Shown: in pieces, positions 1 to 64,000 of the stretch
Layout of the letters: each line of letters starts with the position of its first letter
Numbering within the stretch: the stretch's first letter is position 1
Virus record (IMG/VR): IMGVR_UViG_3300035698_016806
Coordinates: 1 to 64,000 of that record
Source of the DNA: a virus
Length of the DNA stretch: 64,000 nt
Reading direction: 5' to 3' (one strand)
The notes under the pieces: generated by a model
What the model saw: only the letters and a program-made list of their open reading frames with translations
What the model was told of the DNA's origin: nothing
Database searches by the model: none
Position numbers and translations under genes: made by a program

Positions 1-904
1 AAGCTAATATTAATCCTGCTTTGCCGGAATCAAAAAAATTCTTTTCAAAATGCTCAAGCATGTAGGCAATTTCAATTCCCCCATTATTCAATAGTACAGA
101 TGCAAGGTAACCAGCTATTGGTCTACGGGCTGATTCCCCATCACCTTTAAATTCTTTAAGAAGTTTTTTTACTTTAACCCATCTTGTCTTTGTAGGCATA
201 TTCATATTTGAAAGAACCCTACAGATTTCTATAACTTCAGATTCCCCTGTACCTGCTGACTTGAGTGTGTTCATGGCTCTATCAACACTATCCATGTCAA
301 TTACCATATCTAACAGCTTTAATGCTATCCCTGCGGAGCCATCAGATAGCTCAATAATTTTTTCTCGAACCTCTGTAGTAATTGCATCATCTCTTTTTTC
401 TGCCTTTAATACCATTGTCATTAATTTATGCAAATCAGCATCTTTCAATGATTCTAATTCATATGTGTGGCATCTTCTTTTTATTGTTTGTTTTAATGCT
501 TCTGGGTTTGTTGTGCAGAGAATCCAATGCATGTGTAAAGGAGGTTCTTCAAGGGCTTTTAATAATGCCTCTTGAGAATCTTTCCGTACTTGGTGAAATT
601 CATCAAGTAAAGTTACTTTCTTTTTCCCATAAGGAGTAAATTTCATATCCGAAATAAGTTTACGCATTCCATCTAATTTTCTATCATCGGCGGAATTCAA
701 CTCCTTGTAATCAATTTTTTTGCATCCTAATTGTCTTGCAACTATTCTGCCCAGAGTTGTTTTACCGCACCCTCCTGGTCCAGTGAATAAAAAAGCACTT
801 GGGGGATTTTCTCTTTTAAGTAATGTTTTTAAGCTTGTTATAACATCTTTATTTCCAACGAATGTTTTAAGTGATTTTGGGCGATACGATTGCTGCAAAC
901 TCAT
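1..904 (-). CDS. Clamp-loader AAA+ ATPase (DNA pol III gamma/tau, DnaX-like), 3' end outside the window
   Basis: Not in the ORF track. Hand translation from ATG 904: MSLQQSYRPKSLKTFVGN...FTGPGGCGKTT (Walker A)...LLDEFH (Walker B)...ALLKALEEPP...ILCTT...RRC, all DnaX/RFC-type motifs. Confidence 0.9.
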   Translation of the reverse strand, partial: MSLQQSYRPKSLKTFVGNKDVITSLKTLLKRENPPSAFLFTGPGGCGKTTLGRIVARQLGCKKIDYKELNSADDRKLDGMRKLISDMKFTPYGKKKVTLLDEFHQVRKDSQEALLKALEEPPLHMHWILCTTNPEALKQTIKRRCHTYELESLKDADLHKLMTMVLKAEKRDDAITTEVREKIIELSDGSAGIALKLLDMVIDMDSVDRAMNTLKSAGTGESEVIEICRVLSNMNMPTKTRWVKVKKLLKEFKGDGESARRPIAGYLASVLLNNGGIEIAYMLEHFEKNFFDSGKAGLILA

Positions 905-1425
905 AATATTTCCCCATGATGCTTTGAATATCCGTATTTTTTTAAAGAGTTTGCTCTTAATTTTGCAGCTTTTAAAATATCTTTTGAATATCCGATAATT
1001 AACATTTTCCCGTCTACTTGATGAATGTAGGCTCTCCATTTACGCATATTTTTACACCAGCCAACGCCAGTGAAACCTGAAGTATTAGATGATATTAAAC
1101 GTCTATTTTTTGAATTTTCAGCATGGGTTTTCAATTCAAGATTATTTAGTCTATTGTTTTTTGTATTCCCATCAAGATGATCTACTTGCTTATCAATATG
1201 TAATCTACCAATAAACATCTTATAAACTATTCTATGGACATAACAATCTTGTTTATAAATACGTACTGTGCAATATTTTGATTTATTATTAATACCAATT
1301 GGAACCCCTAATTTTATAGCTGGGTTTATTTTCTTTTTCCAATATAAATATCCTGTATCGGGAGCATAAGAAAATAAATCAAATAATTTCTTTTTGTTTG
1401 TGTATTGTTTCGCTTGAAGACTCAA
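901..1425 (-). CDS. Free-standing HNH homing endonuclease with C-terminal AP2-like domain
   Basis: YVHRIVY...VDHLDGNTKNNRLNNL HNH motif, followed by NTSGFTGVGW...KWRAYI; TTG start with GGAGGTG RBS. Confidence 0.9.
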   Translation of the reverse strand: MSLQAKQYTNKKKLFDLFSYAPDTGYLYWKKKINPAIKLGVPIGINNKSKYCTVRIYKQDCYVHRIVYKMFIGRLHIDKQVDHLDGNTKNNRLNNLELKTHAENSKNRRLISSNTSGFTGVGWCKNMRKWRAYIHQVDGKMLIIGYSKDILKAAKLRANSLKKYGYSKHHGEIL

Positions 1426-1685
1426 GAAACACCTCCATCATTCTTTTTATATTCGGGACAAGTCTCAGCTTCTTTTTGTGGTGCTGTACATGTAATTGAA
1501 AATTCATCACAAAACCCTCTGTCTTGATTTTCACAATCATTTGATGGAGCATCTTTTTTTGATTGCCAGTCAAGAAGGATATTACCAATGAATCTTGAGC
1601 GAGAAACCCCAATCTCATCAGCTTCCTTTTGTAGTAAATTTACTAACTGCTCTGGAATGGTTATTGAAATTGTTTTGCTTACCAT
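1422..1685 (-). CDS. Ribbon-helix-helix (CopG/Arc-like) regulator with Cys-rich tail
   Basis: KTISITIPEQLVNLLQKEADEIGVSRSRFI fits the RHH pattern; C-terminal Cys cluster. Confidence 0.7.
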   Translation of the reverse strand: MVSKTISITIPEQLVNLLQKEADEIGVSRSRFIGNILLDWQSKKDAPSNDCENQDRGFCDEFSITCTAPQKEAETCPEYKKNDGGVS

Positions 1686-1730
1686 CGAATCACCTATTTT
1701 TAAATTTGTTATATTTCTTATTTATATTTC

Positions 1731-1759
1731 ATTATATTTCTTATCTCTCACAATGTCAA
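1731..1759 (-). promoter_or_regulatory. sigma70-type promoter
   Basis: TTGACA-17 bp-TATAAT, perfect consensus on the minus strand, upstream of ORF 1685. Confidence 0.8.
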
Positions 1760-1839
1760 TAAAAAGTTATTAATTTCTTCAGAAGAACTTAATTGTCAGA
1801 ATTAATATTAGTTTTTATGTCCCATTCTTTAATTACCTC

Positions 1840-4800
1840 CTATAGTTGTTTAATTTGATCCATTGACATTTCTGCCATCTCGGCAAAATTACCTCCATCT
1901 TCTTTTAATTCTGATAACTCAGTTTCAATTTCCATTGGAACAACTAACCATTCAAATCTATTCTGCAAGTCAGAAACTATATTGGAAACACCTTCAACAT
2001 AAAATTCAGTTTCATCTTTGTGAATGTCGGAAAGTACACTATCATGTACCTGGCCAATTAACTTTGTTCTCAGCTTGTTCTTACGAATGAATTTTGCAAT
2101 CTCATTCAAAGTGAATAATAATAAATGGAATGATGAGCCTTGAATTGGGTAGTTGGTGCATTGCTTTCTATCCATGTACCCCTGAAACCTGAAACCGAAA
2201 TAAGTTTCAATGAATCCATATCGCTGATAAAACTCAATAGTATCCTTTTTCCATTGAGTATAATCAGGAAATCTTTCATTCCACATTTTATCTTCTATGT
2301 TTTTACAATGCTCAAGAAAAGACCCCTCTGAAGGCTCATATTTTTCCATTACTCCGAGTTCATAAATTCCTTTACTTTCAAGATGATCTTTTACAGAAAC
2401 CCCATTAGGGAATTCAAGTCCTCCTTCAACAACAATTTCCCATAATTTAGGAGCGCATGAACCAAACCAATCCCCATAGAACTGTGCAAATGTCCAATTA
2501 TTCTTGGTAAAGAATCTTAATTCTTTTATTTTCTTTTTCTGGGCTTTAGAATATTTAGAATTATTTTTATCCATCATATCAAAAGAAGCCATAAATATTT
2601 CTATTGCCAGGTCCCGATGCATATCTCCAAGAGTAATATCATGAATAAATGTTTTATCCATATGATATGAATTTTTTATAATTACCCCTGCTGACACAGC
2701 AAAATTATGCGCTCCTTTCACATTGATATTATAAACATCCTCATGCCCATGAAACTCTATTGAAACAATTTTATGATTATATTCTCTTTTATATTCAGCA
2801 AGTGTCATGTCATGCGCACTTTTTAAATGTGTGTTTGTCACATTTTTAAACATTTTTCCACAAACTTTGCATTCTTGATCTACTTTTTTATTTTTCCAAT
2901 ATTCTTTTTTACTGTCTGAAAGTTTTTTCACTTGGCTTTTGGGCAAAGTTCTACCTGACATACGTATAGATAGTGCTCTTTTTTGTTCATCAGTTTGTTT
3001 ATTTCCCCGTTGTGGGCATGAAACTCCTTTTATTGCTTTACTTATTTTTTCTTTATGTTCCTTAGATAATGGCCTTCTACGCTTGCCTTTATGATGCAAT
3101 GATACATGATCACTAATTGACATTATTTCGAGATTTCTTAAATCATTGTTTAATCTATTTTCATCTTTATGATGCATTACATTTCCTGAATCTTTCCCAA
3201 CTTCTTTTTTAAATACATCAATACCAATTAGAGTATGTTCCCCTATTGATTTTCTATTGTTTAAATTAATATGCCAATAGCCATTCTTTTCTTTTTTATA
3301 GAAGGGCATTAAACTCATGCCAATTTTTAAATTTTGCAATTCAACGTATTTACCTTCTGCCTTACTTCCATGTCGAATCATAAAATTATGTTCTTTCGTT
3401 GCTTTAATACATTTTCCATTATCAAGGGTTACTTTCCATACTTCTTGCTTTTCCCCAGTAATACCACCCTCTGTAACTTGTGCAATTTTTATTCTTTTTT
3501 CTATTAAATCATACCCATAAACAAAAACATTTTCAGTTTTTATTCTTTTAATTATCTGCTTAATTGATTTAGATCCCTCAATAGTTTCAATTTTTGTATC
3601 CCCTGTTACACACGCACTCGTTACAATTTCTGCCCCAGAGAAATCTTGTTCTGCAAGTCTACAATTTTTAGAAGGAACAATACCCTTTCTAATTAATGCT
3701 TTAATAATTGCATCTCTGTTGGGAATATTTTGAAAATTAGGGGCGCTCGAACTGGAACGATAGGAAATCGGAATATGAAGGTCAAAAAAGGGATGGATGA
3801 TTCCGTTTACTTCTTCCCTGATAAACTGCGCAAGATAAGTTCCTTTGCATTTTTCTAATTTCTTTATTTCTATCAGTTTATCAACAAAAGGAAGATTTAA
3901 AGTTTCCAGCGTGGGCTTGTCTGTTTTGTAATTCCCGTTAGCAGTTAATACAGGTGATTTCCCCAACACTTCATAAAAGAGTTTTCCTAAATCAGCATTT
4001 GAAGCAATGTTTATTTCCCTGTTGTATGTTTCCTTGAATTTTCTGGCCTCTCTACCTTCAATCAGTGATTTATTCAGTCCTTTCATTTTTATATTCAGAT
4101 CTTTTTCAGATTGTTCATAATATTCCATATCAATAGGAATTCCATTGTTTTGGATTGTCCCCATAGTATGAAGGCCACGCATGAATAACTTATATGCTTT
4201 AAATCTGTTTTTTAATCTTGGTAGAACCATTGATTGATCTTTGTATCTCATCATTGTGAAAATACAATCTAACCCATTGTATATCAATAACTCCCTGAAT
4301 GGGGCTTTTTCGATTGTATTAAATTCCTCATTCTTTGACTTCAAAAAGGGAGCTATCACATTATCATACGGACGAACACCGTAATTTACGAAGGCTTGAA
4401 ATTTTAGTCCTGTAGAAGCTCGGCGATTATCTAAAATATGTTCAGCCATCATTGTGTCCCAGTGCCACCTTGTTGCCCTTGTTCCGACATGAACTTTTGA
4501 CCAAGAATCTTCAAACTTCCAATTCTGAACTACTTTTTTAATATCATTGTCACGGAGAATTCTTTTCCATAATAATTTAATAGTTTCAAATTCTACATTA
4601 GTCCAGAATGATTTATAATTGAACGGAAATGCATATGCTTTTTCGGTAGATACAGCAATTCCAATAGTTGAAAGTTTATGTCCTTCCCTATATGGCTTCA
4701 GCCCTGTTGTTTCATAATCAAATGCTATTGTAGGCTTTTTATTCAAGATTCGTTTTAAGAGCGATTTAACAGCTTTGAAATCAGTAAGTATAGTGACGTA

Positions 4801-6444
4801 CTGCTCATAGTCATTAAAAGCTTCATACGTTCGTTTCAGACAGTGAGAAACACGTTTCATATCTTTGACAAACGTACATTTTAGATTTTTGTCTTTTTCT
4901 TTATCAACTATGAGTTTTGGATGATACAATGGGACAATGAAACAACCAAACTTTTGATCCGGGATTTCGTATGCTCTCCATCTTGCTACTTCTCTATTTG
5001 AAAAATCTTCCCCGAATAGAGAAGTATTTGCAAGACTACCGAGAGTTATGATTAATTTTGGCTTTAATGTTCTGATTGCTTTTTCTACGTGGGGGTAACA
5101 GCACTTTATTTCTTTATGTGTTGGAATTCTGCCATTAGGTGGTCTGCAATTATGGGATACTATACCACCTGCAATAAACGAGTGGTCTTCCTCAACTTCC
5201 AAACAATATAGATATTCCTGTCTTTTTTGTGTATATATTTCTATATGTTCAATTTTTGTTGTTGTGAATACATATTCCCCTGAGTGATTTTTTAAAATTC
5301 GTTTCAATTCTTCTATTGGATTTTCTGAGGATATAAAAACTATGTCATGCCCATTTTTAATTGCTATTTTAGTTCGTTCATCATATCTTATTTTTTTTGC
5401 TTTTTTACCGTGGTAAAAACTTTTGGGGTTTTCTATTTCTACAAGAAGATTGTGATCTTTGATAAAATAATCAAAATTTAGCACACCTATTGAATACTGA
5501 TGTATAAAATTAATTTCCTCTTTAATTAACCAATTACCAAGAACAAATTCTCCAGATCCAACTATTATTCCTGTATATAAAGAATTTATTCTTTCTCGTG
5601 ACTGTGCATTTTTTTCATAGCAAGAAGTTTTTGATTCTTTTGTTCTTTTATCCTCTGAACAAAATACCCCTTCTTGCACTAATTGTTTCATTTTTTTATT
5701 GGCTTCTTTCGTTATTGTTTTCTTGTCTCTTACTCCATTTTTATATTGTGCCTTCATGAACATTGATGTTGCTTTATTATAACATTTTTGACAGCATGTT
5801 GACATTGTGCCATCATAAACTCTGGGATTTTTATTGTATATTTTTCCACATATTATACAAGTTTCCCCAAGCACAGATATATTATCATTCGTTTTTAAAT
5901 TTATTGCGGAAATCCATTTTTTACCGTTATAAAATTTATGGTCTTGTGTAACAGTGTACGATTTAAATTTTGTTTTTATACGTACAAGTTTCTCTTTATT
6001 CATTCTAATATTTTTGGGAAGATCATGTATTCTTGACAATACTCTTCTGAATCTGCCCTTATGAGTTAAAACTAAATCACCTACACTAACATCTGATATA
6101 TATTTATACCCTTTAGAAGTGTAAACTGATATTTTAGGGTTTATAAAACAACTTACTGCATTCATTTTCCAACAATCTTTATTCAGTGATATTTTGTGTA
6201 CTTTAAGTTCATCACCGAGAAGTTTACCAGGATCACCCATTAATGATGCTCCATAAAGATCTTCTTCCTCACTTGGATAGTCAGATATTATAAGAATGCC
6301 CTTTCTACCTTCCCCCGTAAACTTGATTTTTGGATTCATGCAAGTAGATTGTAACTTACATTTACCACATTCAGGCTCAAGTTGGTACACATCTATGACT
6401 TTAGATGCTGACTTTATAATTTCCCCTTGAGTAAAGAACCCCAT
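1840..6444 (-). CDS. polA: Family A DNA polymerase with N-terminal family-4 (FeS) uracil-DNA glycosylase domain and 3'-5' exonuclease; contains two inteins (~886 aa after splicing)
   Basis: UDG: CGKCKL...NAVS/CRPP...LYHP. Exo: FDYETTGL. Pol: RSSSSAPNFQNIP, DFSGAE (motif A), NYPIQG, QVHDSV (motif C). Confidence 0.93.
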   Translation of the reverse strand: MGFFTQGEIIKSASKVIDVYQLEPECGKCKLQSTCMNPKIKFTGEGRKGILIISDYPSEEEDLYGASLMGDPGKLLGDELKVHKISLNKDCWKMNAVSCFINPKISVYTSKGYKYISDVSVGDLVLTHKGRFRRVLSRIHDLPKNIRMNKEKLVRIKTKFKSYTVTQDHKFYNGKKWISAINLKTNDNISVLGETCIICGKIYNKNPRVYDGTMSTCCQKCYNKATSMFMKAQYKNGVRDKKTITKEANKKMKQLVQEGVFCSEDKRTKESKTSCYEKNAQSRERINSLYTGIIVGSGEFVLGNWLIKEEINFIHQYSIGVLNFDYFIKDHNLLVEIENPKSFYHGKKAKKIRYDERTKIAIKNGHDIVFISSENPIEELKRILKNHSGEYVFTTTKIEHIEIYTQKRQEYLYCLEVEEDHSFIAGGIVSHNCRPPNGRIPTHKEIKCCYPHVEKAIRTLKPKLIITLGSLANTSLFGEDFSNREVARWRAYEIPDQKFGCFIVPLYHPKLIVDKEKDKNLKCTFVKDMKRVSHCLKRTYEAFNDYEQYVTILTDFKAVKSLLKRILNKKPTIAFDYETTGLKPYREGHKLSTIGIAVSTEKAYAFPFNYKSFWTNVEFETIKLLWKRILRDNDIKKVVQNWKFEDSWSKVHVGTRATRWHWDTMMAEHILDNRRASTGLKFQAFVNYGVRPYDNVIAPFLKSKNEEFNTIEKAPFRELLIYNGLDCIFTMMRYKDQSMVLPRLKNRFKAYKLFMRGLHTMGTIQNNGIPIDMEYYEQSEKDLNIKMKGLNKSLIEGREARKFKETYNREINIASNADLGKLFYEVLGKSPVLTANGNYKTDKPTLETLNLPFVDKLIEIKKLEKCKGTYLAQFIREEVNGIIHPFFDLHIPISYRSSSSAPNFQNIPNRDAIIKALIRKGIVPSKNCRLAEQDFSGAEIVTSACVTGDTKIETIEGSKSIKQIIKRIKTENVFVYGYDLIEKRIKIAQVTEGGITGEKQEVWKVTLDNGKCIKATKEHNFMIRHGSKAEGKYVELQNLKIGMSLMPFYKKEKNGYWHINLNNRKSIGEHTLIGIDVFKKEVGKDSGNVMHHKDENRLNNDLRNLEIMSISDHVSLHHKGKRRRPLSKEHKEKISKAIKGVSCPQRGNKQTDEQKRALSIRMSGRTLPKSQVKKLSDSKKEYWKNKKVDQECKVCGKMFKNVTNTHLKSAHDMTLAEYKREYNHKIVSIEFHGHEDVYNINVKGAHNFAVSAGVIIKNSYHMDKTFIHDITLGDMHRDLAIEIFMASFDMMDKNNSKYSKAQKKKIKELRFFTKNNWTFAQFYGDWFGSCAPKLWEIVVEGGLEFPNGVSVKDHLESKGIYELGVMEKYEPSEGSFLEHCKNIEDKMWNERFPDYTQWKKDTIEFYQRYGFIETYFGFRFQGYMDRKQCTNYPIQGSSFHLLLFTLNEIAKFIRKNKLRTKLIGQVHDSVLSDIHKDETEFYVEGVSNIVSDLQNRFEWLVVPMEIETELSELKEDGGNFAEMAEMSMDQIKQL
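2671..3612 (-). mobile_element. Intein 2 (314 aa) just after polymerase motif A, with HNH and NUMOD3-like repeats
   Basis: Starts CVTGDT; ATKEHNF; ends VYNINVKGAHNFAVSAGVIIKN followed by Ser. Internal HHKDENRLNNDLRNL and PLSKEHKEKISK. Confidence 0.9.
5149..6150 (-). mobile_element. Intein 1 (334 aa) in the UDG domain, with a Vsr/DUF559-like endonuclease
   Basis: Starts CFINPK; block B TVTQDHKF; ends YCLEVEEDHSFIAGGIVSHN followed by Cys. Internal QYSIG...FDYFI...LLVEIE. Confidence 0.9.
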
Positions 6445-6452
6445 AAAACTCC

Positions 6453-7448
6453 TTATCCATATAATGTTGTGAGTAGTGAAAAGTTTTCTGTTTTTAACTT
6501 TGCTTTATCTTTTCCAAGAATAATTGTAGAGCTGTGTCTCATCATCTCTTTAAGAAATTCAGGATTTATTGTGAATTCAATGTCTTTTCCATCATATTTT
6601 ATTTTTGATCTGTGTGTAACAGTGCCACCGTCTGATTTTATAGATAATAACGTACTGTTATTTGATATTTTAAATTTAATGGCAGGATCGGAATCATCTA
6701 CTAAAACTGATGTTAAATCAATTCCTTCAAGAACTCCTTTGGAAAGCTCTACTTTTTCACCTTCAAATTCAAAGAACTGCAAGAAATCTGGATACTCCCC
6801 AGATACTTTTCTAATTGAAAATATACATCCTTCCTCATTTTTAAAATGTAACCAAGAATTTGAAATTGCGTATTCAGTTGGGTTTGTATTTATCAAACTC
6901 TGTACTTCTGAGGCTTTAATAAACATTTCATCCATGTCTGATTTGAGAATTGAGTGAGAAATTCTGGCATTGTCGGAGGATATGCAATTTTTACCGTTTA
7001 CATAAATACAAGTTAAAGTACCGTCTGAATCTTGTTTTGATGCTGTGTACACACAAACTTTAACACTTTCACTGAAATTTTCTGAAAGTGGTTTCCATTT
7101 TGCTTTTTCTATTAACGTTGATATCTCGTCAATTCTGATTTTGATCTCGGAATCATTTATTGTGGATAGTTTTGCTTTCATAGTTTTGCAAGAAATATTT
7201 AACTTTCCATCTTTCTCCACAAGATCAATATCTTTAGTCGTTATTTTTGAAACCAGATTGTATAAATCTTGGGCTTTTACAAATAATGCAAAATCTGTTT
7301 GTAATTGGTGCTGAATTGATATTTTATCATTATAGGTAATGATGTTTGTTCCAGAAAAATAAAAATATGTCATACTTTCAATTATATTTTTTGCGGCAAT
7401 TCCTGGTTTTACTTTGTTCAATACGCTCAGTAGTTCTTTTGTTTTCAT
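6453..7448 (-). CDS. DNA sliding clamp (beta-clamp-like)
   Basis: 331 aa with clamp-like segments (LTCIYV...SSDNARI, GEYPDF, INPEFLKE); adjacent to the polymerase and near the clamp loader. Confidence 0.75.
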   Translation of the reverse strand: MKTKELLSVLNKVKPGIAAKNIIESMTYFYFSGTNIITYNDKISIQHQLQTDFALFVKAQDLYNLVSKITTKDIDLVEKDGKLNISCKTMKAKLSTINDSEIKIRIDEISTLIEKAKWKPLSENFSESVKVCVYTASKQDSDGTLTCIYVNGKNCISSDNARISHSILKSDMDEMFIKASEVQSLINTNPTEYAISNSWLHFKNEEGCIFSIRKVSGEYPDFLQFFEFEGEKVELSKGVLEGIDLTSVLVDDSDPAIKFKISNNSTLLSIKSDGGTVTHRSKIKYDGKDIEFTINPEFLKEMMRHSSTIILGKDKAKLKTENFSLLTTLYG

Positions 7449-7450
7449 CT

Positions 7451-8572
7451 TTACACCCCATTATTTTTATATGTGTCTATATCTTTTTTTTCCAATTTAT
7501 GATTTTTAATTCCATCATCTGACTGGATATAATCCTCAAAAGAAATCTTTGAATTTATACCCCGCATTAACCAATAATGTCTAAATGCACGACCTAATTG
7601 CAATGTCCAATGTTTCCCAACAAAAAGATCCTTGGTACTCAGACTATTTAATGGTCTATAATATTGGGGATATGGGCGAATTTTTAAGTCGCTGCATGTT
7701 CTTGCTCTGTAATACGAATCTTGTGGCTTATCATTAAAATTAAATAAAACATAAGCCATCATATTACTTGGAGGTACTCCAGCATCTATAAGCATTTTAG
7801 CAGCATCTTGAAAAATACCATCTTCCTCAATTCTATCAAACGCTATTCTCATGCCATTTCGTATAAATTTAAGTTCAGCTAATCTTTTTGCTTTTTCTTT
7901 GGTAATATACTTTACATCAAATCCATTTTCAAAAAGCACTTTTTTATTATGCTCAAGAGTAAAATCAATAACTTCATATAAATGTTTAATTGGTGCTGCT
8001 GATAAATTGTTATCAAATATCATTAGATTTGGTTTTGATAGATCAACTACTTTTTTCCAATGTTTATTAATCCATAAACCTTTTTCTATTCTTGGTACCG
8101 GGCAATATTTGCAAAAATTGACGCATCCCCTGGTGGTAAACACGTAAGAAAATGTATCCCATGGATCTTCAATGTTCCACATAATTTCAGGATCAGGAGT
8201 ACATAAGTCCAAACGTTTTGAATACCCCGAAAATAAGTATGTATTTTCAAAATCTTTAAAAGCTTTTGGCATTAATGAAGAAAAGACCCCTCCAAATAGA
8301 ATGGGTGTATTTTGATTGAAAAACCCACGTTGTTTTGGAATTTTTAATACAGGGTCAGAATAATAGGTAAATAAAGTTGTTACACATATTAAATCATATT
8401 TTTTTGGTAATATATGATCTGAAAAATCAACTTCTTTCCCGGCATCCTTCAAATATGTTTTTATTTTAGCAAGTCCAAGTGGAGGATATTTTTTTCTATA
8501 ATTAGGTTCTATGAGTAATACATTTTTTGCAGCATCAAACATTTCAAAAACTTTTTCTTCAGTAATAATCAT
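7451..8572 (-). CDS. Radical SAM enzyme with N-terminal cobalamin-binding-like domain
   Basis: TRGCVNFCKYC (CxxxCxxC); N-terminal VLLIEP...YPPLGLAKI; DNNL; start chosen by ATGA overlap and RBS. Confidence 0.85.
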   Translation of the reverse strand: MIITEEKVFEMFDAAKNVLLIEPNYRKKYPPLGLAKIKTYLKDAGKEVDFSDHILPKKYDLICVTTLFTYYSDPVLKIPKQRGFFNQNTPILFGGVFSSLMPKAFKDFENTYLFSGYSKRLDLCTPDPEIMWNIEDPWDTFSYVFTTRGCVNFCKYCPVPRIEKGLWINKHWKKVVDLSKPNLMIFDNNLSAAPIKHLYEVIDFTLEHNKKVLFENGFDVKYITKEKAKRLAELKFIRNGMRIAFDRIEEDGIFQDAAKMLIDAGVPPSNMMAYVLFNFNDKPQDSYYRARTCSDLKIRPYPQYYRPLNSLSTKDLFVGKHWTLQLGRAFRHYWLMRGINSKISFEDYIQSDDGIKNHKLEKKDIDTYKNNGV

Positions 8573-9393
8573 AATATATCCTCTAATAGCCATAATTTTA
8601 ATAAAGAATAAACACAAAGAGGAACTTGTCCATTACCTATAGCATGAATTCTTTCTTTTTGATATTTAACTGATTTAATCGGCTTAGGTTTTTTTAAATT
8701 ATTAATAGTCCATTTTGGAAGTACAATTTTCTTTAATGGTTTTAAGGATGTCCAGTTTATAGGCCACCCCATTAAAAATTCAAATATAATTGGATTTGTG
8801 CTTAATTGATTTCGTAATAAAGTTTTTGCTGATTCAATATCGTAGATATCTGTAAATTTTTTGATATTTGTTTCATCTTTAGACCCACCCCTAAAACCAT
8901 TAGTAGAATTAATTGTCGGGGTTACTGTTTCTCTCTCCAAAAATCCATAGTCTATTCCTTTTATGGAGTGCTCCCACATCTTTTGCTGATAAAGTACTCC
9001 ATCTAATATTATACCCGAGTTTGGACAAATCTCCGAATATGGAATAGATGTAGGGAAAAGAGAGCAAGTTCGGTACGTTTTCAAAAATGAAAAATCTTGG
9101 TTGAATGATGCGAATGGTCTCTTTCGTTGCTGGCCACATATCTCTTTCATCGTCTTCAGCTTTACGTAGTCCCGCAGAACTATATGGTTGACAAGGTGGT
9201 CCTCCTGTGATGATATCAACCATTCCCTTATATGCTTTGGCGTAACCTTGTTTGTTAAATTCTTGGATATCCCCAAAGATTGGGCATTTATCAAGCAATC
9301 CGTCCTCTTGTCTTTGTTGCAAGATCTTTTGACAGTATGCATCCCATTCCACCATTCCAATTGTTTTGATATCAAGAAAAAGGGAGGTGCCAA
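8569..9393 (-). CDS. C5-cytosine methyltransferase small (beta-like) subunit in an overlapping frame, carrying motifs IX and X; true start uncertain
   Basis: NPIIFEFLMGWPINWT (motif IX-like) and RIHAIGNGQVP (motif X); overlaps 8909..9454 in another frame. Confidence 0.75.
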   Translation of the reverse strand: MAPPFFLISKQLEWWNGMHTVKRSCNKDKRTDCLINAQSLGISKNLTNKVTPKHIREWLISSQEDHLVNHIVLRDYVKLKTMKEICGQQRKRPFASFNQDFSFLKTYRTCSLFPTSIPYSEICPNSGIILDGVLYQQKMWEHSIKGIDYGFLERETVTPTINSTNGFRGGSKDETNIKKFTDIYDIESAKTLLRNQLSTNPIIFEFLMGWPINWTSLKPLKKIVLPKWTINNLKKPKPIKSVKYQKERIHAIGNGQVPLCVYSLLKLWLLEDIL

Positions 9394-9454
9394 TTAAGCC
9401 ACCTCCCACTCCAGAAAATAAACTTAATTCTCTAAGCTTCAACTTCTTTGTCAT
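8909..9454 (-). CDS. C5-cytosine methyltransferase catalytic (alpha-like) subunit, motifs I-VIII
   Basis: LSLFSGVGG (I), GGPPCQPYS (IV), FENVPNL (VI), HKRNRLWI (VIII); stops before motifs IX/X. Confidence 0.9.
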   Translation of the reverse strand: MTKKLKLRELSLFSGVGGGLIGTSLFLDIKTIGMVEWDAYCQKILQQRQEDGLLDKCPIFGDIQEFNKQGYAKAYKGMVDIITGGPPCQPYSSAGLRKAEDDERDMWPATKETIRIIQPRFFIFENVPNLLSFPYIYSIFGDLSKLGYNIRWSTLSAKDVGALHKRNRLWIFGERNSNPDN

Positions 9455-10031
9455 ATTGACTCATAACACAAACTACAGTTGAAATTGTACTTTTGATATT
9501 TCTGCCAGGGAAGCTACTTTGAATTTCAGCTTCAATTTCTTTTCCAGTTTTAAGACCTTTGATCCACGCCTTTACACCAAGATTGACGATACTGGGACCG
9601 GAATCAGCTTTCTTTTTGGCCTTTGTCGCATCTGATTCAGCTTTCTTTTTGGCCTTTGTCGCATCTGATTCAGCTTTCTTTTTGACCTTTGCCGCATCTT
9701 TGGTCGCTTTGTCAGCCGCAGTTTTTGCATCTTTGTCGGCTTTCTTTTTGGATTTGTCAGCCGCTTTGTCAGCGACAGGTTTCTTTTCTGCTTCTCCGCC
9801 TTCATCTTCACCTTCCACAATATAGTTATTGTAAAAGTCAATAACCGCATCGGGCAGATCTTGCGCTTTATCATTTTCAATGAAGTCCAAAACCTTGTTG
9901 GTGAATTCAGTCACAACAACTTCTTTCTTAATACCTACAATTTTGATGGAATCTTCTTCTGCAACTTTCAGCACTTCATTAAGGGCCTTGATTGCTTCTT
10001 TAAATTCTTTTCCAGGGATTACTTTTGCCAT
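9432..10031 (-). CDS. Protein with Lys/Ala-rich, histone-H1-like repeat linker
   Basis: KKKAESDATKA repeats between an acidic N-terminal domain and a short C-terminal domain. Confidence 0.6.
   Translation of the reverse strand: MAKVIPGKEFKEAIKALNEVLKVAEEDSIKIVGIKKEVVVTEFTNKVLDFIENDKAQDLPDAVIDFYNNYIVEGEDEGGEAEKKPVADKAADKSKKKADKDAKTAADKATKDAAKVKKKAESDATKAKKKAESDATKAKKKADSGPSIVNLGVKAWIKGLKTGKEIEAEIQSSFPGRNIKSTISTVVCVMSQYDKEVEA
9604..9699. repeat. 33-bp coding tandem repeat (~2.9 copies)
   Basis: Unit tcagctttctttttggcctttgtcgcatctgat. Confidence 0.9.
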
Positions 10032-10101
10032 GTTTACTTCTCCTTCTTACACGTTACGTTAATAAAAATTATTTTACTTACTCAAAAAACTCAATAATAA
10101 T

Positions 10102-10130
10102 ATTCTAATGATTTACTAATGATAAGTCAA
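10102..10130 (-). promoter_or_regulatory. sigma70-type promoter for the MTase/radical SAM/clamp/polymerase operon
   Basis: TTGACT-17 bp-TAGAAT. Confidence 0.65.
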
Positions 10131-10171
10131 TAGAAAATATTTATTTTTAATTATTTTCTAACTGCTTATTT

Positions 10172-10348
10172 TCATTGTGGATTTAGCCCCATGAGTTGGT
10201 CATACAAGTTTTCTAATGAATTCATTTTATATTTTGCATAAGCTCTTTCATTCTTAAAACAAGTTTCCAGAACACTGGCTAACTTCTTTGCCTCAATAGC
10301 ACTCATTCTGATAATGACCTGCTCATCATCTTTAATTTCATCTGCCAT
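10172..10348 (-). CDS. Small hypothetical protein (58 aa)
   Basis: MADEIKDDEQVIIRMSAIE...; AAGGAG RBS; below the ORF-track cut-off. Confidence 0.6.
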   Translation of the reverse strand: MADEIKDDEQVIIRMSAIEAKKLASVLETCFKNERAYAKYKMNSLENLYDQLMGLNPQ

Positions 10349-10362
10349 TCTTCTCTCCTTCT

Positions 10363-10390
10363 TTTAATTAAACTACCTTATATTATGTAC
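10363..10390. repeat. 28-bp direct repeat, copy 1 (copy 2 at 11061..11088)
   Basis: tttaattaaactaccttatattatgtac, identical at both sites, flanking ORF 10395..11048. Confidence 0.9.
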
Positions 10391-10394
10391 AATG

Positions 10395-11048
10395 TTATTG
10401 GTTTACCTGAAAAAACGCTTTTGCAAAACCCTGTGAACATAAAGACCTAAAAGAAGCATCTGAATCTACACTCCCAATAAATTGCTCAAATTCCAGAATA
10501 TTAAAAACCGCAGATTTATGTAGAAACGCCAAGCTTGGTTTTGGTCTTCCAGGTCTAACATACAACAAATCATTCTTTGGGCAATTATCCCACGCTTTAT
10601 AAATTCTGTTTGGGATATTAAAGTCACCCCATAGGCTTGTTTTTTTCGTCCATGGAGAACCGAACCACCAAGGCTGGTATGAATACCTTGGGTTGCCGAG
10701 TTTTTCTTTTAATCGCCCATTGCCTGGATTCTCTATACACCAGAATTTTGGGGAACATTTGTCAATTATCCTCTTGCAATGGTCAACAAGAAACATTCCT
10801 TTATCAAGATCACCAGTTTTATGGAAACCATTTGCAGTGCTAAATTCAGTGCATACAGGGTTGGCTATAATACCATATACATTTTCAGGTGGGTTATAAT
10901 TTTCCACACCAATAGCTTCACCAATACATCTTACATCATACCCAGCCTGTTTATAAACATAAGAATCTGAACCAAGATCAGCACATAGATGTAAAATTAT
11001 TTTTCGTTTTATCTTTCGTTTCCATTTTAGTTTCCGTTTCAGTTTCAT
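10395..11048 (-). CDS. Compact C5 DNA methyltransferase-like protein
   Basis: ILHLCADLGS (motif I-like), ANPVCTEFS (PC-like), IENP (VI-like), FGSPWTKKTSLWG (VIII-like). Confidence 0.7.
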   Translation of the reverse strand: MKLKRKLKWKRKIKRKIILHLCADLGSDSYVYKQAGYDVRCIGEAIGVENYNPPENVYGIIANPVCTEFSTANGFHKTGDLDKGMFLVDHCKRIIDKCSPKFWCIENPGNGRLKEKLGNPRYSYQPWWFGSPWTKKTSLWGDFNIPNRIYKAWDNCPKNDLLYVRPGRPKPSLAFLHKSAVFNILEFEQFIGSVDSDASFRSLCSQGFAKAFFQVNQ

Positions 11049-11060
11049 TTTCCAGCCTTA

Positions 11061-11088
11061 TTTAATTAAACTACCTTATATTATGTAC
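11061..11088. repeat. 28-bp direct repeat, copy 2
   Basis: Identical to 10363..10390. Confidence 0.9.
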
Positions 11089-11121
11089 CAAGGAGCCGCT
11101 TGTTTGAGAATTCTACCTCCA

Positions 11122-13821
11122 TTAGAAACCTTTATAATACGAGTCTAAATATACTTGGCCCGCTTTAATATCCTGTAAACATATGCATTGAACACCTGGA
11201 ATAAATGGTTGTGATCGTGCTTCTGTTATTCCGTACTTTAATATACCAGCCGCTTTCTCAGCAGGGGTTTGATTTAGCCCACACATCATATTGACATGCT
11301 GGTTCTTTCCATAAAATCCTGCCTGATGCGTGGAATCAAGTGCTGTTGCCTTATGGCCTTCTTTATTTGCCTGAGTAGCTGTAATAACCAAAGCATTGAA
11401 CTCGCCAGCCATTCGTGCCATCAGTTTCCAAGCTTCATCAACTGCTCTATAGTCATCAAATTTTGAACCTACATCCAAAATATCAACATAATCAATAATG
11501 AATATATCAGGAATGAATCCATCTTTAGCTTCAAATATTTCAATGTCTCGCATCATTTTATCGTAGGTAAGTGTATATTTTGGATGAACGGACAACCTTG
11601 CATACTTATTGAATGTATTTGCCATTCCTTCATTTCTTAATTTTCCTTCAAGTAAATCTCTGACTGTGAAAATATCATCAGCTTCTCTGAATATGCTGGA
11701 ACTATAAATAGTCACATCAAATTCATGAAGATGAATTCCTTGACCTTTGCACTTAGTGCAAGGAATGTGAGTTGGATCATCTATTATTTCATCACCGTCA
11801 AGAATGATAACCCCTGAAGCTCTATCAGAACAATCTCCTGATTGATTCTTTTTGCAATCAAACACAGGGAATGGATAATCTCCAGCTTCTTCTATCATAG
11901 GTTGGAATGCCTTCATTATTCTTGGGGTGATTTCTGTTTGTGTCATCTCAACTGACCAGAAAATAGTTTTTCTCTTTTGAAGGACAGCATGTTTGTAATG
12001 ATCAACCAAGGTAAAGCTATTGTGTACAATAAACCCATCAGAAATAAAATTATGATTATCTTCTACTGATATATCATACATTTTTACTTTATCTTTTCTT
12101 TTAATTGATATTATAGAATCCCATAAAAGATCGTTGTTTAATGCTTTGTGATCAAATCCCATAACTTTTGAAAAAGTAAACCTTGATAAATGTTTATTAT
12201 CCTTGTAGGCTTTCCTAAAAGTTTCATTGGCAGCAATAGGTAATCCTCTTGCAATTAAATCATCACCAGCTTCTTTCACAAATTCTTTTGGTATACAATC
12301 AATATAATCTCTTTTCGGAATTAAATCTTTCACAAATTCCTTTGCTTTGGCAGCTTTGTGAAAAGAGAACCCTATCTTATTTACAAAATCAAGAACTCCT
12401 TGGTTACTCGAAATAATAATTTCATAATAAGTAGTCCCATTAACTATTTTTTCACGTAATTTACCAAAAATATTAAATCTATTCAGACAACAAAGGATTT
12501 GTTGAGCAAGCATATGACTTTTTGTAGAATAATCAACATGAACACAATTTCTGTCCATCCATATTGATCCATCACAGATGAATAGAGTATTTAGGAATAT
12601 TGTCATAGATTCATTATTAGATTGCATTACAATATCGGGGATAAATTTATCCCCTGATAATTTATCTTTTAAACCAACTGATTTTATAAATTTAGTGACT
12701 TTTCCAACATGTAATCGTATTTCTTTCCCTTCTCTCTCCATTCTGTAGGCATCAGATTTTGGAAGATTGTTAATAAAATCATCCATAATTTCTGTAGAGT
12801 ATTTTGTAAATGATATTGTTTTATTTGCTAAATGCCCATCAGCAATTAAATAAGCAAGAATTTTTAGCTTCTTTGGGTTTATAAATTTATCTGAAAAATT
12901 AGGAATAAATTTACTCATAGCAACACGATCATCAACTTTTAATTCTTTTAATCTTTTCCATCCAGTAGGTGTGTAGAATTTATGATCTTTTGAAGTAATT
13001 ATTTTTCTGCCTGATTTTGTTGTAATTTCATATTCATCTTTTTCTCCTGAGTACATCCAATCAGTAATCTTTCCCTTAACAATATTATGCTTTTTATCCA
13101 TGCAAAGGATACCAGATATTCCAAGACGAACTACATCTTTGATTTTCATGATACGTCCGTCTGCAAGATATACAAGAGAATTTTCTTCCACGCATTTCCC
13201 TCTTTTTGCTGGAGCATAATAACCGACAACATCACCACGTTTATAATTCCCAAGATATCTTCCAAGATCACCAGGAAGTTGGAAGAAGTTTTTATCCTCT
13301 TCTTCTCGTTTCCTATATATTTCCATGATTTGGTTGACATCACCAAGATTTATCAGATTTCCAGAATCAAGATCCAGAGTTACTTTCTTGAATCTATTGA
13401 TTTCATCTTCAGCTTCATCGTACTCTCCCTTTTCCTTCAGAACGGAAACATTATTTACCACAATTTCTAATTCTCTTTTGCGGAAATAGTCAACAGCGCA
13501 ATCTTTTAAGTACTGAACATTGATTGACTCTTCATCATATTGCTCAGATAACTGTTTTAAAAGCTCTGAGATCAATTCTGAGTCCGATTCTTTCAGTTTG
13601 AGTACCTCAGTATCAAATATGTCGCTAATGTGCTTGTAAGGGGCTTTAGAATGCTCCGCATAAAATTCAACACACCACGTAGCAATTGTTTTCAGATAAG
13701 AGTTTACAAAATAGTCAAGTTGAAATACTGGAATAATATCTTTAATAAATTGAGTTGATGTTATTAATCCAGTGACCACTCTTTTCTCTTCTACCACAGA
13801 CACACTTCTTTCAATGATCAT
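11122..13821 (-). CDS. dnaB: DnaB-like replicative helicase with a P-loop intein
   Basis: APAKRGK/S Walker A split by the intein; WSVEMT; IIDYVDIL; ITATQAN. Confidence 0.88.
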   Translation of the reverse strand: MIIERSVSVVEEKRVVTGLITSTQFIKDIIPVFQLDYFVNSYLKTIATWCVEFYAEHSKAPYKHISDIFDTEVLKLKESDSELISELLKQLSEQYDEESINVQYLKDCAVDYFRKRELEIVVNNVSVLKEKGEYDEAEDEINRFKKVTLDLDSGNLINLGDVNQIMEIYRKREEEDKNFFQLPGDLGRYLGNYKRGDVVGYYAPAKRGKCVEENSLVYLADGRIMKIKDVVRLGISGILCMDKKHNIVKGKITDWMYSGEKDEYEITTKSGRKIITSKDHKFYTPTGWKRLKELKVDDRVAMSKFIPNFSDKFINPKKLKILAYLIADGHLANKTISFTKYSTEIMDDFINNLPKSDAYRMEREGKEIRLHVGKVTKFIKSVGLKDKLSGDKFIPDIVMQSNNESMTIFLNTLFICDGSIWMDRNCVHVDYSTKSHMLAQQILCCLNRFNIFGKLREKIVNGTTYYEIIISSNQGVLDFVNKIGFSFHKAAKAKEFVKDLIPKRDYIDCIPKEFVKEAGDDLIARGLPIAANETFRKAYKDNKHLSRFTFSKVMGFDHKALNNDLLWDSIISIKRKDKVKMYDISVEDNHNFISDGFIVHNSFTLVDHYKHAVLQKRKTIFWSVEMTQTEITPRIMKAFQPMIEEAGDYPFPVFDCKKNQSGDCSDRASGVIILDGDEIIDDPTHIPCTKCKGQGIHLHEFDVTIYSSSIFREADDIFTVRDLLEGKLRNEGMANTFNKYARLSVHPKYTLTYDKMMRDIEIFEAKDGFIPDIFIIDYVDILDVGSKFDDYRAVDEAWKLMARMAGEFNALVITATQANKEGHKATALDSTHQAGFYGKNQHVNMMCGLNQTPAEKAAGILKYGITEARSQPFIPGVQCICLQDIKAGQVYLDSYYKGF
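12019..13194 (-). mobile_element. Intein 3 (392 aa) with LAGLIDADG endonuclease
   Basis: Starts CVEENS; TSKDHKF; LAYLIADG and LNTLFICDG; ends MYDISVEDNHNFISDGFIVHN followed by Ser. Confidence 0.93.
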
Positions 13822-15278
13822 ACAATTACCTTCTTGGAAAGAGTCATATTAATTCCATTCGTCTTTTTTCTCATTATGTTATATTTTAGAACATGTTCCA
13901 ATAACTCATCAGCGAATTTTGGTTTTGTTATCCATCTCCAATTAAAATCAATTTTATTTTGTTTTTCATTTTTAATAAATTCAGAGGCTACGGATATAAT
14001 CCCATAAGCATATCCATTCATTGTAGATTTCCCATTAAAGAATACGTGTTTGTTTTCAATTGGTAAGATTCGTTCTGCAATTTTATTTATATCGTTTGCA
14101 TGAAGCTTATCAATGTCAGTGCATTTTCTTTGGCCAAGAGATTTGAACAATATTTTGCCTTGCTCATTTAATTCACCAGTAATTCCTCTTTTCATAGCAG
14201 AATGCCAATTAATCAAAGGGGACCAAGAATCACTTCCATTAAATCCTTGTGTGAAAATGAAATTACCTATATTTTTTATTGATTTAATTTTTGAATGTTC
14301 AAGCTGAAATTTAAATGCATCAAGGAGATCATCAATAGTCCATTTATAATTGTCATATTCATTAATTATATTGTTTGCAAATTTATATGGGATTTCACAG
14401 ACTGGGGAAAATAAAGCATGAAGTTTATCAAGAGAGTTAAATCCTGTCTGCTGAACAAACAATCCTGTTTTTGGATCTTTCTTATGATTTGTTGCTCCAG
14501 CATTTACCAATTCAGAATAATTTCTTAGATCAATGGTTGAATGTTTATATTTAGCAATGAGTTTCTTTTTTGGTTTAGCAGATGATTTATTTACTTGTCG
14601 GTCAGAAGTATCTTTTTGTTTATCAATGGGTTTTACAATAGGTCTTATGATCTTCTTAGGAACTCTATTGTTCAATGGATCATTACCATTTTTATTTGTT
14701 TCGCCAGAAACAACATCTTTTAATTTATTAAAAGACTTCCCCTTGACCCTCTTGCACATGACTTTCTTTTGTTTGTTATTTTTAACAACACCCCTACTGT
14801 TATTTTTAACAACACCCCTACTGTTATTTTTAACAACAGGGTCAGAAGTATTTTTTTCTTTTTTTATAGTATTTTTTTTCAGTTTATTTTTTTCCATTTC
14901 ATCAATAATTTCTTGATCAATTGTCCCTGTTTCATATATCATTGAATATAAAAAAATATATTCACTTGGCTGATTATTTGGATCTACAACTTTATCATTT
15001 GGGATATATGGTTTTGTTATTATTAATTTTAATTGTTTTAGTTCGCTGATTATTCTATCTAATTTACTTACTTTCCAGGAACAGGCTTTTGCTAAAGTTT
15101 TTCTTCCAGGATAAGCCTTACCATTTTTTCCAGCATACCTGAATAATCTTCCCATTAAAATTTTTGCTTGGTCTGACATTTGATCACATTCTACAATAGG
15201 TTCTGGAATGAATATTCCATTATATCTAAAATAAGGATTAAATGGTTCTTCAACAGTTAAAATTGTTTTATGTGGCAT
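13818..15278 (-). CDS. Phage replication initiator (N-terminal winged HTH)
   Basis: AKILMGRLFRYAGKNGKAYPGRKTLAK...ELKQLKLI; internal iterons; directly upstream of dnaB; GGAGGTG RBS before ATG 15278. Confidence 0.75.
   Translation of the reverse strand: MPHKTILTVEEPFNPYFRYNGIFIPEPIVECDQMSDQAKILMGRLFRYAGKNGKAYPGRKTLAKACSWKVSKLDRIISELKQLKLIITKPYIPNDKVVDPNNQPSEYIFLYSMIYETGTIDQEIIDEMEKNKLKKNTIKKEKNTSDPVVKNNSRGVVKNNSRGVVKNNKQKKVMCKRVKGKSFNKLKDVVSGETNKNGNDPLNNRVPKKIIRPIVKPIDKQKDTSDRQVNKSSAKPKKKLIAKYKHSTIDLRNYSELVNAGATNHKKDPKTGLFVQQTGFNSLDKLHALFSPVCEIPYKFANNIINEYDNYKWTIDDLLDAFKFQLEHSKIKSIKNIGNFIFTQGFNGSDSWSPLINWHSAMKRGITGELNEQGKILFKSLGQRKCTDIDKLHANDINKIAERILPIENKHVFFNGKSTMNGYAYGIISVASEFIKNEKQNKIDFNWRWITKPKFADELLEHVLKYNIMRKKTNGINMTLSKKVIV
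14774..14838. repeat. 24-bp iterons (2.7 copies), putative replication origin
   Basis: Unit tgttatttttaacaacacccctac with an internal TGTTA-N4-TAACA inverted repeat; AT-rich tract adjacent (14850-14895). Confidence 0.7.
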
Positions 15279-15279
15279 T

Positions 15280-15849
15280 TCACACCTCCCAATATTCTTC
15301 AGTAATTTCTGGATATCCGGCACTGTTCATTTGTATATCAATATAATCAGGGCGATGTAAATGTTTACATATTTCATGAATTACTTCAGTTGTAATATCC
15401 TTATTGCTTGGAATTAGTGGACTTAGATCAAAGTATTCCTCTTTGATATTGCTCGGCATTCTTCTTAGTAGCCATTCAAAGGCTTTTTCTCTCGGGTATT
15501 CTATTTTGTCGAAACATAGAAATTTTGAAGACCACACCCATCCTTTTTCAGATTTGAAATTATAAGATGCTTTTAGAATTTTTTCACCATTCTTTTTATG
15601 AATAGAATAGGTTACTTGTTTTACAGAGTATCTGCCCCCGATTGTTTTATCCTCACTTTCTTCTTCCTGAACAGTAAAAAGCTCTCCATTAATTAATTTA
15701 TACGTATTAATTTCATGAATATCTAAATCTATAATTGTGGAATTGTTTTTGCAGGATTTTAAATAATTTGTTACTTGTGATTCGGTATTCGATTGAAGAA
15801 CATAAGGAATAGTTCCATTATCGTTTGAAATTATTAAGAACTCTTTCAT
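15280..15849 (-). CDS. Hypothetical protein
   Basis: 189-aa ORF with AAGGAG RBS. Confidence 0.7.
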   Translation of the reverse strand: MKEFLIISNDNGTIPYVLQSNTESQVTNYLKSCKNNSTIIDLDIHEINTYKLINGELFTVQEEESEDKTIGGRYSVKQVTYSIHKKNGEKILKASYNFKSEKGWVWSSKFLCFDKIEYPREKAFEWLLRRMPSNIKEEYFDLSPLIPSNKDITTEVIHEICKHLHRPDYIDIQMNSAGYPEITEEYWEV

Positions 15850-15870
15850 AAAAACTCCTTAAATACAAAA

Positions 15871-16045
15871 ACCTCTTTAGAGGCACTTGGTAGAATGATT
15901 AGAGTTCATTGCTGGTAACAACTTACTCAGGGCACCAAGGCCCTCTAAAGAGGTCTTTAGAGTTGTAACCATTCCGTTGTTATTCAAATCGAGATTTGCC
16001 CAAATCTCTAAAGTCAATTAACTCGCATTTACCAGATGCTCAAAC
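15871..16045 (-). ncRNA. Putative structured antisense/attenuator leader RNA (C4/CI-like architecture)
   Basis: Hairpin loops CTGGTAA and GGGC(A), plus GAATGGTT, have complementary targets inside a downstream 13-bp stem followed by a U-tract. Confidence 0.5.
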
Positions 16046-16119
16046 GCTAATCACTTTTACTTTCAAACTGCATTTTAACATAATCAGTATGCTTAATCAA
16101 GCATTATATACATTTAATG

Positions 16120-16701
16120 TCAAGAACTTTTAATCATATCATCAATTTTATTGATTTTCTTGACCAAAACCTTGTTTTCTTCTTTAACTTTAGTATATTT
16201 AACCATCAGAGCATTGTATTTCTTCTCTAATGTCTTGTGCTTCTTTTCCCATAATAGTTGTTTTTCTGGTTTAATATCTTTTACCTTACGCCCCCTCAAT
16301 CCAGCAGATGCGAGAAGTGCATAAAAACTGGAGACTGGACGTTTCCCCGCTACTTTAAGAATAAATGTTCTGTGTTCTGGACTGAGTGATTTGTAGCAAA
16401 CCATATTGACATGTCCGTGTTGTATGTATAGACTTCTGCCATTTGGGTATTTAAGAAATATATCCATATTAGTAAACCATGTTGTTGATCTATTGAAGAT
16501 ATCGTACATCAATGCGCTAAATACTTTATCTTTGTATCCAATTAATTCTTCAGAACCCACATAAAAGGAATCTTTTGTCCATAATTCTTGTAAGGATATT
16601 GCTTGTAAATGCAAGAACAACAGAACTTCACACTCGTTTGATTTGTTAGCCAGTCCTTTTGAGTAATTCATACTGCTTACTAATGTTGTTGGGTTTTTCA
16701 T
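16120..16701 (-). CDS. Hypothetical protein with coiled-coil C-terminus
   Basis: 193-aa ORF with AAGGAG RBS. Confidence 0.7.
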   Translation of the reverse strand: MKNPTTLVSSMNYSKGLANKSNECEVLLFLHLQAISLQELWTKDSFYVGSEELIGYKDKVFSALMYDIFNRSTTWFTNMDIFLKYPNGRSLYIQHGHVNMVCYKSLSPEHRTFILKVAGKRPVSSFYALLASAGLRGRKVKDIKPEKQLLWEKKHKTLEKKYNALMVKYTKVKEENKVLVKKINKIDDMIKSS

Positions 16702-16716
16702 GATAATTTCTCCTTG

Positions 16717-17721
16717 TTAAAAGTTTATGTTTTGTGTTGCCTCTATGATCTTTGATGATTCATTTTTGCTAATTCCATAATCTTTTTTGAATTTCATTGT
16801 TACTTTTTTGGCGTTTTTTTCTTGTTCTATTCGTATTATTTCCTCCCTTCTCTGCTTTAGTTTTGGTATAAGAAGTTCTTTTCGTTTCATTACGGCTTCG
16901 TTTTTAAGCCATAATTCACCCCATTCATTAGTCCCTCTACCACATCTAAAATCATATCCTGTTGGATACCATGAAATAGCTAATCCTATATTTTGTTCCA
17001 GTATATTTATTGAATCTTGATCTTCAACATATTTAGTGAATTCTATTTCTATAAAAACTCTTGATAAACAAGAATCATATATATTGATTATTGCACATGT
17101 CTCATCAAATGCTTTAAATAAATTCCAACATTCTAATACAATTTTTTGTGTTTTTATTTGTTCCCGTATGACAAGATAAATTAATTTTTCACATTTTTGA
17201 ATGTTTTCTATGGATATCCAATGTTCTCTGTCATATTTTTTATTCCTGACATCTTCAACATATCCCAATAGTATTGTGAATTCGTTGGTACGGAATCCCA
17301 TTTTATTAAACATTCTTGAAACATTGTTTGAAATATTTTCACACCTATCTACTGCTCTTTTTGCTTTTCTTGCTTCTTTTGACAATATTCTTATTATGTT
17401 TGAATTGCGTTTAATTTTTCTTTTGGTGCTTTCCCCTGTTCTTATTTTCTCAATAGTACTTTCAAGATACTTAATAATTTTTTCTTGGCTTTTATACCAA
17501 CTAATATCTTCTTTATTTTCAATTCTTTCTAAAATTATATCAGATAATTTTTTTGATGTTTCGTGGAGTCCATCTTTGGTAGGAATTGTAAAACCCATCA
17601 CAATTTCATGATCTTCTATTTTGCAATCTATCCCCACGTCTTTGAGTTTATCTTTTATACTATCTTCCAGAAATTGCTCTGTTAAGTCAGAAATGCTTGC
17701 ATAGTATTTTGAAAGATCCAT
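16717..17721 (-). CDS. Hypothetical protein
   Basis: 334-aa ORF in the operon. Confidence 0.7.
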   Translation of the reverse strand: MDLSKYYASISDLTEQFLEDSIKDKLKDVGIDCKIEDHEIVMGFTIPTKDGLHETSKKLSDIILERIENKEDISWYKSQEKIIKYLESTIEKIRTGESTKRKIKRNSNIIRILSKEARKAKRAVDRCENISNNVSRMFNKMGFRTNEFTILLGYVEDVRNKKYDREHWISIENIQKCEKLIYLVIREQIKTQKIVLECWNLFKAFDETCAIINIYDSCLSRVFIEIEFTKYVEDQDSINILEQNIGLAISWYPTGYDFRCGRGTNEWGELWLKNEAVMKRKELLIPKLKQRREEIIRIEQEKNAKKVTMKFKKDYGISKNESSKIIEATQNINF

Positions 17722-17753
17722 TGTTTAATTTCCCCATATATTGTTAAGCTTAT

Positions 17754-18695
17754 TTATTTCCCTATCAACCTTCTGATATATTTAATATCTCCTTTTGATA
17801 AATTATCAGGATCTTTACCATCCGGCAGATCAACTATTTTACAATCACAAAAAGGTGCCAGATCGTTAGCCAGATTCTCACTTGAAGTACGCCCAGCGGA
17901 ATCTCCATCGAAAGCAATTACAACTGTTTGAAATTTGGATAGTAATCTTTTCTGTTCTGATGTTATTTTTACTCCAAATCCACATACAGCCCCATCCCCA
18001 ATACGCATCATATCAAAGAGTCCTTCAACTAAAATACAACTATTTCCATCAGTGAACTCTAATCCGAGAAGATAATCTTTAATTGGAATAACTGATTTTT
18101 CTTCTGACAAATGTTTATATCTCAAGTTTGAATCATCTGAAATCGAAACACTGGTAAATGTAATTAATTTATATCTTTTGATAACCGGGACTATTATTCT
18201 ATTTCTCCATTCCCCTCCAGTAGGACCAACAAAATGAAGATTGAATTTTTCTGTCAATTCCTTGTGATCATATCCCCTGCCTTCCAGGTATGATTCGTGG
18301 TACACTGAAATCTCTTTCTTGGCATTTTCTGGAAGCTCAACTGTAATGGCTCGTTCACGTTCTTCTGCTTCAAATGACCGCAACTCTCTTGGGACAGAAT
18401 CCCCGAGAATTGTGATTGCTTTTTGGAAAGAACCTAACTCTTCAATAAAATAAGTGAGTATATTTCCAATCTTTCCACATTTTAGGCAGCTTATCACAGG
18501 GGATTTCAAACAGATGCCTAAATGATATCCATGATCATTACCACAGAATGGGCAACAAACACCTATCCAACCAGTTCCAACATTTTTTCCTGATTCTCGG
18601 TAATCAATGCCAATTTCATCAAGAACGGAGCGAATATCAATATACTCTAATTGGATTTTTCCTTTTGGCTTTCCTTTCTTCTGGACATGTCTCAT
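17754..18695 (-). CDS. DNA primase (zinc finger + TOPRIM)
   Basis: CPFC...CLKC; LVEGLFD; AFDGDSAG; KDPD. Confidence 0.9.
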   Translation of the reverse strand: MRHVQKKGKPKGKIQLEYIDIRSVLDEIGIDYRESGKNVGTGWIGVCCPFCGNDHGYHLGICLKSPVISCLKCGKIGNILTYFIEELGSFQKAITILGDSVPRELRSFEAEERERAITVELPENAKKEISVYHESYLEGRGYDHKELTEKFNLHFVGPTGGEWRNRIIVPVIKRYKLITFTSVSISDDSNLRYKHLSEEKSVIPIKDYLLGLEFTDGNSCILVEGLFDMMRIGDGAVCGFGVKITSEQKRLLSKFQTVVIAFDGDSAGRTSSENLANDLAPFCDCKIVDLPDGKDPDNLSKGDIKYIRRLIGK

Positions 18696-18705
18696 TTATA
18701 ATCCT

Positions 18706-19599
18706 TTATTTATATTTTACGTGTATAAATTTCAATACTTCTTTTATTCCCAAATTCTCCATGCAATATTCATATTGTTTTGGATGTGTCTTCTTCATTT
18801 TTTGAAATCTATTTATATAAAATATTCCAGCAAGTTCTCTGTGAACCCCGAACATGCAGAACATACAGCCTGTACCTCTGCGGGATTCCTCTCCTTTATA
18901 TATCTCGGAATAATCAATATTATATTTTGCAATATAATTAAGAATATCCTTATTAGTCCAAAATCCTAAAGGAGTGCTGATAGGTCTATTTGATGAGAAA
19001 GCATTACATCCATTTTGCAAGTATGTATATTGTCTTTGATTACTTTCTTCAGCCATTGTCCCTAAAATGCCTTTATTCTCTGTTTCTTTTTCATATTTTT
19101 TAATTGGATCTTTTTTCAATTTATTACAACATTTATGAGATATTTTAAAAGGGGCATCTATTAAGAATTTCCATTTTTCTGCTAATTTACCATTTCCATT
19201 CTCATCCCCATGCAGCCTTTTGTTTAATAATTTTTCTGATTTAGTAGTTCTAATTTCATCCAATATTTGTGCAGTTGATTTGGAAATAACAGGATATCCA
19301 TATTTTTCAATCACTTTATGAAAAGGCATTTTAGGTCTGATTGATGTTACATTATCAAAGCTTTGTGCAAAATTCTTAATCTCAGGATATTCAAGACCAG
19401 TATTAATAAACACAGAAGAAATATCAGGATAAATAGATTTAGCAATATGTAAAAGAACAGTACTGTCTCTTCCCCCAGAAAAACTTATATAAACTTTTCC
19501 TTCCCAATATTCATACCACTCTATTATTCTTTCCCTGGTAATTTTAATTTTTTCAGATAAAGAAAGACTTTGTAGAATTTTCAAATCCTGTATGTTCAT
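18706..19599 (-). CDS. PAPS-reductase-family (PP-loop) protein
   Basis: SFSGGRDS, NTGLEYPE, KCC, RGTGCMFC. Confidence 0.88.
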   Translation of the reverse strand: MNIQDLKILQSLSLSEKIKITRERIIEWYEYWEGKVYISFSGGRDSTVLLHIAKSIYPDISSVFINTGLEYPEIKNFAQSFDNVTSIRPKMPFHKVIEKYGYPVISKSTAQILDEIRTTKSEKLLNKRLHGDENGNGKLAEKWKFLIDAPFKISHKCCNKLKKDPIKKYEKETENKGILGTMAEESNQRQYTYLQNGCNAFSSNRPISTPLGFWTNKDILNYIAKYNIDYSEIYKGEESRRGTGCMFCMFGVHRELAGIFYINRFQKMKKTHPKQYEYCMENLGIKEVLKFIHVKYK

Positions 19600-20073
19600 A
19601 CTGACTCCATTTTTCTGATTCCAATTCGTTCATATTTTTTGTTTAATATACCTCTCTGAACTTCCTTAATACATTGAAATAATTTCACCCTATTTTTCTT
19701 ATCCTTTATCATATATTTAGGAAATGTTCTAAGAATTCTTGTTGCTCTTTTCCATATTTTTAATTCTGTTTCCTGCCAAACCATCAGTATATTATATACC
19801 TTTGCTTTAGTACTTATTCGATAAGAACGGAAATATCTTGCTTTCCCATATGTATCTCTATCAGTTTTAAGACAACTTGGGATATTTAGTTCAATATGAG
19901 GATTATTGAATTTTATCTCGATATTTCTTCTTTCTAATTGTTTTTTTGAAATCACTAAATAAAATAACATAATCCCAATCAGAATCTTCTGTTTCGGTTC
20001 CGAATTTTCTTGACCCTGTAAGAAAACCAATATTTTCAACTATTTCTATTATTTTCTTTCTGGTTTTATTCAT
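19596..20073 (-). pseudogene. Nucleotidyltransferase-like gene split by a +1 frameshift in an A7 run
   Basis: FLTGSRKFG...SDWDY motif in the 5' part; removing one A at 19941-19947 gives SDFKKQLERRNIE... continuing to 19596. Confidence 0.6.
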
Positions 20074-20173
20074 TTTTTTCACCTTTATAATAAGAAAATA
20101 CAGATCATATTTCCAGCACATCCCACAACTAAACCAATTATTAATCCTTCAAAAAATAATAAGGCGTGCATAA

Positions 20174-20830
20174 TTACTCCTTTAAGTAGTTTTGTTGTCC
20201 ACAAGATGCGCCTAAATCAATCCCATCAGTAGTATACATTTCTATATTCATTTTCATAGGTTTAACTGTACAACCATTCCAATTATTGAAGGTTGTAAGT
20301 TTAACATTATCAGCCCCAATAAAACCTGCCAAACCTATAGCTCCAGAAATATCAGCACCTTCTATGAGTATTACATTAACTTCTTTTGGACCAGAATACC
20401 TTCTGAGTGATGCTAAGATGTAGCCAGCAGAAAATGAAGCTTGTACTTTTATATTTAAATTTGGATAATCATTGAGTAATTTCACCCCTGGTCTGGTAGG
20501 TCTGGCTGTAGATAATGCATAATTACCATCTAACTCCACAAAGCAATCAATTACACATTGAAGATTTTCAAAAGGTTCCCCCTGCCCCATGCATGAATAT
20601 AATACGGTTTTATTTCTTGGTATATTAAACATCTCAATTCCTAACAACATCTCTCTTGTTGTTAATGATCTGATAAAAGGTTGTGTACTTGAAATGCAGA
20701 ACGAGCATCTAACACCACACCCAATTTGACTTGGAAAGCATATGATTTCTTTTTCAGGTCTTGCCACATGGACAAACGATACTTTATGATTGTCGTGTGT
20801 GGTAATCCATTTTTTAATTGTTTTATTCAA
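20174..20830 (-). CDS. Minimal RlmN/Cfr-like radical SAM methyltransferase
   Basis: ICFPSQIGCGVRCSFC, MGQGEP, GASCGQ; 218 aa. Confidence 0.75.
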   Translation of the reverse strand: MNKTIKKWITTHDNHKVSFVHVARPEKEIICFPSQIGCGVRCSFCISSTQPFIRSLTTREMLLGIEMFNIPRNKTVLYSCMGQGEPFENLQCVIDCFVELDGNYALSTARPTRPGVKLLNDYPNLNIKVQASFSAGYILASLRRYSGPKEVNVILIEGADISGAIGLAGFIGADNVKLTTFNNWNGCTVKPMKMNIEMYTTDGIDLGASCGQQNYLKE

Positions 20831-20835
20831 TGTAT

Positions 20836-21052
20836 TTATTCCTCCTTAATTGAATCCATCATAATTCGTTTACACATTTCCAGTAACCACATAACTGTTC
20901 CATCAGCATATGTTGAGGCTGCATACACTTCTCCTTCTTTTATCAAACCCAATCAAAACAACACCTTCTAATTGACCCTTTGCTGCCCCTAATACTTTAC
21001 CCACAGGGGTGTCCAGTTTTGTTATACATCCTATTGGTATAATTTTAGCCAT
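20836..21052 (-). pseudogene. Small phage protein with a +1 frameshift
   Basis: MAKIIPIG...VVLIGFDK then an extra A at ~20938; the shifted frame continues EGEVYAASTYADGTVMWLLEMCK to a stop at 20836. Confidence 0.5.
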
Positions 21053-21390
21053 TATTCTCCTCCTGTAGGGGATGGATGATCTCTAAGATCCTCACCATTT
21101 TCTATTGCCTCTGTTATTTTTCTCCAATCACCTCTTTTCCATGATTGGAATTCAGGCGCACGTTTGCACGCAACACAGTTCGGTCTATTATGTAGAATTG
21201 TAATTACACCATCTTTGTACAATTTTGCTACAGGGAGTTCTTTATTGCCTGAACATTCCATTGGGAAAGGAAGTCTTCCATCATAATATTCACACCACCT
21301 TCCCATTTTCTTAGCTTTTATGATTTTTTTAGGGATTCGTTTGACTTCCTCTTTTTGGATTTTTCTGAATCTCTTTTTTAGGACTTTCAT
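21052..21390 (-). CDS. Hypothetical protein
   Basis: 112-aa ORF in the operon. Confidence 0.6.
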   Translation of the reverse strand: MKVLKKRFRKIQKEEVKRIPKKIIKAKKMGRWCEYYDGRLPFPMECSGNKELPVAKLYKDGVITILHNRPNCVACKRAPEFQSWKRGDWRKITEAIENGEDLRDHPSPTGGE

Positions 21391-21393
21391 AAC

Positions 21394-21822
21394 CTATTTT
21401 ATCCCTTGAATATGTTTTTTTATGTATTTATAGGCAGGGCTATTTTTTTTGCCCACGCATTGTTCTGCCATTAATCTTGCACATACAGCATTGTCATATT
21501 GAACATAGAATCCTAAGTGATGGCATTTGTTTTTGACACTGATTTGAGATGACCATTTCTTTGCTTTTCTACTCCAATATACTCCTGTTATATCAGACTT
21601 GCCATGATGTCGTTGGATAGTTAAACTTCTTCTCAAACATCCACATGATCGTGTGTTGCCACTTCTTAAACTGTCCTGTCTGACTTCAATGGTATTTCCA
21701 CAGGAGCATCTACAAATCCATTTTTTTACCATAGTGCATGATTTTACATGTATATGTACTTCACCTTCTATGAGTACAGTCAGTTTCCCATATTTTTGAC
21801 CAACCAGGCTTTCTAAAGTCAT
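21394..21822 (-). CDS. AP2-domain protein with Cys-rich N-terminus (homing-endonuclease-derived, no nuclease core)
   Basis: GQKYGKLTV...CRCSCGN...LRSGNTRSCGC, then GVYW...KWSSQI...HLGFY. Confidence 0.75.
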   Translation of the reverse strand: MTLESLVGQKYGKLTVLIEGEVHIHVKSCTMVKKWICRCSCGNTIEVRQDSLRSGNTRSCGCLRRSLTIQRHHGKSDITGVYWSRKAKKWSSQISVKNKCHHLGFYVQYDNAVCARLMAEQCVGKKNSPAYKYIKKHIQGIK

Positions 21823-22067
21823 TTGTATTTTCTCCCAATATCTTTATTATATTTTTCACCCCCTTGTTTGTGTAAACAACCACAGGATTTAGTTTTGCCA
21901 CTCCGTAAATTTCTTTGTCGAATTAACACATAATTTCCGCAAGTACATAAGCATTCCCATCTGCGCTCTTTTGTATCACTATCCACGCAAATGTACGAAT
22001 CAACCTCTTCAATTACGGTTAATCTTCCGAATTTTTGTCTATTTAGTTGAATTTTAGTGAATGCCAT
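21819..22067 (-). CDS. Cys-rich homing-endonuclease N-terminal module, paralogous to 21394..21822
   Basis: QKFGRLTV...CLCTCGN...LRSGKTKSCGC. Confidence 0.7.
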   Translation of the reverse strand: MAFTKIQLNRQKFGRLTVIEEVDSYICVDSDTKERRWECLCTCGNYVLIRQRNLRSGKTKSCGCLHKQGGEKYNKDIGRKYK

Positions 22068-22608
22068 TTTTCTCCTTGTTTACATGAACACAAAAGGACA
22101 AGTTAAGATTAGCGTATTTAGCCATCACTTTATTGACAAGCACTCTCGCCTGTTCTTCGTCAAGGTTGAAGTTTTCCATGATAGCCATACTGGAACAGTT
22201 CTCTAAAGCAAGTATTAGATGATGACATCTATTTACTAATAGATCCAATCCCTTTTTCAATTTTTTAGGGGAATAGTACATTTCACCTTTCTCATTTGGA
22301 TCAATAGTCCCCAGAAGAGAATTAAACGCTTCATCTTCTTCCTTTTCTTCTGCTTGTATTTTCAGAGAAGGAGATCCAAGAACAGGCCATTCAGGATCAT
22401 AGAAATATTGCCTGGTCTTATTGGTTCCAATCTTTTGAATGTTTATTAGTTTTTTCTTCCTCATTACTGATATGGCCTGGGAGATTCGTTTATGATCTAT
22501 TCCCAAATCATTAGCTATTGCATGAGGAGATACAGGGCCGTACTTTTTCACCTGTTCAAAAATCTTTTCTTGTGAAGCATTTGGATTCTTAGGATAGTTC
22601 TCATTCAT
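22054..22608 (-). CDS. Winged-HTH protein
   Basis: VSPHAIANDLGIDHKRISQAISVMRKKKLI. Confidence 0.6.
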   Translation of the reverse strand: MNENYPKNPNASQEKIFEQVKKYGPVSPHAIANDLGIDHKRISQAISVMRKKKLINIQKIGTNKTRQYFYDPEWPVLGSPSLKIQAEEKEEDEAFNSLLGTIDPNEKGEMYYSPKKLKKGLDLLVNRCHHLILALENCSSMAIMENFNLDEEQARVLVNKVMAKYANLNLSFCVHVNKEKNGIH

Positions 22609-23090
22609 TATCGTTTTCCTTTTAGAATATCAATTACATTTTCATCAAGCTCCATATTGTTCACGGCTTCAATGGCTCTTTCTATTTTTGCGTTAGCTTC
22701 AATGAGTTCAACCATCATACAATATACAAGATTATCCCCTGTTAAATCTCTCCAGTCTTCACTATAACGTAAAGCTTTAAACCCGTCTTGTTTGTTTTGG
22801 TATATTGTATATTTTCCATTATCTATATCAAGAAAGTATTCACAATTTTCTTCAAAATGTCCAGGCAATCCCCACTCAGCCCTGATTTTTTGAGTTTCCT
22901 TGATGTGCATAGTCTCTTTCAGTTTTTCATACCCATTTTTTCTACCGAGTTCTGCTTTACCGAATTCAGCTATGCAATGAATTCTATGGTCGTGATGATC
23001 ATTGCAGTAAGGGCATAAAGGATGTTTATGTTTTGAATTTTCTATCCTTCTTTTTATTGCTTGACAAACCTTACAATCACAAATCGTCAT
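22608..23090 (-). CDS. Hypothetical protein
   Basis: 160-aa ORF with overlapping stop/start junctions. Confidence 0.6.
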   Translation of the reverse strand: MTICDCKVCQAIKRRIENSKHKHPLCPYCNDHHDHRIHCIAEFGKAELGRKNGYEKLKETMHIKETQKIRAEWGLPGHFEENCEYFLDIDNGKYTIYQNKQDGFKALRYSEDWRDLTGDNLVYCMMVELIEANAKIERAIEAVNNMELDENVIDILKGKR

Positions 23091-23293
23091 TAGAAAATCT
23101 CCTCCGATAATAGTTCATTTCCTCTTTCACAGGAGCAGTAATTAACTTCATTTCCACTTCCTTTACAAGATGAACATGTTGATCCATCCCAATATCCTTC
23201 ACCACTTCCATTACAAATGCCACATATATCATGAATCAAACCATCTGTGCATTCTTCACAACATATTACTTTTTTACTAATTTTTTCAGCCAT
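23090..23293 (-). CDS. DnaJ-type CxxCxGxG zinc-finger protein
   Basis: CGICNGSG...CSSCKGSG. Confidence 0.65.
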   Translation of the reverse strand: MAEKISKKVICCEECTDGLIHDICGICNGSGEGYWDGSTCSSCKGSGNEVNYCSCERGNELLSEEIF

Positions 23294-23532
23294 AGTTTAA
23301 ACCTCTTCCATTTAGATTTAGGTTTTAACATTTCACAAATAGGGCAAATACCTTCGGGGTTACATTCTACATTAAATGTATTTTTTGGATATTTTCCTCT
23401 CCAATGATAATGTCCTATGGACACTCCTTTTTTAGGAATTTCCATATTTATTGGAAAAATTTCAATAGTGCCTTTACCTATGAAATAATCTTTAAAAAAT
23501 TTCATGTCTGTATCTTTACCAGGAGTTGTCAT
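23266..23532 (-). CDS. Hypothetical protein
   Basis: ORF with RBS. Confidence 0.5.
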   Translation of the reverse strand: MTTPGKDTDMKFFKDYFIGKGTIEIFPINMEIPKKGVSIGHYHWRGKYPKNTFNVECNPEGICPICEMLKPKSKWKRFKLWLKKLVKK

Positions 23533-23542
23533 TTAAACCCTC

Positions 23543-23803
23543 CTATTTCTTGGCTATGAAGTAATGAACAGTCTTGTCAACAAAAAAGATTGTGATGCCA
23601 GATCCTAAAGATTTACGAGTAAAATTTATATCCTGTTTCAACAAGAACCATGTGAATCGTTTTATATATTCTCCTTTTTCTATTACGACCTGAAAGATAT
23701 TATTTTTGGTTTCTTTTTTGATTATTTGTTCAACTTCGTAAGTTTGTGGAAGACTTTCAATAAAATATCTTTCTTTAATTATGGGCATTAATTCTTTTTT
23801 CAT
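23543..23803 (-). CDS. Hypothetical protein
   Basis: ORF with RBS. Confidence 0.55.
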   Translation of the reverse strand: MKKELMPIIKERYFIESLPQTYEVEQIIKKETKNNIFQVVIEKGEYIKRFTWFLLKQDINFTRKSLGSGITIFFVDKTVHYFIAKK

Positions 23804-23840
23804 AGTTATTTCCTTTTTGTATTACCGGCAATAATATGTA

Positions 23841-25244
23841 TCATAAGTTTGGCCATTGTTTGGAATAAATTCTATCTCTTCGAAATCCAGAGTTTCGTAG
23901 TACGTTAACATTTACATCCCTGAAATCGAAAATACGGGGCACTTTACTTTTGTCATTTTTATCTGGCCTGAGAATTCTACCTGCGACTTGGAGAACCCTG
24001 CCCGAGAAAGCAACAGGTGTTGTTAAAAATAAAGCTGATAGATTGGGCGAATCGAAGCCTTCAGAAATTAGGCTGATTGATGCTATTAAAACCTTGCATT
24101 TACCAGATTTCACATCTGACACAATATTCATTCTATCTTTCTTTCCTGTTGATCCAGATAAGACGTGATTTTTGATATTTTTAGAACGCAGTATTTCAGC
24201 GATACGTTTGCAATGAGCTACACGATCTGACACGACTATGATGTTTTGTTTAAACTGCTTTAAATCGTGCTTAATCTTCGTTGCAATCAAGTTATTTCTT
24301 ACAGCATCTTCACATAGCTTCTTGATAATACTTGAATAAGCCATGTTTGCTTCATCAGCAAAACATTTACCAACTTTGAAATCAGTCTCCACTCTTATAA
24401 TTTTTGGTTTTAATACTGCACCTGTATTATGCAACATCTCTTTATCAACAGTGTGTAGTTTATGCCCTATGTGAGCAAATATAGCATTACCAAGACCATC
24501 ATTTCTAAAAGTTGTAGCCGAAAGACCAAGATAATGTCTTGCTGGAAATTCTTGAAGAGTTTCACTAAAAGAAGCAGATGGGGAACGATGACATTCATCC
24601 AGCACGATCATCCCGAATCTTTTGGTTAATAAACCAAGTCTATTTTTGACTGTATTTATGATACCCACTGAAATATCTTTGATATCACATTTACCGGCAC
24701 CAATTAGACCACAATCATAATGTAGGAATGTTTTGATTGCTTCTTGCCATTGATACAGTAATTCTTTTGAATGAACAATAATTAAGGTGGGTTGATTTCT
24801 TCTGGCTATGATTCCTAACGCACAAATTGTTTTACCACTGCCTGTGGCAGCTTCAAGAACCCCACATGGATACCGTGTAACCATATCATTTACGGCTAAA
24901 GTTTGGTAATGTCTTAATTCCCCATGAAATTCTAAATCCATTTTAGGAAGTAGTAAAGTTTTATCAATGATTTTTGTTTTATAATTGTTTTCATGTAACC
25001 ACTTCTTGAGATACCAGACGTATCCACGTGGAACCCAAGTTGTTTTTTTATCAGCAGATACCTCAAAGAAGTACAAATATCTCATGACATCAACTCCGAC
25101 ATATCCACCATGCTTTTCAGCATTTTTGTAGATAGGGTTATCAAATCTAAGATCTTGGAATATTTTATCTTTGGCTTCTCTTGGGAGGTTTTTGCAAAAA
25201 ACACCCCTCCCAATTTCCAATGTTATCTTACCAATCCGGTCCAT
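23841..25244 (-). CDS. Superfamily 2 (ResIII/UvsW-like) helicase
   Basis: LRHYQ, AATGSGKT, LDECH, GLSAT, SEGFD, QVAGRILR. Confidence 0.92.
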   Translation of the reverse strand: MDRIGKITLEIGRGVFCKNLPREAKDKIFQDLRFDNPIYKNAEKHGGYVGVDVMRYLYFFEVSADKKTTWVPRGYVWYLKKWLHENNYKTKIIDKTLLLPKMDLEFHGELRHYQTLAVNDMVTRYPCGVLEAATGSGKTICALGIIARRNQPTLIIVHSKELLYQWQEAIKTFLHYDCGLIGAGKCDIKDISVGIINTVKNRLGLLTKRFGMIVLDECHRSPSASFSETLQEFPARHYLGLSATTFRNDGLGNAIFAHIGHKLHTVDKEMLHNTGAVLKPKIIRVETDFKVGKCFADEANMAYSSIIKKLCEDAVRNNLIATKIKHDLKQFKQNIIVVSDRVAHCKRIAEILRSKNIKNHVLSGSTGKKDRMNIVSDVKSGKCKVLIASISLISEGFDSPNLSALFLTTPVAFSGRVLQVAGRILRPDKNDKSKVPRIFDFRDVNVNVLRNSGFRRDRIYSKQWPNL

Positions 25245-25452
25245 CCTGATACTCCTCATTCAAAAAGGGATCATTGCTACCTGCTTCATCGAAACTTTTG
25301 GGCGCACCATCATCCCGGTGTCTATCGTGAATCAAACTATCAGCAACGAGTAAACTGCTTGTGGTGTAATCACCCTGTTTCATTCTTCCCTGTGGTTTTT
25401 TCTCAGGGAAGAATAAATTCAGCAACAATAGTAGGATAATATCAATCATATA

Positions 25453-25839
25453 TTATTTCCAGCTAAATTTAATGATAGGATCAAGTGCAATTCTCCATTT
25501 AGCAATAATGGACTCAGGCACAATCTTTTTCAGTGCTGTGATTTGCACTTTTATTGTTTCTGGAAATCTTGCTGACATATCATTTTTTTTCAGATAAGCT
25601 ATGACCTTTTTCGGCTCAATCTCTGAAAACTTTTCTGATTCAGAAATAACTAATTGATCACCAGCTTCATTTTTGTATGTGCCTTTTTTGGTGAGTTCAA
25701 TTTCAGCTTTGATTTCATCCAGCCTTTTTGTAGTATCCTTTTTGATCTTGTTTAATTTGCAACCTTCAGCTATTAACGAGGCTTTCTTGCCTTTCATGAG
25801 TCTTTCTACTGGTTTTTCTTTTTTAATAATTTTTTTCAT
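25453..25839 (-). CDS. Hypothetical basic protein
   Basis: 128-aa ORF with RBS. Confidence 0.6.
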   Translation of the reverse strand: MKKIIKKEKPVERLMKGKKASLIAEGCKLNKIKKDTTKRLDEIKAEIELTKKGTYKNEAGDQLVISESEKFSEIEPKKVIAYLKKNDMSARFPETIKVQITALKKIVPESIIAKWRIALDPIIKFSWK

Positions 25840-25860
25840 AATAGTTCCTTTGTTGATAAT

Positions 25861-26079
25861 TTATTTTCGTGTTCGTTTCTTCCTGTTCACTTTTGTTTTC
25901 TTTGGTCCCGATTCAGGATTGGATTCAGCGATGCTTGCTTCACCATAATTCTTTTCAATATCCTCTACCAGTACCTTTTGCACATATGATGAAAGTGTTC
26001 GTCCATCTCTAAGCGCAAGCTCCATTATTTTTTCTTTTAATTCTTCCGGGTAGGAAAATGACAATCTTGTAGCCGCCAT
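25861..26079 (-). CDS. Arc/RHH-like DNA-binding protein
   Basis: TRLSFSYPEELKEKIMELALRDGRTLSSYVQKVL; AAGGAG RBS. Confidence 0.75.
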   Translation of the reverse strand: MAATRLSFSYPEELKEKIMELALRDGRTLSSYVQKVLVEDIEKNYGEASIAESNPESGPKKTKVNRKKRTRK

Positions 26080-26094
26080 AGTATCTCCTTGCTT

Positions 26095-26174
26095 AAAATT
26101 AATATAACATAACAAAAATTAATATAACATAACAAAAATTAATCCACAACATTTTTTAATTTTTGTTATGTTAT
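26095..26174. promoter_or_regulatory. Operator-like direct and inverted repeats upstream of the RHH gene
   Basis: aaaattaatataacataaca x2 plus an inverted copy ttaatttttgttatgttat. Confidence 0.6.
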
Positions 26175-26188
26175 CGGCAGTAAGTTAT

Positions 26189-26941
26189 TTATCTTCTGTT
26201 TTCCCCATCTGGTATTATAGAAGCTACACCGGCTTTTGTCCCGTTGACAGCTTTTGTGACGATTGATTCCACCAGATTTTGGATGAAATCCAATTTACCT
26301 GCAATTGCAATGGCGGCGGCAAAGGAAGCGGCATCAGCGGCGTTTTTGATTTTGTCTGATTCCAAGAAAGTATCAGATGCAAGTTTCAAAGAATTGGCAA
26401 TGACAAAATCAGAATACCCATCAATCAGCATCAAGGCTTTGATGTTCTCAGGGATTGTATCTGATTCCTGGATAACAGCTTTGATACCTGTGATTATTGA
26501 TCCACCGTACTGTACTTTGGTTGCAGTGTCTTTGGTAGTTTTTACGATTTCTTTTGCTGATTCTACTATTTTGGTAGTTTTGTCTTTTTTCATGCTTGTT
26601 GCCCCACTGTTTGATTGTTTATTATTTTTTTGGCCCAGCATAATACCACGTATATCAAGATGACGAACTGCTTTTTTTTCCATATCCAAGGAGTATCCTT
26701 GGACTGTAACTTCAGCATCTCGACCATTCGCTAAAACGGCCAATTTATCACCTTTTTCAAGTTTAAAGTTTTTGGTGAAGTAGTGGTATTTTTTGATAGC
26801 TCCTTTGAACTTGACCACAACAACAGCACCTTCGTCATTGTCAAAAAATTCATTAAAATCAGAACAATCTTCAGAACAATCTTCGTCCAGACAATCACGC
26901 AAATCTTTGTAGTTTTCAAAAATTTGATACTTGTTATTCAT
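26189..26941 (-). CDS. Hypothetical protein
   Basis: 250-aa ORF with AAGGAG RBS. Confidence 0.7.
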   Translation of the reverse strand: MNNKYQIFENYKDLRDCLDEDCSEDCSDFNEFFDNDEGAVVVVKFKGAIKKYHYFTKNFKLEKGDKLAVLANGRDAEVTVQGYSLDMEKKAVRHLDIRGIMLGQKNNKQSNSGATSMKKDKTTKIVESAKEIVKTTKDTATKVQYGGSIITGIKAVIQESDTIPENIKALMLIDGYSDFVIANSLKLASDTFLESDKIKNAADAASFAAAIAIAGKLDFIQNLVESIVTKAVNGTKAGVASIIPDGENRR

Positions 26942-27063
26942 TTTTTCTCCTTCTAATTATGGCTTTATTAGCCTGTGAATCACAATTTCATTTAAATTAA
27001 CTTTACATAATATAAATTAATATAGATTAAATAGCAACACTTTCAAACACTTTTTAATTTATA

Positions 27064-27134
27064 TTTTATCAAGTAGACCAGCTATCCGTAGGAGGCAGAT
27101 AATTTTGTTTCTATTGCTGATCTACTTGATAAAA
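27064..27134 (-). ncRNA. Candidate small RNA hairpin exposing an anti-Shine-Dalgarno loop
   Basis: 14-bp perfect outer stem (ttttatcaagtaga/tctacttgataaaa); inner hairpin with a CCUCCUA loop on the minus strand. Confidence 0.4.
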
Positions 27135-27224
27135 CATAAGAAATAAGCGTCTTATGTTTGCTTTTAAGACAGTTTAGAAGTATTTTAGTATCAGTGTATC
27201 ATTTACTTCTAAACTGTCTTTAAA

Positions 27225-27482
27225 TCACCTTTTATCAGTCAATCGTTTAAGGCTTTCTCTGTGGTACGGTAGTCGATAAGTTCTTTTGAAAAATCCCTTT
27301 GGAGGATAGAATGGGGTAGCTGTTAAATCAACAGCTATGTTAGAGTTTGGCGCTTCAGTTAATCCTGAGTAGTTCTTTTCGTCAGGTAAAGTGAAATCAT
27401 TTATACTCAAAATCATAGCAACAATTAGGATAACAAGAAATTTAAGGATGAAAGTCATTATTTTCTTGATCATCTTCAGCAC
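27225..27482 (-). CDS. Small membrane-anchored hypothetical protein
   Basis: N-terminal hydrophobic helix. Confidence 0.5.
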   Translation of the reverse strand: MLKMIKKIMTFILKFLVILIVAMILSINDFTLPDEKNYSGLTEAPNSNIAVDLTATPFYPPKGFFKRTYRLPYHRESLKRLTDKR

Positions 27483-27750
27483 CTTTTATTATTATGGTTC
27501 GTTCCCCGTCAATGATTTTTACATCAGGCAATTGCCCCATTATCAATTCAAAAGAAATTCTTAATTCATTGTATTTTTCTTGAAGAATCGTTTTCTCTTT
27601 CAGGCAGGTTTTTAACGCTATTAAATGATACCCCCCTTCATCCATTCTCTTTCTGCATCTTTTTAGGGTTTCCAGAGCTTCTTGATGTTTGTAATGGAGC
27701 TTCTTGTATCTCTCGAACCATTTATTAGACTTTTCTTTAAAAGGCCACAT
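27442..27750 (-). CDS. Hypothetical coiled-coil protein
   Basis: 102-aa ORF. Confidence 0.55.
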   Translation of the reverse strand: MWPFKEKSNKWFERYKKLHYKHQEALETLKRCRKRMDEGGYHLIALKTCLKEKTILQEKYNELRISFELIMGQLPDVKIIDGERTIIIKGAEDDQENNDFHP

Positions 27751-27934
27751 ACTAATTCCCCCATATTTTTGTTGCCGCGGTACAAATCATACCAGTCATA
27801 ATTATATCAGGAAGCCAGGTAATAAATAAAAAAGCCAGCAATATTTCCTCATTAAATTTGTGACTTGCCCAAATCACTCCCAGCGATATCATTTTATTCC
27901 TTATGTATTAATTATTTACTACATTATTTACTAC

Positions 27935-27963
27935 ATTATAAATTAATAAAAATTAATAGTCAA
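27935..27963 (-). promoter_or_regulatory. sigma70-type promoter
   Basis: TTGACT-17 bp-TATAAT. Confidence 0.7.
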
Positions 27964-28047
27964 CACTTTTTAATCGTGCTAAAATAGTCTGTTTATAATT
28001 TCTCTCCTTTTAAAATATTAATTCCGTTTTGTATTATTTTAATTTTT

Positions 28048-28083
<36 letters not shown>

Positions 28084-28228
28084 TCAATTGTCTTTGCACA
28101 AGGATTTTTTATATACTTTTTTGCTGCTTCTATTGCATTTCTGAAGTTTCACAGGCATGAACAACATCTACCAAAGAATCTTTAATCACGACAACCAACA
28201 ATTGTTCTTTCATTTATTTTCTCCTTTA

Positions 28229-28597
28229 CTAATATCCAAAAACAAGATTAACCAGTTCTGTTGATTCTTTCCAATCTTCTTCATCCCCATCTGAAAATAG
28301 TTCAATTGTATTCGGGGAATGGTGCTTGTATATCAAAAGACAAGCACAAACCAATAAATCATATGGTTTCTGGGCAGTTTTGCAAAACTGGAATCCGAAT
28401 CCATCAGATCCTTTTCTTTCCAAAAGAAATGTTTCATGTCCATCATCACCAAGCCCATTGAAACATATATCATCTAAAAAAGGGTGCGCTTCAATTAGGA
28501 TGCTGGTATTACGTAATACCTTTTTACAATCTTCTACAATTTTTTCCCAAATTTCTTCAGGTACTTCTGTGTGTGGAAAGTAATGTGTATATCCCAT
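28229..28597 (-). CDS. Hypothetical phage protein
   Basis: MGYTHYF...FCKTAQKPYD; RBS. Confidence 0.7.
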   Translation of the reverse strand: MGYTHYFPHTEVPEEIWEKIVEDCKKVLRNTSILIEAHPFLDDICFNGLGDDGHETFLLERKGSDGFGFQFCKTAQKPYDLLVCACLLIYKHHSPNTIELFSDGDEEDWKESTELVNLVFGY

Positions 28598-28620
28598 AAT
28601 ATTATCTCCTTATTTGCTGT

Positions 28621-28947
28621 TTACCGGCTCATTATATAAGCAATTAATGATGTTCCAGTTTCAATTATTTTTGCCACACCTGTCCAATTTCCTTGATCCG
28701 CTTTCCATGTCAAATCAAGATAATCCCCTTTCATTTGGAGATTTGACAGAGCATGGGATATTCCATTACCGCCCAGCAGAAACACCCGGAATTCACCATC
28801 TTCCTTTTGTTTGAATACAAGCCTGTTTTTGTTATCGCACATACAGGACACCAGATCAAACACAACCTCCTTTGCATCTTGTTTGATTGGGCTGAGATCC
28901 GGTTTTATGCCTTTATTTCTATCTTTCCTAAGATCTTCCCATTTCAT
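28621..28947 (-). CDS. Hypothetical protein
   Basis: 108-aa ORF. Confidence 0.6.
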   Translation of the reverse strand: MKWEDLRKDRNKGIKPDLSPIKQDAKEVVFDLVSCMCDNKNRLVFKQKEDGEFRVFLLGGNGISHALSNLQMKGDYLDLTWKADQGNWTGVAKIIETGTSLIAYIMSR

Positions 28948-29228
28948 TATTCTTCCCCCAGTCTCATGTAGATATGTTCCCTTACAATTTCAGGGAGATC
29001 ATCAATGCCTATTTTAGTTCCCAAGTGGTGATTACTACCATTCGGATTAAACGAACATGTTCTAAATTGGCTGAACCCTTGTGGACTATTAGGATCATCA
29101 CTTAATCCCAAAGCATCGTGAAACCTTCTCCCAGATACAGCAGATACGGAAACATCATCAAAAACAACTGTGTATCTATCAAAAGATTCTCCATCATTAT
29201 CAAATACACCTAATATTTTTATAGCCAT
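28947..29228 (-). CDS. Hypothetical phage protein
   Basis: DNDGESFDRYTVVF...PQGFSQ; GGAGG RBS. Confidence 0.65.
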   Translation of the reverse strand: MAIKILGVFDNDGESFDRYTVVFDDVSVSAVSGRRFHDALGLSDDPNSPQGFSQFRTCSFNPNGSNHHLGTKIGIDDLPEIVREHIYMRLGEE

Positions 29229-29653
29229 TTGTTGACCTCCTTCCAGGCAGATACCATCACACATCCCCCGTCTAATGGGTACGTGGTAAATGTTGAATAT
29301 CTAACATTACTGTAATCAAGACCAGATATTTGCACCAAGTTATTCAGCCAGGTTTGTGGAAGGGCTGTATCAAAAGGACAGACAATCCCTATATCTTCTG
29401 CCAGTTTATCTTTCTGAAGATCCATTTCCAGAAGTTCTTCCCATGTATATTCTTTATAATTCATTATGTATTCATTATGTATTCTCCTGTGGGCACGGCA
29501 AGATGCTTTACCCAATTCTATTATTTTATCCAAATTATCAGGATACCAAGAATTTTCAATGGATTCCACGGACATATCATTTATCTTTCCTACATACATA
29601 TCACATTTGCACATAAGAAAGTGAATCAGGATTGCTTTTTCGTGGTCTGTCAT
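29219..29653 (-). CDS. Hypothetical protein
   Basis: 144-aa ORF with RBS. Confidence 0.55.
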   Translation of the reverse strand: MTDHEKAILIHFLMCKCDMYVGKINDMSVESIENSWYPDNLDKIIELGKASCRAHRRIHNEYIMNYKEYTWEELLEMDLQKDKLAEDIGIVCPFDTALPQTWLNNLVQISGLDYSNVRYSTFTTYPLDGGCVMVSAWKEVNKWL

Positions 29654-29656
29654 TAT

Positions 29657-30201
29657 TTACCGTCCTCCTATATTTTCTTTTACCCATTTATGTGCTGGAC
29701 TATTGAGATCACTTTTATCCCAATCAACACACTGCTCTCCAGCTAATCTGGCACAAACAGCATTTCCAAATTCCCTATATTGCCCGAGACTTTTAACTTT
29801 CATATCTACTTTTATCTGTGATATCCATTTATTGCTATTTTATTCCAATAAACTCCTTTAACTCCAGAAATATTATTTTTTGGGTTTCCCCTATTTCTTC
29901 CGTTATACTTAGTATTGGTTTCTCTAAGATTATCAATCCAATTATGGTATCTGACTTGATCTTTATGGTCAATATCCCCTTCAGGCCATTTACCATGAAC
30001 ATAAAGCCAAGCAAGTCTATGTGCTTGATAGGATTTCCCATTTATTTTTATTCTGACATAAGAAAATTGAGTATATTTAAGAATACCACCAATTTTAGAT
30101 CTACTTTTCGGGCGTACTACTTTCCATCTAAATAGTCCTGTAAATGAATTATAAGATAATTGACGATGTAATTCTGCATAGGTAAGTTTGGATTCTTTCA
30201 T
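29657..30201 (-). pseudogene. HNH-AP2 homing endonuclease frameshifted at the start of the AP2 domain
   Basis: AHRLAW...IDHKDQVRYHNWIDNLR; one A is missing at ~29838; the -1 frame continues KWISQI...NAVCARLAGEQC to a stop at 29657. Confidence 0.75.
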
Positions 30202-30322
30202 GATAACCCCCGTTTAAGGTTACGTTATAAGATATGTGGAAGACAAGTAACGTGCTTGCTTTTCGGGTTGCATTCCCTATCCACATAAATAGTATACTAA
30301 ATTATAACGGGGATTACAATAA

Positions 30323-30571
30323 CTATTCTGACTCACATTTACCACATAAATAATCAGGTCCGTAAGCATCGCCAACATAGTTCCCATGAGGGCAGATATC
30401 GCCTGGAGTATTTCTCCATCCCTGTGGGTACTGCTCTTTGAATTCATTTTCACATTCTTGGCACATGAGTCTTTCCCCATTAACTCCAGTAGTTCCACAT
30501 TTGGATTTAATCTCTTTTGTCTGCCATCCAGCGTGAACCCATTGACTTACAAAATTTTTACATCTTGGCAT
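30323..30571 (-). CDS. Cys-rich hypothetical protein
   Basis: YPQGWR...PGDICPHG...CGKCE. Confidence 0.6.
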   Translation of the reverse strand: MPRCKNFVSQWVHAGWQTKEIKSKCGTTGVNGERLMCQECENEFKEQYPQGWRNTPGDICPHGNYVGDAYGPDYLCGKCESE

Positions 30572-30582
30572 TTTCTCTCTCC

Positions 30583-30846
30583 CTAATCAAACATGGTTAA
30601 TTCAGGATCAGAATCTTCACCCCATCTGGCATTTAAATTCTGCTCTATCCAAACGTCAGCGGATTCCTTCATGGACTTCATCATTTTTGGAAGTGATCCG
30701 CCATTATCGGCATAAAGATCTTCCCAATCAGACGAATCACTACACTCAACAATGGAATCATACCCCTTGTTATAATTCTTTTCTGCAAAATCTTTGCATT
30801 GCTGGATAATTTCTTCTTTAGTCATTTCATTCTCCTCTTTTACCAT
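30583..30846 (-). CDS. Hypothetical protein
   Basis: ORF in the early-gene run. Confidence 0.55.
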   Translation of the reverse strand: MVKEENEMTKEEIIQQCKDFAEKNYNKGYDSIVECSDSSDWEDLYADNGGSLPKMMKSMKESADVWIEQNLNARWGEDSDPELTMFD

Positions 30847-31039
30847 AAATCATTTCAGCCCCAAATTTTCTGGCTTCCATTACATCATTATATTCCACTA
30901 TTAATTCATCCCTGTATACTTCAAGATCAGCATAGGACATGGCATCAAGACTTTCAAAGGGTGTATAATTACCATTGATCTTCTCGATTAGCATTTGAAT
31001 GGTAACGATGATGGACATTTTAACTACTGGATTTGTCAT
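30827..31039 (-). CDS. Hypothetical protein
   Basis: ORF with AAGGAG RBS. Confidence 0.55.
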   Translation of the reverse strand: MTNPVVKMSIIVTIQMLIEKINGNYTPFESLDAMSYADLEVYRDELIVEYNDVMEARKFGAEMIYGKRGE

Positions 31040-31111
31040 TTTTATTTTCTCCTTTTAATAGATTAATACCTTAATAGACAGCATCTCCCAATTATGCCGT
31101 CAGTTAAAGAA

Positions 31112-31327
31112 TTATTTCTTAGGTGCTTCTTCTGCCAATTGCAATCCGATTTGAATTCCCTTCAATACCATATATGCTTCACGGGTAGTGATGCCACAAT
31201 TATAACACTCATCTTGTTTGGCATTATCAATGGCATAGGCATCGTTTCTATGACAGACATGGACAATTTTGTTTGGTGTGTTCAGAGTCTTGGTTAAACG
31301 CTCAACCATTTTTTGATTAATTCTCAT
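31112..31327 (-). CDS. Hypothetical protein
   Basis: ORF with GGAGG RBS. Confidence 0.55.
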   Translation of the reverse strand: MRINQKMVERLTKTLNTPNKIVHVCHRNDAYAIDNAKQDECYNCGITTREAYMVLKGIQIGLQLAEEAPKK

Positions 31328-31336
31328 TTTGACCTC

Positions 31337-31615
31337 CTAATACAGTTGGCTTGCATTAAGTTGGCAATACAAAGGACGAGTCCAACCACTTCCTTTAACA
31401 GATATCCACAATTTCCCATATCCGTTACATAATAGACAAGGTGCATCATCACCATGTATTGCGCCCATCCCTTTGCAGTTTGGGCATTTTCCCTGCTTTG
31501 CTTTTTCTGCCTTTTCCTTGGATTTATTATACACCATTACCATATTATTTGACCTCCTATGTATTCCAAACATTAATAGTATGCCCAACTTCTCTGTTTT
31601 CGTATTCCCATCCAA
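31337..31615 (-). CDS. CxxCxGxG zinc-finger protein (true start probably ~31543)
   Basis: CPNCKGMG...CLLCNGYG. Confidence 0.55.
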   Translation of the reverse strand: MDGNTKTEKLGILLMFGIHRRSNNMVMVYNKSKEKAEKAKQGKCPNCKGMGAIHGDDAPCLLCNGYGKLWISVKGSGWTRPLYCQLNASQLY

Positions 31616-31847
31616 TTATGTTGGTTCCTGCACCGGATTGTATTTTTTTCTTTAGGGTAAATTTAACCTTGCGATTTGTCCATTGAGATACAATACCAAG
31701 TTTATCGAATACTTTTCCTGGTGGAATACCCAAGGTGCTGGCATCCTGGGAAAACGATTTCTTTTTCTTATCAAACAGAAATTGGTCGGTATTGAATACG
31801 TTTTTGCCATTATAGAATTTCATGATCTCACAGCCCCGTTTATCCAT
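31557..31847 (-). CDS. Hypothetical protein
   Basis: ORF in the early-gene run. Confidence 0.5.
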   Translation of the reverse strand: MDKRGCEIMKFYNGKNVFNTDQFLFDKKKKSFSQDASTLGIPPGKVFDKLGIVSQWTNRKVKFTLKKKIQSGAGTNIIGWEYENREVGHTINVWNT

Positions 31848-32065
31848 AATCCGATACCAATAAATATTCCAGCATACATGATACAGTTTCCAAAATGAAC
31901 AAGAGAATCACCAAGCACGATTATAGATTGCCCTAATATATCAATATTCATTTTAATTCTCCTTCAATTGTCGGATCTCTTCCTGAATTGCCATTATAAC
32001 CCATTCTCGTTCTTCAGTTTCAAGAACAGTTTCCAACGCCTTCAAGTGATCTCGTTTTCTTCTGC

Positions 32066-32476
32066 TCATGTTTTCATCTCCTTTCCATGGGCAGGTTTGC
32101 CCCAAGGTCTCAGAGTACCTTTCCAGAAATGGTTTGAATTGAACAGATTGCCTTCCCGTATATATTTGGGCATTTGCTCCCATTTACTTACATAAACCAC
32201 CCTTCCAGCCCTGTTGGTGTAGAAGTGTTTCCACTCCACCAATTCGGTTTGGATCTGATTAAACAAAGTATCAGAAATTCCAGAGATTTCCCCCTTGTAA
32301 TAAGATGACAATCTTTTATAGGAATTGGTTTCATAAACCTTGGTAGATTTATTGGCTACAAATTCATTGCAGGACATTTCAAATAGTCTGGCATGTCGAT
32401 AGGAATCCAGCAACATAGCTTTGGATATCTGGAAGTGATTGTATTGGGTTGTTGCCCATTTTGATGATGGCATCAT
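32066..32476 (-). CDS. Hypothetical protein
   Basis: 136-aa ORF; RBS ACCGTAGGAGG. Confidence 0.65.
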   Translation of the reverse strand: MMPSSKWATTQYNHFQISKAMLLDSYRHARLFEMSCNEFVANKSTKVYETNSYKRLSSYYKGEISGISDTLFNQIQTELVEWKHFYTNRAGRVVYVSKWEQMPKYIREGNLFNSNHFWKGTLRPWGKPAHGKEMKT

Positions 32477-32510
32477 AACCTCCTACGGTTTTATAAAAAT
32501 TATCTGTAAA

Positions 32511-32539
32511 ATTGTATTACAAAAGTATCAATATGTCAA
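32511..32539 (-). promoter_or_regulatory. sigma70-type promoter
   Basis: TTGACA-17 bp-TACAAT. Confidence 0.7.
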
Positions 32540-32632
32540 AAATACACGCTTTAATTCTTTGTTTAAGACTGTTTTGACAATTAAACACAGTATCGTATCA
32601 AAACAAGCTTAAATGAGCTTAAATGAGTTATT

Positions 32633-32926
32633 TTAAAATTTACCAGAACAGATCTCATCTAATGCCCGCAAGACCAGCAATTTGAAATCTTTTGCCTTGA
32701 TTTCATAATATTCTGCTCCTGCTTCTCCACCATCACTAAGCAGGCAATTCCAAACAAAACCTTCCCAATCAGGTTGGGGCTGGATAAGAATCAATGCCTT
32801 TGTTTCATCCAAGATTTTTTTCCAATCCACTTTCTTTTCCTGTACTTCAATTAATATGACCCTATTGTATGGGTCATTATGGAGCGAACATGCTCCTTTT
32901 TCTAAGGTATTCCAATAGTCTTCCAT
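32633..32926 (-). CDS. Hypothetical protein
   Basis: ORF with AAGGAGG RBS. Confidence 0.6.
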   Translation of the reverse strand: MEDYWNTLEKGACSLHNDPYNRVILIEVQEKKVDWKKILDETKALILIQPQPDWEGFVWNCLLSDGGEAGAEYYEIKAKDFKLLVLRALDEICSGKF

Positions 32927-33306
32927 GATAAACCTCCTTTTGTGGTTAATTGCAATTAAGACCTAATTAAGACCTTATGTGGGAACACTTCCCATAATGT
33001 TCCCTGATAATGAATTAATTATAGTTTATTTAATATTTTTATCGGGATATCAATTTTATTAACTTTTACAGGTTCAGGGTACCATTCTTTTGTGGATTTC
33101 TGAACCGCTTTCCCTGCTGTACTTCCATCATATCCGGTATGAATAGATGCGTAAAAACTTCCATTTTCAATTGTTTTGTGATCCTACCGTATGCCACAAA
33201 ATCTCTACCCTCTTGTTTAATGTAATCACCGATTTCCATTTTGAATCTCCGTTTTTCTGTGTTTGTAAAAGGAGTTTCCTACGGTGTAGGAAACCCCATC
33301 CCTTTC

Positions 33307-34218
33307 CTATGCTGCAATCAGGAGCTTGTCAAATATATTCGACACTTTGATACCGTTTTCAATTTTGACAGACTCCGTGGAATCCGAATCTGTGATCCGT
33401 TGGGTGAATGAGTTGTAGAAGTCCCACCCGGTCAAAGCGTTGGCATCAATCAGGGCTTTTACTGATTTGTTTTCACCCCTTAATGGAGTATTCAGGAGTT
33501 CATCCTGTACCCGTGGCCCAATTTCAAGTTGTTGGAAGATCGTGTCAATATCAGGAGCCTTCAGGCTTTTCTGGGCATATTGTGACCACAGCCCTACTGA
33601 TTCAATATCATTTTCAATGGATTCAATATATTTCTGGACTTCCGCATCCAGATCCAGAGATCCTTTATGCAATTTCCGGGTATTGAGAGCTGTAAATCTG
33701 TTATCTGGACGCATCATACCGTTGGAGCATACAAGTCTCCACAAGGCTGAATTGATCAGCAATCTTACCGTGGCATCGGCAGAATTTTTTATGAAAGTTC
33801 TTGGGTATACATCATCCCCAGGTTTGATTGTAATGGGTTTATTGCTCTTGAAATATGCAACACAATTTCCACCATCATGGGAAGTGTGGATGTCAATGTT
33901 CCCCAGTTCATACAATTCAGGAAGGCTATCAAACAGCTTCCAGACGGCTTCGTTGTGCTGGACAACCTGATATTGTTTGGATACAGTCTTCAGTCCTTCA
34001 ACCCTTCCATCCGGGTGTAATGCAATATTGAACATTCCACTTGCCTGAAAAAGCCCATCTTCATCCTGTCCGAATTTTTCCAAAATTGAAGTATCCACAT
34101 CACCAAAGTCAAACAAAGGGCGGCCCTGAATTATTGTAGGCACCTTGTCAAGCCCAGTAACCTTTACATTCAATTTGTCTGCTTTTTCCATTATCTGTTC
34201 GTTAATAATGTTTTCCAT
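33307..34218 (-). CDS. DUF932-like phage/plasmid early protein
   Basis: VSKQYQVVQHNEA...NSADAT...WRLVCSNGMM...H. Confidence 0.7.
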   Translation of the reverse strand: MENIINEQIMEKADKLNVKVTGLDKVPTIIQGRPLFDFGDVDTSILEKFGQDEDGLFQASGMFNIALHPDGRVEGLKTVSKQYQVVQHNEAVWKLFDSLPELYELGNIDIHTSHDGGNCVAYFKSNKPITIKPGDDVYPRTFIKNSADATVRLLINSALWRLVCSNGMMRPDNRFTALNTRKLHKGSLDLDAEVQKYIESIENDIESVGLWSQYAQKSLKAPDIDTIFQQLEIGPRVQDELLNTPLRGENKSVKALIDANALTGWDFYNSFTQRITDSDSTESVKIENGIKVSNIFDKLLIAA

Positions 34219-34291
34219 GTCGTACCTCCTACGGTATTAAATGATTGTATGATTAGGTTTCCTACACCGTAGGAAACCTGTTTAGTAATTG

Positions 34292-34813
34292 TTATTCGGC
34301 TTCATTCAAAATTGCCCAGACTTTTTTGCAATACCAGATTGAACCTGCATCCCCGGACGGGATATCTCCCTTGGAACCACTATTTAACCAATCACAATAC
34401 CTTGCAATTGTACCCTCTTTTTTCCGGGAATTTCCATCAAGCGCATTTATAACACATCCGATTGAAGACACGAAAGATTTTGCTGATCCTTTGAATCCAT
34501 TTTGGAGTAGTTCATCAACAATTTCTTTTCTGTCAGTCCCAGCCGTAATTTGTGCTATAACAAGGCTGAATGGTCTTTCAATTTTTGTTCCTGAAGCCTT
34601 TTTAGTTTTGGCTTTCGGCACAGGGGCAGTTTTTACCATGCAGATTGCCCCAACATTCGGTTGGGATTTTTTGCAAGCAACACATTTTTCTGCTTCTGCA
34701 ACATGGCTTCCAACACATTTTTTCACAGTGGTAGCTGTTACCAATTTTCCATCAATTTCTGCCTGAATGGACACCTTTGCCCGAGCGTTTGTTTTCTTGA
34801 TCACTTTTGCCAT
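34292..34813 (-). CDS. Hypothetical basic protein
   Basis: ORF with GGGAG RBS. Confidence 0.65.
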   Translation of the reverse strand: MAKVIKKTNARAKVSIQAEIDGKLVTATTVKKCVGSHVAEAEKCVACKKSQPNVGAICMVKTAPVPKAKTKKASGTKIERPFSLVIAQITAGTDRKEIVDELLQNGFKGSAKSFVSSIGCVINALDGNSRKKEGTIARYCDWLNSGSKGDIPSGDAGSIWYCKKVWAILNEAE

Positions 34814-34906
34814 TTTTAAATCTCCCTGTTTGTGGGTTAAGGTTGCACACGCCGTGTGCAACCATATTATTCAATTCAGTTTCCTACGGTGTAGTAAACC
34901 CCTTTT

Positions 34907-35602
34907 CTATGCGGCATCCCCTATTGCAAAATTCAAAGGTGCCGATTTTCCAGCCGCTTTCCCAGCATCCCATGTCTTTTTATCTGATGGCATGTCTGTT
35001 TTTGATCTTCTCCCAGCCCTTAAATTGGGATACATCTCTTCCATTGCCTCCTGAATCTCTTTTTCTTTCACGACAACCAAGGCAGTACACCCTTCTTGTG
35101 CATGGATAGTTTCATCCATTTGAGATTTCAATTCCCATGCCCTTTCCCAGATAATGGAAGCCGCCACATTTCCGAATTGATTCCGTTTTCCACTATAGGT
35201 TTTCTGGGGGAAGAATTTCCATGCCTCTTTTTCGATATGTGCCGTGACAACATCAATGAAGTACAAGGTTGTCTCCACATCACTGAAAGTCCCAATAACC
35301 TCCCATTCTGTGTAGTCATAGAATTTTCTGAATATCACTTTAGTATCAAAGGTGGCACAAAATGTGCTGACCACGCTGGATACCCATTGTGGACGTTTTG
35401 TCCCATCCTTGTAAAATTTGAAAGTATCTGCAATGAAGTTATCCGTTTCCAGATCCACTTCAGTTTCTTGGATACGGTATTTTGCCATAAGCATTGCCGC
35501 ATGGCGTTTGAAGGTATCCCCTTCTGGAGTCCCTTCTTGATCTTTCGCTTGACAAAGAATTTTACTGATTTTGTCGATGATTTTCTGCTTGTCCTCATTC
35601 AT
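34907..35602 (-). CDS. DUF2786-like protein
   Basis: KIIDKISKIL...TPEGDTFKRHAAMLMAKYRI; C-terminal AGKAAG. Confidence 0.7.
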   Translation of the reverse strand: MNEDKQKIIDKISKILCQAKDQEGTPEGDTFKRHAAMLMAKYRIQETEVDLETDNFIADTFKFYKDGTKRPQWVSSVVSTFCATFDTKVIFRKFYDYTEWEVIGTFSDVETTLYFIDVVTAHIEKEAWKFFPQKTYSGKRNQFGNVAASIIWERAWELKSQMDETIHAQEGCTALVVVKEKEIQEAMEEMYPNLRAGRRSKTDMPSDKKTWDAGKAAGKSAPLNFAIGDAA

Positions 35603-36076
35603 TTAAAACCTCCTACGGTTTGTTTTGAAATTAACTTCATGTTAGGTTTCATGTTAGGTTCATGTTAGGTTTACTACGGTGTAGGAAACCCTTTTAAATC
35701 CCATTTTGCTTGCACCAGATTTTTTCAATATTCATAGTTCCATAGGTATTGAATTCATACATCAATCCCCTTCCATTTACATACCAATTCCATTCTTTTT
35801 CAGGATAGGAGTGATTTCCTAACTCGAAATTGTCTTCAGACAGCCATGATATCCACATATAGAACATTTTAACCCCCTTTTATTTGAATTTCACCCTTCA
35901 TCATTTTTCCGGGCTTAGGACCGGCTTTGGCTGATTTAATGAGGGGGAATTCCACCCCCTTTTTTTCTAAAGTCAATTATAGCCCATTTTTCTTAACAGG
36001 GCGCATTTTTGATCCTCCTTTTATGTCTTCCAATTTTAGCGTGAATATCTCAGTTCCTAATATCACCCCCTTTTAT

Positions 36077-36373
36077 TTAGAAATAATATACCCGGCTCCG
36101 GTCCGTATCTACAAACCTATCCGCATATTTTTCCAAAACATGACCCTTTTTATCCGTGTTCATCCCAACAGAAATTCCATCCCTGCTTTTTGCCATTTGA
36201 AGGTGATCCAAATATCCAAGTCCATTATAGTTTCCAGTTTCCATCAATACATATTCCAAAAGCATACTTTGGGCAGTTCTTTGATCAATCAATTTATCCT
36301 GCGAATTTAGATTATAATCATTGACCTTTTTCCGCAGATCTTCAACCTTAAATGTTTTTCGACTTTTAGCCAT
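36077..36373 (-). CDS. Hypothetical phage protein
   Basis: RKTFKVEDL...LLEYVLMETGNYNG; RBS. Confidence 0.65.
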   Translation of the reverse strand: MAKSRKTFKVEDLRKKVNDYNLNSQDKLIDQRTAQSMLLEYVLMETGNYNGLGYLDHLQMAKSRDGISVGMNTDKKGHVLEKYADRFVDTDRSRVYYF

Positions 36374-37506
36374 TTTTCGACTCCCTTTTATTTCGGTTTA
36401 CTACGGTGTAGGAAACCCATTTTATATTGTAGTTATAAATGCTTTTTTGATCTTAATCCGGTGAAATATTAGACGCCAGGAATACTTCACCGAACTCCAT
36501 GGATCTAAATCCTGAGATTCCTGAGTTTCAATAACCCTGTAATGATACCATTTCATTTTAACCCCCTTTTATTTAGTAACAAATCCACATTTTAATTTGA
36601 ATCGCAAGATATTTCGCACAAAAATTATAGAACCCCAGATCCTGATACAACAGGTTCATTCTTGATTCTTCCACATAGATTGCACCCATTGTTGCAAGCA
36701 TGATCACAAAACAACACAATACAAAATATTTACACATTTTTTTCTCCCTTTCCCGTTTCAGTTTCCTACACCGCAGGAAACCCATTTTTAACCCAATTTT
36801 AAAAACTTATGTCAAAGGGGATTTTTTCCTATTAATCCCCCTTCCCATAAATCTTTAATCATTTTGCCTTCTGGGGATATTTATCCATCAAAGCAATCCC
36901 TAATTCCATTTCTTCCTCCACGGATAACTCAATTTCTTTGAACTCTTCCTCCAATATCTCAATTACAGTCATTTCAACCCCCTTTTATTTCAATATGATC
37001 CATCTTTCAAATCCATGTTTACTACACCGTAGGAAACCCATTTTCTATTTTACGTTTTTGTAGGACCTTTCCGAGAAAAGCCCACTTTTCACCTCTTCAA
37101 TATCAACGGATACCAATTCTAAATCTACTGGTTCTCCATACAATTTCATAGTATATTTTTTGAACCCCTTGTTTGCCTTTTCTGAAGCTGAATCTTCTCC
37201 CTTTGCAGGATAGATAAAAGTACTGATAATACCACGCCCTGAAGGATCAACCCATTTTATTGATATACTGTAATTTTTCTCCCTTTCCCTTTTCAGTCCT
37301 ACCCCGTAGGAAACCCAAATTAATTCTTAATTTAAATTAATTTTTTTTAATCTACCTATCCGATTGAATTTTTCCTGTTTTCTCGGATATTTCTAGTATA
37401 TAAAAGTTTTTCTATCGATCCGAAAAACCTTTATATAATAAGGCAATATCAAAAACGTATCCTTGCTATTGCCTTATATCCTTAAACTCCCGTATCAAGC
37501 TAATTT

Positions 37507-38112
37507 TTAGCCTTCTGTAGTTACTTCCGGCAACATATAACCCTTAATTCTTTTCGCAATCTCTAGCGGATCGCAATGTTTTCCTGCTCGCTCCAATGCT
37601 ACGACCAAAGCCTTTAAGATTTTTTCAGGGTCTGCTATAACTTCTTCATCTTCTTTACCTATCGCCAAAATTGCCTTTAAAATTCTTTGCGGATTAATTG
37701 ACAAACACCCGGTCCCTGAAAATTTTTCAACTACAACTGAACTATCAATATCAATCTCGAATAATTTCATACTCGCCGACACATCATTTTTTGACAAATT
37801 TAAATCTTTTAAGGCTTCAGTTCTTAACAAAGCACCTTGTTTTTGTGAATAATTCTTTTTAAAGTAAATCCCGATTTCTCCTACACTATGAAAAGCTTTA
37901 CACGTTGCAAGACTTGCTATTTTTCTGCCTTCCTTAATGAAAGTAAAACTATCAGTAAATTCTACTTTTGATTCAATAAAATTTTTAACCGTCAATTCTA
38001 TATCAAGATCCTTGACATCTTTCTTTGCAGTAGTTGTTACAACGTCGGCAATAGTCGAATCAGTCGAATCAGTTGAATCGGTTTTGTTTTCATTCTTGTT
38101 TGTAGTTGTCAT
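37507..38112 (-). CDS. Hypothetical protein, first gene of the leftward early region
   Basis: 201-aa ORF with AAGGGG RBS. Confidence 0.7.
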   Translation of the reverse strand: MTTTNKNENKTDSTDSTDSTIADVVTTTAKKDVKDLDIELTVKNFIESKVEFTDSFTFIKEGRKIASLATCKAFHSVGEIGIYFKKNYSQKQGALLRTEALKDLNLSKNDVSASMKLFEIDIDSSVVVEKFSGTGCLSINPQRILKAILAIGKEDEEVIADPEKILKALVVALERAGKHCDPLEIAKRIKGYMLPEVTTEG

Positions 38113-38305
38113 GTTTAGATCCCCTTAAATTAATGAATTAAAAAAGATTAAATAAGATTAAATAAGATTAAATAAGATTAAAAAAGATTAAAAATTAAAT
38201 TGTGCTTCCTACGTTATAGGAAACTCGTTTGTTTTCGCTTTATGAAAAAACTATTTTGTTTTCGCTTTATGAAAAAACTATTTTGTTTATGATTTTACCG
38301 TTTTT

Positions 38306-38361
38306 TCAAGGTTTCCCGTCAATCTTTTTTAATACTATTTTGATTGACGGGAAACCTTGAA
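38306..38361. terminator. Long perfect inverted repeat (20-bp arms)
   Basis: ttcaaggtttcccgtcaatc ... gattgacgggaaaccttgaa. Confidence 0.5.
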
Positions 38362-39909
38362 ACAAGACCGGACAAAATAAAATCCGGTCTTGATCAAATT
38401 AAAAAAATTAAACAATAAGACCCGGCTTTATTATTACTGGGTCTTATATGCTATGCTATCCCGTACCAACTACGTAAAAGGTTTTTTAATAGTTTTTATT
38501 GCCTTTACTTGTTTAAATTGTTTTTGGTGTCATCCTATAATTGGTGGTTTGTGGTTTGTGTTTTTTTGGTCCTTAATAACGGTTAAATTGTTTAGCTCCG
38601 CTTGAAAAGTTGTTTTATGATATCCAAATCCTATTTATTTGGAATGTGAAAAGTTTGGGCTTATTATTTTGCGAATCAGGTTTTGGTTGCTAACCGCCCG
38701 GTCACCGCCTTTAACTTTTTATTTTTTAGGGGATGTTATAAACTGTATCATTATAAAGTTTATAAGTAGGTATCCTGTTTGGTTAACTCAGACCCACCCA
38801 ACAATTATGTAAAAGATCAGCTTGACTATCCCGCCCCCTCTTGCCTTGCTCCTCTTGCTGCCCCTCTCACCTGCCGTCAGGTGAAACTACTATACGCTAA
38901 TAAAAAACATAACACAACCCCTTGAAATCATTGAACAATATGGCATATACCGCTTGTAAGCTATTGATATCATTGAATAATTTTTACCTATAAAAAAAAT
39001 TCATCTATGCAAAAAAAGATATGTAATAAAATCAGATACTTACAAGATAAATGGAAAAATAATTAGTTTAAAAGTATTTACTAATAAAAAAACATAATAA
39101 AATCAGATAGTTATACAATTAATTTATTTTAATTTATTTTAATTTATGTTTAAAATCGGTTTTTGTATGATTTAAGGCCGATTTAAACCGGTATATATAT
39201 GATAGTACTCGAATAGATCAAAACCGGCTTAAATAGGCTAAATACAGCGTTTTACGCCTATTTTGTCGTCTCTTATAACGTACACGGGCGCAGGCCCGGT
39301 CTATTAATTTTTTGACGGGCGCAGCGTAGAATAATCAATACAAGAATGGAGCAAGAATGGAACAAGAATGGAACAAGAATGATAAAATATGAATAGCGAT
39401 TCCATTAAATGAATATGATTCATTGACTAAATCGGATTTAGTAAATTGAATTCATTTGTAGAATACCGCTCGATAACATGGCCCGGATCAAACCCGGATT
39501 TACTGAATTGAATTTAGCGAATAAATCAGGTTCAATTGTATACAAAAAACTGCCGTGTAACATACTGATATTATAGGGAAAACTTGACCTATTAAGATTT
39601 GAGTTTTATACATAGGGCAGGCCCGGTCCTTGTCATACGTCTCTTAAATAGGCAAATAACACGTTTAAACACGTTTAAACACGATATAACATTTATTACA
39701 CAATTTTAATCTAAATTAATTTATGCCGGAAAAATATCAGAAATAAGAAATTATTCATCCACTGAATCAGATTCATTATATATCACCACGATATTAAATG
39801 AATATGACGCAATATTTGACTATTGTTTAATGTGAATATACAATATAATTATAATATATAAAATGAATCTGATTCATTTAATGAATATCGGGTCTGATTT
39901 AAACATTAA

Positions 39910-40040
39910 CTGAATTGTATTCATTCGCTGAATCAGATTCATCCACTGAATCAGATTCATCCACTGAATTGTATTCATTCGCTGAATCAGATTCATCCAC
40001 TGAATCAGATTCATCCACTGAATCAGATTCATCCACTGAA
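39910..40040. repeat. Seven tandem 18-bp units with palindromic core TGAATC-A-GATTCA
   Basis: Order B A A B A A A (A=ctgaatcagattcatcca, B=ctgaattgtattcattcg). Confidence 0.92.
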
Positions 40041-40278
40041 GCCCCTTTATTTTATGAAGCCGGGGCCTACTTCTCCATCACGTTGAAAAATTTCAGATAT
40101 CTGTATTAACAGGTATTGCCAGTAGTATTATCTCCACGTTGAAAAATTTAAAATCCTTGTATTACCAGTAATTATCTCCAACATATATAAAATACAATAT
40201 AAAATCCAATATAAAATCCAATATAAAATCCAATATAAAATCCATTTTCCTCTTGTATTATTTTTATACATTTTACTC

Positions 40279-40307
40279 TTGACAACCCTTTATTAATGCT
40301 TTATCAT
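40279..40307 (+). promoter_or_regulatory. sigma70-type promoter for the rightward operon
   Basis: TTGACA-17 bp-TATCAT. Confidence 0.6.
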
Positions 40308-40314
40308 CAACTCC

Positions 40315-40647
40315 ATGAAAACAATCACCAAAAAAGAACCTACAAATAATACCTTGAATACCCAAAGGGGTCCCTTGAACAACAGTATGAGAATTTCTAT
40401 CAGGATTTCTTCAGTAGTAACTTCTTTATCTATTAAAAAGAATTTAATCGCTATATGGATTTTGCTTATGAACACGGACCCGAAGGATAGCAAGGATGAT
40501 TTAACTGATTTCGTTTATACTTGTTTAGATAAATGGGATAAAGATACTGCCAAAGGGTTAAGTGATTTTGTTTCAGAGAAATTAATTCAAGATATGCTTG
40601 AGGCTGAAGATTATATTGAATACAAGAAAATTCTTGAGGGGTTATAA
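40315..40647 (+). CDS. Hypothetical protein
   Basis: First plus-strand ORF; start uncertain. Confidence 0.5.
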   Translation: MKTITKKEPTNNTLNTQRGPLNNSMRISIRISSVVTSLSIKKNLIAIWILLMNTDPKDSKDDLTDFVYTCLDKWDKDTAKGLSDFVSEKLIQDMLEAEDYIEYKKILEGL

Positions 40648-40656
40648 GGATTAGCT

Positions 40657-41397
40657 ATGAGGAAACTAAAAAGAAAACCAGTAGGTAAACCAACATCACC
40701 AATATCAGATCCAATAACTGAACGTAAAATATTACATGCTGAGAAAGCTGAAACCAAGTCTAAATCCAAGCCAGAATCCAAACATAAGTCCATACACAAA
40801 ACATTAAAGAAGGTTACTTCTAAAGCTCCTCTTAGGACAATCAGAAGATATAAAAAGCAAAAGTGTAATTTTGTTACTATAGATATTGATACCAAAGAGC
40901 CAAAGCAATGTAATTTCTTTGCTGTAGGAAAAGGAACATTATGTAAAAAGCATGGTGGAGATCCTGTTATAAAAGAAAACTTAATTTCAATTAAGGATGA
41001 GACATTATTACCAATGCATTTATCCAAGTTTAATCCAGCAGTACATCCACTGCAATATATTAATTTAAGTAGAGAGGGAATGTCAAAAGTAGAGATTGCA
41101 GCTTCAATGGAAATCTCTGTCCAAGTATTGAAAAGCTGGGCAGAAAGATTTGAATCCTTTAATACTGCAAGTGAGATAGGAGATGCATTACACGAATCCT
41201 GGTGGATACAGAGAGGAAAGGGTGGGTTAGATTCAAGGAATTTCAATACTTCTTTGTTTAAATTCTTGACCAGTAACAAATTAGGTTATTCTGATAAAAT
41301 GGAAACAAAGAATACCAACATGAATATGCATGGTGTTTTATTAATACCTGATGCTGTTACCGAAGATGAATGGGAAAAGGATGCCATAGATGTCTGA
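40657..41397 (+). CDS. Putative terminase small subunit
   Basis: CKKHGG motif, HTH-like EGMSKVEIAASMEISVQVLKSW, upstream of TerL. Confidence 0.7.
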   Translation: MRKLKRKPVGKPTSPISDPITERKILHAEKAETKSKSKPESKHKSIHKTLKKVTSKAPLRTIRRYKKQKCNFVTIDIDTKEPKQCNFFAVGKGTLCKKHGGDPVIKENLISIKDETLLPMHLSKFNPAVHPLQYINLSREGMSKVEIAASMEISVQVLKSWAERFESFNTASEIGDALHESWWIQRGKGGLDSRNFNTSLFKFLTSNKLGYSDKMETKNTNMNMHGVLLIPDAVTEDEWEKDAIDV

Positions 41398-41866
41398 TAT
41401 AAGAATTCCATCAATGTTGCTTATTTGTATTGGGAATAGTAGGGGAATGGAATGTTTCCCATTGATAAATATGTGGAGTATTTCCAGGAAAAGACAATGG
41501 AGAGATAAGCCAGAATCAGAGAAAGAAGCTCATAGGCAAAAAATGAGAGAAGTAATGCCAGGGGTTCGTAGAAAATACATGAAGACCATAACAGCAAAGC
41601 AGAAGAAAGTATTTGCCAAGATGATGAGTGATGGAAAGAAGAAATACTGGGCTAATATTTCTGAAGAAGATAAAAAAATCCATATTGCTAAAATGGCTGC
41701 TGGTATAAAAGTAGCCCGTGAAAATAATAGATATCCCAAAAACACATTTACTCCAGAAAAAGCAAGAAGGACATTGCATGGCATTAAAGAAGTTATTGAA
41801 TTGCCAAGGGTAAATACATATAGTGGAACTATCACAATGTCTGAAATGGAGAATCTAAATGCTTAA
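41390..41866 (+). CDS. Hypothetical basic helical protein between the terminase genes
   Basis: 158-aa ORF with W...S.E.K..H repeats. Confidence 0.55.
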   Translation: MSDIRIPSMLLICIGNSRGMECFPLINMWSISRKRQWRDKPESEKEAHRQKMREVMPGVRRKYMKTITAKQKKVFAKMMSDGKKKYWANISEEDKKIHIAKMAAGIKVARENNRYPKNTFTPEKARRTLHGIKEVIELPRVNTYSGTITMSEMENLNA

Positions 41867-41881
41867 CAGGATGGATTATAA

Positions 41882-44239
41882 ATGGCAAGAAAACCTATAA
41901 TCATATGGAAACCGTGGCCCGGATCTCAGCAGAAGTTCTTGACATGTCCTGCATGGGAATGTCTCCTTCATGGTAACAGAGGCGGCGGTAAAACGGACGT
42001 TCTTATTATGGATTTTCTGCAAGATGTTGATAAAGGGTTCGGGATTGATTATAAGGGGCTATTGCTCAGAGAAGCAACCACAGAACTTGGTGATGTTATA
42101 TCGAAGACAAAGAAGTGGATTCCACGAATCTTCCCTCTTGCAAAATATAATGGATCAAAGAAGATATGGACATTTTCAGATGGTGAAACTCTTTGGTTGA
42201 ATTATGCTCGGGTTGAAGCTGATTATGAACAGTATCATGGGCATGAGTACCCATGGATTGGTTGGGAGGAATTAACCAACCATGCGTTTGACAAAGTTTA
42301 TAAAAAATTGATGTCTTGTAATCGGTCATCCAACGCAGGAATCACACCAAAATATAGGGGAACTTGTAATCCAAGTGGTCCAGGACATCAGTGGGTTAAG
42401 CAAAGATTCATTGATGCTACACAAACAGGTAAAATTCTTAAAGAAGATATAGAATTCGAGTATCCCAATGAAAAGGGTGATACGGTTTCAACAACATTAA
42501 CTGTAACCAGAACTCATGTCAGAAGTTTTCAAGCAGAAAATAAATCATTGGCTGAAGCTGATCCTTTATATATGGCTAAAATATATGAATTGACTAAAGA
42601 TAATGAAATGCTTAGAGCCGCATGGATTGATGGTTCCTGGGATTTATTGATTGGTGGATTTTTTACTGATGTGTGGGATAAAGATATTCATGTGTTACCA
42701 ACATTCAAAGTTCCTACTTCTTGGGATCTTATCAGAAGCTTTGATTGGGGTTCTTCTAAGCCTTGGGCAGTCACTTATGGATTTATAACAAATGGGGAAC
42801 AACCTGATCCTCATTTACTTGGTGGAGAGATTATTCCATATATCCCAAAGGGTTCAGTGATCATTTGCACTGAGATATATGGATGGAACGGAAACATAAA
42901 TGAAGGTGATCAAGCCGTATCTTCTGAAATAGCAGAGCGTGTTTTGGCAGTTGACAATGCTTTATTAACTGAGTATGGTATACGTTGTGTTCCTGGACCA
43001 GCAGATACTTCCATTTACGATGTAAGAGACGGGACATCAATTGGAGCTAATTTAGGATCTTGTGGATGTCATTGGACAAGAGCTTACAAAGGAGCAGGAT
43101 CAAGAGTTGCTGGATGGTCAATTATTAGACAAATGTTAGGTGCTGCAAAAAGAGGTGATATAGAAACTCCACATCTGTACTTTTTTTCTCAAGCAGAGCA
43201 TCACATTAGAACATTACCAGTTCAACAGAGAGATCCGAAGAAGCCAGAAGATATTCAATGTTTTGTGGCAGGTACTATGGTGTCCTTAGAAAATGGATTT
43301 AGAAAGATTGAGGATATACTGGTTGGTGATATTGTTAAAACTCCGATAGGGTTGCGAAAAGTAATAAATGCCGGTTCTACTGGATTTGCAAAAATAACAA
43401 AGGTAATTTTCGGTGAAAATGAATTAAAGGGAACTTTTGACCATCCAGTATTTGTAGAAGGTGAAGGATTAGTTTCATTAAGTAAATTGGTTAAAGGAGA
43501 TATTTTATGTCAAAACTCATTACATATTTTAGAGGAATCAAATTCACAAGTGTCAATGAGGGATACTTTGAATGCCACCACAGTAATCGTAAAATTTTTG
43601 ATGGAACAACATTGTTGCACAGAGCAAAATGGCAATTCTATATTGGACCAATTCCAGCAGAACATGAACTCCATCATAAAAATAGAATCAAATATGATTG
43701 CAGTAGGAAAAATCTTGAACTTCTTCATGGCTCAGATCACGCAAGATTCCACCTGCAAGAAAGAATGCAGAAAGGTGGGGATTGTTACGAAAAACTTAAA
43801 ATATGGAGAAAATCTAAAGAGGGTAAACGACAGCTTCGATCTAATATTAAAAAATGTAGAGAAAATACTCCCGAAAGAAAATTTACGTGCGATTACTGTG
43901 GTAAGGTTGTTATTACAAAACATCCATCAAAGAAATTTTGCTCCCTTAAATGTAAAGAAGCAATATCAGGAAAAATTAAAAAAGAATGTGTCATGTGCGG
44001 AGAATTCTTCTGGACAAAACCACACAACACAAGAGAAACACAAACTTGTGGTTACGCATGTGGATGGGAATTGCGACGAAGCAACAGTATATAATTTGAC
44101 AACTGAGCAATCAGGAATGTATTATGCGAACGGCGTTCTTGTTTCTAATACAGATGGAGAGGATCATTGTATGGATTCCGCACGTTACCTAATTGCCAGA
44201 AGAATGTCAGCAATGAAACAAAGATCAGTAAAAAGTTAA
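41882..44239 (+). CDS. terL: Terminase large subunit with an intein in the nuclease domain
   Basis: GNRGGGKT, WEELT, TCNPSGPGHQWVK, FDWG, EDHCMDSARY. Confidence 0.95.
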   Translation: MARKPIIIWKPWPGSQQKFLTCPAWECLLHGNRGGGKTDVLIMDFLQDVDKGFGIDYKGLLLREATTELGDVISKTKKWIPRIFPLAKYNGSKKIWTFSDGETLWLNYARVEADYEQYHGHEYPWIGWEELTNHAFDKVYKKLMSCNRSSNAGITPKYRGTCNPSGPGHQWVKQRFIDATQTGKILKEDIEFEYPNEKGDTVSTTLTVTRTHVRSFQAENKSLAEADPLYMAKIYELTKDNEMLRAAWIDGSWDLLIGGFFTDVWDKDIHVLPTFKVPTSWDLIRSFDWGSSKPWAVTYGFITNGEQPDPHLLGGEIIPYIPKGSVIICTEIYGWNGNINEGDQAVSSEIAERVLAVDNALLTEYGIRCVPGPADTSIYDVRDGTSIGANLGSCGCHWTRAYKGAGSRVAGWSIIRQMLGAAKRGDIETPHLYFFSQAEHHIRTLPVQQRDPKKPEDIQCFVAGTMVSLENGFRKIEDILVGDIVKTPIGLRKVINAGSTGFAKITKVIFGENELKGTFDHPVFVEGEGLVSLSKLVKGDILCQNSLHILEESNSQVSMRDTLNATTVIVKFLMEQHCCTEQNGNSILDQFQQNMNSIIKIESNMIAVGKILNFFMAQITQDSTCKKECRKVGIVTKNLKYGENLKRVNDSFDLILKNVEKILPKENLRAITVVRLLLQNIHQRNFAPLNVKKQYQEKLKKNVSCAENSSGQNHTTQEKHKLVVTHVDGNCDEATVYNLTTEQSGMYYANGVLVSNTDGEDHCMDSARYLIARRMSAMKQRSVKS
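43259..44149 (+). mobile_element. Intein 4 (297 aa) carrying its endonuclease in an alternative frame
   Basis: Starts CFVAGTMV; GTFDHPVF; ends VYNLTT...YYANGVLVSN followed by Thr. Confidence 0.9.
43507..44094 (+). CDS. HNH endonuclease with Cys4 zinc-finger repeats, nested out of frame inside the terminase intein
   Basis: LLHRAKW...GPIP...HHKNRIKYDCSRKNLELL...H; CDYC...FCSLKC, CVMC...TCGYAC; AAAGGAGA RBS 6 nt upstream. Confidence 0.85.
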   Translation: MSKLITYFRGIKFTSVNEGYFECHHSNRKIFDGTTLLHRAKWQFYIGPIPAEHELHHKNRIKYDCSRKNLELLHGSDHARFHLQERMQKGGDCYEKLKIWRKSKEGKRQLRSNIKKCRENTPERKFTCDYCGKVVITKHPSKKFCSLKCKEAISGKIKKECVMCGEFFWTKPHNTRETQTCGYACGWELRRSNSI

Positions 44240-44251
44240 AGGAGATAACAA

Positions 44252-45796
44252 ATGGCATCAAAAAAACAAACAACGACCACAGCATCCATAGGCGCAGTTG
44301 ATACAGTTCATCCAGAATATGACAGGCACAAAGTGCCGTGGATGAGGGTTCGGGATTGTATGAAAGGGGAGGATGTTGTAAAATCCAAAAAAGAACTATA
44401 TCTCCCAAGACCTTCAGGAATGACAGGTGAACGTAAGAAAGCATATGATGCCTATTTGGAAAGGGCACATTTCCCACTTGTAGTTTCCTATGCTCTTTCA
44501 GGTGCTTTGGGCATTGTAATTACAAAACTACCTGAATTTAATGTGCCAAAACAACTTGAGTACATTCTGAAAACAGCTACCAAAGATGGTAGATCATTAA
44601 ACCAATTATTTCTTGATATTGTTATTGAAATATTTCAAACTGGCAGAGTTCCTTTGCTTGTAGATGTCATTGCTTCCAAAAATGAATTCAGGTTTGTTGA
44701 TTATAAAGCAGAAGCATTTATCAATTGGGGAATAAATTCAGAGCAAGAAGAAGAAAGTTTGTCTCTTGGAGTTTTGAAAGAAACAAGGCCTGATTCAGAT
44801 GATATTTTTTCTCATTCCACTAAAGATGTTTATCGTGTTTTGCAGTTGGTAGAAGAAAAATACACTACAGCTTTATATGGTACGGACGGAAATCAAATTG
44901 TAGATTCCAATGTATCGCCTGATTTAAGAGGAAAGCCAATTAATAGGATTCCTTTGTTCCTGGCAGGTTCAATTAATAACTCATTTGACATGCAACCAAT
45001 TCCTTTGATCTCAGTTGCTAATTGTTCTGTACAGATTTACAGAAAAGAGGCTGATCTTGCAAATTCAGAATACTTATCTTGTAATCCTACTCTTTGTATT
45101 GTAGGCGCAAGCAATGATGAAAATCTTCCTAATGTAGTTGGTTCCTCTGTAATGATTGTTATTCCAGACCCGGCAGCAAGAGTTTTTTATACTGTAACTG
45201 ACACAGCCGCATTAAAACATGTATCTGAACATATAACAGGGCTTTATGAAGAAGCAATCAGACACGGTGTTGCTATCTTAGACGCACGTAAAGGAGTCGA
45301 AGCAGCAGAATCACTCAGAATACGTCAATCAACGCAGAGCGCATCATTATACTCTGTTTTTCTGTCTGCTATGAACGCAATCAAGCAGGGTCTTGAGTTA
45401 ATGTGTGATTGGGGTGGATTTAACAAGGAAGAGGTTATTCTTGATGCTCCATCCTCACTTACTCAGGGTATTCCTGATTCAACCATACTTGCTCAGATAA
45501 TTGAAGGTTATGCCACTGGTGTTATCCCATTAGATGTTATCCATAGATATCTTGTTTATTCAGGTCTTCTTGATCAAACTATTGGTTATGATGATTATGT
45601 AACTTTGCTTAAATCTGATGATATGAATTTAGGCAGAAGTCCAGAAGAGGAAGGACTTTCTCTTAAAGACAAAGATGGAAATATTATTGGTGACAAAACG
45701 AAAAAAGATCCAGATAAAACGATTAGTGATCTTGAGAAAAAGAAAGCTGATGAAAAAGCTGAAAAAAGAGTTCCAAAAAAGATAGTTAAGAAGTAA
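44252..45796 (+). CDS. Portal protein (DUF4055-like)
   Basis: HPEY...W...VRDC.KGE...YLP...Y.AYLERA; position after TerL. Confidence 0.88.
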   Translation: MASKKQTTTTASIGAVDTVHPEYDRHKVPWMRVRDCMKGEDVVKSKKELYLPRPSGMTGERKKAYDAYLERAHFPLVVSYALSGALGIVITKLPEFNVPKQLEYILKTATKDGRSLNQLFLDIVIEIFQTGRVPLLVDVIASKNEFRFVDYKAEAFINWGINSEQEEESLSLGVLKETRPDSDDIFSHSTKDVYRVLQLVEEKYTTALYGTDGNQIVDSNVSPDLRGKPINRIPLFLAGSINNSFDMQPIPLISVANCSVQIYRKEADLANSEYLSCNPTLCIVGASNDENLPNVVGSSVMIVIPDPAARVFYTVTDTAALKHVSEHITGLYEEAIRHGVAILDARKGVEAAESLRIRQSTQSASLYSVFLSAMNAIKQGLELMCDWGGFNKEEVILDAPSSLTQGIPDSTILAQIIEGYATGVIPLDVIHRYLVYSGLLDQTIGYDDYVTLLKSDDMNLGRSPEEEGLSLKDKDGNIIGDKTKKDPDKTISDLEKKKADEKAEKRVPKKIVKK

Positions 45797-45860
45797 ATTA
45801 ACGAAAGTTTGAGACTTTCACACTGGGATCTTGAGGATTCCGCAATTAAGGAGAAAGAAA

Positions 45861-46628
45861 ATGCCCGTATTTGATTTTATCGAGAACACAGAACAAAGAG
45901 AGAAAGCTGAAAATCTTCACAAAATTGAAGTTGATCAGCTTACAGTTGATTTGACCAATGCAAACAAGGTTACAACAGAGGAAGCTGTGGCTGGTTTAAA
46001 AACCAAAAATGCTGAGATTCTGGATGAGAAAAAGACCCTCTCTGATAATCTTAAAAAGTTTGAAGGATATGATCCTGAAGCTGTTAAAGTTGCCACTGAT
46101 TTCTACACAAAGAATAAAGATGTCGAGTTCTTGAAAGATGGTACAGTGGAAGAACTTATCCAAACAAAAACTTCTGTGTTAACTGCTGATTTTGAAGCAA
46201 AAATTGGTGAAATGAGTGTGAATCTTACTGCTGCCCAGAAATCATCCAATGAGTACCAGGGATTATTTGAGTCCAAAGTAATTGATGATGGTGTTCGTGC
46301 AGCCGCAGTAAAAGCTGGAATGATTGATACTGCTGTTGAGGATGCTGTACTTCGTGGACGTGGTGTATTTTCACTTGATACAAATAAAATGATTGAAGCC
46401 CGTGATGCAGAAGGGAAGTTGGCAATTTCTTCTGACAAGAAAGTTTTGACCACTGAAAATTGGGTTGAAGATCTCAAAGAAACTTCTCCTCATTATTGGC
46501 CTCCATCTCAAGGAGCAGGGGCTACAGGTGGTAAAATTGGTCCTGAGAGTGATAAGGCAACTAAACTTCAAGCTCTTGCTGATGCTGGAGATGTTACAGC
46601 GTACAGAGCCATGCGAGATAAAAAATAA
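45861..46628 (+). CDS. Capsid scaffolding protein
   Basis: Coiled coil, GLKTKNAEIL, PHYWPPSQGAGATGG; precedes the capsid gene. Confidence 0.75.
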   Translation: MPVFDFIENTEQREKAENLHKIEVDQLTVDLTNANKVTTEEAVAGLKTKNAEILDEKKTLSDNLKKFEGYDPEAVKVATDFYTKNKDVEFLKDGTVEELIQTKTSVLTADFEAKIGEMSVNLTAAQKSSNEYQGLFESKVIDDGVRAAAVKAGMIDTAVEDAVLRGRGVFSLDTNKMIEARDAEGKLAISSDKKVLTTENWVEDLKETSPHYWPPSQGAGATGGKIGPESDKATKLQALADAGDVTAYRAMRDKK

Positions 46629-46811
46629 ATATGAATTCAGGACATAAACTACTTGACATTGAAGATTATATAATTTAATGTGATTATAATATTATTGGTG
46701 TTCTTGTGGGACATCTCAACAGTTTACGACCTTGGGGGTCAAAAACACATATGTTTTTTGGCCCCTTTCCTTTTCGAGAAGGGGCATAATTCTTAAAAAG
46801 GAGATTTAAAA

Positions 46812-47972
46812 ATGGCTAACATTTGGGAACATCCCTCAGTAATTGCAATGGAAGCTTTGACACATTTGGAAGATGCATTGGTCATAGCACCATTATGCGC
46901 CAAAGACGTAACAAGTGATTTCACCACTAAATCAAACGGCTGGAAAGTCGGCGATGAAGTATCTTTTAGAACTCATGGTGAATATGAAGTTGATGAGTTT
47001 ACAACCGATATCAGCACACAGGATGTTGCATCCAGCACCAGAGCCTTGAAGATTGAGAAACATTTTGATATTTCGATTGCCATTACAGCTTCCGAGCAAG
47101 CTATGGATCTTGATTCTTTTGTGGATCAGATCATCATCCCCGCCACATACAAACTTGCCGAAAAAGTAGATACGTTTATTGGTACGAAACTTCTCCAAGG
47201 TGCTGGAGCTTATTACAGTACTGGTCTTTTTGAAACTGCTGCTGATATTGCCCTGGCGAGAAAAAACGCAACTCTGCAACAGTTGGCAATGAATCGTTTC
47301 TGTCTGGTAGATCTTGACATTGAAGCAACTCTCCTGGGTCAGACATGGTTTAATCAGTCCCAGACCCGTGGTGCAGATGGTGAAACTACTCTCCGTAATG
47401 CTGACATGGGCCGGGTAATGGGGATGGATTTCTTCTCCAGTATTGCTTTTCCGACAGAAGCTGCCCTGTATGCAGTGGGTACAATGGGAGCTACAACCAC
47501 TGATTCTGCTTCCGGAACCAAAAATCTTATTGGTGGGAAGGTTCTCACCATTGATGCCCCTGGTGCTGGAACTATTGTTGCAGGAGATAGAATTATTGTT
47601 GCCGGGGCCAGGCGGCCATTGATTGCTGCTGCTGATGTGGCGGATACTACATCCATCACCACCATTGCTCTGCGTGATCCCATTGCTGAAGTTCTTGCTG
47701 ATGCTGCATCCGTAACTGTTGCTGCTGTTGGTAAAAATGTTCAGCATCACGGCGTTATTATGGATGACAGATCTCTTGCAATTGCATTTCCTATTCTTGA
47801 TCTTCCTGAAGATCGGGTAGCTGCAACTGTATCCAACAATGGCGTAAGTATTCGTATTGTTAAAGGTTATGATCTTGCCAAGAAGAAAACTACAATGTCT
47901 CTTGATCTCCTGTGTGGTGGTTTTGCTCTTGATCCCCGTCGAATCACAATGATCGGTGACAAGTCAGCATAA
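46812..47972 (+). CDS. Major capsid protein (P22 coat-like)
   Basis: MAN...EALTHLE...KVGDEV...GRVMGMDF...SIRIVKGYD...SLDLLCG. Confidence 0.88.
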   Translation: MANIWEHPSVIAMEALTHLEDALVIAPLCAKDVTSDFTTKSNGWKVGDEVSFRTHGEYEVDEFTTDISTQDVASSTRALKIEKHFDISIAITASEQAMDLDSFVDQIIIPATYKLAEKVDTFIGTKLLQGAGAYYSTGLFETAADIALARKNATLQQLAMNRFCLVDLDIEATLLGQTWFNQSQTRGADGETTLRNADMGRVMGMDFFSSIAFPTEAALYAVGTMGATTTDSASGTKNLIGGKVLTIDAPGAGTIVAGDRIIVAGARRPLIAAADVADTTSITTIALRDPIAEVLADAASVTVAAVGKNVQHHGVIMDDRSLAIAFPILDLPEDRVAATVSNNGVSIRIVKGYDLAKKKTTMSLDLLCGGFALDPRRITMIGDKSA

Positions 47973-48031
47973 TTAATTTAAATTAAGCCTAAACAATCCC
48001 TGAATTAATTTTCAGGGAGAAGGAGTACCAA

Positions 48032-48247
48032 ATGAAGCTTTTCAAAGGCGATAGAATCATGCAGAGCGTAGACAAACACCAATTGCAGGATTGTCTCGAT
48101 GCCGGATGGAGCAGAACAAAGGAAACAAAGGTTCCTGTAGAAGTCCTTGAAAAAGTGGAAGTCCCTGAAAAAGTGGGAGTCCCTGAACCTGTAGCGAAAG
48201 TGAAAATTGCCACAAAGAAAAAACTTAAATCAATTAAGAAAAAATAG
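48032..48247 (+). CDS. Small head-associated hypothetical protein
   Basis: ORF with AAGGAG RBS. Confidence 0.55.
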   Translation: MKLFKGDRIMQSVDKHQLQDCLDAGWSRTKETKVPVEVLEKVEVPEKVGVPEPVAKVKIATKKKLKSIKKK

Positions 48248-48256
48248 GAGGTTTAG

Positions 48257-48757
48257 ATGGCTTTAAATGCGATATTAGGTGATGCATTTGCCAACTCCTA
48301 TGTTACTGCGGCTGAAGCGGAGGTATACTTTGAAGATCGTATGCATTCCTCGGCCTGGGACACTGTTGATGACGGTGATCCTCTTTTGATCTCAGCATCA
48401 CAAATGTTAGATTGGTATGTTAAGTGGAAAGGGGATAAAGCTACTGCTGCACAGGCAAGACAATGGCCCAGGACAGATGTTACTCGCCCAGATGGTACTG
48501 AAATTGATGAGGACGCTTTACCCCCCGAAGTAAAAATTGCTGTATACGAATTAGCGTTTATGAATATAGGTGCTGATCGAACTGCTGAAGATCCTTTGGC
48601 TGGAATCGGACAGCTTAAAGCCGGTTCCCTTATGATTAAAGCTGGTGCTGAAAAACCAAATCAAACCAATCCGAAAGTTATTCCCTCTCACGTATATCAA
48701 ATCATATCTGATTTGTATATTAAGAGTGGTGGTACAGTTTGGTTGGATAGGGCATAA
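48257..48757 (+). CDS. Head-tail adaptor (DnaT-like family)
   Basis: ANSYVTAAEA...WKG...Q...WPR...PEVKIAVYELA. Confidence 0.75.
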   Translation: MALNAILGDAFANSYVTAAEAEVYFEDRMHSSAWDTVDDGDPLLISASQMLDWYVKWKGDKATAAQARQWPRTDVTRPDGTEIDEDALPPEVKIAVYELAFMNIGADRTAEDPLAGIGQLKAGSLMIKAGAEKPNQTNPKVIPSHVYQIISDLYIKSGGTVWLDRA

Positions 48758-48758
48758 T

Positions 48759-49121
48759 ATGACAAGTATCAGAAATACATTTTTAAAGGGTGTTGAGACT
48801 GTTTTCGATGTATTCAATGAAGCAGTTAAAACCGGCGTTTATACGGTGATTACAGACGATGGGTTTGATGATATCTCAACTACTACTGATACCGTTCGAT
48901 GCATCTTTGAAACACTAAAAGAGAAGGATTTAAACAGTCTTTCTTTTTCCAAGTTAATCCAGCCTCAAGATGTTGTTGCTTTAATGCCTTCTGTTGATTT
49001 GGTTAATTGTGTAATGACCACCACAGGAACAATTTTGTTTGATGAAGACAAATATAGTGTAATTGCTTTTGAAGTCGATCCAATGACTGTTATTTATACA
49101 CTTCTTTTTAGGAAAGTATAA
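48759..49121 (+). CDS. Head closure / neck protein
   Basis: Size and position. Confidence 0.55.
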   Translation: MTSIRNTFLKGVETVFDVFNEAVKTGVYTVITDDGFDDISTTTDTVRCIFETLKEKDLNSLSFSKLIQPQDVVALMPSVDLVNCVMTTTGTILFDEDKYSVIAFEVDPMTVIYTLLFRKV

Positions 49122-49122
49122 C

Positions 49123-49584
49123 ATGGCTAACACGTTTGCAGATTTATTTAAATTCTTGGATTCAGTTCCAGAAGATATCCGAGTTAAGATAAAACGGGTA
49201 TTTTCTAAGACGAAGTCTGATCTTTTGTTGAGTGAGCTTCGTGCCCATTCACCTGTGTTTACAGGAAGATACAGGGATGCTTGGCGTGTTGACAGAGCAA
49301 GATTTACTGATGGAAGTGTTATTGCTGGTTTACGGATATACAATGAAACCCCCTATGCTGAAGCAATGGAATATGGAGCAGGGATAGGGGGATCTCCTTG
49401 GCCTTGGTATCCGAGAGTTAGGACAGGAAAGCTTGTCGAATTTGAAGGAAAAGTTTGGGCCGGAGGTCTTGATCCTGGAGGGAAAAAATCCCTTGGTGGT
49501 GCCATTTATCGAGTTAGTGCAAAACACAGAGATTTCAGAGCTTTAACCAAAGAAATTGCTGATGCCGTTGTAAAAGGGTGGTAA
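49123..49584 (+). CDS. HK97 gp10-like tail completion protein
   Basis: SPVFTGRYRDAW...YNETPYAEAMEYG. Confidence 0.75.
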   Translation: MANTFADLFKFLDSVPEDIRVKIKRVFSKTKSDLLLSELRAHSPVFTGRYRDAWRVDRARFTDGSVIAGLRIYNETPYAEAMEYGAGIGGSPWPWYPRVRTGKLVEFEGKVWAGGLDPGGKKSLGGAIYRVSAKHRDFRALTKEIADAVVKGW

Positions 49585-49586
49585 TA

Positions 49587-50027
49587 ATGAGTGATAATAG
49601 AGAAGCTGGATTAGTAGAAATTTATGACCGTATAAAAGCAAATCGGGTTGTATTGGGTCTTAATTCTTTTAAAAGAACACCAACTGTTCCAGTTAAGGAA
49701 TCCGATTTAACTTGTGTTTTAATGATTGAAGGTGAAGATATGATCATTAAAAAATCCAGCAGAGGCACAACAGGCTATCCAGCAACAAGACTCTTAACTG
49801 TTACTATTGAAGTCATTGCAGAAAAAACAATTGATGTGAAGCAAATTACCCGAGATTTGAGGGGTGTAATCTTTACTGATAGGGTAACAGGGAATCCATC
49901 ATCAATTGTTGCTGATAATGTTTTTATCCATGAAAACCGCATGGAAGGTCCAATGGGATTTGGGTTGCCTGGCATTATTGGGATGCGTTTAATTTTAGAT
50001 TTAATTTATACTGACAATGGTTTATAA
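49587..50027 (+). CDS. Tail terminator
   Basis: Size and position before the tail tube gene. Confidence 0.55.
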   Translation: MSDNREAGLVEIYDRIKANRVVLGLNSFKRTPTVPVKESDLTCVLMIEGEDMIIKKSSRGTTGYPATRLLTVTIEVIAEKTIDVKQITRDLRGVIFTDRVTGNPSSIVADNVFIHENRMEGPMGFGLPGIIGMRLILDLIYTDNGL

Positions 50028-50049
50028 ATAATAATTTTAGGAGGTCCAA

Positions 50050-50877
50050 ATGGCCAAAAGTCCAAACACCGACAATTATACACTTGGCAAAGGCGTGGTA
50101 TATTTTAATCAGCTTGTTTCCGATGAGTACACAGGCGAACGAGATCTTGGGAATGCCCCCGCTTTTACATTCAACATTGCTCTTGAAAAACTTGAGCATT
50201 ACAGTTCCAGAGGTGGTTTGAAAGCAAAGGATAAAGAAATTATTTCCCAGATTACTCCTGGTCTTTCTTTTACACTTGATGAAGTGAATAAGGAAAATTT
50301 TGCTTTGTTGACTTTGGGTACTATCACAGCAACCACTCAGGCTGGTGCTACAATAACTGATGAAGAAATTAAAGATGCACATCTTGGCATGAGAATGCTT
50401 ACCAGTAAACGTGCAATTTCTGCTGTTATTATTGGTGATGATGCAACACCAACAATTACATACGTAGCTGGTCCTGCATCTAATCCTCTGGCGAATTATG
50501 AAATTAGTACAACTCTGAAAGATGCTGTTATTGGGCGTATTTTGATCCATGAAGATCAATCGGGCTGTGTTGCAAAAATTACAGAAGGTCAAACTTTGTT
50601 TGTGGACTATACTTCCGGTGCGATTGCCTATGATAAGATTTCGGCGTTTGCAAATACTCAGGTTGAAGGTTTCTTACGTTTTGTTTCTGACAATCCTGCT
50701 GGACTCCAACAGGAATTACAGGTATGGCGAGTTTCCTTGACTCCGAGTGGTGATACTGCTTTGATCGGTGATGACTGGAGTACCCTCGGATTCACTGGTG
50801 AGATTCTGAAGGACGAGACAAATCATGCGTCTTCTCCTTATGCTGATATTATCATGAATCAAGTATCCACTGCATAA
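50050..50877 (+). CDS. Major tail tube protein
   Basis: NYTLGKGVVYF...LGNAP...LRFVSDNPAG...LTPSGD. Confidence 0.8.
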   Translation: MAKSPNTDNYTLGKGVVYFNQLVSDEYTGERDLGNAPAFTFNIALEKLEHYSSRGGLKAKDKEIISQITPGLSFTLDEVNKENFALLTLGTITATTQAGATITDEEIKDAHLGMRMLTSKRAISAVIIGDDATPTITYVAGPASNPLANYEISTTLKDAVIGRILIHEDQSGCVAKITEGQTLFVDYTSGAIAYDKISAFANTQVEGFLRFVSDNPAGLQQELQVWRVSLTPSGDTALIGDDWSTLGFTGEILKDETNHASSPYADIIMNQVSTA

Positions 50878-50973
50878 AGTAGTTTTATAATTTAAAAACT
50901 GTGTCCGAGAACCATTGAAACAAGAAGAAAGTTCCCGGACACATAAACCAACATTAAAAAGAAGGAAAGACTT

Positions 50974-51399
50974 ATGACTACCTCAACAAGACAGTCCTTG
51001 TCAATTGATCTGGATACCCTATTTCCAGGAGAATCATTAAAAATAGGAAATTCCCATGTAATTATTCGTCCACTGAGCTTACAACAAATCGCAACTGTTT
51101 CCCTGAAGGTAAAAGACTTTTTGCAGGAAATGGGAAGGAAAGATATCACTTTTTCAAATTATGAAAGTGGTGCCAATATGGTAGAAGTAGTTGTTACTCT
51201 GTTACAAGAATTTCCTGATGTATTGGAGGAAGTCACCAATATTGCTGTTGCCGATCTTGAACAATTACCACTTGATGTGGTAGTTGAATTGGTCGGGCTT
51301 GTTATTGAAGTGAATATGAAATCCAAGGATACATTGGAAAAAAACTTCAAGAGCTTGGCCGAGAAATTCACGGATCAAGCTCCACTAATCAAAAAGTAG
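50974..51399 (+). CDS. Tail assembly chaperone (G)
   Basis: Between tail tube and tape measure; slippery A AAA AAC at 51339-51345. Confidence 0.75.
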   Translation: MTTSTRQSLSIDLDTLFPGESLKIGNSHVIIRPLSLQQIATVSLKVKDFLQEMGRKDITFSNYESGANMVEVVVTLLQEFPDVLEEVTNIAVADLEQLPLDVVVELVGLVIEVNMKSKDTLEKNFKSLAEKFTDQAPLIKK

Positions 51400-51716
51400 A
51401 AGATGTAGAGGAGGATAGCAAAGGGATATCTTTTGCTATCCAGACATTAGTAACAAACGGTCATTCTTGGACCGATATAAAAAACTACACTTTGGCTGAG
51501 ATAGGAACTTTTTTTAAAACAGTAGTATTGGTTGAGAGAAAAGAACAAGCTTCAACTTTTTCTAATATGTGGCTGGGGAACAACTTACCTTTTGATGAGT
51601 ATAAAAAGAGATTGGCAGATTACGGAGTTAAAGAACCCAAACCAAAAGAACCCACAGCGAAAGAGGTTAAAAATGATTGGAATAGGTTAGCTTCATTTTT
51701 AGCAACAGGGAGTTAA
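51339..51716 (+). CDS. Tail assembly chaperone -1 frameshift extension (GT)
   Basis: The -1 frame is open from the slippery site through ORF 51492..51716. Confidence 0.7.
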   Translation, partial: KKLQELGREIHGSSSTNQKVEDVEEDSKGISFAIQTLVTNGHSWTDIKNYTLAEIGTFFKTVVLVERKEQASTFSNMWLGNNLPFDEYKKRLADYGVKEPKPKEPTAKEVKNDWNRLASFLATGS

Positions 51717-51717
51717 T

Positions 51718-54700
51718 ATGGCAGACAATGTTAAAAAACAGGTAGAAATAGTTTTTAAAGTTATCGGGGTTGATTTAGATAATGTAGACAAACTATCTAT
51801 AATGTTTAAAAATCTTCAGACTGTTGTGGATGAGACTACTGCTAAAGTTAATACGTTCAATGAATCACTGAAAAACATTAAAGCTCCTCCAGAGTTAAGT
51901 GCAGTAATCACTCCTCTAAAAGAACTGTCCAAGATAAAATTGCCATCAGTAGATAAGGTTGTCGAGGGGTTGCAAAAGTTGGTTGCTATGGGGACTCCTC
52001 CTGATTTGAAGCCATTTGTAACAGAACTTTCAAAATTCAATGAAATTAAGCTTCCAAAGTTAACTTCTATGGTCACAGCTATTAAGAATCTTGTATCTAT
52101 TTCTTTTCAAGGATTCAGTGGAAGAATTAACATTGTCAGAAGAAATTTAAGAAAATTAGCTGCAATTAATGTCGATAGTCTTGCTTCTGTTCTTAAAAAT
52201 TTAAATAAAATAAATTTAAGTAAAGTGACAGCCGGTTTAAAGAGGGCTGAAAAAAGTATACGTGATGTAGGAAACACAGCACAAACAGCAGGACTAAAAT
52301 TAAGATCGTTTGCTGATAAGGCAAGAACGGTTTTGACTTTCCGTGTAATCTCCAATGCAATTGTGGCTTTTAACCAAGCGATGTTTGCTGGCAGAGATGC
52401 TATCATTGAATATGATCAGGCTTTGAAAGATCTCCAAGCTATTACTGGAGCAACAGCATTTGAAGTAGCCCAAATGGGTGCTGAGATTTTGAAAGTCGCT
52501 GCCACTACTAAATTTTCTGCTTCTGAAGTAGCAGCAGGGATGAGAACAATTGGACAGGCTGGTTTTTCTGCAAGCGAAGCTGTTGAAACCATGCAAGCTG
52601 TCTCTGATTTAGCGACTGGTACTTTATCATCTATGGGTACTACGGTGGATCTTGTTACCACTGCAATGAGAATATATCAAATAAGTGCTGCTGATTCAGC
52701 TATAGTATCTGATGTGTTTGCAAATGCTGTCAACAGATCAAAACTGACCATAGATAAATTACGTACAGCAATGAATTATGTTGGTCCAATAGCGAAAGAA
52801 TCCGGTGTTTCTTTTAAAGAGTTATCAGCTTCTATGATGGTTCTTGCTAATTCTGGTTTACGGGCATCTACAACTGGTACTGGACTCAGAAGGGTTTTTG
52901 CTGAACTTGTAGATCCATCCAAGAAATTAATGGAAGCTGCTCGTAATGCTGGTATAGCTTTGAATGAACTTGATCCAACTTCTAATTCATTGTCCAGTGT
53001 TATTTCTAATCTTGGACTAATAGTAAAGGATACTGGTGTAGCATTTGACATATTTGGAAAACGTGGTGCTGCTGCTGTCATAACCCTATCAAATACAGGC
53101 AGTGGTTTTGACCAGATGCTTGAGACTGTGAACAGAACTGGCACAGCCGCAAGAATGGCAGCAGTTCAGATGGAAGGTCTTGGTGTAGCAGCAAAGAATT
53201 TAAGAGATAGAATGGGTGTCTTGGCAATAGCTGTTGGTGAGATGGGTGTCACCGATGCAATGAGAGTCCTTATATCTGTTACCAAAGTCGTTATAGAGAG
53301 TTTAACATATTTAGCAAATAACACATTTGTTAAATTTACATCAAAAATAATTTTAGCTACTGCGGCTGTATTTGGATTAGTTGCAGCTTTCACTGCTCTT
53401 AAATCCCTTTTACTTTTGAAATTCATACCTATTGCCATATTCCAAATGACAGGATTGGCAATTTCGGTAGTTACTGTAAAAACAGCTATGCTTAGTTTAT
53501 TAGCAACTATCGCACCTATAGCTGCTGCCCTTGCTGTCATTGGAGGGGTTGCTTATTTTGCATTTTCACAATTTAAAAATTCTGCGGAGGAAGCTTCAGA
53601 AGCTACGGCAGTATTGGCAATAGAGTTAAATGGTTTAACTAAAAAAGTAAAAAGTTATAGATTAGCTACTGTAAATATGGTTAAAGGCTCCAATGAATTG
53701 AAGGAATCATCATTGACATTGCGTAGGGAGCTTTTGGAAGTCTCAAGAGGAACAACGGAAGTTGCTGATGAAGCCTTGGCAGCAGCAGAAGCAATTGATC
53801 CTTTAACTGGTGAGATTACTGATGCCTCGGAAGCTCTTGATATATACGCTGAGTCCTTAAAGAAAGTTCAAAATGCACAATTTGTAAAATCATTAGAAGA
53901 AGCTGGTGAAGCTGTACAATTTGTAACTGGCAAAACTAATACATTTAAAACTGGTTTTGTAAATATTTTTTCTTCCATCAAAAAAGCTGGTAAGGCCGCT
54001 TTTAAAGCATTGAATGCTAAACTTATATCTGATCCTGCTAACACTGCCGCAATGGTCTGGAATAGGACTATGACTGGAATTATTACTGATGCTGAAAAAG
54101 CCAAAGCAGCATTAAATTTTTCAGCAGCATTTAATGAAGGTAAAAAATCATTCCAAGAGTTAGCTGATGAGGTTGGTTCATATGATCCTGGTGCTATGGT
54201 AGCACAGCAAGTTTCTTTAAAGGAATCATTTATTTTCCTAAAAGCAAGAGCGTCTGAGTACGTTGATCAATTGAGAGTAGCTGGAACTATTAGTTTAGAT
54301 GGAAGTGTAGAGGGTTTTGAAAATATAGCTACAAAAGCTGGATTAACTGGAACTGCTCTTGAAGCCGCAACTGCTGAATTTATAAGACTTAGCACTGCTG
54401 CCGAAAGTACATTTGATAATATCATTGAAAAGCAGATCCGGGCTAATGATCCTGAATTTATTACCAAATATGTTGATGAGTTTGTAAAAGCTCATGGCAA
54501 AATATCTGATGCTCAGATAGATGAGTTAAAAGCTGCTGAAGAATTGAGGCAGCAACGGATAGAAGATTTCAAACAGTTAAAAATTAATTACGATAAGGCC
54601 AAAGCTGAAAATCAGGATATGACTGAATTTAGCAAAGGTCAATATGTGAAAGAAAAAGAACTACTTCTATTAGCTGGTGAAGATAGAAAGACTCTTTCTG

Positions 54701-56586
54701 AATTAGAAATAGCCCAAATGGTACTATCTTTTGGGAAAGAGATGGAAATACGAAATGCAAGACTTGCTCAATTGTCAGTGATATATGAAAAAGGGTATAC
54801 TTTAGATAGGCAAAGAGCTAAATATTTATTTGAATCAGATCAAAGAATACAGGCTATTCTTGATGGTGAACCAATTGGGAGTGAAAGAAAAAATCAAAAT
54901 CAATTATATAAAAATGAATTAAAAGAAAGAGAAGCAGCACACGCATTATCACTGGCAAATATCAAAAAACAACAAGCTGCTCATGATATTACAGACCAAG
55001 CAGCTCTTGAAAAGAAACAGAAGGAAAATATTGCCTTTTATGCAAAATCAGTTGAAATGGCAAAAAGACATCTTGCTTCTGGTGATAGTGAAGCTGTTGA
55101 TCCTAAAGAATATAGAAAAAGATACAACTTGGTTCTTGAAGCACAGAAGAAACTTAATGTCCAAGAGGGTAGATCAGCAATAGAACTTGCGGATATGAAA
55201 GATGATTTAAAAGAGGCTGAATTTGATAAGGCAGAGACAATTAGTAGTGCCATTTACGAAGCTGCTCAGAAGAAACAAGAGGAAGCTCGTAAGACACTGA
55301 ATTTGACGCTTAAAGCTGCTTATGATGCTGACACATCAACACGAACTGCATACTTCGCAAAACAAAGGGATTTAGCTGAAAAAGCGACAAGAAAAGAATC
55401 TGATGATATTGCAAAGAGATCAAAAGCAAGAGAAGCTGAATTTAATGACCAGATAGATGCTGAAAATGATGCTGCAAAGAAGCTTGACTTACAAGCAGAA
55501 TTAAAAGTATATCTTATAGAAGTGGAAGCTGAATTAAATACTGTTAGGGAGGAAGGACGCCAAACAATAATTAAATATACATCTGCGGAGGAGAAAGCTA
55601 ACACAGCAGCAGATAAATCAATTACAAGAGTTTTGGACAAAATAAAGAAAAGTAGAGACAATGCTCTAAAAGCTGTCCCTGGCACATCTGTTGAAGACCA
55701 AATGAAACTTGACTTAGATGCTATGAAGAGAGGTCATGCAGCACAACTTGCAGAATTGAAGGATAAGGGGTTAAAAGGGCTTGCGTTACAAAAAGCAATA
55801 GCTGATCAGAGTGAGGAAGTTCACCTTACTGAAGTGACCAATAAGAAAAAGTTAGATGATTTGCTTCTTGAGCAAAAAGTAGAATTTGCAGGATCGATGA
55901 CTTCAATTATGGAGGGATTACTTTCCACTTCTTTGGGACAAAATGAGAAGTTTTTTAAAGCCTATAAAGCCTTTGCAATAGCGGAAGCAACTATCAGTAC
56001 CTATGCATCGGCACAAGCAGCGTATGAGAAAGGAATGCTTATTAAAGGGCCAATGGGATATGCACTTGCTATAGCCGGGGCAGCAGCAGCAATAGCGCAA
56101 GGGTTAGGGAAAATAGCAATTATATCTGGAACTGCCCCAAGTTTTGCTGATGGTGGTGAGATTCCTGGTTCTTCCCCTCATTCAAAATCTGATAATATTC
56201 CAATCAATGCCACTGCTGGTGAATATATGCAACCAGTTTCGGCAGTTAAGAAATACGGAAAAAGAGCCATGAATGCAATTAGAACTTTGCAAATTCCAGC
56301 AGATGAATTAAACAATTTGATCCGGGGTACTGCAAGAGGTTTAATGACTCCGTTCCCATCATACGCTCTTGCTTCAGGTGGATCAGTACCTTCTATGAGT
56401 AATACTGGATCTACAGGAGAGACCATTGTAAATTTACATACTCCCCAAGGAGTACCAATGGAAATTACATCTCAGAGTTCTCGTCTAAATAAGGATGAAA
56501 AGAAAGTTATTGATATAGTTTTAAAGTACACAAGCAATAATACGAATAATTTTAAAAATAATATGAAAGGTATGTTGGGAGCCTAA
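51718..56586 (+). CDS. Tape measure protein (TP901-type core)
   Basis: 1622 aa, Ala-rich; TTKFSASEVA...GQAGFSA...NYVGPIA...GTGLR. Confidence 0.93.
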   Translation: MADNVKKQVEIVFKVIGVDLDNVDKLSIMFKNLQTVVDETTAKVNTFNESLKNIKAPPELSAVITPLKELSKIKLPSVDKVVEGLQKLVAMGTPPDLKPFVTELSKFNEIKLPKLTSMVTAIKNLVSISFQGFSGRINIVRRNLRKLAAINVDSLASVLKNLNKINLSKVTAGLKRAEKSIRDVGNTAQTAGLKLRSFADKARTVLTFRVISNAIVAFNQAMFAGRDAIIEYDQALKDLQAITGATAFEVAQMGAEILKVAATTKFSASEVAAGMRTIGQAGFSASEAVETMQAVSDLATGTLSSMGTTVDLVTTAMRIYQISAADSAIVSDVFANAVNRSKLTIDKLRTAMNYVGPIAKESGVSFKELSASMMVLANSGLRASTTGTGLRRVFAELVDPSKKLMEAARNAGIALNELDPTSNSLSSVISNLGLIVKDTGVAFDIFGKRGAAAVITLSNTGSGFDQMLETVNRTGTAARMAAVQMEGLGVAAKNLRDRMGVLAIAVGEMGVTDAMRVLISVTKVVIESLTYLANNTFVKFTSKIILATAAVFGLVAAFTALKSLLLLKFIPIAIFQMTGLAISVVTVKTAMLSLLATIAPIAAALAVIGGVAYFAFSQFKNSAEEASEATAVLAIELNGLTKKVKSYRLATVNMVKGSNELKESSLTLRRELLEVSRGTTEVADEALAAAEAIDPLTGEITDASEALDIYAESLKKVQNAQFVKSLEEAGEAVQFVTGKTNTFKTGFVNIFSSIKKAGKAAFKALNAKLISDPANTAAMVWNRTMTGIITDAEKAKAALNFSAAFNEGKKSFQELADEVGSYDPGAMVAQQVSLKESFIFLKARASEYVDQLRVAGTISLDGSVEGFENIATKAGLTGTALEAATAEFIRLSTAAESTFDNIIEKQIRANDPEFITKYVDEFVKAHGKISDAQIDELKAAEELRQQRIEDFKQLKINYDKAKAENQDMTEFSKGQYVKEKELLLLAGEDRKTLSELEIAQMVLSFGKEMEIRNARLAQLSVIYEKGYTLDRQRAKYLFESDQRIQAILDGEPIGSERKNQNQLYKNELKEREAAHALSLANIKKQQAAHDITDQAALEKKQKENIAFYAKSVEMAKRHLASGDSEAVDPKEYRKRYNLVLEAQKKLNVQEGRSAIELADMKDDLKEAEFDKAETISSAIYEAAQKKQEEARKTLNLTLKAAYDADTSTRTAYFAKQRDLAEKATRKESDDIAKRSKAREAEFNDQIDAENDAAKKLDLQAELKVYLIEVEAELNTVREEGRQTIIKYTSAEEKANTAADKSITRVLDKIKKSRDNALKAVPGTSVEDQMKLDLDAMKRGHAAQLAELKDKGLKGLALQKAIADQSEEVHLTEVTNKKKLDDLLLEQKVEFAGSMTSIMEGLLSTSLGQNEKFFKAYKAFAIAEATISTYASAQAAYEKGMLIKGPMGYALAIAGAAAAIAQGLGKIAIISGTAPSFADGGEIPGSSPHSKSDNIPINATAGEYMQPVSAVKKYGKRAMNAIRTLQIPADELNNLIRGTARGLMTPFPSYALASGGSVPSMSNTGSTGETIVNLHTPQGVPMEITSQSSRLNKDEKKVIDIVLKYTSNNTNNFKNNMKGMLGA

Positions 56587-56589
56587 TTT

Positions 56590-56940
56590 ATGAACACTTT
56601 TCCAGTATTAGACACAGATCCAGCAAGTATAGAAGAAATCATATTTTCTACTGTAAAAAAAGCTGTCAGTGAAAACAGATATCCAATGATACGAAGATCA
56701 GGTACTCGGTTAATGCGGGAATGGGTAATTACTTATGACAGAGAAACTTTTTTAACTACGGCTGAAAAGTCTTCAATTAAGACATTTATTGATGCTAATA
56801 TGGGATTATTTTTTAATTGGACTAATATAGATACTTCTGAATCTGTTGTAGTATTTCTTAATTCTGACTCCATTACTTTTGTTCCATTATTCACAGGATC
56901 AACTTACTATACAACTCAATTTACTTTGACCGGGGTGTAA
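56590..56940 (+). CDS. Distal tail protein (lambda gpM-like)
   Basis: Size, position, FFNWT motif. Confidence 0.6.
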   Translation: MNTFPVLDTDPASIEEIIFSTVKKAVSENRYPMIRRSGTRLMREWVITYDRETFLTTAEKSSIKTFIDANMGLFFNWTNIDTSESVVVFLNSDSITFVPLFTGSTYYTTQFTLTGV

Positions 56941-56942
56941 TC

Positions 56943-58034
56943 ATGCCTTTAGCTATATCAGATGGAGCATCATTAGAAAAAAACAAAATAAATACGGATA
57001 GTGTTTGGTTAACATTAATGGAAGTTACTTTTCCTAACCAAACGCCTGTGAGAGTTTGCCTTAACAATGAAGTAGTTTCTTGGAGTGATGTTGAATGGTC
57101 ACCGGCTATTTTTTCTTTAAGTGGGCAATCAGAAACTAAAGATGCAGAAATACCTTCAGTAAGTTTATCTATTTTTGATGCCTATAGAAATATAATACCG
57201 TATCTTGATGATTATTCTGGGGGAATAGGTGCTGCCGTTGTAATTTATGTTGTAAATTCCAAATATTTAATCCCTTCTGTATTAGATTCGGAACTGATAT
57301 CCAATTCGGTGGTTGTCTCAAATCTTCCTCTTCTTGGCGGTGTTTCATTAACACCTGATAGATGTACTCTTTCGGTATCTTCTGTGGAATATTATTCATC
57401 TCCGTCTTCTTTATGCTTAACCAAAAATGATGCCATAGAAGCTTCAAGATTTGAATTTGTTGGTGGAGCATCATGTGGATTAGTATCAGGAAAATCATAT
57501 CATATTTCTGTAATGGTTTATTTGCCCCTTTCCCAAGATATAACTGCAATAAGTTTAAGATACCAAGATAGTGAAAAGAATTGGTACACTTTAGATAAAA
57601 CGGAAGTTATTGATTCTTGGGTTCTTTTAGAAGGTACATATTTAGAGGACGGGTCTGTTAAAACATTTACTGTGCGTGAAGAAGGAGGGACAGTATCAGG
57701 AGAAAAAATATACTGTGATAATTTCTCGGTTAAAGAGATGGAGCAGTATTATGAATCAAAAAATGTATTTTCTATTATTGGATGTACTGTTAGTAGTGGT
57801 TCAATGATTAATTTAACATTAGGATCTGAAAATCTTATTAATAGAATGTGTCCAGAACATAGATATCTAAAAAATCATTGTAGATTTTATTTCAAGGATG
57901 AATTTTGTAAATATTCTGGCACTGAAACTTCATGCAATAGATCTTTAGATAGGTGCAAAGTGTTGGGCAATATGCTTAATTTTGGTGGATTTCCCGGAAT
58001 AGGCCAAAGTGGTGTAATCTATAACGAATCTTAG
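56943..58034 (+). CDS. Tail tip protein (lambda gpL-like) with an inserted beta-rich module
   Basis: C-terminal NHCRF...CKY...CNRSLDRC...NFGGFPGI. Confidence 0.75.
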   Translation: MPLAISDGASLEKNKINTDSVWLTLMEVTFPNQTPVRVCLNNEVVSWSDVEWSPAIFSLSGQSETKDAEIPSVSLSIFDAYRNIIPYLDDYSGGIGAAVVIYVVNSKYLIPSVLDSELISNSVVVSNLPLLGGVSLTPDRCTLSVSSVEYYSSPSSLCLTKNDAIEASRFEFVGGASCGLVSGKSYHISVMVYLPLSQDITAISLRYQDSEKNWYTLDKTEVIDSWVLLEGTYLEDGSVKTFTVREEGGTVSGEKIYCDNFSVKEMEQYYESKNVFSIIGCTVSSGSMINLTLGSENLINRMCPEHRYLKNHCRFYFKDEFCKYSGTETSCNRSLDRCKVLGNMLNFGGFPGIGQSGVIYNES

Positions 58035-58043
58035 GAGTTTGTT

Positions 58044-58442
58044 TTGGTTAATTTAAATGATTTGATCGGAAAACCTTTTAGTAATGACGGATATGGTCCT
58101 GACAGTTATTCTTGTTTTGGGTTAGGTGTTGAAGTTTTTAGACGATATGGGATAACTATAGAAAGAACTAATATTTCAGTCTGTGCTTGCAAAGAAGTTT
58201 CTCAGAAAAAAATACAAGAGCGACTTGCTTTAAATTGGCAATTAACTGATTTAACCGAAAATCCTCCAATTGCAGTATTAATTCGTTCTGGTGATGCTCG
58301 CTATGCAGATCATATTGGTGTTTATATTGGAAAAGGAAGAATGATTCATATCTTTAAAAAAACCAATGTTGTTGTAGAAAGAATTTCTAATTGGAAACAT
58401 AAAATTATAGGATACTATAAATATGTCAATCACACTTGTTAA
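58044..58442 (+). CDS. NlpC/P60 tail tip protein (gpK-like)
   Basis: DLIGKPF...GPDSYSCFGL...HIGVYIG.GRMIH. Confidence 0.85.
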   Translation: MVNLNDLIGKPFSNDGYGPDSYSCFGLGVEVFRRYGITIERTNISVCACKEVSQKKIQERLALNWQLTDLTENPPIAVLIRSGDARYADHIGVYIGKGRMIHIFKKTNVVVERISNWKHKIIGYYKYVNHTC

Positions 58443-61400
58443 AATACCTAATCCGTTTCAACCAGAAATTAATAAGAAAGAATATTTTGATTTTGAAAGT
58501 GATAGGTTGCATACTTATTTAAAAGATATACCGTTTCATCATGAAGATATTAATTTTGTGGTAGCTGTTAATGGCGTATTTATAGTTGGGCCTTATCAAG
58601 ATGTAATTATTGAAGATCATGCTATAATTTCGGTTACAGCAAAAGTAGAAGCAACTGGGATGGCAGCATCGGCAGCAACAGCAACAATTTCTTCATCGGC
58701 TGGTGCTACAGGTGTAATTACAAGTTTAGCCACTGCATTTGAGTTCGGGGGTATTGCAGGAGCAGTAGCATATGCATCCGTGTACGTTCTGACATCCTTT
58801 GTAATTGGGTATGGTATGAGTATGTTGGCTTCTTTATTAGCCCCTGATATTGCTTCCGAAGAAACACCGAAGACAGTATATTCTTGGGCTTTAGATGGTG
58901 TTTTAAACCAAGAAGGTATAAATATACCATTAATATATGGAAAAAATAGATTACCGGGATTATTATTAAATTCTTATTTAAGTCTTGATCCTATAGATAA
59001 AACAGATGTTACTAAATTAATTGATTACTTGGTTGTAACCGGAAGTGATATTAATTTTGTTCTTGGAGCTGGTACTGAAATTTGGGATAATGATGCAGGT
59101 CCGAATGGAAATCGTGTAACTTCCTATGATACTTCCTATCTTACTTCTACATCTGGCATATTTACTTCTACTGATTTTCCTATAAATGATGCAGGGGATA
59201 CTACAACTACATTTATTATGGGTGTTGTAGGAAGTACTACTAATGATGGATCGTATAGATGCATGGTAGACACTGCAAATAAATTATGGGTATATTCACG
59301 ATCATCAGGGTCAGACTTTGCCGATAGAGGTAGGACTCTTACTTCTGAAGTTGGTACAGACGGAATGAAATTTCTTAGCCCTCCGACTAATGACGCTCAC
59401 GATGATTTTTTACATATTCAACTTGGTTTGGGTATCGGTCCAGTGGATACTATTTCGGATTTATATATTGATGCCCAAAATGAAGAAAACTATAGCGATG
59501 AAAATGTTTCCTTAGATTATAGATTAGGCACTGCTACCCAAGATATTATGGAGGGATTTGACGAAGTTACGGAAACTGCAAGTAAAAATGAGGAGGTATT
59601 GTATGCTGAAGCTCCATTGGTAATGACTACGCCTGGAGTTTGTGACAAAGTAAATGTTGTTGTTGCTTTCCCAAATGGGGTTTGGAATTTAGATAAAACC
59701 AAAGGGGGAATATATAAAGCACAAGTGAGTTATAGTGTGGAGTATAAAGCAACTACAGACCCAGACACCTCTTACGTATTTAAACAATTTCAAAATTTTG
59801 ATGAAGATGGAGATCCGTATACAGTTTTGCATAATTATCGATCTTTTTGGGCCGCAAGTAGAACTGAAATTAAGCATAAAATTGTTTTTGAGGATTTAGC
59901 CCGTGATCAATATGATATAAGAGTGACAAAACTAACCGTGGATTCAGAAGTTAGTGATATAATGAATACTCTTATTTTTTCATATGTCCAAGGGGTTTAT
60001 GCTGAAATTCTTTCTTATCCTGGATTAGCTATGTATTCAGTTGCAATAAAAGCTTCAACTCAATTTTCTGGGGGTATCCCACAAGTTAGCGTGTCTGTTG
60101 ATAAGAAAACTTTAAGTATATGGGATAAATCTTCAACACCATATTGGGATACTACTAAATTAGCAACTAATCCAGCCTGGTTAGTTTGGGATTTAATTTG
60201 CAATAAAGCAGGTATTTCCAAAGAACGGTTAATTTGGGAAGATTTTAAGGATTGGGCAGATTATTGTGATGAAAATGTTGCAGATTCTGGGGATCTCCCA
60301 GAAAAAAGGTTTGAAGTAAATATTATTATTTCAGAGGGGAATTTTTGGGATAACATCCAAAAAGTTGCTAAAATAGGCAGGGCTGCCATAATTAGAAGGG
60401 GTTATGATTATGGAGTTTTTATTGATAAATGGGAAGGCACAACACCTGTAGTATCGCATGTATTTAATTCTGGAAATATAATAGAAGATTCTTTTGAATT
60501 ACATTATATTCCAAGTAACGACAGAGCTAATATTATAGAGGTAGAATACTCTGATGCAGATCAAGAATATACAAGACAAATAGTAAGTGCTTTTTCTTCT
60601 GATTATTTAGATGAAGATAAAATTGTTAGAAAAGCAGTAATCACAATAGATGCAGCTATCTCACAAGCCCAGGCTATGCGTGAAGCGGTATATAGAATCA
60701 ATTCTAATGTCCTTCTGAATAAAATTATCACCTTCGATGCTTTTTCTGATAGTTTCACTTGTGTTGTTGGTGATTTATTTCATTTTCAACATGAGGATGT
60801 TAGTTATAATTACCAAGTTTCTGGAAGAATTGTTTCTGCAACTCAATATACTGTTACATTGGATCAAGAAGTTGAATTAATTGCTGGAATTTCATACAAT
60901 ATTTTAATTAGAATTGGCAGTATTGCTGGAGATAATAATAATATATATGAAAAGCAAATTACAAATGTACCTGGCTTAACTTCAGAATTGACTTTGTTGA
61001 GTGCTGCTGGATGGGATACAATCCCAGAGAAGTTTGATCTTTTTACTTTCGGGGAAGTTGGCACATACGATAAAATATACAAAATTACAGGTGTAACAGG
61101 GGAGGTTGATTCAGTAAGAACAATTACAGGAGGTGAATATGTTCCAGAAATATTCACTAATAATGATGCTGAAGTCATAACCGATAACATACGAAAGTTA
61201 AAAATACAAAAAGCTATGTCTGTAATAGTCAATGAATTTTTAGCATATAATCCAGATGGTAGTTTTAGTGTTCATGCCCAGGTGGTTTGGTCTCAATATT
61301 TTTCACATATCTCTACTATTTGGGAAGTATGGATGTCAAGTATATCCGAAAATGCAAATGGTACTTCTTCTGAATCTGACCCGGCTAAAATAAGAACTGG

Positions 61401-64000
61401 TAGGTCAATTATGTCAATAGAAGTTAAGGACATTCTTGAGACTGGTATTACTTATAAATTTTATATTAATGTGAAGGGACAAGGCCCATATGACCATGGA
61501 ACAAATACAAAACAGATAACCATTGCAGGATTAACGGCTCCTCCTGCTGACATTTCTGTGTTTGCGGCAACCTGGAATCCAGTAACTTTAAATGTAGAAT
61601 TTTCATGGACTGAAATTGGGGATATTGATTTAGAATATTATTTTATACGAGAAGGAGTCGCCTGGTTAGGCGGAGATGATATAGTGTGGCCCTTAAAAGG
61701 AAATGCTACCGTAAATCTTGCTATTCCATTAACTGGCGATCTCACAGAAAAAACATATTGGATGAAGGGGGTTGATACCACCGGGAATCCTTCAGCAATA
61801 GAAGCACAGGCATTGGTAGGTGGTCTTGCAGTTCCTTTGGAAATAGACACAACTGTAGGAACAGTCTTAAATTTTGATGGTGAATGGGATATTCCAACAC
61901 ATAAAGTTAAACTGACTTGGGATGCTGTTCTGTTGTCTGATGGAGTAACCCTGAACCCTCATATAGACAGATATGAAATTTATCATGGGTTTGCATGGGC
62001 AACTTCTGTTAAATCTGGACCTTATCCTTCAGGCGATGTCACAGAGATATATTTCGATGTAGAAGAAGGAACTAACGGGAATAGAACATATTGGATTCGT
62101 GCAGTTGATACAGCAGGGAATTATGCTGATATAGCTGGAACTCCTCCAGTACCACATTCAAGTAAAGTTGTTGCTATTGATACTTCTTTATCTAATGGAA
62201 TGGTTCCTGTTGGATTAACTGCTACAAGTGATTCCATCATAAATGAAGATGGTACTAATTCAGCAATATTGATAGTTTCTTGCACTGCAATGAATTTGGT
62301 TACATACCCTGAATTTTTAAAGTATTCTATTGAAATTACAAATAAAACTGAATCTCCTTTAAAACCCGTAATATATGAATATCCATTGGATGTTAACACA
62401 TTCACATTTCCTGCTATACCTAACACATCTTATGGTATCAGAATTAGGTCTGTTGATATTAGAGGAAACTTTTTTGATTGGTCAACTGAATTTCCCATTA
62501 CCAGTGCATACGATACAACTGCCCCTGCTGTTCCAACTGGTTTAACAGCTACAAGTTCATGGGCAAGTATTGTTTTAACTTGGACGATAACTGATGTTGC
62601 TGATCTAAGTCATTTTGTAATATACAGAAGAACAGTTAATAGTAGTCCTGGAAGTGCTTATGTAATTGGACAAATTGCTAAGTCAATTTCTGGTACTGCT
62701 TCCATGTACATAGACTCTCCACCGACTTCAGATTCTTATTATTATTGGGTAAGATCTGTTGATAGAACTGGTAATACCAGTACTTATTCAGCTTCGGCAA
62801 TAGGACAAACAGGCACAATCAATAGCATGGACAATACCCTCGCTTCTGTTATTGCCATGGAAGATGACCAAGTTCTTTCTGTTACTGAAAAATCTGCATG
62901 GAGAACCCAATGGGTAAGCCTGGAAAGTGCATATGATGTACTGATAGCTTTTGCTGCTTCGCTGTCTGTTTCATCAACTACGTTTGCAGGGCTTTATACT
63001 ACCCTACATGAGTATTTAAGAGATGACTTGCATGTGTGGGATCAGCAAACAGTTTCTCACTCGATAACTGGTACTGCTTTGACTTCTAAAACAACAGCTT
63101 ATTTTGATGAGTTTACAACATTAACCAATGCCTGTAATGAAGAAGCAAAAGTATCAACTACTTTATCCAGCTTAACAAATGATTCTTGTACTGTAACAAC
63201 TTATGCAGATGGCAGTGGTGGAACATACAGTACTGGAAATACAACAACTACAATGCAGATATTTACAGGTACTACATTACAAACAGGTTGGTCTTTTTCC
63301 AAAGTAGAAGGGTCAGGGCTTAATGCCACCCTTGGATCATCTTCTGGTATTTGTGTTATTACATCATTGACTGATGCTACTGATGAAAGTTATGTTACCA
63401 TTACAGCATCAAAATCTGGTTATTCTAACCAAACGTCAACATTTACTATTTCTAAATCCAAGACAGGTGCAGAAGGTACTCCACTTGTAAATAGATGGTT
63501 AACATCCAGTGTAGGTGCAATTGGAAAGAGTGAGGCTGGTGATTATAATCCAACAACTATTACTTTTTATGCATGGACACAAACAGGGGAAGATGCTCCA
63601 ACTGCATTTACTGGCGGTATGCGAGTTTATGAAAATACTACTTTAAAGGATTATGGGGGTGTACCTTCAATAACACGCACACCAAGTCCAACAGGTGTAG
63701 ATAGTGTAACCTGTAAATTATATACAACAACCTCTTATTCTGTTTTGTTAGATACTGAAGGTGTTCCAGTAGTATTTGATGGAGATGCAGGGGTAGATGG
63801 AACTGATGGGACGAATGGTACTGATGGATCTGATGGTATTGATGGTAGAACAGTTAATATTACAGCAACAGATTATAGTATTGAATACAATATTCATGGG
63901 AATACCCCTAATCCAAGTACTATACCCATCACAGCTACAAAACACAACAGCACCGGTGATGCATATTATAATTTTGAGGTAGATGGTGTTACTAAACAAC
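58423..64000 (+). CDS. Central tail fibre / tip attachment protein (gpI-like + gpJ-like fusion), 3' end outside the window
   Basis: Not in the ORF track because it has no stop in the window. From ATG 58423: IPLIYGK, NPAWLVWD, fibronectin-III-like repeats (YWIRAVDTAGN, YWVRSVDRTGN) and GxD triplets near 63780-63846. Confidence 0.85.
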   Translation, partial: MSITLVKIPNPFQPEINKKEYFDFESDRLHTYLKDIPFHHEDINFVVAVNGVFIVGPYQDVIIEDHAIISVTAKVEATGMAASAATATISSSAGATGVITSLATAFEFGGIAGAVAYASVYVLTSFVIGYGMSMLASLLAPDIASEETPKTVYSWALDGVLNQEGINIPLIYGKNRLPGLLLNSYLSLDPIDKTDVTKLIDYLVVTGSDINFVLGAGTEIWDNDAGPNGNRVTSYDTSYLTSTSGIFTSTDFPINDAGDTTTTFIMGVVGSTTNDGSYRCMVDTANKLWVYSRSSGSDFADRGRTLTSEVGTDGMKFLSPPTNDAHDDFLHIQLGLGIGPVDTISDLYIDAQNEENYSDENVSLDYRLGTATQDIMEGFDEVTETASKNEEVLYAEAPLVMTTPGVCDKVNVVVAFPNGVWNLDKTKGGIYKAQVSYSVEYKATTDPDTSYVFKQFQNFDEDGDPYTVLHNYRSFWAASRTEIKHKIVFEDLARDQYDIRVTKLTVDSEVSDIMNTLIFSYVQGVYAEILSYPGLAMYSVAIKASTQFSGGIPQVSVSVDKKTLSIWDKSSTPYWDTTKLATNPAWLVWDLICNKAGISKERLIWEDFKDWADYCDENVADSGDLPEKRFEVNIIISEGNFWDNIQKVAKIGRAAIIRRGYDYGVFIDKWEGTTPVVSHVFNSGNIIEDSFELHYIPSNDRANIIEVEYSDADQEYTRQIVSAFSSDYLDEDKIVRKAVITIDAAISQAQAMREAVYRINSNVLLNKIITFDAFSDSFTCVVGDLFHFQHEDVSYNYQVSGRIVSATQYTVTLDQEVELIAGISYNILIRIGSIAGDNNNIYEKQITNVPGLTSELTLLSAAGWDTIPEKFDLFTFGEVGTYDKIYKITGVTGEVDSVRTITGGEYVPEIFTNNDAEVITDNIRKLKIQKAMSVIVNEFLAYNPDGSFSVHAQVVWSQYFSHISTIWEVWMSSISENANGTSSESDPAKIRTGRSIMSIEVKDILETGITYKFYINVKGQGPYDHGTNTKQITIAGLTAPPADISVFAATWNPVTLNVEFSWTEIGDIDLEYYFIREGVAWLGGDDIVWPLKGNATVNLAIPLTGDLTEKTYWMKGVDTTGNPSAIEAQALVGGLAVPLEIDTTVGTVLNFDGEWDIPTHKVKLTWDAVLLSDGVTLNPHIDRYEIYHGFAWATSVKSGPYPSGDVTEIYFDVEEGTNGNRTYWIRAVDTAGNYADIAGTPPVPHSSKVVAIDTSLSNGMVPVGLTATSDSIINEDGTNSAILIVSCTAMNLVTYPEFLKYSIEITNKTESPLKPVIYEYPLDVNTFTFPAIPNTSYGIRIRSVDIRGNFFDWSTEFPITSAYDTTAPAVPTGLTATSSWASIVLTWTITDVADLSHFVIYRRTVNSSPGSAYVIGQIAKSISGTASMYIDSPPTSDSYYYWVRSVDRTGNTSTYSASAIGQTGTINSMDNTLASVIAMEDDQVLSVTEKSAWRTQWVSLESAYDVLIAFAASLSVSSTTFAGLYTTLHEYLRDDLHVWDQQTVSHSITGTALTSKTTAYFDEFTTLTNACNEEAKVSTTLSSLTNDSCTVTTYADGSGGTYSTGNTTTTMQIFTGTTLQTGWSFSKVEGSGLNATLGSSSGICVITSLTDATDESYVTITASKSGYSNQTSTFTISKSKTGAEGTPLVNRWLTSSVGAIGKSEAGDYNPTTITFYAWTQTGEDAPTAFTGGMRVYENTTLKDYGGVPSITRTPSPTGVDSVTCKLYTTTSYSVLLDTEGVPVVFDGDAGVDGTDGTNGTDGSDGIDGRTVNITATDYSIEYNIHGNTPNPSTIPITATKHNSTGDAYYNFEVDGVTKQ

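Follow-up and report, generated by a model that had tools for sequence, protein, structure and literature searches.

Why should one short palindrome stand ahead of one small early gene after another, and would it act in DNA or in RNA? The question arises in an uncultured 102-kb salt-lake phage (contig C25, 102,562 bp), from which a stretch of 64,000 nucleotides, hereafter the window, was analyzed. The region concerned covers the opening 5 kb of this lytic siphophage's leftward early arm, where the early genes all lie on the minus strand in one orientation and the sense strand is A-rich throughout. Palindromes (P1 to P9) and genes (A to K) are numbered and lettered in sense order (Table 1).

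The repeat reads GTTTCCTAC-N3-GTAGGAAAC, with the ends GTTTCCT/AGGAAAC, and allowing up to two mismatches we found eight matches in the window: two without mismatch (33274, 34257), five with one (34879, 35669, 36396, 36761 and 37017) and one with two (38204). A ninth copy at 37294-37314 is real but degenerate. All copies fall within 33274-38224, and 0 of 100 dinucleotide shuffles gave any match to the 21-bp palindrome. The original prediction of nine palindromes at these positions, with no full copy elsewhere in the window, is thus borne out and can be extended, as neither the rest of the phage contig nor the 3.0-Mb bin holds a further copy; the absence from the bin outside the phage array also speaks against a host-wide REP-like element, which had been named as one refuting case. 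The asymmetric 3-nt core occurs on the plus strand as GGT (33274, 34879, 35669, 36396) and as ACC (34257, 36761, 37017), just as had been described, and in addition as GTT (38204) and CCC (37294). In the sense RNA this corresponds to four ACC loops, three GGU loops, one GGG and one AAC, the choice between ACC and GGU being independent of the arm variant. Likewise, the copies at 36761 and 37294 do have the extended common flank ascribed to them (sense CTGAAA.GGGAAAGGGAGAAAAA), and P3, P4 and P5 have a common upstream flank. What recurs is a unit of ∼25 to 45 nt, hairpin plus linker, with nine copies in direct order inside 5 kb. A cmscan of positions 26500-41000 against Rfam (E up to 1) gave no match at any of the nine copies, and the palindrome is too small for any known self-cleaving ribozyme.

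Table 1. Palindrome copies, other structured elements and genes of the leftward early arm (window coordinates)
Feature	Position	Strand	Description
Early promoter region of leftward arm	38280..38360	-	-35 TTGACG inside 18-bp inverted repeat
P1	38204..38224	-	hairpin in 5′ leader of gene A, 91 nt before ATG; two changes, both G.U in sense RNA
P2	37294..37314	-	degenerate, stem down to 6 bp, sense loop GGG; 192 nt past stop of A, just upstream of B; downstream linker common to P4
P3	37017..37037	-	sense loop GGU, C.U mismatch at pair 5/17; 7 nt past stop of B, 44 nt before C
P4	36761..36781	-	sense loop GGU, one G.U pair; 23 nt before D
P5	36396..36416	-	sense loop ACC, C.U mismatch; 5 nt past E stop, 22 nt before F
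P6	35669..35689	-	sense loop ACC, C.U mismatch; 4 nt past G stop, 66 nt before H
P7	34879..34899	-	sense loop ACC, A.G mismatch; 7 nt past H stop, 65 nt before I
P8	34257..34277	-	perfect copy, 11-bp stem counting flanks, sense loop GGU; 14 nt past I stop, 38 nt before J
P9	33274..33294	-	perfect copy, sense loop ACC; 12 nt past J stop, 34 nt before K
Unique GC-rich hairpin	34841..34863	-	GGTTGCACAC-GGC-GTGTGCAACC; 10-bp stem, 3-nt loop, geometry as palindrome; 15 nt downstream of P7
F/G junction module	35891..35961	-	GGGGG..CCCCC hairpin (35941-35961), then directly twister-P1-like ribozyme (35891-35942)
Early cassette genes A-K	33066..38112	-	listed in sense order
Gene A	38112-37507	-	ORFan
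Gene B	37281-37045	-	without canonical start
Gene C	36972-36859	-	
Gene D	36737-36573	-	
Gene E	36556-36422	-	
Gene F	36373-36077	-	
Gene G	35867-35694	-	
Gene H	35602-34907	-	DUF2786/DUF7168
Gene I	34813-34292	-	
Gene J	34218-33307	-	DUF932
Gene K	33239-33066	-	

With gene models checked against orthologues before distances were measured, all nine hairpins proved to lie 12 to 91 nt upstream of the next start, one ahead of the first gene of each cassette. A random 21-mer in the region is wholly noncoding at 17.7% of positions, so that nine out of nine would arise by chance with a probability of ∼2e-7. Most copies, as previously noted, follow shortly after a stop codon (six of nine, at 4 to 14 nt, behind genes B, E, G, H, I and J). 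P1, P2 and P4 do not adjoin one; two copies sit 77 and 192 nt past a stop, with other hairpins in between. Gene A, the first of the array, has no relative among 5.8 billion proteins.

Folding the sense strand gave energies of -4.4 to -14.8 kcal/mol and stems of 6 to 11 bp across the nine copies. All three transitions within the stems (two in P1, one in P4) leave a G.U pair when the sense RNA is folded but an A.C apposition on the opposite strand, a bias whose chance we estimate, for these only three substitutions, at ∼0.005 to 0.1 depending on the assumed transition bias. When folded with 2-nt flanks, P1, P4, P7 and P9 gain 2.0 to 5.2 kcal/mol in stability on the sense strand relative to the antisense strand, and in the other five the two folds differ by at most 0.1 kcal/mol, so that the sense fold is never appreciably weaker. 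From this we infer that the RNA form of the hairpin is the active one. Two observations temper this view. First, P3, P5, P6 and P7 carry a mid-stem C.U or A.G mismatch that leaves them at only -4.4 to -7.9 kcal/mol, which is not expected under selection for RNA pairing alone. Second, there are no compensatory changes among the palindrome copies; their arms are conserved in sequence, and conserved arms without compensation fit a sequence-reading factor or a very recent spread equally well as they fit structure.

Two related phages, L181 and L005 (49 to 74% amino acid identity), both lack the palindrome and have GGGGG...CCCCC hairpins or twister-P1-like ribozymes at the equivalent junctions. In L181, GGGGGTTG-GAAA-CAACCCCC hairpins lie 7 to 14 nt past the stops of the orthologous genes B, H and J. 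L005 has three twister-P1-like ribozymes, one each behind I′, B′ and J′, and a GGGGG..CCCCC hairpin immediately precedes two of the three; this module of hairpin plus twister is present once in the window, between F and G. The predicted ribozyme there matches the twister-P1 model over positions 1-68 of 68 (52.7 bits, E 1.5e-9). A 5-nt loop takes the place of the optional twister P3 stem, which keeps the match under the gathering score of 67.2; the conserved core is present, and the twister helices P1, P2 and P4 are paired. Comparing four copies, compensatory changes were seen in 4 of the 10 pairs, and 97.5% of cells were paired versus 27 to 69% in slid controls. Self-cleaving ribozymes have been found near phage genes and proposed to process polycistronic transcripts (PMC6765202), and the predicted ones here occupy the same intergenic slot as the palindrome, once in the window phage and three times in L005.

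Taking these results together, we tentatively favor the palindrome being a cis-acting intercistronic RNA hairpin that is also a passive homology patch, an arrangement similar to the PeSL cassettes of T4-type phages but without their promoter. Among the three options originally put forward for the palindrome (recombination site, operator, and RNA processing or stabilizing hairpin), the last is the best supported, given the hairpins and twisters of the relatives and the G.U pairs found in the sense RNA only. One leftward early polycistronic RNA would contain all nine palindromes, which would act as stem-loops (9 to 11 bp, 3-nt loop) heading every cassette, possibly as intercistronic insulators or stability elements. 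Endonucleolytic cleavage might occur in the adjoining A/U-rich single-stranded linker, after which the hairpin would cap the upstream message at its 3′ end, the downstream message at its 5′ end, or both. Protection of 3′ ends is not the whole story, as P1, P2 and P4 do not directly follow a gene. Hairpins between the early cistrons of T7, the RNase III sites R0.3 to R1.3, leave a protective stem on each message. RNase III sites are irregular helices of ∼20 bp, about two helical turns, and the stems of 9 to 11 bp here are too short for that enzyme.

An unlikely alternative reads the palindromes as double-stranded DNA sites for a dimeric phage protein, which would bind at the promoter-proximal site and at every junction as a roadblock that shuts off or paces early transcription, a symmetric version of the mycobacteriophage stoperators. 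The identical arm sequence of all copies without compensation would suit such a protein, and the sole recurrent variant, in which position 5 of one arm is A instead of C at four sites, is one that a dimer could tolerate; a 3-bp core in both orientations is what a symmetric dimer predicts, and both the palindrome and the ORFan gene A are lineage specific. In addition, each arm of the 18-bp inverted repeat that spans the -35 element of the early promoter contains the heptamer GGTTTCC of the hairpin arm, which accounts for 2 of its only 7 nonhairpin occurrences in 64 kb. However, the heptamers are ∼33 bp apart at the promoter and 7 bp apart in the hairpin, spacings that one dimer geometry cannot fit. 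Furthermore, the changes in P1 and P4 fall at different half-site positions yet all keep sense-strand pairing, the junctions of the relatives hold hairpins or ribozymes instead of other palindromic operators, and the early proteins tested showed no DNA-binding domain. Operator-like palindromes are conserved in this phage group, but they belong to another family, TGAAT-N3-ATTCA, and lie in the divergent hub, which renders the originally suggested operator for a dimeric regulator the less likely option.

A close parallel is a 17-bp palindrome, TGTTCGG-N3-CCGAACA, described from Cluster O mycobacteriophages (Cresawn et al. 2015, PMC4351075). Very similar to the repeat described here, it is a short inverted repeat with invariant 7-bp arms and an asymmetric 3-bp core in both orientations, with many intergenic copies in a leftward operon, and the class is a descriptive one. 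In contrast with its more than 30 copies genome-wide, a third of them inside genes and without any tie to stops or starts (PMC4351075), our phage has nine copies that are all noncoding, confined to 5 kb and placed one per cassette.

We regard it as similarly improbable that the hairpin lacks any cis-regulatory role, being instead a recently amplified linker that spread by gene conversion or template switching, is kept because it is harmless in intergenic spacers and matters only as a recombination substrate. A recent expansion would explain why both relatives lack it, and the common flanks (P2/P4, and P3/P4/P5 upstream), as well as the mismatch that weakens half of the copies, are in keeping with it. 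Natural variation points the same way. In one salt-lake run (X2), a P5-like hairpin-linker allele replaces P4 at the C/D junction, with the loop flipped from GGU to ACC and a different linker; the evidence comes from assembled contigs, two joints of a single contig having been used to piece it together. Ahead of gene C, three runs depart from the window sequence at a point 16 nt from P3 and have a ACTGAAAAAGG linker of the relatives' type instead. P9, for its part, is intact in an independent metagenome contig (L057, 99.4% identical). What a functionless linker does not predict is one copy exactly before each of nine cassettes, including the first 5′ leader, with none elsewhere in 102 kb, nor the sense-strand G.U bias. 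Moreover, the relatives fill the same slot with structured RNA elements, which suggests that something is needed there.

Neither initiation nor termination of transcription offers a better account. A consensus scan detected no sigma-70-like promoter at P2 to P9. The TTGACA before P4, with a spacer of 19 to 20 nt, was discounted as an apparent promoter since a natural variant deletes part of the spacer and the spacing is lost. On our reading the hairpins are not promoters. Promoters of the N4 virion RNA polymerase type, or priming signals for each cassette, formed by hairpins extruded in DNA, are very unlikely. N4 early promoters do have the geometry of a short stem and a 3-nt loop, and every copy here precedes a gene in a region that is probably expressed first. 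Yet the T7-like RNA polymerase profile PF00940 was not detected in the bin, a weak point given that the control genomes gave no signal either; the 2974-aa tail protein has tail domains only; and the mixture of ACC and GGU loops, polymorphic at P4, is incompatible with base-specific recognition of the loop on one strand. The loop is neutral in sequence, with both ACC and GGU present and a natural ACC variant at the C/D junction.

No sense-strand U-tract follows P2 to P8, P9 being the sole internal copy with a short U run behind it, and without such a tract the hairpins are unlikely to be efficient intrinsic terminators. Just as doubtful as the N4-type promoters is the converse notion that they terminate antisense, plus-strand transcription across the early genes. 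On the plus strand, CC(A/C)TTTT does come after five or six copies, one of which a terminator scan picked, and the GGGGG hairpins of the window and of L181 are also followed by an antisense T run. Such a run is expected anyway from the A-rich sense strand, the A run including the stop codon, and there is no upstream plus-strand promoter or gene, while the stems are weaker on the plus strand.

A comparison with related phages for gene gain and loss, as originally proposed, showed that early gene order differs, reading A-B-C-D-E-F-G-H-I-J in the window, I-B-H-D-y-J-F in L181 and I-y-H-B-J in L005; gene content differs too. Because the relatives, which lack the palindrome, have shuffled just as much, genes seem to be exchanged by homologous recombination at any linker that happens to be there. 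The integron-like option of the original prediction accordingly stands as far as the cassettes go, with differing orders and a swapped allele, and is not supported as site-specific recombination. No recombinase was visible in the window, and this holds for all of contig C25, where profile searches of the bin gave no Phage_integrase, Resolvase, RecT, ERF or AAA_24 match, all 13 Phage_integrase matches being on other contigs. Integron-like or other sites whose asymmetric core a dedicated recombinase cuts to excise, invert or insert cassettes are therefore scarcely credible, for all that the two core orientations, the delimited cassettes, the shuffled gene order and the junction polymorphism might suggest them: 102.5 kb of phage DNA are without a tyrosine or serine recombinase, RecT, ERF or Sak4-type protein, the 21-bp sites lack attC architecture, cassette inversion was not seen, all genes sharing one orientation, and flipping a 3-nt core in a perfect palindrome needs only arm exchange. 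Integron attC sites are likewise (im)perfect palindromes that bound promoterless cassettes of single orientation, but they measure 57 to 141 bp and have R″/L″/L′/R′ boxes, a GTTRRRY core and extrahelical bases. The palindrome has no such boxes, its ends do not fit GTTRRRY/RYYYAAC, and its cassettes, with no integrase, each have their own ribosome-binding site and are part of an operon.

The intercistronic RNA hairpin that we favor has its nearest counterparts elsewhere. Bacterial REP elements and phage early processing hairpins are, like the palindromes here, intercistronic hairpins in polycistronic RNA, with the difference that REPs are found host-wide. Modules of T4-type phages are shuffled by way of repeated stem-loop linkers, and crossovers have been mapped to the loop itself (PMC2839356). 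These PeSL cassettes (Arbiol et al. 2010, PMC2839356; Comeau et al. 2014, PMC4122927) likewise place stem-loop linkers between small, mostly ORFan early genes. Common to both are a hyperplastic region with lineage-specific linkers, genes gained, lost and re-ordered from one relative to the next, and exchange within the stem-loop with no dedicated recombinase known. Our phage, a siphophage unrelated to T4, has a stable stem-loop and a hyperplastic region with indels or replacements between relatives at the repeats, and no promoter per unit. Where PeSL units are composites of a strong sigma-70-type early promoter and a tested terminator, it has a 21-bp near-perfect palindrome of one fixed sequence, with neither promoter nor U-tract.

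The pattern as such has been described in other phages, and the repeated hairpin cassettes are a variant of it. Since the relatives and the window carry predicted twisters or hairpins at equivalent junctions, RNA processing of the early operon appears to be built into this clade, with a hairpin on the 3′ side of the product released upstream as a predicted part of the conserved module. Each cassette RNA of the operon would gain its own lifetime. The palindrome copies would double as passive patches for homology-driven recombination, converting each other and flipping the 3-nt core through exchange inside the palindrome, and early cassettes may in this way be gained, lost and re-ordered at the repeats without a dedicated recombinase.

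Nine copies of the palindrome GTTTCCTAC-N3-GTAGGAAAC (P1 to P9) punctuate the early genes of this phage, which we letter in sense order from A. Eight are recovered at ≤2 mismatches, compared with none in 100 shuffles, confirming the motif as originally predicted; the ninth (P2) is degenerate and keeps a 6-bp stem. All nine are noncoding, a placement with a chance probability of ~2e-7, and they lie 12 to 91 nt upstream of a cassette's first gene according to gene models checked against orthologues. The original prediction placed most copies just after a stop codon, which has to be read on the minus strand because the cassette genes lie there. Six copies are indeed found 4 to 14 nt past the preceding stop, but P1, P2, and P4 are placed otherwise: P1 sits in the 5′ leader of gene A, the first gene, and P2 and P4 come after other hairpins. 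No copy follows gene K, and the simplest description is one copy before each cassette. The core does occur in both orientations, the sense cores being ACC (four copies), GGU (three), GGG, and AAC (one each), and a C·U or A·G mismatch at pair 5/17, seen in four copies, combines freely with either orientation. About 20 nt past the stop of gene C and ahead of P4, we also noted a GGGGG..CCCC hairpin followed by UUU (36815-36845, minus strand), so this C/D junction carries both hairpin types.

Features of the early region and hub, with related or similar elements elsewhere
Feature	Position	Strand	Remarks
Palindrome copies P1 to P9	38204, 37294, 37017, 36761, 36396, 35669, 34879, 34257, 33274		One copy each before cassettes A, B, C, D+E, F..G, H, I, J, and K
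18-bp inverted repeat CAAGGTTTCCCGTCAATC / GATTGACGGGAAACCTTG	38307-38359	-	17-nt spacer; overlaps -35 of leftward early promoter
TGAAT-N3-ATTCA palindrome family	39400-40040 (hub)		Dense; 18-bp unit x 6.8 at 39919-40040
Shine-Dalgarno ACCGTAGGAGG before genes H, J, and M	35609-35618, 34225-34234, 32479-32488	-	Confirmed
Exact complement of ACCGTAGGAGG	27086-27095	+	In hairpin loop of sense transcript; confirmed
Twister-P1-like predicted ribozyme	35891-35942	-	Between F and G; 52.7 bits, E 1.5e-9, full length
GGGGG..CCCCC hairpin preceding this twister	35941-35961	-	Hairpin-twister module spans 35891-35961
Twisters of relative L005	9588-9642, 10973-11026, 12377-12430
42-bp arrays in Prevotellaceae MAGs	L141 560-760, L162 55-200, L144, L136		42-bp units

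The array belongs to a tailed phage. Its 102,562-bp contig is the longest in a 3.0-Mb, 34% GC metagenome bin; the window takes in the leading 64 kb, and this stretch is present in several salt-lake metagenomes. A 2.5-kb noncoding hub rich in repeats (38.1 to 40.6 kb) separates two diverging arms: genes for the large terminase, portal, major head protein, tape measure, and a 2974-aa J-type tail protein run from ~40.6 kb on the plus strand, and those for a family-B DNA polymerase, clamp, and helicases, together with numerous small genes, are on the minus strand below 38.1 kb. The palindromes all fall within 5 kb at the start of the leftward arm, and the label of early genes is fair. Since no further copy exists in the whole contig or in the bin, the motif is not a host REP-like element scattered genome-wide, as had been considered. 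Matches to integrase, resolvase, RecT, ERF, and Sak4-type proteins exist in the bin, none of them on the phage contig. Rfam reports an int-alpA RNA at 30218-30287 on the minus strand (39.9 bits, gathering score 35.8, E 2e-5).

Pfam and PHROGs gave no useful name for the small hub and early proteins. A homologue search with gene A found none, its Atlas neighbours were uninformative, and its AlphaFold model reached a pLDDT of 39.5. A profile of protein H, used to look for the host order, had no match among 203 genomes. The 5′ leader of gene A holds an AT-rich repeat phased at 10 to 11 bp (38137-38194, 5.8 copies), and a 27-bp unit is repeated 2.5 times upstream of P1 (38221-38288). Gene B (37045-37326, minus strand, 78 aa) has no ATG, GTG, or TTG at the start position of its orthologues, and its frame stays open through hairpin P2. 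It is 62% identical to the L181 orthologue over an 84-residue stop-to-stop frame and 35% identical to that of L005 over 77 residues. The start may be noncanonical, the gene may be decaying, or the assembly may be wrong in a run of A's.

Comparison was with the only two relatives found, the IMG/VR contigs L005/L006 and L181, whose orthologues are 69 to 74% (H, DUF2786/DUF7168) and 49 to 57% (J, DUF932) identical to those of the window. The shared small genes run A-B-C-D-E-F-G-H-I-J in the window, I-B-H-D-y-J-F-L in L181, and I-y-H-B-..-J in L005. The cassette idea held up: among the three phages, the early region is a set of shuffled cassettes. The two-gene intervals D+E and F..G do not travel as units. 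The palindrome is absent from both relatives, which shuffle as much as the window does.

Other elements occupy the same slots. In L181, GGGGGTTG-GAAA-CAACCCCC hairpins lie 7 to 14 nt past the stops of the orthologues of B, H, and J. In L005, several junctions carry a conserved A-rich linker, AAAACTGAAAAAAGGGGGT, and twister-P1-like ribozymes follow the orthologues of I, B, and J, two of the three directly behind a GGGGG..CCCCC hairpin. The window has one such module, and its twister, the only one in the bin, falls below the Rfam gathering score because a 5-nt loop takes the place of the optional P3 stem. Compensatory changes among the four twisters support ribozyme stems P1 and P2. Self-cleavage of a hairpin-twister module would leave the hairpin at the end of the upstream product. 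Predicted twister modules at early junctions point to RNA processing as a built-in feature of the early operon; at eight other junctions, the palindrome fills the equivalent slot. A role of twisters in processing polycistronic RNAs has been proposed, not established (PMC6765202).

Outside this phage, the exact motif had no match in IMG/VR, and blastn of the region against phage records returned nothing. A degenerate motif matched at least 119 stretches of metagenome contigs, and no fetched stretch had a second site; the only related locus fetched, an independent JGI contig (L057), was the same phage at 99.4% identity, with P9 unchanged. In 596 Gb of genomes, 37 stretches matched, compared with ~35 expected by our arithmetic, and nearly all had a single site. 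The exception was tandem arrays in Prevotellaceae MAGs, whose unit combines the same 9-bp arms, GTTTCCTAC-N3-GTAGGAAAC, with a following GCCCTTTTT and has variable loops. These are probably unrelated terminator-like arrays, and the arm identity may be coincidence.

Within the array, three stem transitions (two in P1, one in P4) all produce G·U in the sense RNA and an A·C mismatch on the opposite strand. When the copies are folded with 2-nt flanks, the sense strand of P1, P4, P7, and P9 is favoured over the antisense by 2.0 to 5.2 kcal/mol; the remaining five copies differ between strands by no more than 0.1 kcal/mol, the sense fold never being appreciably weaker. This asymmetry, resting on few events, favours a role of the sense RNA, whereas the recurrent 5/17 mismatch argues against one.

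Contigs from four salt-lake runs, compared over 30000-41000, add evidence from the population. (Joints 36440>37635 and 38161>39704 were left out: 21 matching letters on one side, AT-rich repeats.) In run X2, by our reconstruction from assembled contigs, P4 and its linker at the C/D junction are replaced by a P5-like allele, based on two joints of one contig with the same depth of 4.24. This allele has its core flipped to ACC, a C·U variant arm, and a different ribosome-site linker, with an 11-nt deletion upstream. Upstream of gene C, three runs diverge from the reference 16 nt from P3, with sequence that resembles the ACTGAAAAAGG linker of the relatives. If the reconstruction is right, junctions in nature trade hairpin-linker modules with one another, and a given site is indifferent to core orientation. 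Contigs also break away from the reference at 30803-30840 in all four runs and at 39080 in three, indicating more mosaic boundaries outside the hairpin array.

We tentatively favour a reading in which the palindromes would function as stem-loops once transcribed into the early polycistronic RNA, insulating or stabilizing cassette-sized messages. A host or phage nuclease would cleave beside the hairpins, replacing the ribozyme of other junctions, and the copies, repeated in direct order, would also offer passive stretches of homology at which conversion, core flipping, and cassette exchange could take place. As for other roles in RNA, the hairpin is unlikely to be an efficient sense-strand intrinsic terminator, as no U run follows P2 to P8, in contrast to the classical U-tracts at terminators elsewhere in the bin. 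No Rfam family matches it, and a hammerhead in its flanks was rejected by eye and by Rfam. On paper, the 5′ arm and GGU loop could pair with ACCGUAGGAGG, the gene J Shine-Dalgarno; the predicted fold is a different one. CRISPR-repeat mimicry was considered for the GTTT...AAAC ends of the motif; the bin has no CRISPR array for comparison.

It is unlikely, by our estimate, that the palindrome instead serves as the DNA-binding site of a dimeric protein specific to this lineage. Such a site would fit the strict arm identity and the tolerated half-site variant, and GGTTTCC, a heptamer of the hairpin arm, recurs in each arm of the inverted repeat that overlaps the early promoter; the strand asymmetry favours RNA. 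Rfam miRNA and CopA matches at the inverted repeat reflect only its hairpin. The hub's TGAAT-N3-ATTCA family, conserved in the L181 hub (6660-6975 and 7659-7675), likely represents operators or iterons for a conserved DNA-binding protein, or a replication origin.

We consider it no more probable that the palindrome is a recently amplified linker without function. Regarding its origin, the Shine-Dalgarno ACCGTAGGAGG also precedes the L181 orthologues (9984, 11393, and 17072) and must be older than the palindrome, which L181 lacks. It shares 9 nt with the loop and 3′ arm of ACC-type hairpins, an identity that may mean the palindrome arose from a leader bearing ACCGTAGGAGG.

A more specific scheme seems improbable still: that the clade cuts its early RNA into cassette-sized messages using interchangeable junction modules, the palindrome being a putative protein-recognized processing site. 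Some junctions would use a self-cleaving twister behind a hairpin, and the 21-nt palindromic hairpin would have replaced this module eight-fold in the window's lineage. The hairpin would be the signal for a putative sequence-specific endoribonuclease or RNA-binding protein, possibly encoded by an early ORFan restricted to this lineage, for instance gene A, making the hairpin a protein-dependent, Cas6-like mRNA processing site. Strict sequence identity would then be kept by this factor and not by recent spread.

The remaining candidates are each highly improbable: antisense terminators; hairpin promoters, where the loop is not strand-specific as an N4-like promoter would demand and a search without positive control found no single-subunit RNA polymerase; and site-specific, integron-like recombination, given a 21-bp site without the GTTRRRY core of attC and with no integrase nearby. 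Nor is the hairpin a sigma-70 promoter unit: a scan found none at the copies, and a natural variant breaks up the one look-alike, which lies before P4. Of the original interpretation, cassette shuffling stands and the RNA-hairpin option emerges as the most likely, but the integron-like sites are not supported.

The nearest described elements are the promoter-early stem-loop (PeSL) cassettes of T4-type phages (PMC2839356, PMC4122927), which resemble the array in having a stem-loop, lying in a hyperplastic region, and being linked to shuffling; their defining promoter is missing at our palindromes. Similarly, a 17-bp palindrome of Cluster O mycobacteriophages, of unknown function, has a 3-bp core in both orientations (PMC4351075). 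By itself, the array is a further instance of this described pattern. What is new here, judging from the compared sequences, is a promoter-less, strictly palindromic junction hairpin that appears interchangeable with ribozyme modules.

The early regions of lytic phages show the fastest turnover of host-takeover and anti-defence genes, and this locus is a compact natural example bearing on how such genes can be exchanged with expression kept intact. In three related phages, the small genes are reordered while the slot between them is filled by a palindromic hairpin, a G-rich hairpin, or a hairpin with a twister. Two questions become directly testable at this locus: what purpose bacterial and phage twister ribozymes serve, and whether repeated intergenic hairpins are RNA insulators, protein sites, or mere recombination linkers.

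Follow-up and report, generated by a model that had tools for sequence, protein, structure and literature searches.

A phage terminase intein whose centre also encodes a putative HNH homing endonuclease in another reading frame

The large terminase gene (terL) of a salt-lake phage with 35% GC contains an intein whose centre is open in two reading frames, one continuing the TerL precursor and the other encoding a putative HNH endonuclease with start signals of its own. This layout, recovered from the window (the whole stretch of DNA analysed, 64,000 nucleotides, positions 1 to 64,000 of IMG/VR record IMGVR_UViG_3300035698_016806), is no artefact, is under selection and is widespread. We put at roughly 80% the probability that it represents a mobile intein, inserted into the C-terminal motif of TerL and equipped with a dual-coding core and a separately started HNH nuclease, that spreads by homing.

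The terL precursor ORF (41882-44239, plus strand as all features here; 785 amino acids) matches phrog_2 with an E-value of 5.7e-25, stays open through the intein and is followed on its 3' side by a portal gene from 44252. The earlier note had described an intein with a second ORF covering its centre, and a re-check of ORFs and motifs returned the same coordinates, frames, ribosome-binding site with ATG, and motifs. The class-1 intein (43259-44149, 297 amino acids) reads C1...TFDH (block B)...VLVSN/T, with Cys1, T59xxH62 in block B, a C-terminal Ser-Asn and Thr at +1. Its N-terminal splicing (Hint) domain (43259-43522, residues 1-88) has pLDDT block means of 67-92 and the codon periodicity of the TerL frame, and its C-terminal splicing domain with blocks F and G (44039-44149, residues 261-297) reaches pLDDT 81-86. 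The linker between them (43523-44038, residues 89-260) is stop-free and predicted not to fold, with pLDDT below 50. A Pfam search gave weak Hint matches and no nuclease domain for the intein frame, as the earlier note had stated, and no domain for the TerL-frame linker. The intein model matches the gp41-1 intein (6riz) with Z 19.7 and an rmsd of 1.7 Å over 123 amino acids, and about 30 further inteins at Z >8, so that the TerL frame of the intein is modelled as a mini-intein fold plus an unfoldable linker of 172 residues. Downstream, the C-extein (44150-44239) begins TDGEDHCMDSARY, the conserved terminase C-terminal motif, and intein-less relatives read PEDID followed by T(D/E)LEDH at the insertion site. 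Among 11 intein homologues C1, T59, H62 and N297 are invariant, and the +1 residue is Thr at one insertion site (a) and Cys at the other (b). The conserved catalytic residues, together with the essential nature of the host gene, suggest that TerL is spliced; the intein frame is continuous, and splicing would therefore be in cis. The C-terminus, already called atypical, is indeed so, and the penultimate residue is Ser, Thr or Ala and not His throughout the family; Ser in the place where His is expected was counted against the proposed mechanism.

The nested ORF (43507-44094, 195 amino acids) is offset by +2, that is, in frame -1 relative to terL. A Shine-Dalgarno sequence, AAAGGAGA (43493-43500), is formed by the Lys-Gly-Asp codons of the Hint domain and precedes the ATG at 43507. 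In the encoded protein an HNH_3 catalytic domain at about residues 17-90 is joined by a helical linker to two Cys4 zinc ribbons (C128-C149 and C161-C185), the latter with a CxxC...CxxxC pattern from eight invariant cysteines. The HNH assignment made earlier held in the HMM search, with a match to Pfam HNH_3 (PF13392) at E 1.6e-9 that scores 37.7 bits where the cut-off is 24.8; PHROG HNH families also match, and homologues score 27.9-58 bits against PF13392. The catalytic His and Asn and the downstream His residues are conserved across 12 HNH sequences of the family (25-80% identity): H38, H56, H57, H78 and H82 never vary, and conservation of N69 is at least 90%. The HNH model is confident (pLDDT 86) and has I-HmuI (1u3e) as its best PDB match, with Z 7.6 and an rmsd of 3.0 Å over 75 amino acids, a score in the grey zone below Z 8 but well above the next PDB match at Z 4.2, and with a Foldseek E-value of 0.3. 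Foldseek returned no match to the model in PDB at E ≤0.001, and phmmer against PDB gave no significant match. We consider the product a putative nuclease that may resemble I-HmuI.

Two compensating indels, which the earlier note had named as a way of placing the HNH in frame, are not seen: contigs from four public sequencing runs match the window with 0 differences and 0 gaps. The alternative ORF is moreover conserved, with an HNH in frame -1 and an open TerL frame in 19 diverged lineages, among them Clostridium phage phiCDHM19, Tetrasphaera phage TJE1 and a Rhodobacteraceae phage, and a Shine-Dalgarno-like motif lies 4-8 nt 5' of an ATG or GTG in all 19. HNH identity among lineages falls to about 25%, and the nested inteins occupy two insertion sites in terL, six codons apart. 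The layout is therefore long-lived and no passing stage, and the label of an intermediate, suggested earlier, is misleading. One lineage (L001/L012/L019) carries a nonsense codon within the HNH frame, and the nuclease can therefore be lost. Standard annotation does miss the nested gene, as had been anticipated: among 5.8 billion proteins searched by word index, only 4 called proteins matched it, and terL is the only gene annotated at this place in the GenBank entries for phiCDHM19 and TJE1. Two weak negatives complement these searches, as none of the best 150 of 423 matches in a profile search was a TerL-length protein with a single full-length match, and a search for longer proteins fusing the HNH in frame found none. 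In a blastn search of terL against cultured phages nothing appeared beyond one match of 117 nt.

Between 43507 and 44091 there are 0 stops in either the TerL or the HNH frame, in line with the claim that both are open, and 22 in the third frame. The resulting alternative-frame run of 199 codons is the longest among the window's 29 open frames of at least 200 codons. When synonymous codons of the window HNH were permuted, the TerL frame remained open in 0.2% of trials, and across the lineages tested such permutation predicts 2-7 TerL-frame stops where none is observed (12 of 12). Free-standing and split-intein HNH homologues have 1-11 stops in the corresponding frame. The TerL frame thus avoids stops far more than chance predicts. 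The hydropathy, proline content and charge of the filler are hardly altered by synonymous permutation, and a composition test of the filler is uninformative for this reason.

Selection changes frame in the centre of the intein, being purifying on the HNH and relaxed on the overlapping TerL frame. Variation within the splicing blocks and the exteins is maximal at TerL position 3; in the intein centre the maximum shifts to TerL position 2, equivalent to HNH position 3, and the minimum falls on HNH position 2. Omega (NG86) is 0.21-0.58 for the HNH frame versus 0.45-1.09 for the TerL frame, the direction that the earlier note had tied to a dual-coding element, and it is below 1 in pairs containing the window. 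The earlier proposal of a dual-coding element with a filler frame is accordingly backed by conservation, frame-specific selection, stop avoidance and structure prediction. A reading as pure filler does not fully explain the low dS of the HNH core, which is below that of the flanking splicing domain. The two frames overlap functionally at the 3' end, where 56 nt (44039-44094) encode both part of the C-terminal splicing domain and the last helix and stop of the HNH ORF, and this is the stretch with the least variation.

To account for the intein, the extein tree needs no fewer than 8 + 3 gains or losses; the sister TerLs of the window (84% identical) have no intein, and this scattered distribution suggests movement. 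Counted at this locus only, 69 of 88 related terL loci, nearest relatives included, lack the HNH. Free-standing HNH relatives lie directly 3' of an intact terL in Pseudomonas phage PAE1 and also in SN1, and in Lactobacillus phage CL2, where the terL intein is split, a homologue is located between its IntN and IntC halves. Compared for swapping of HNH cassettes between inteins, the intein N domain and the HNH show broadly congruent ranks of identity. A tentative reading, to which we give somewhat less than even odds, is that a single lineage with HNH_3 and a double zinc ribbon, free-standing, split or nested at the same 3' motif of terL, is linked by descent: a free-standing homing gene would merge with an intein at its target, the overprint would be a stable end point that stop avoidance maintains, and a split intein would arise when the frame closes.

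As for the working of the element, its anatomy, conservation, frame-specific selection, stop avoidance, predicted folds and sporadic distribution come from the data; internal initiation, splicing, nuclease activity and target we infer. Ribosomes translating terL would pass through all 297 intein codons, residues 1-88 and 261-297 would form the mini-intein Hint domain with the roughly 172 residues between them as a disordered loop, and self-excision of the intein would leave a TerL of 488 amino acids. On the same late mRNA, the Shine-Dalgarno sequence within the Lys-Gly-Asp codons and the ATG would start the frame -1 product, an I-HmuI-like HNH_3 endonuclease of 195 amino acids with two zinc ribbons; such internal initiation within a translated ORF is assumed purely from the start signals. 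The free nuclease would probably nick or cut terL, close to the PEDIx/TxxEDH-coding site, in co-infecting relatives whose allele lacks the intein, and recombinational repair would then copy the intein together with the HNH gene into the cut allele. Selection preserves the HNH protein sequence, with the overlapping TerL frame only kept stop-free.

The nested HNH could instead serve mainly as an accessory nuclease of the terminase, located within terL for co-expression. In HK97-like phages HNH proteins help with cos cleavage (Kala et al. 2014, as cited in PMC4422536), the idea was already raised by the Brucella-phage paper (PMC4422536), and the homologues always lie at the terL-portal junction, be they free-standing (PAE1, SN1), associated with a split intein (CL2) or nested. 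A required packaging partner of the HK97 gp74 type would however hardly be missing from those 69 of 88 loci, a count confined to the locus, nor would the closest TerL relatives lack both intein and HNH there. The protein family (HNH_3, putatively I-HmuI-like), the nonsense mutation in one lineage and the strict tie to an intein or to a position beside terL, as expected of a homing gene next to its target, also argue against this role, and we regard it as unlikely. Decay of the endonuclease is expected after fixation in the homing-cycle model, and the lineage with the nonsense codon is such a case; the HNH ORF of the window phage might thus be an inactive relic of a fixed intein, with decay yet to come. 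We hold this to be slightly less probable still, as the window retains all invariant catalytic and zinc-binding residues, the Shine-Dalgarno sequence and the ATG, and has omega below 1 in its pairs.

Alternatively, the -1 position of the HNH frame relative to terL would fit ribosomal frameshifting, by which the HNH would be fused to TerL-N and intein-N rather than made from its own start. An HNH-frame stop nevertheless lies 1-35 codons 5' of the aligned start (36 in L039; 4 in the window), a slippery heptamer is not conserved, the RNA fold around the HNH start is no stabler than shuffles (z -0.6), and start signals are kept in every one of the 19 lineages, which together make frameshifting very improbable. 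The layout as a product of assembly or sequencing, through two compensating indels, or as a group I intron with an ORF, has next to no probability and is counted as already refuted by the run contigs, the lineages, Rfam and the Hint fold. The contigs show no gap, the frame offset is identical across the 19 independent diverged lineages, and a simple indel cannot produce 56 nt at the 3' end that are functional in both frames; the Hint fold confirmed in the intein model speaks against an intron, and neither in this region nor in L106, L109 or L110 did Rfam detect an intron or any further RNA family. The reading as a homing intein with a separately started nuclease is hence the one we retain.

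The layout is not new, as out-of-frame nucleases in inteins were published in 2015 (PMC4422536), 2025 (bioRxiv 10.1101/2025.01.02.630785) and 2026 (Phillips, DeSimone, Gogarten, bioRxiv 10.64898/2026.09.14.751524), the idea itself going back to Gorbalenya 1998 as cited in the last of these. In the Brucella phages of the 2015 report terL likewise has a zinc-ribbon HNH gene overlapping its middle in another frame; the gene is read as intein-associated, in a passing mention that, unlike the present case, offers no analysis of selection or structure. The tblastn matches of two HNH queries at E ≤1e-5 (16 records; for the second query, among the matches listed) included no Brucella phages, which therefore probably carry a different HNH subfamily. 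The 2025 preprint, which proposes a model of invasion by free-standing homing endonuclease genes, shares with the window a same-strand out-of-frame nuclease between splicing blocks, a structureless in-frame centre and TerL among the hosts. The nuclease there is EndoVII-like, whereas that of the window is HNH_3 with two zinc ribbons; the phage group also differs, and the window family is set apart by two insertion sites, a conserved Shine-Dalgarno sequence and start codon, and the overlap with block F. The cyanobacterial dnaX intein of the 2026 preprint carries an out-of-frame (+2) LAGLIDADG endonuclease in a cellular host gene, in contrast to the HNH in a phage here, but likewise shows omega that is low in the endonuclease frame and raised in the overlapping extein frame, and both inteins are sporadic. 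Fractured genes (Dassa et al. 2009, PMC2677866) combine the same components, but there the intein is split and its halves flank a free-standing endonuclease gene; the relative CL2 has its halves on separate ORFs, unlike the window. The ShiLan domain (Arsenault et al. 2025, PMC11855218) is similarly an out-of-frame HNH in an open insertion, in a phage methylase, but has no splicing domains, whereas the window has a complete Hint domain. Canonical HNH inteins also pair HNH_3 with an intein, as in the second intein of PolA of the window phage, whose HNH_3 is 24% identical to that of the nested ORF, but in them the nuclease is an in-frame fusion flanked by the splicing blocks.

Few inteins with a separate, overprinted homing endonuclease have been documented, and they are now joined by a family that is large and widespread in the environment, with evidence in sequence for frame-specific selection that is unusually clean, and with a nested gene that gene callers overlook. 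The HNH relatives occur free-standing, nested and split-associated, several of them in cultivable phages, so that direct tests are possible both of the model in which splicing comes first and the endonuclease invades later and of how split inteins originate. If these states are linked by descent, they would record how a free-standing homing gene joins an intein at its target site.

The large terminase gene terL (41882-44239, 785 aa; phrog_2, E 5.7e-25) lies beside the portal (44252-45796) and scaffold (45831-46628) genes in the window, a phage contig of 35% GC from salt-lake metagenomes, and contains an intein of 297 aa (43259-44149), with Cys as the first residue, TFDH as block B and a C-terminal VLVSN followed by Thr. 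Nested within the intein, at offset +2 (equivalent to -1) relative to terL, is a 195-aa HNH ORF (ORF2, 43507-44094), the ATG of which is preceded by AAAGGAGA at a distance of seven bases. The intein limits, splicing blocks, ORF coordinates and offset described in the earlier note were all recovered identically. Indeed, the HNH motif proposed there is matched by Pfam HNH_3 (E 1.6e-9, over the curated cut-off) and by PHROG HNH families, and the two frames said to be stop-free contain 0 stops each over 43507-44091, with 22 in the third frame. Among 29 long open frames compared across the window, none has an alternative-frame open run exceeding the 199 codons at the HNH ORF. The second-longest, 160 codons in a 274-codon frame, may represent the overlapping methyltransferase frames at 8569-9454 pointed out previously.

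Structure predictions were congruent with this division of the locus. The alignment-based HNH model (mean pLDDT 86) has an N-terminal domain that best matches I-HmuI, a homing endonuclease of the HNH type (Z 7.6; next match Z 4.2), and a C-terminal part resembling small zinc ribbons; homologues show no variation at H38, H56, H57, H78, H82 or at eight Cys, in agreement with the two Cys4 repeats claimed from the sequence. The TerL-frame intein model is mostly confident for residues 1-88 and 261-297 (pLDDT 67-92 as 10-residue block means) and falls below 50 over residues 89-260. Structurally, these well-predicted segments align with mini-inteins (gp41-1: Z 19.7, rmsd 1.7 Å, 123 residues).

An out-of-frame nuclease could also originate from two compensating indels. 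However, contigs from four public runs agree with 0 differences and 0 gaps over the region, both ends of the HNH ORF included, and no such indels were detected. Moreover, the 56 nt at the 3' end (44039-44094) encode, in the models, a confidently predicted Hint (splicing domain) beta-strand together with the last HNH helix, a double function that two compensating indels cannot produce. IMG/VR scans with TerL and HNH queries were decisive against an artefact, and tblastn against cultured phages contributed further cases; in total, 19 distinct lineages have an HNH homologue (25-82% identity) nested at frame -1 within a terL intein whose TerL frame remains open across it. Clostridium phage phiCDHM19, Tetrasphaera phage TJE1 and a Rhodobacteraceae phage are among these 19 lineages.

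Divergence per codon position was computed on the TerL-frame codon alignment. Between the window and L081, one of the related terL loci (L-numbers), exteins and intein N domain vary most at TerL position 3 (0.29/0.24/0.52 and 0.33/0.25/0.43 for positions 1/2/3), whereas the 176-codon centre peaks at TerL position 2, which is HNH position 3 (0.11/0.22/0.16), with the lowest variation at TerL position 1 (HNH position 2). This pattern of the centre recurred in 15 of 16 pairs, the exception being L001-L006, where TerL position 3 slightly exceeds position 2 (0.27 vs 0.24). The frame-wise dN/dS comparison suggested earlier, using naive NG86, yielded an omega for the centre of 0.21-0.58 in the HNH frame versus 0.45-1.09 in the TerL frame. 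Permutation of synonymous codons within each HNH ORF gave 1.8-7.2 expected TerL-frame stops, with just 0-7% of permutations stop-free, and the real TerL frame lacks stops in all 12 lineages tested. Natural controls agree: the same frame holds 1-11 stops in free-standing or split-intein homologues and 0 in nested ones.

Signals predicted to permit independent HNH expression are likewise conserved. A Shine-Dalgarno-like motif lies 4-8 nt 5' of the aligned start codon (ATG in 17 lineages, GTG in 2) in 19/19 lineages, with a GGAG core in 16; in the closest subgroup of the window it coincides with the Gly-Asp codons of the Hint 'L-x-x-G-D' turn (Lys-Gly-Asp in the window). Synthesis through ribosomal frameshifting is disfavored, since the HNH frame is closed by a stop 1-35 codons upstream of the aligned start (36 in L039) and no slippery site is conserved across lineages. 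RNA folding around the HNH start detected no stable structure.

Conservation at the locus is highest in the dual-coding core, above the N-terminal splicing domain and the exteins: nucleotide identity between lineages is 80-90% in the core (43490-44120) versus 55-65% in the intein N domain (43259-43450), and dS is 0.44-0.60 versus 0.8-1.1. A linker that merely needs to stay open does not fully account for this; either an extra constraint acts on linker or mRNA, or the core was exchanged between inteins later than its flanks.

The intein is absent at this place in 69 of 88 terL loci, where empty sites read PEDID↓T(D/E)LEDH. A frame -1 HNH is carried at both of two insertion sites separated by six codons: EDIx↓C...N↓TxxEDH (site a) and ...EDH↓C...N↓CxDSxRY (site b). 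On the N-extein tree, well-supported branches force a minimum of 8 intein changes at site a and of 3 at site b; the sister group of the window (L003-L005, 84% identical) is without intein, and in distant pairs the HNH is more similar than the exteins (e.g. L083, 52% vs 27% identity). Together, these observations suggest that the intein is mobile. In L001 (1946-2533), L012 and L019, the HNH frame is interrupted once, by a nonsense codon at position 43 (Q43 in the window), with the remaining HNH frame and the whole TerL frame intact; this looks like a recently inactivated nuclease, as expected for a late stage of a homing cycle.

A profile search with the HNH yielded 423 clusters (E <= 1e-30); most are stand-alone proteins of ~200 aa, and the best 150 include no in-frame TerL fusion. 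A free-standing homologue is located directly between intact terL and portal genes, ~100 nt from the intein position of other phages, in Pseudomonas phage PAE1 and Sphaerotilus phage SN1; the PAE1 protein shares 41% identity with the site-b HNH of L028. In Lactobacillus phage CL2 (L109, NC_028835.1, 506-2760), terL is fractured around the HNH gene: TerL-N with the intein N half ends at a stop (1952-1954), the HNH gene follows at 1967-2590, and the intein C half (..VYNMEVESHHNF..IVHN↓CMDATRY) with TerL-C occupies another frame from ~2487 and shares sequence with the HNH 3' end. There are 7-8 stops in the connecting frame, and the GenBank annotation is limited to 'terminase large subunit' and 'HNH endonuclease'. 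These free-standing and split relatives match the model proposed by Dassa et al. 2009 (PMC2677866), in which inteins are invaded by free-standing endonuclease genes and frame closure leads to split inteins. In Exiguobacterium phage vB_EauM-23 (L110, 1077-3261), the annotated terL ends in ..LEDKNNH SMAA*, while the C-terminal motif that it lacks (CDATRYAMEM..) is found 3' of the HNH gene in another frame; intein halves were not recognisable in this region, nor was an intron by Rfam.

Other inserts were also observed. A UDG-exonuclease-PolA ORF of the window (1840-6444, minus strand, 1534 aa) has two intein matches, the second insert carrying in-frame HNH_3, NUMOD3 and a zinc-finger-like region (~2725-3327); its HNH and the out-of-frame terL HNH share 24% identity, with the first catalytic His apparently replaced in the former. 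L015 has a second terL insertion of ~1.2 kb (3360-4594) near Walker B (EF↓S...N↓SFIGWEE), open in the TerL frame without a Pfam match there. Within this insertion, an antisense 347-aa ORF (minus strand, 3491-4531) encodes HNH_3 and HTH domains, so that the insert may be intein-like and carry its HNH in antisense. Many related terL genes harbor further inteins, with up to 3 inserts in one gene; examples are L013, L020, L025, L037, L038 and L040 (insert after TerL residue 37-38) as well as L095, L100 and L103. One of these inserts, ~1.06 kb and in-frame at the P-loop, is shown to be a LAGLIDADG-type intein in L013, and others are mini-inteins located at either Walker A or Walker B.

The terL intein of the window is not a new kind, because out-of-frame nucleases inside inteins are already known: an HNH in Brucella phage terL inteins was pointed out in 2015 (PMC4422536), EndoVII-like nucleases, as well as antisense LAGLIDADG and VSR nucleases, were reported for actinophage inteins in 2025 (bioRxiv 10.1101/2025.01.02.630785), and an out-of-frame LAGLIDADG with frame-wise omega analysis was described for a dnaX intein in 2026 (bioRxiv 10.64898/2026.09.14.751524). 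The ShiLan element (PMC11855218) similarly hides an HNH, however without a splicing domain. What is added here is frame-specific selection for this terL-intein HNH family, the conserved Shine-Dalgarno motif and start codon of the nested HNH, its functional overlap with block F, the two adjacent insertion sites, and a series of free-standing, split and nested HNH relatives.
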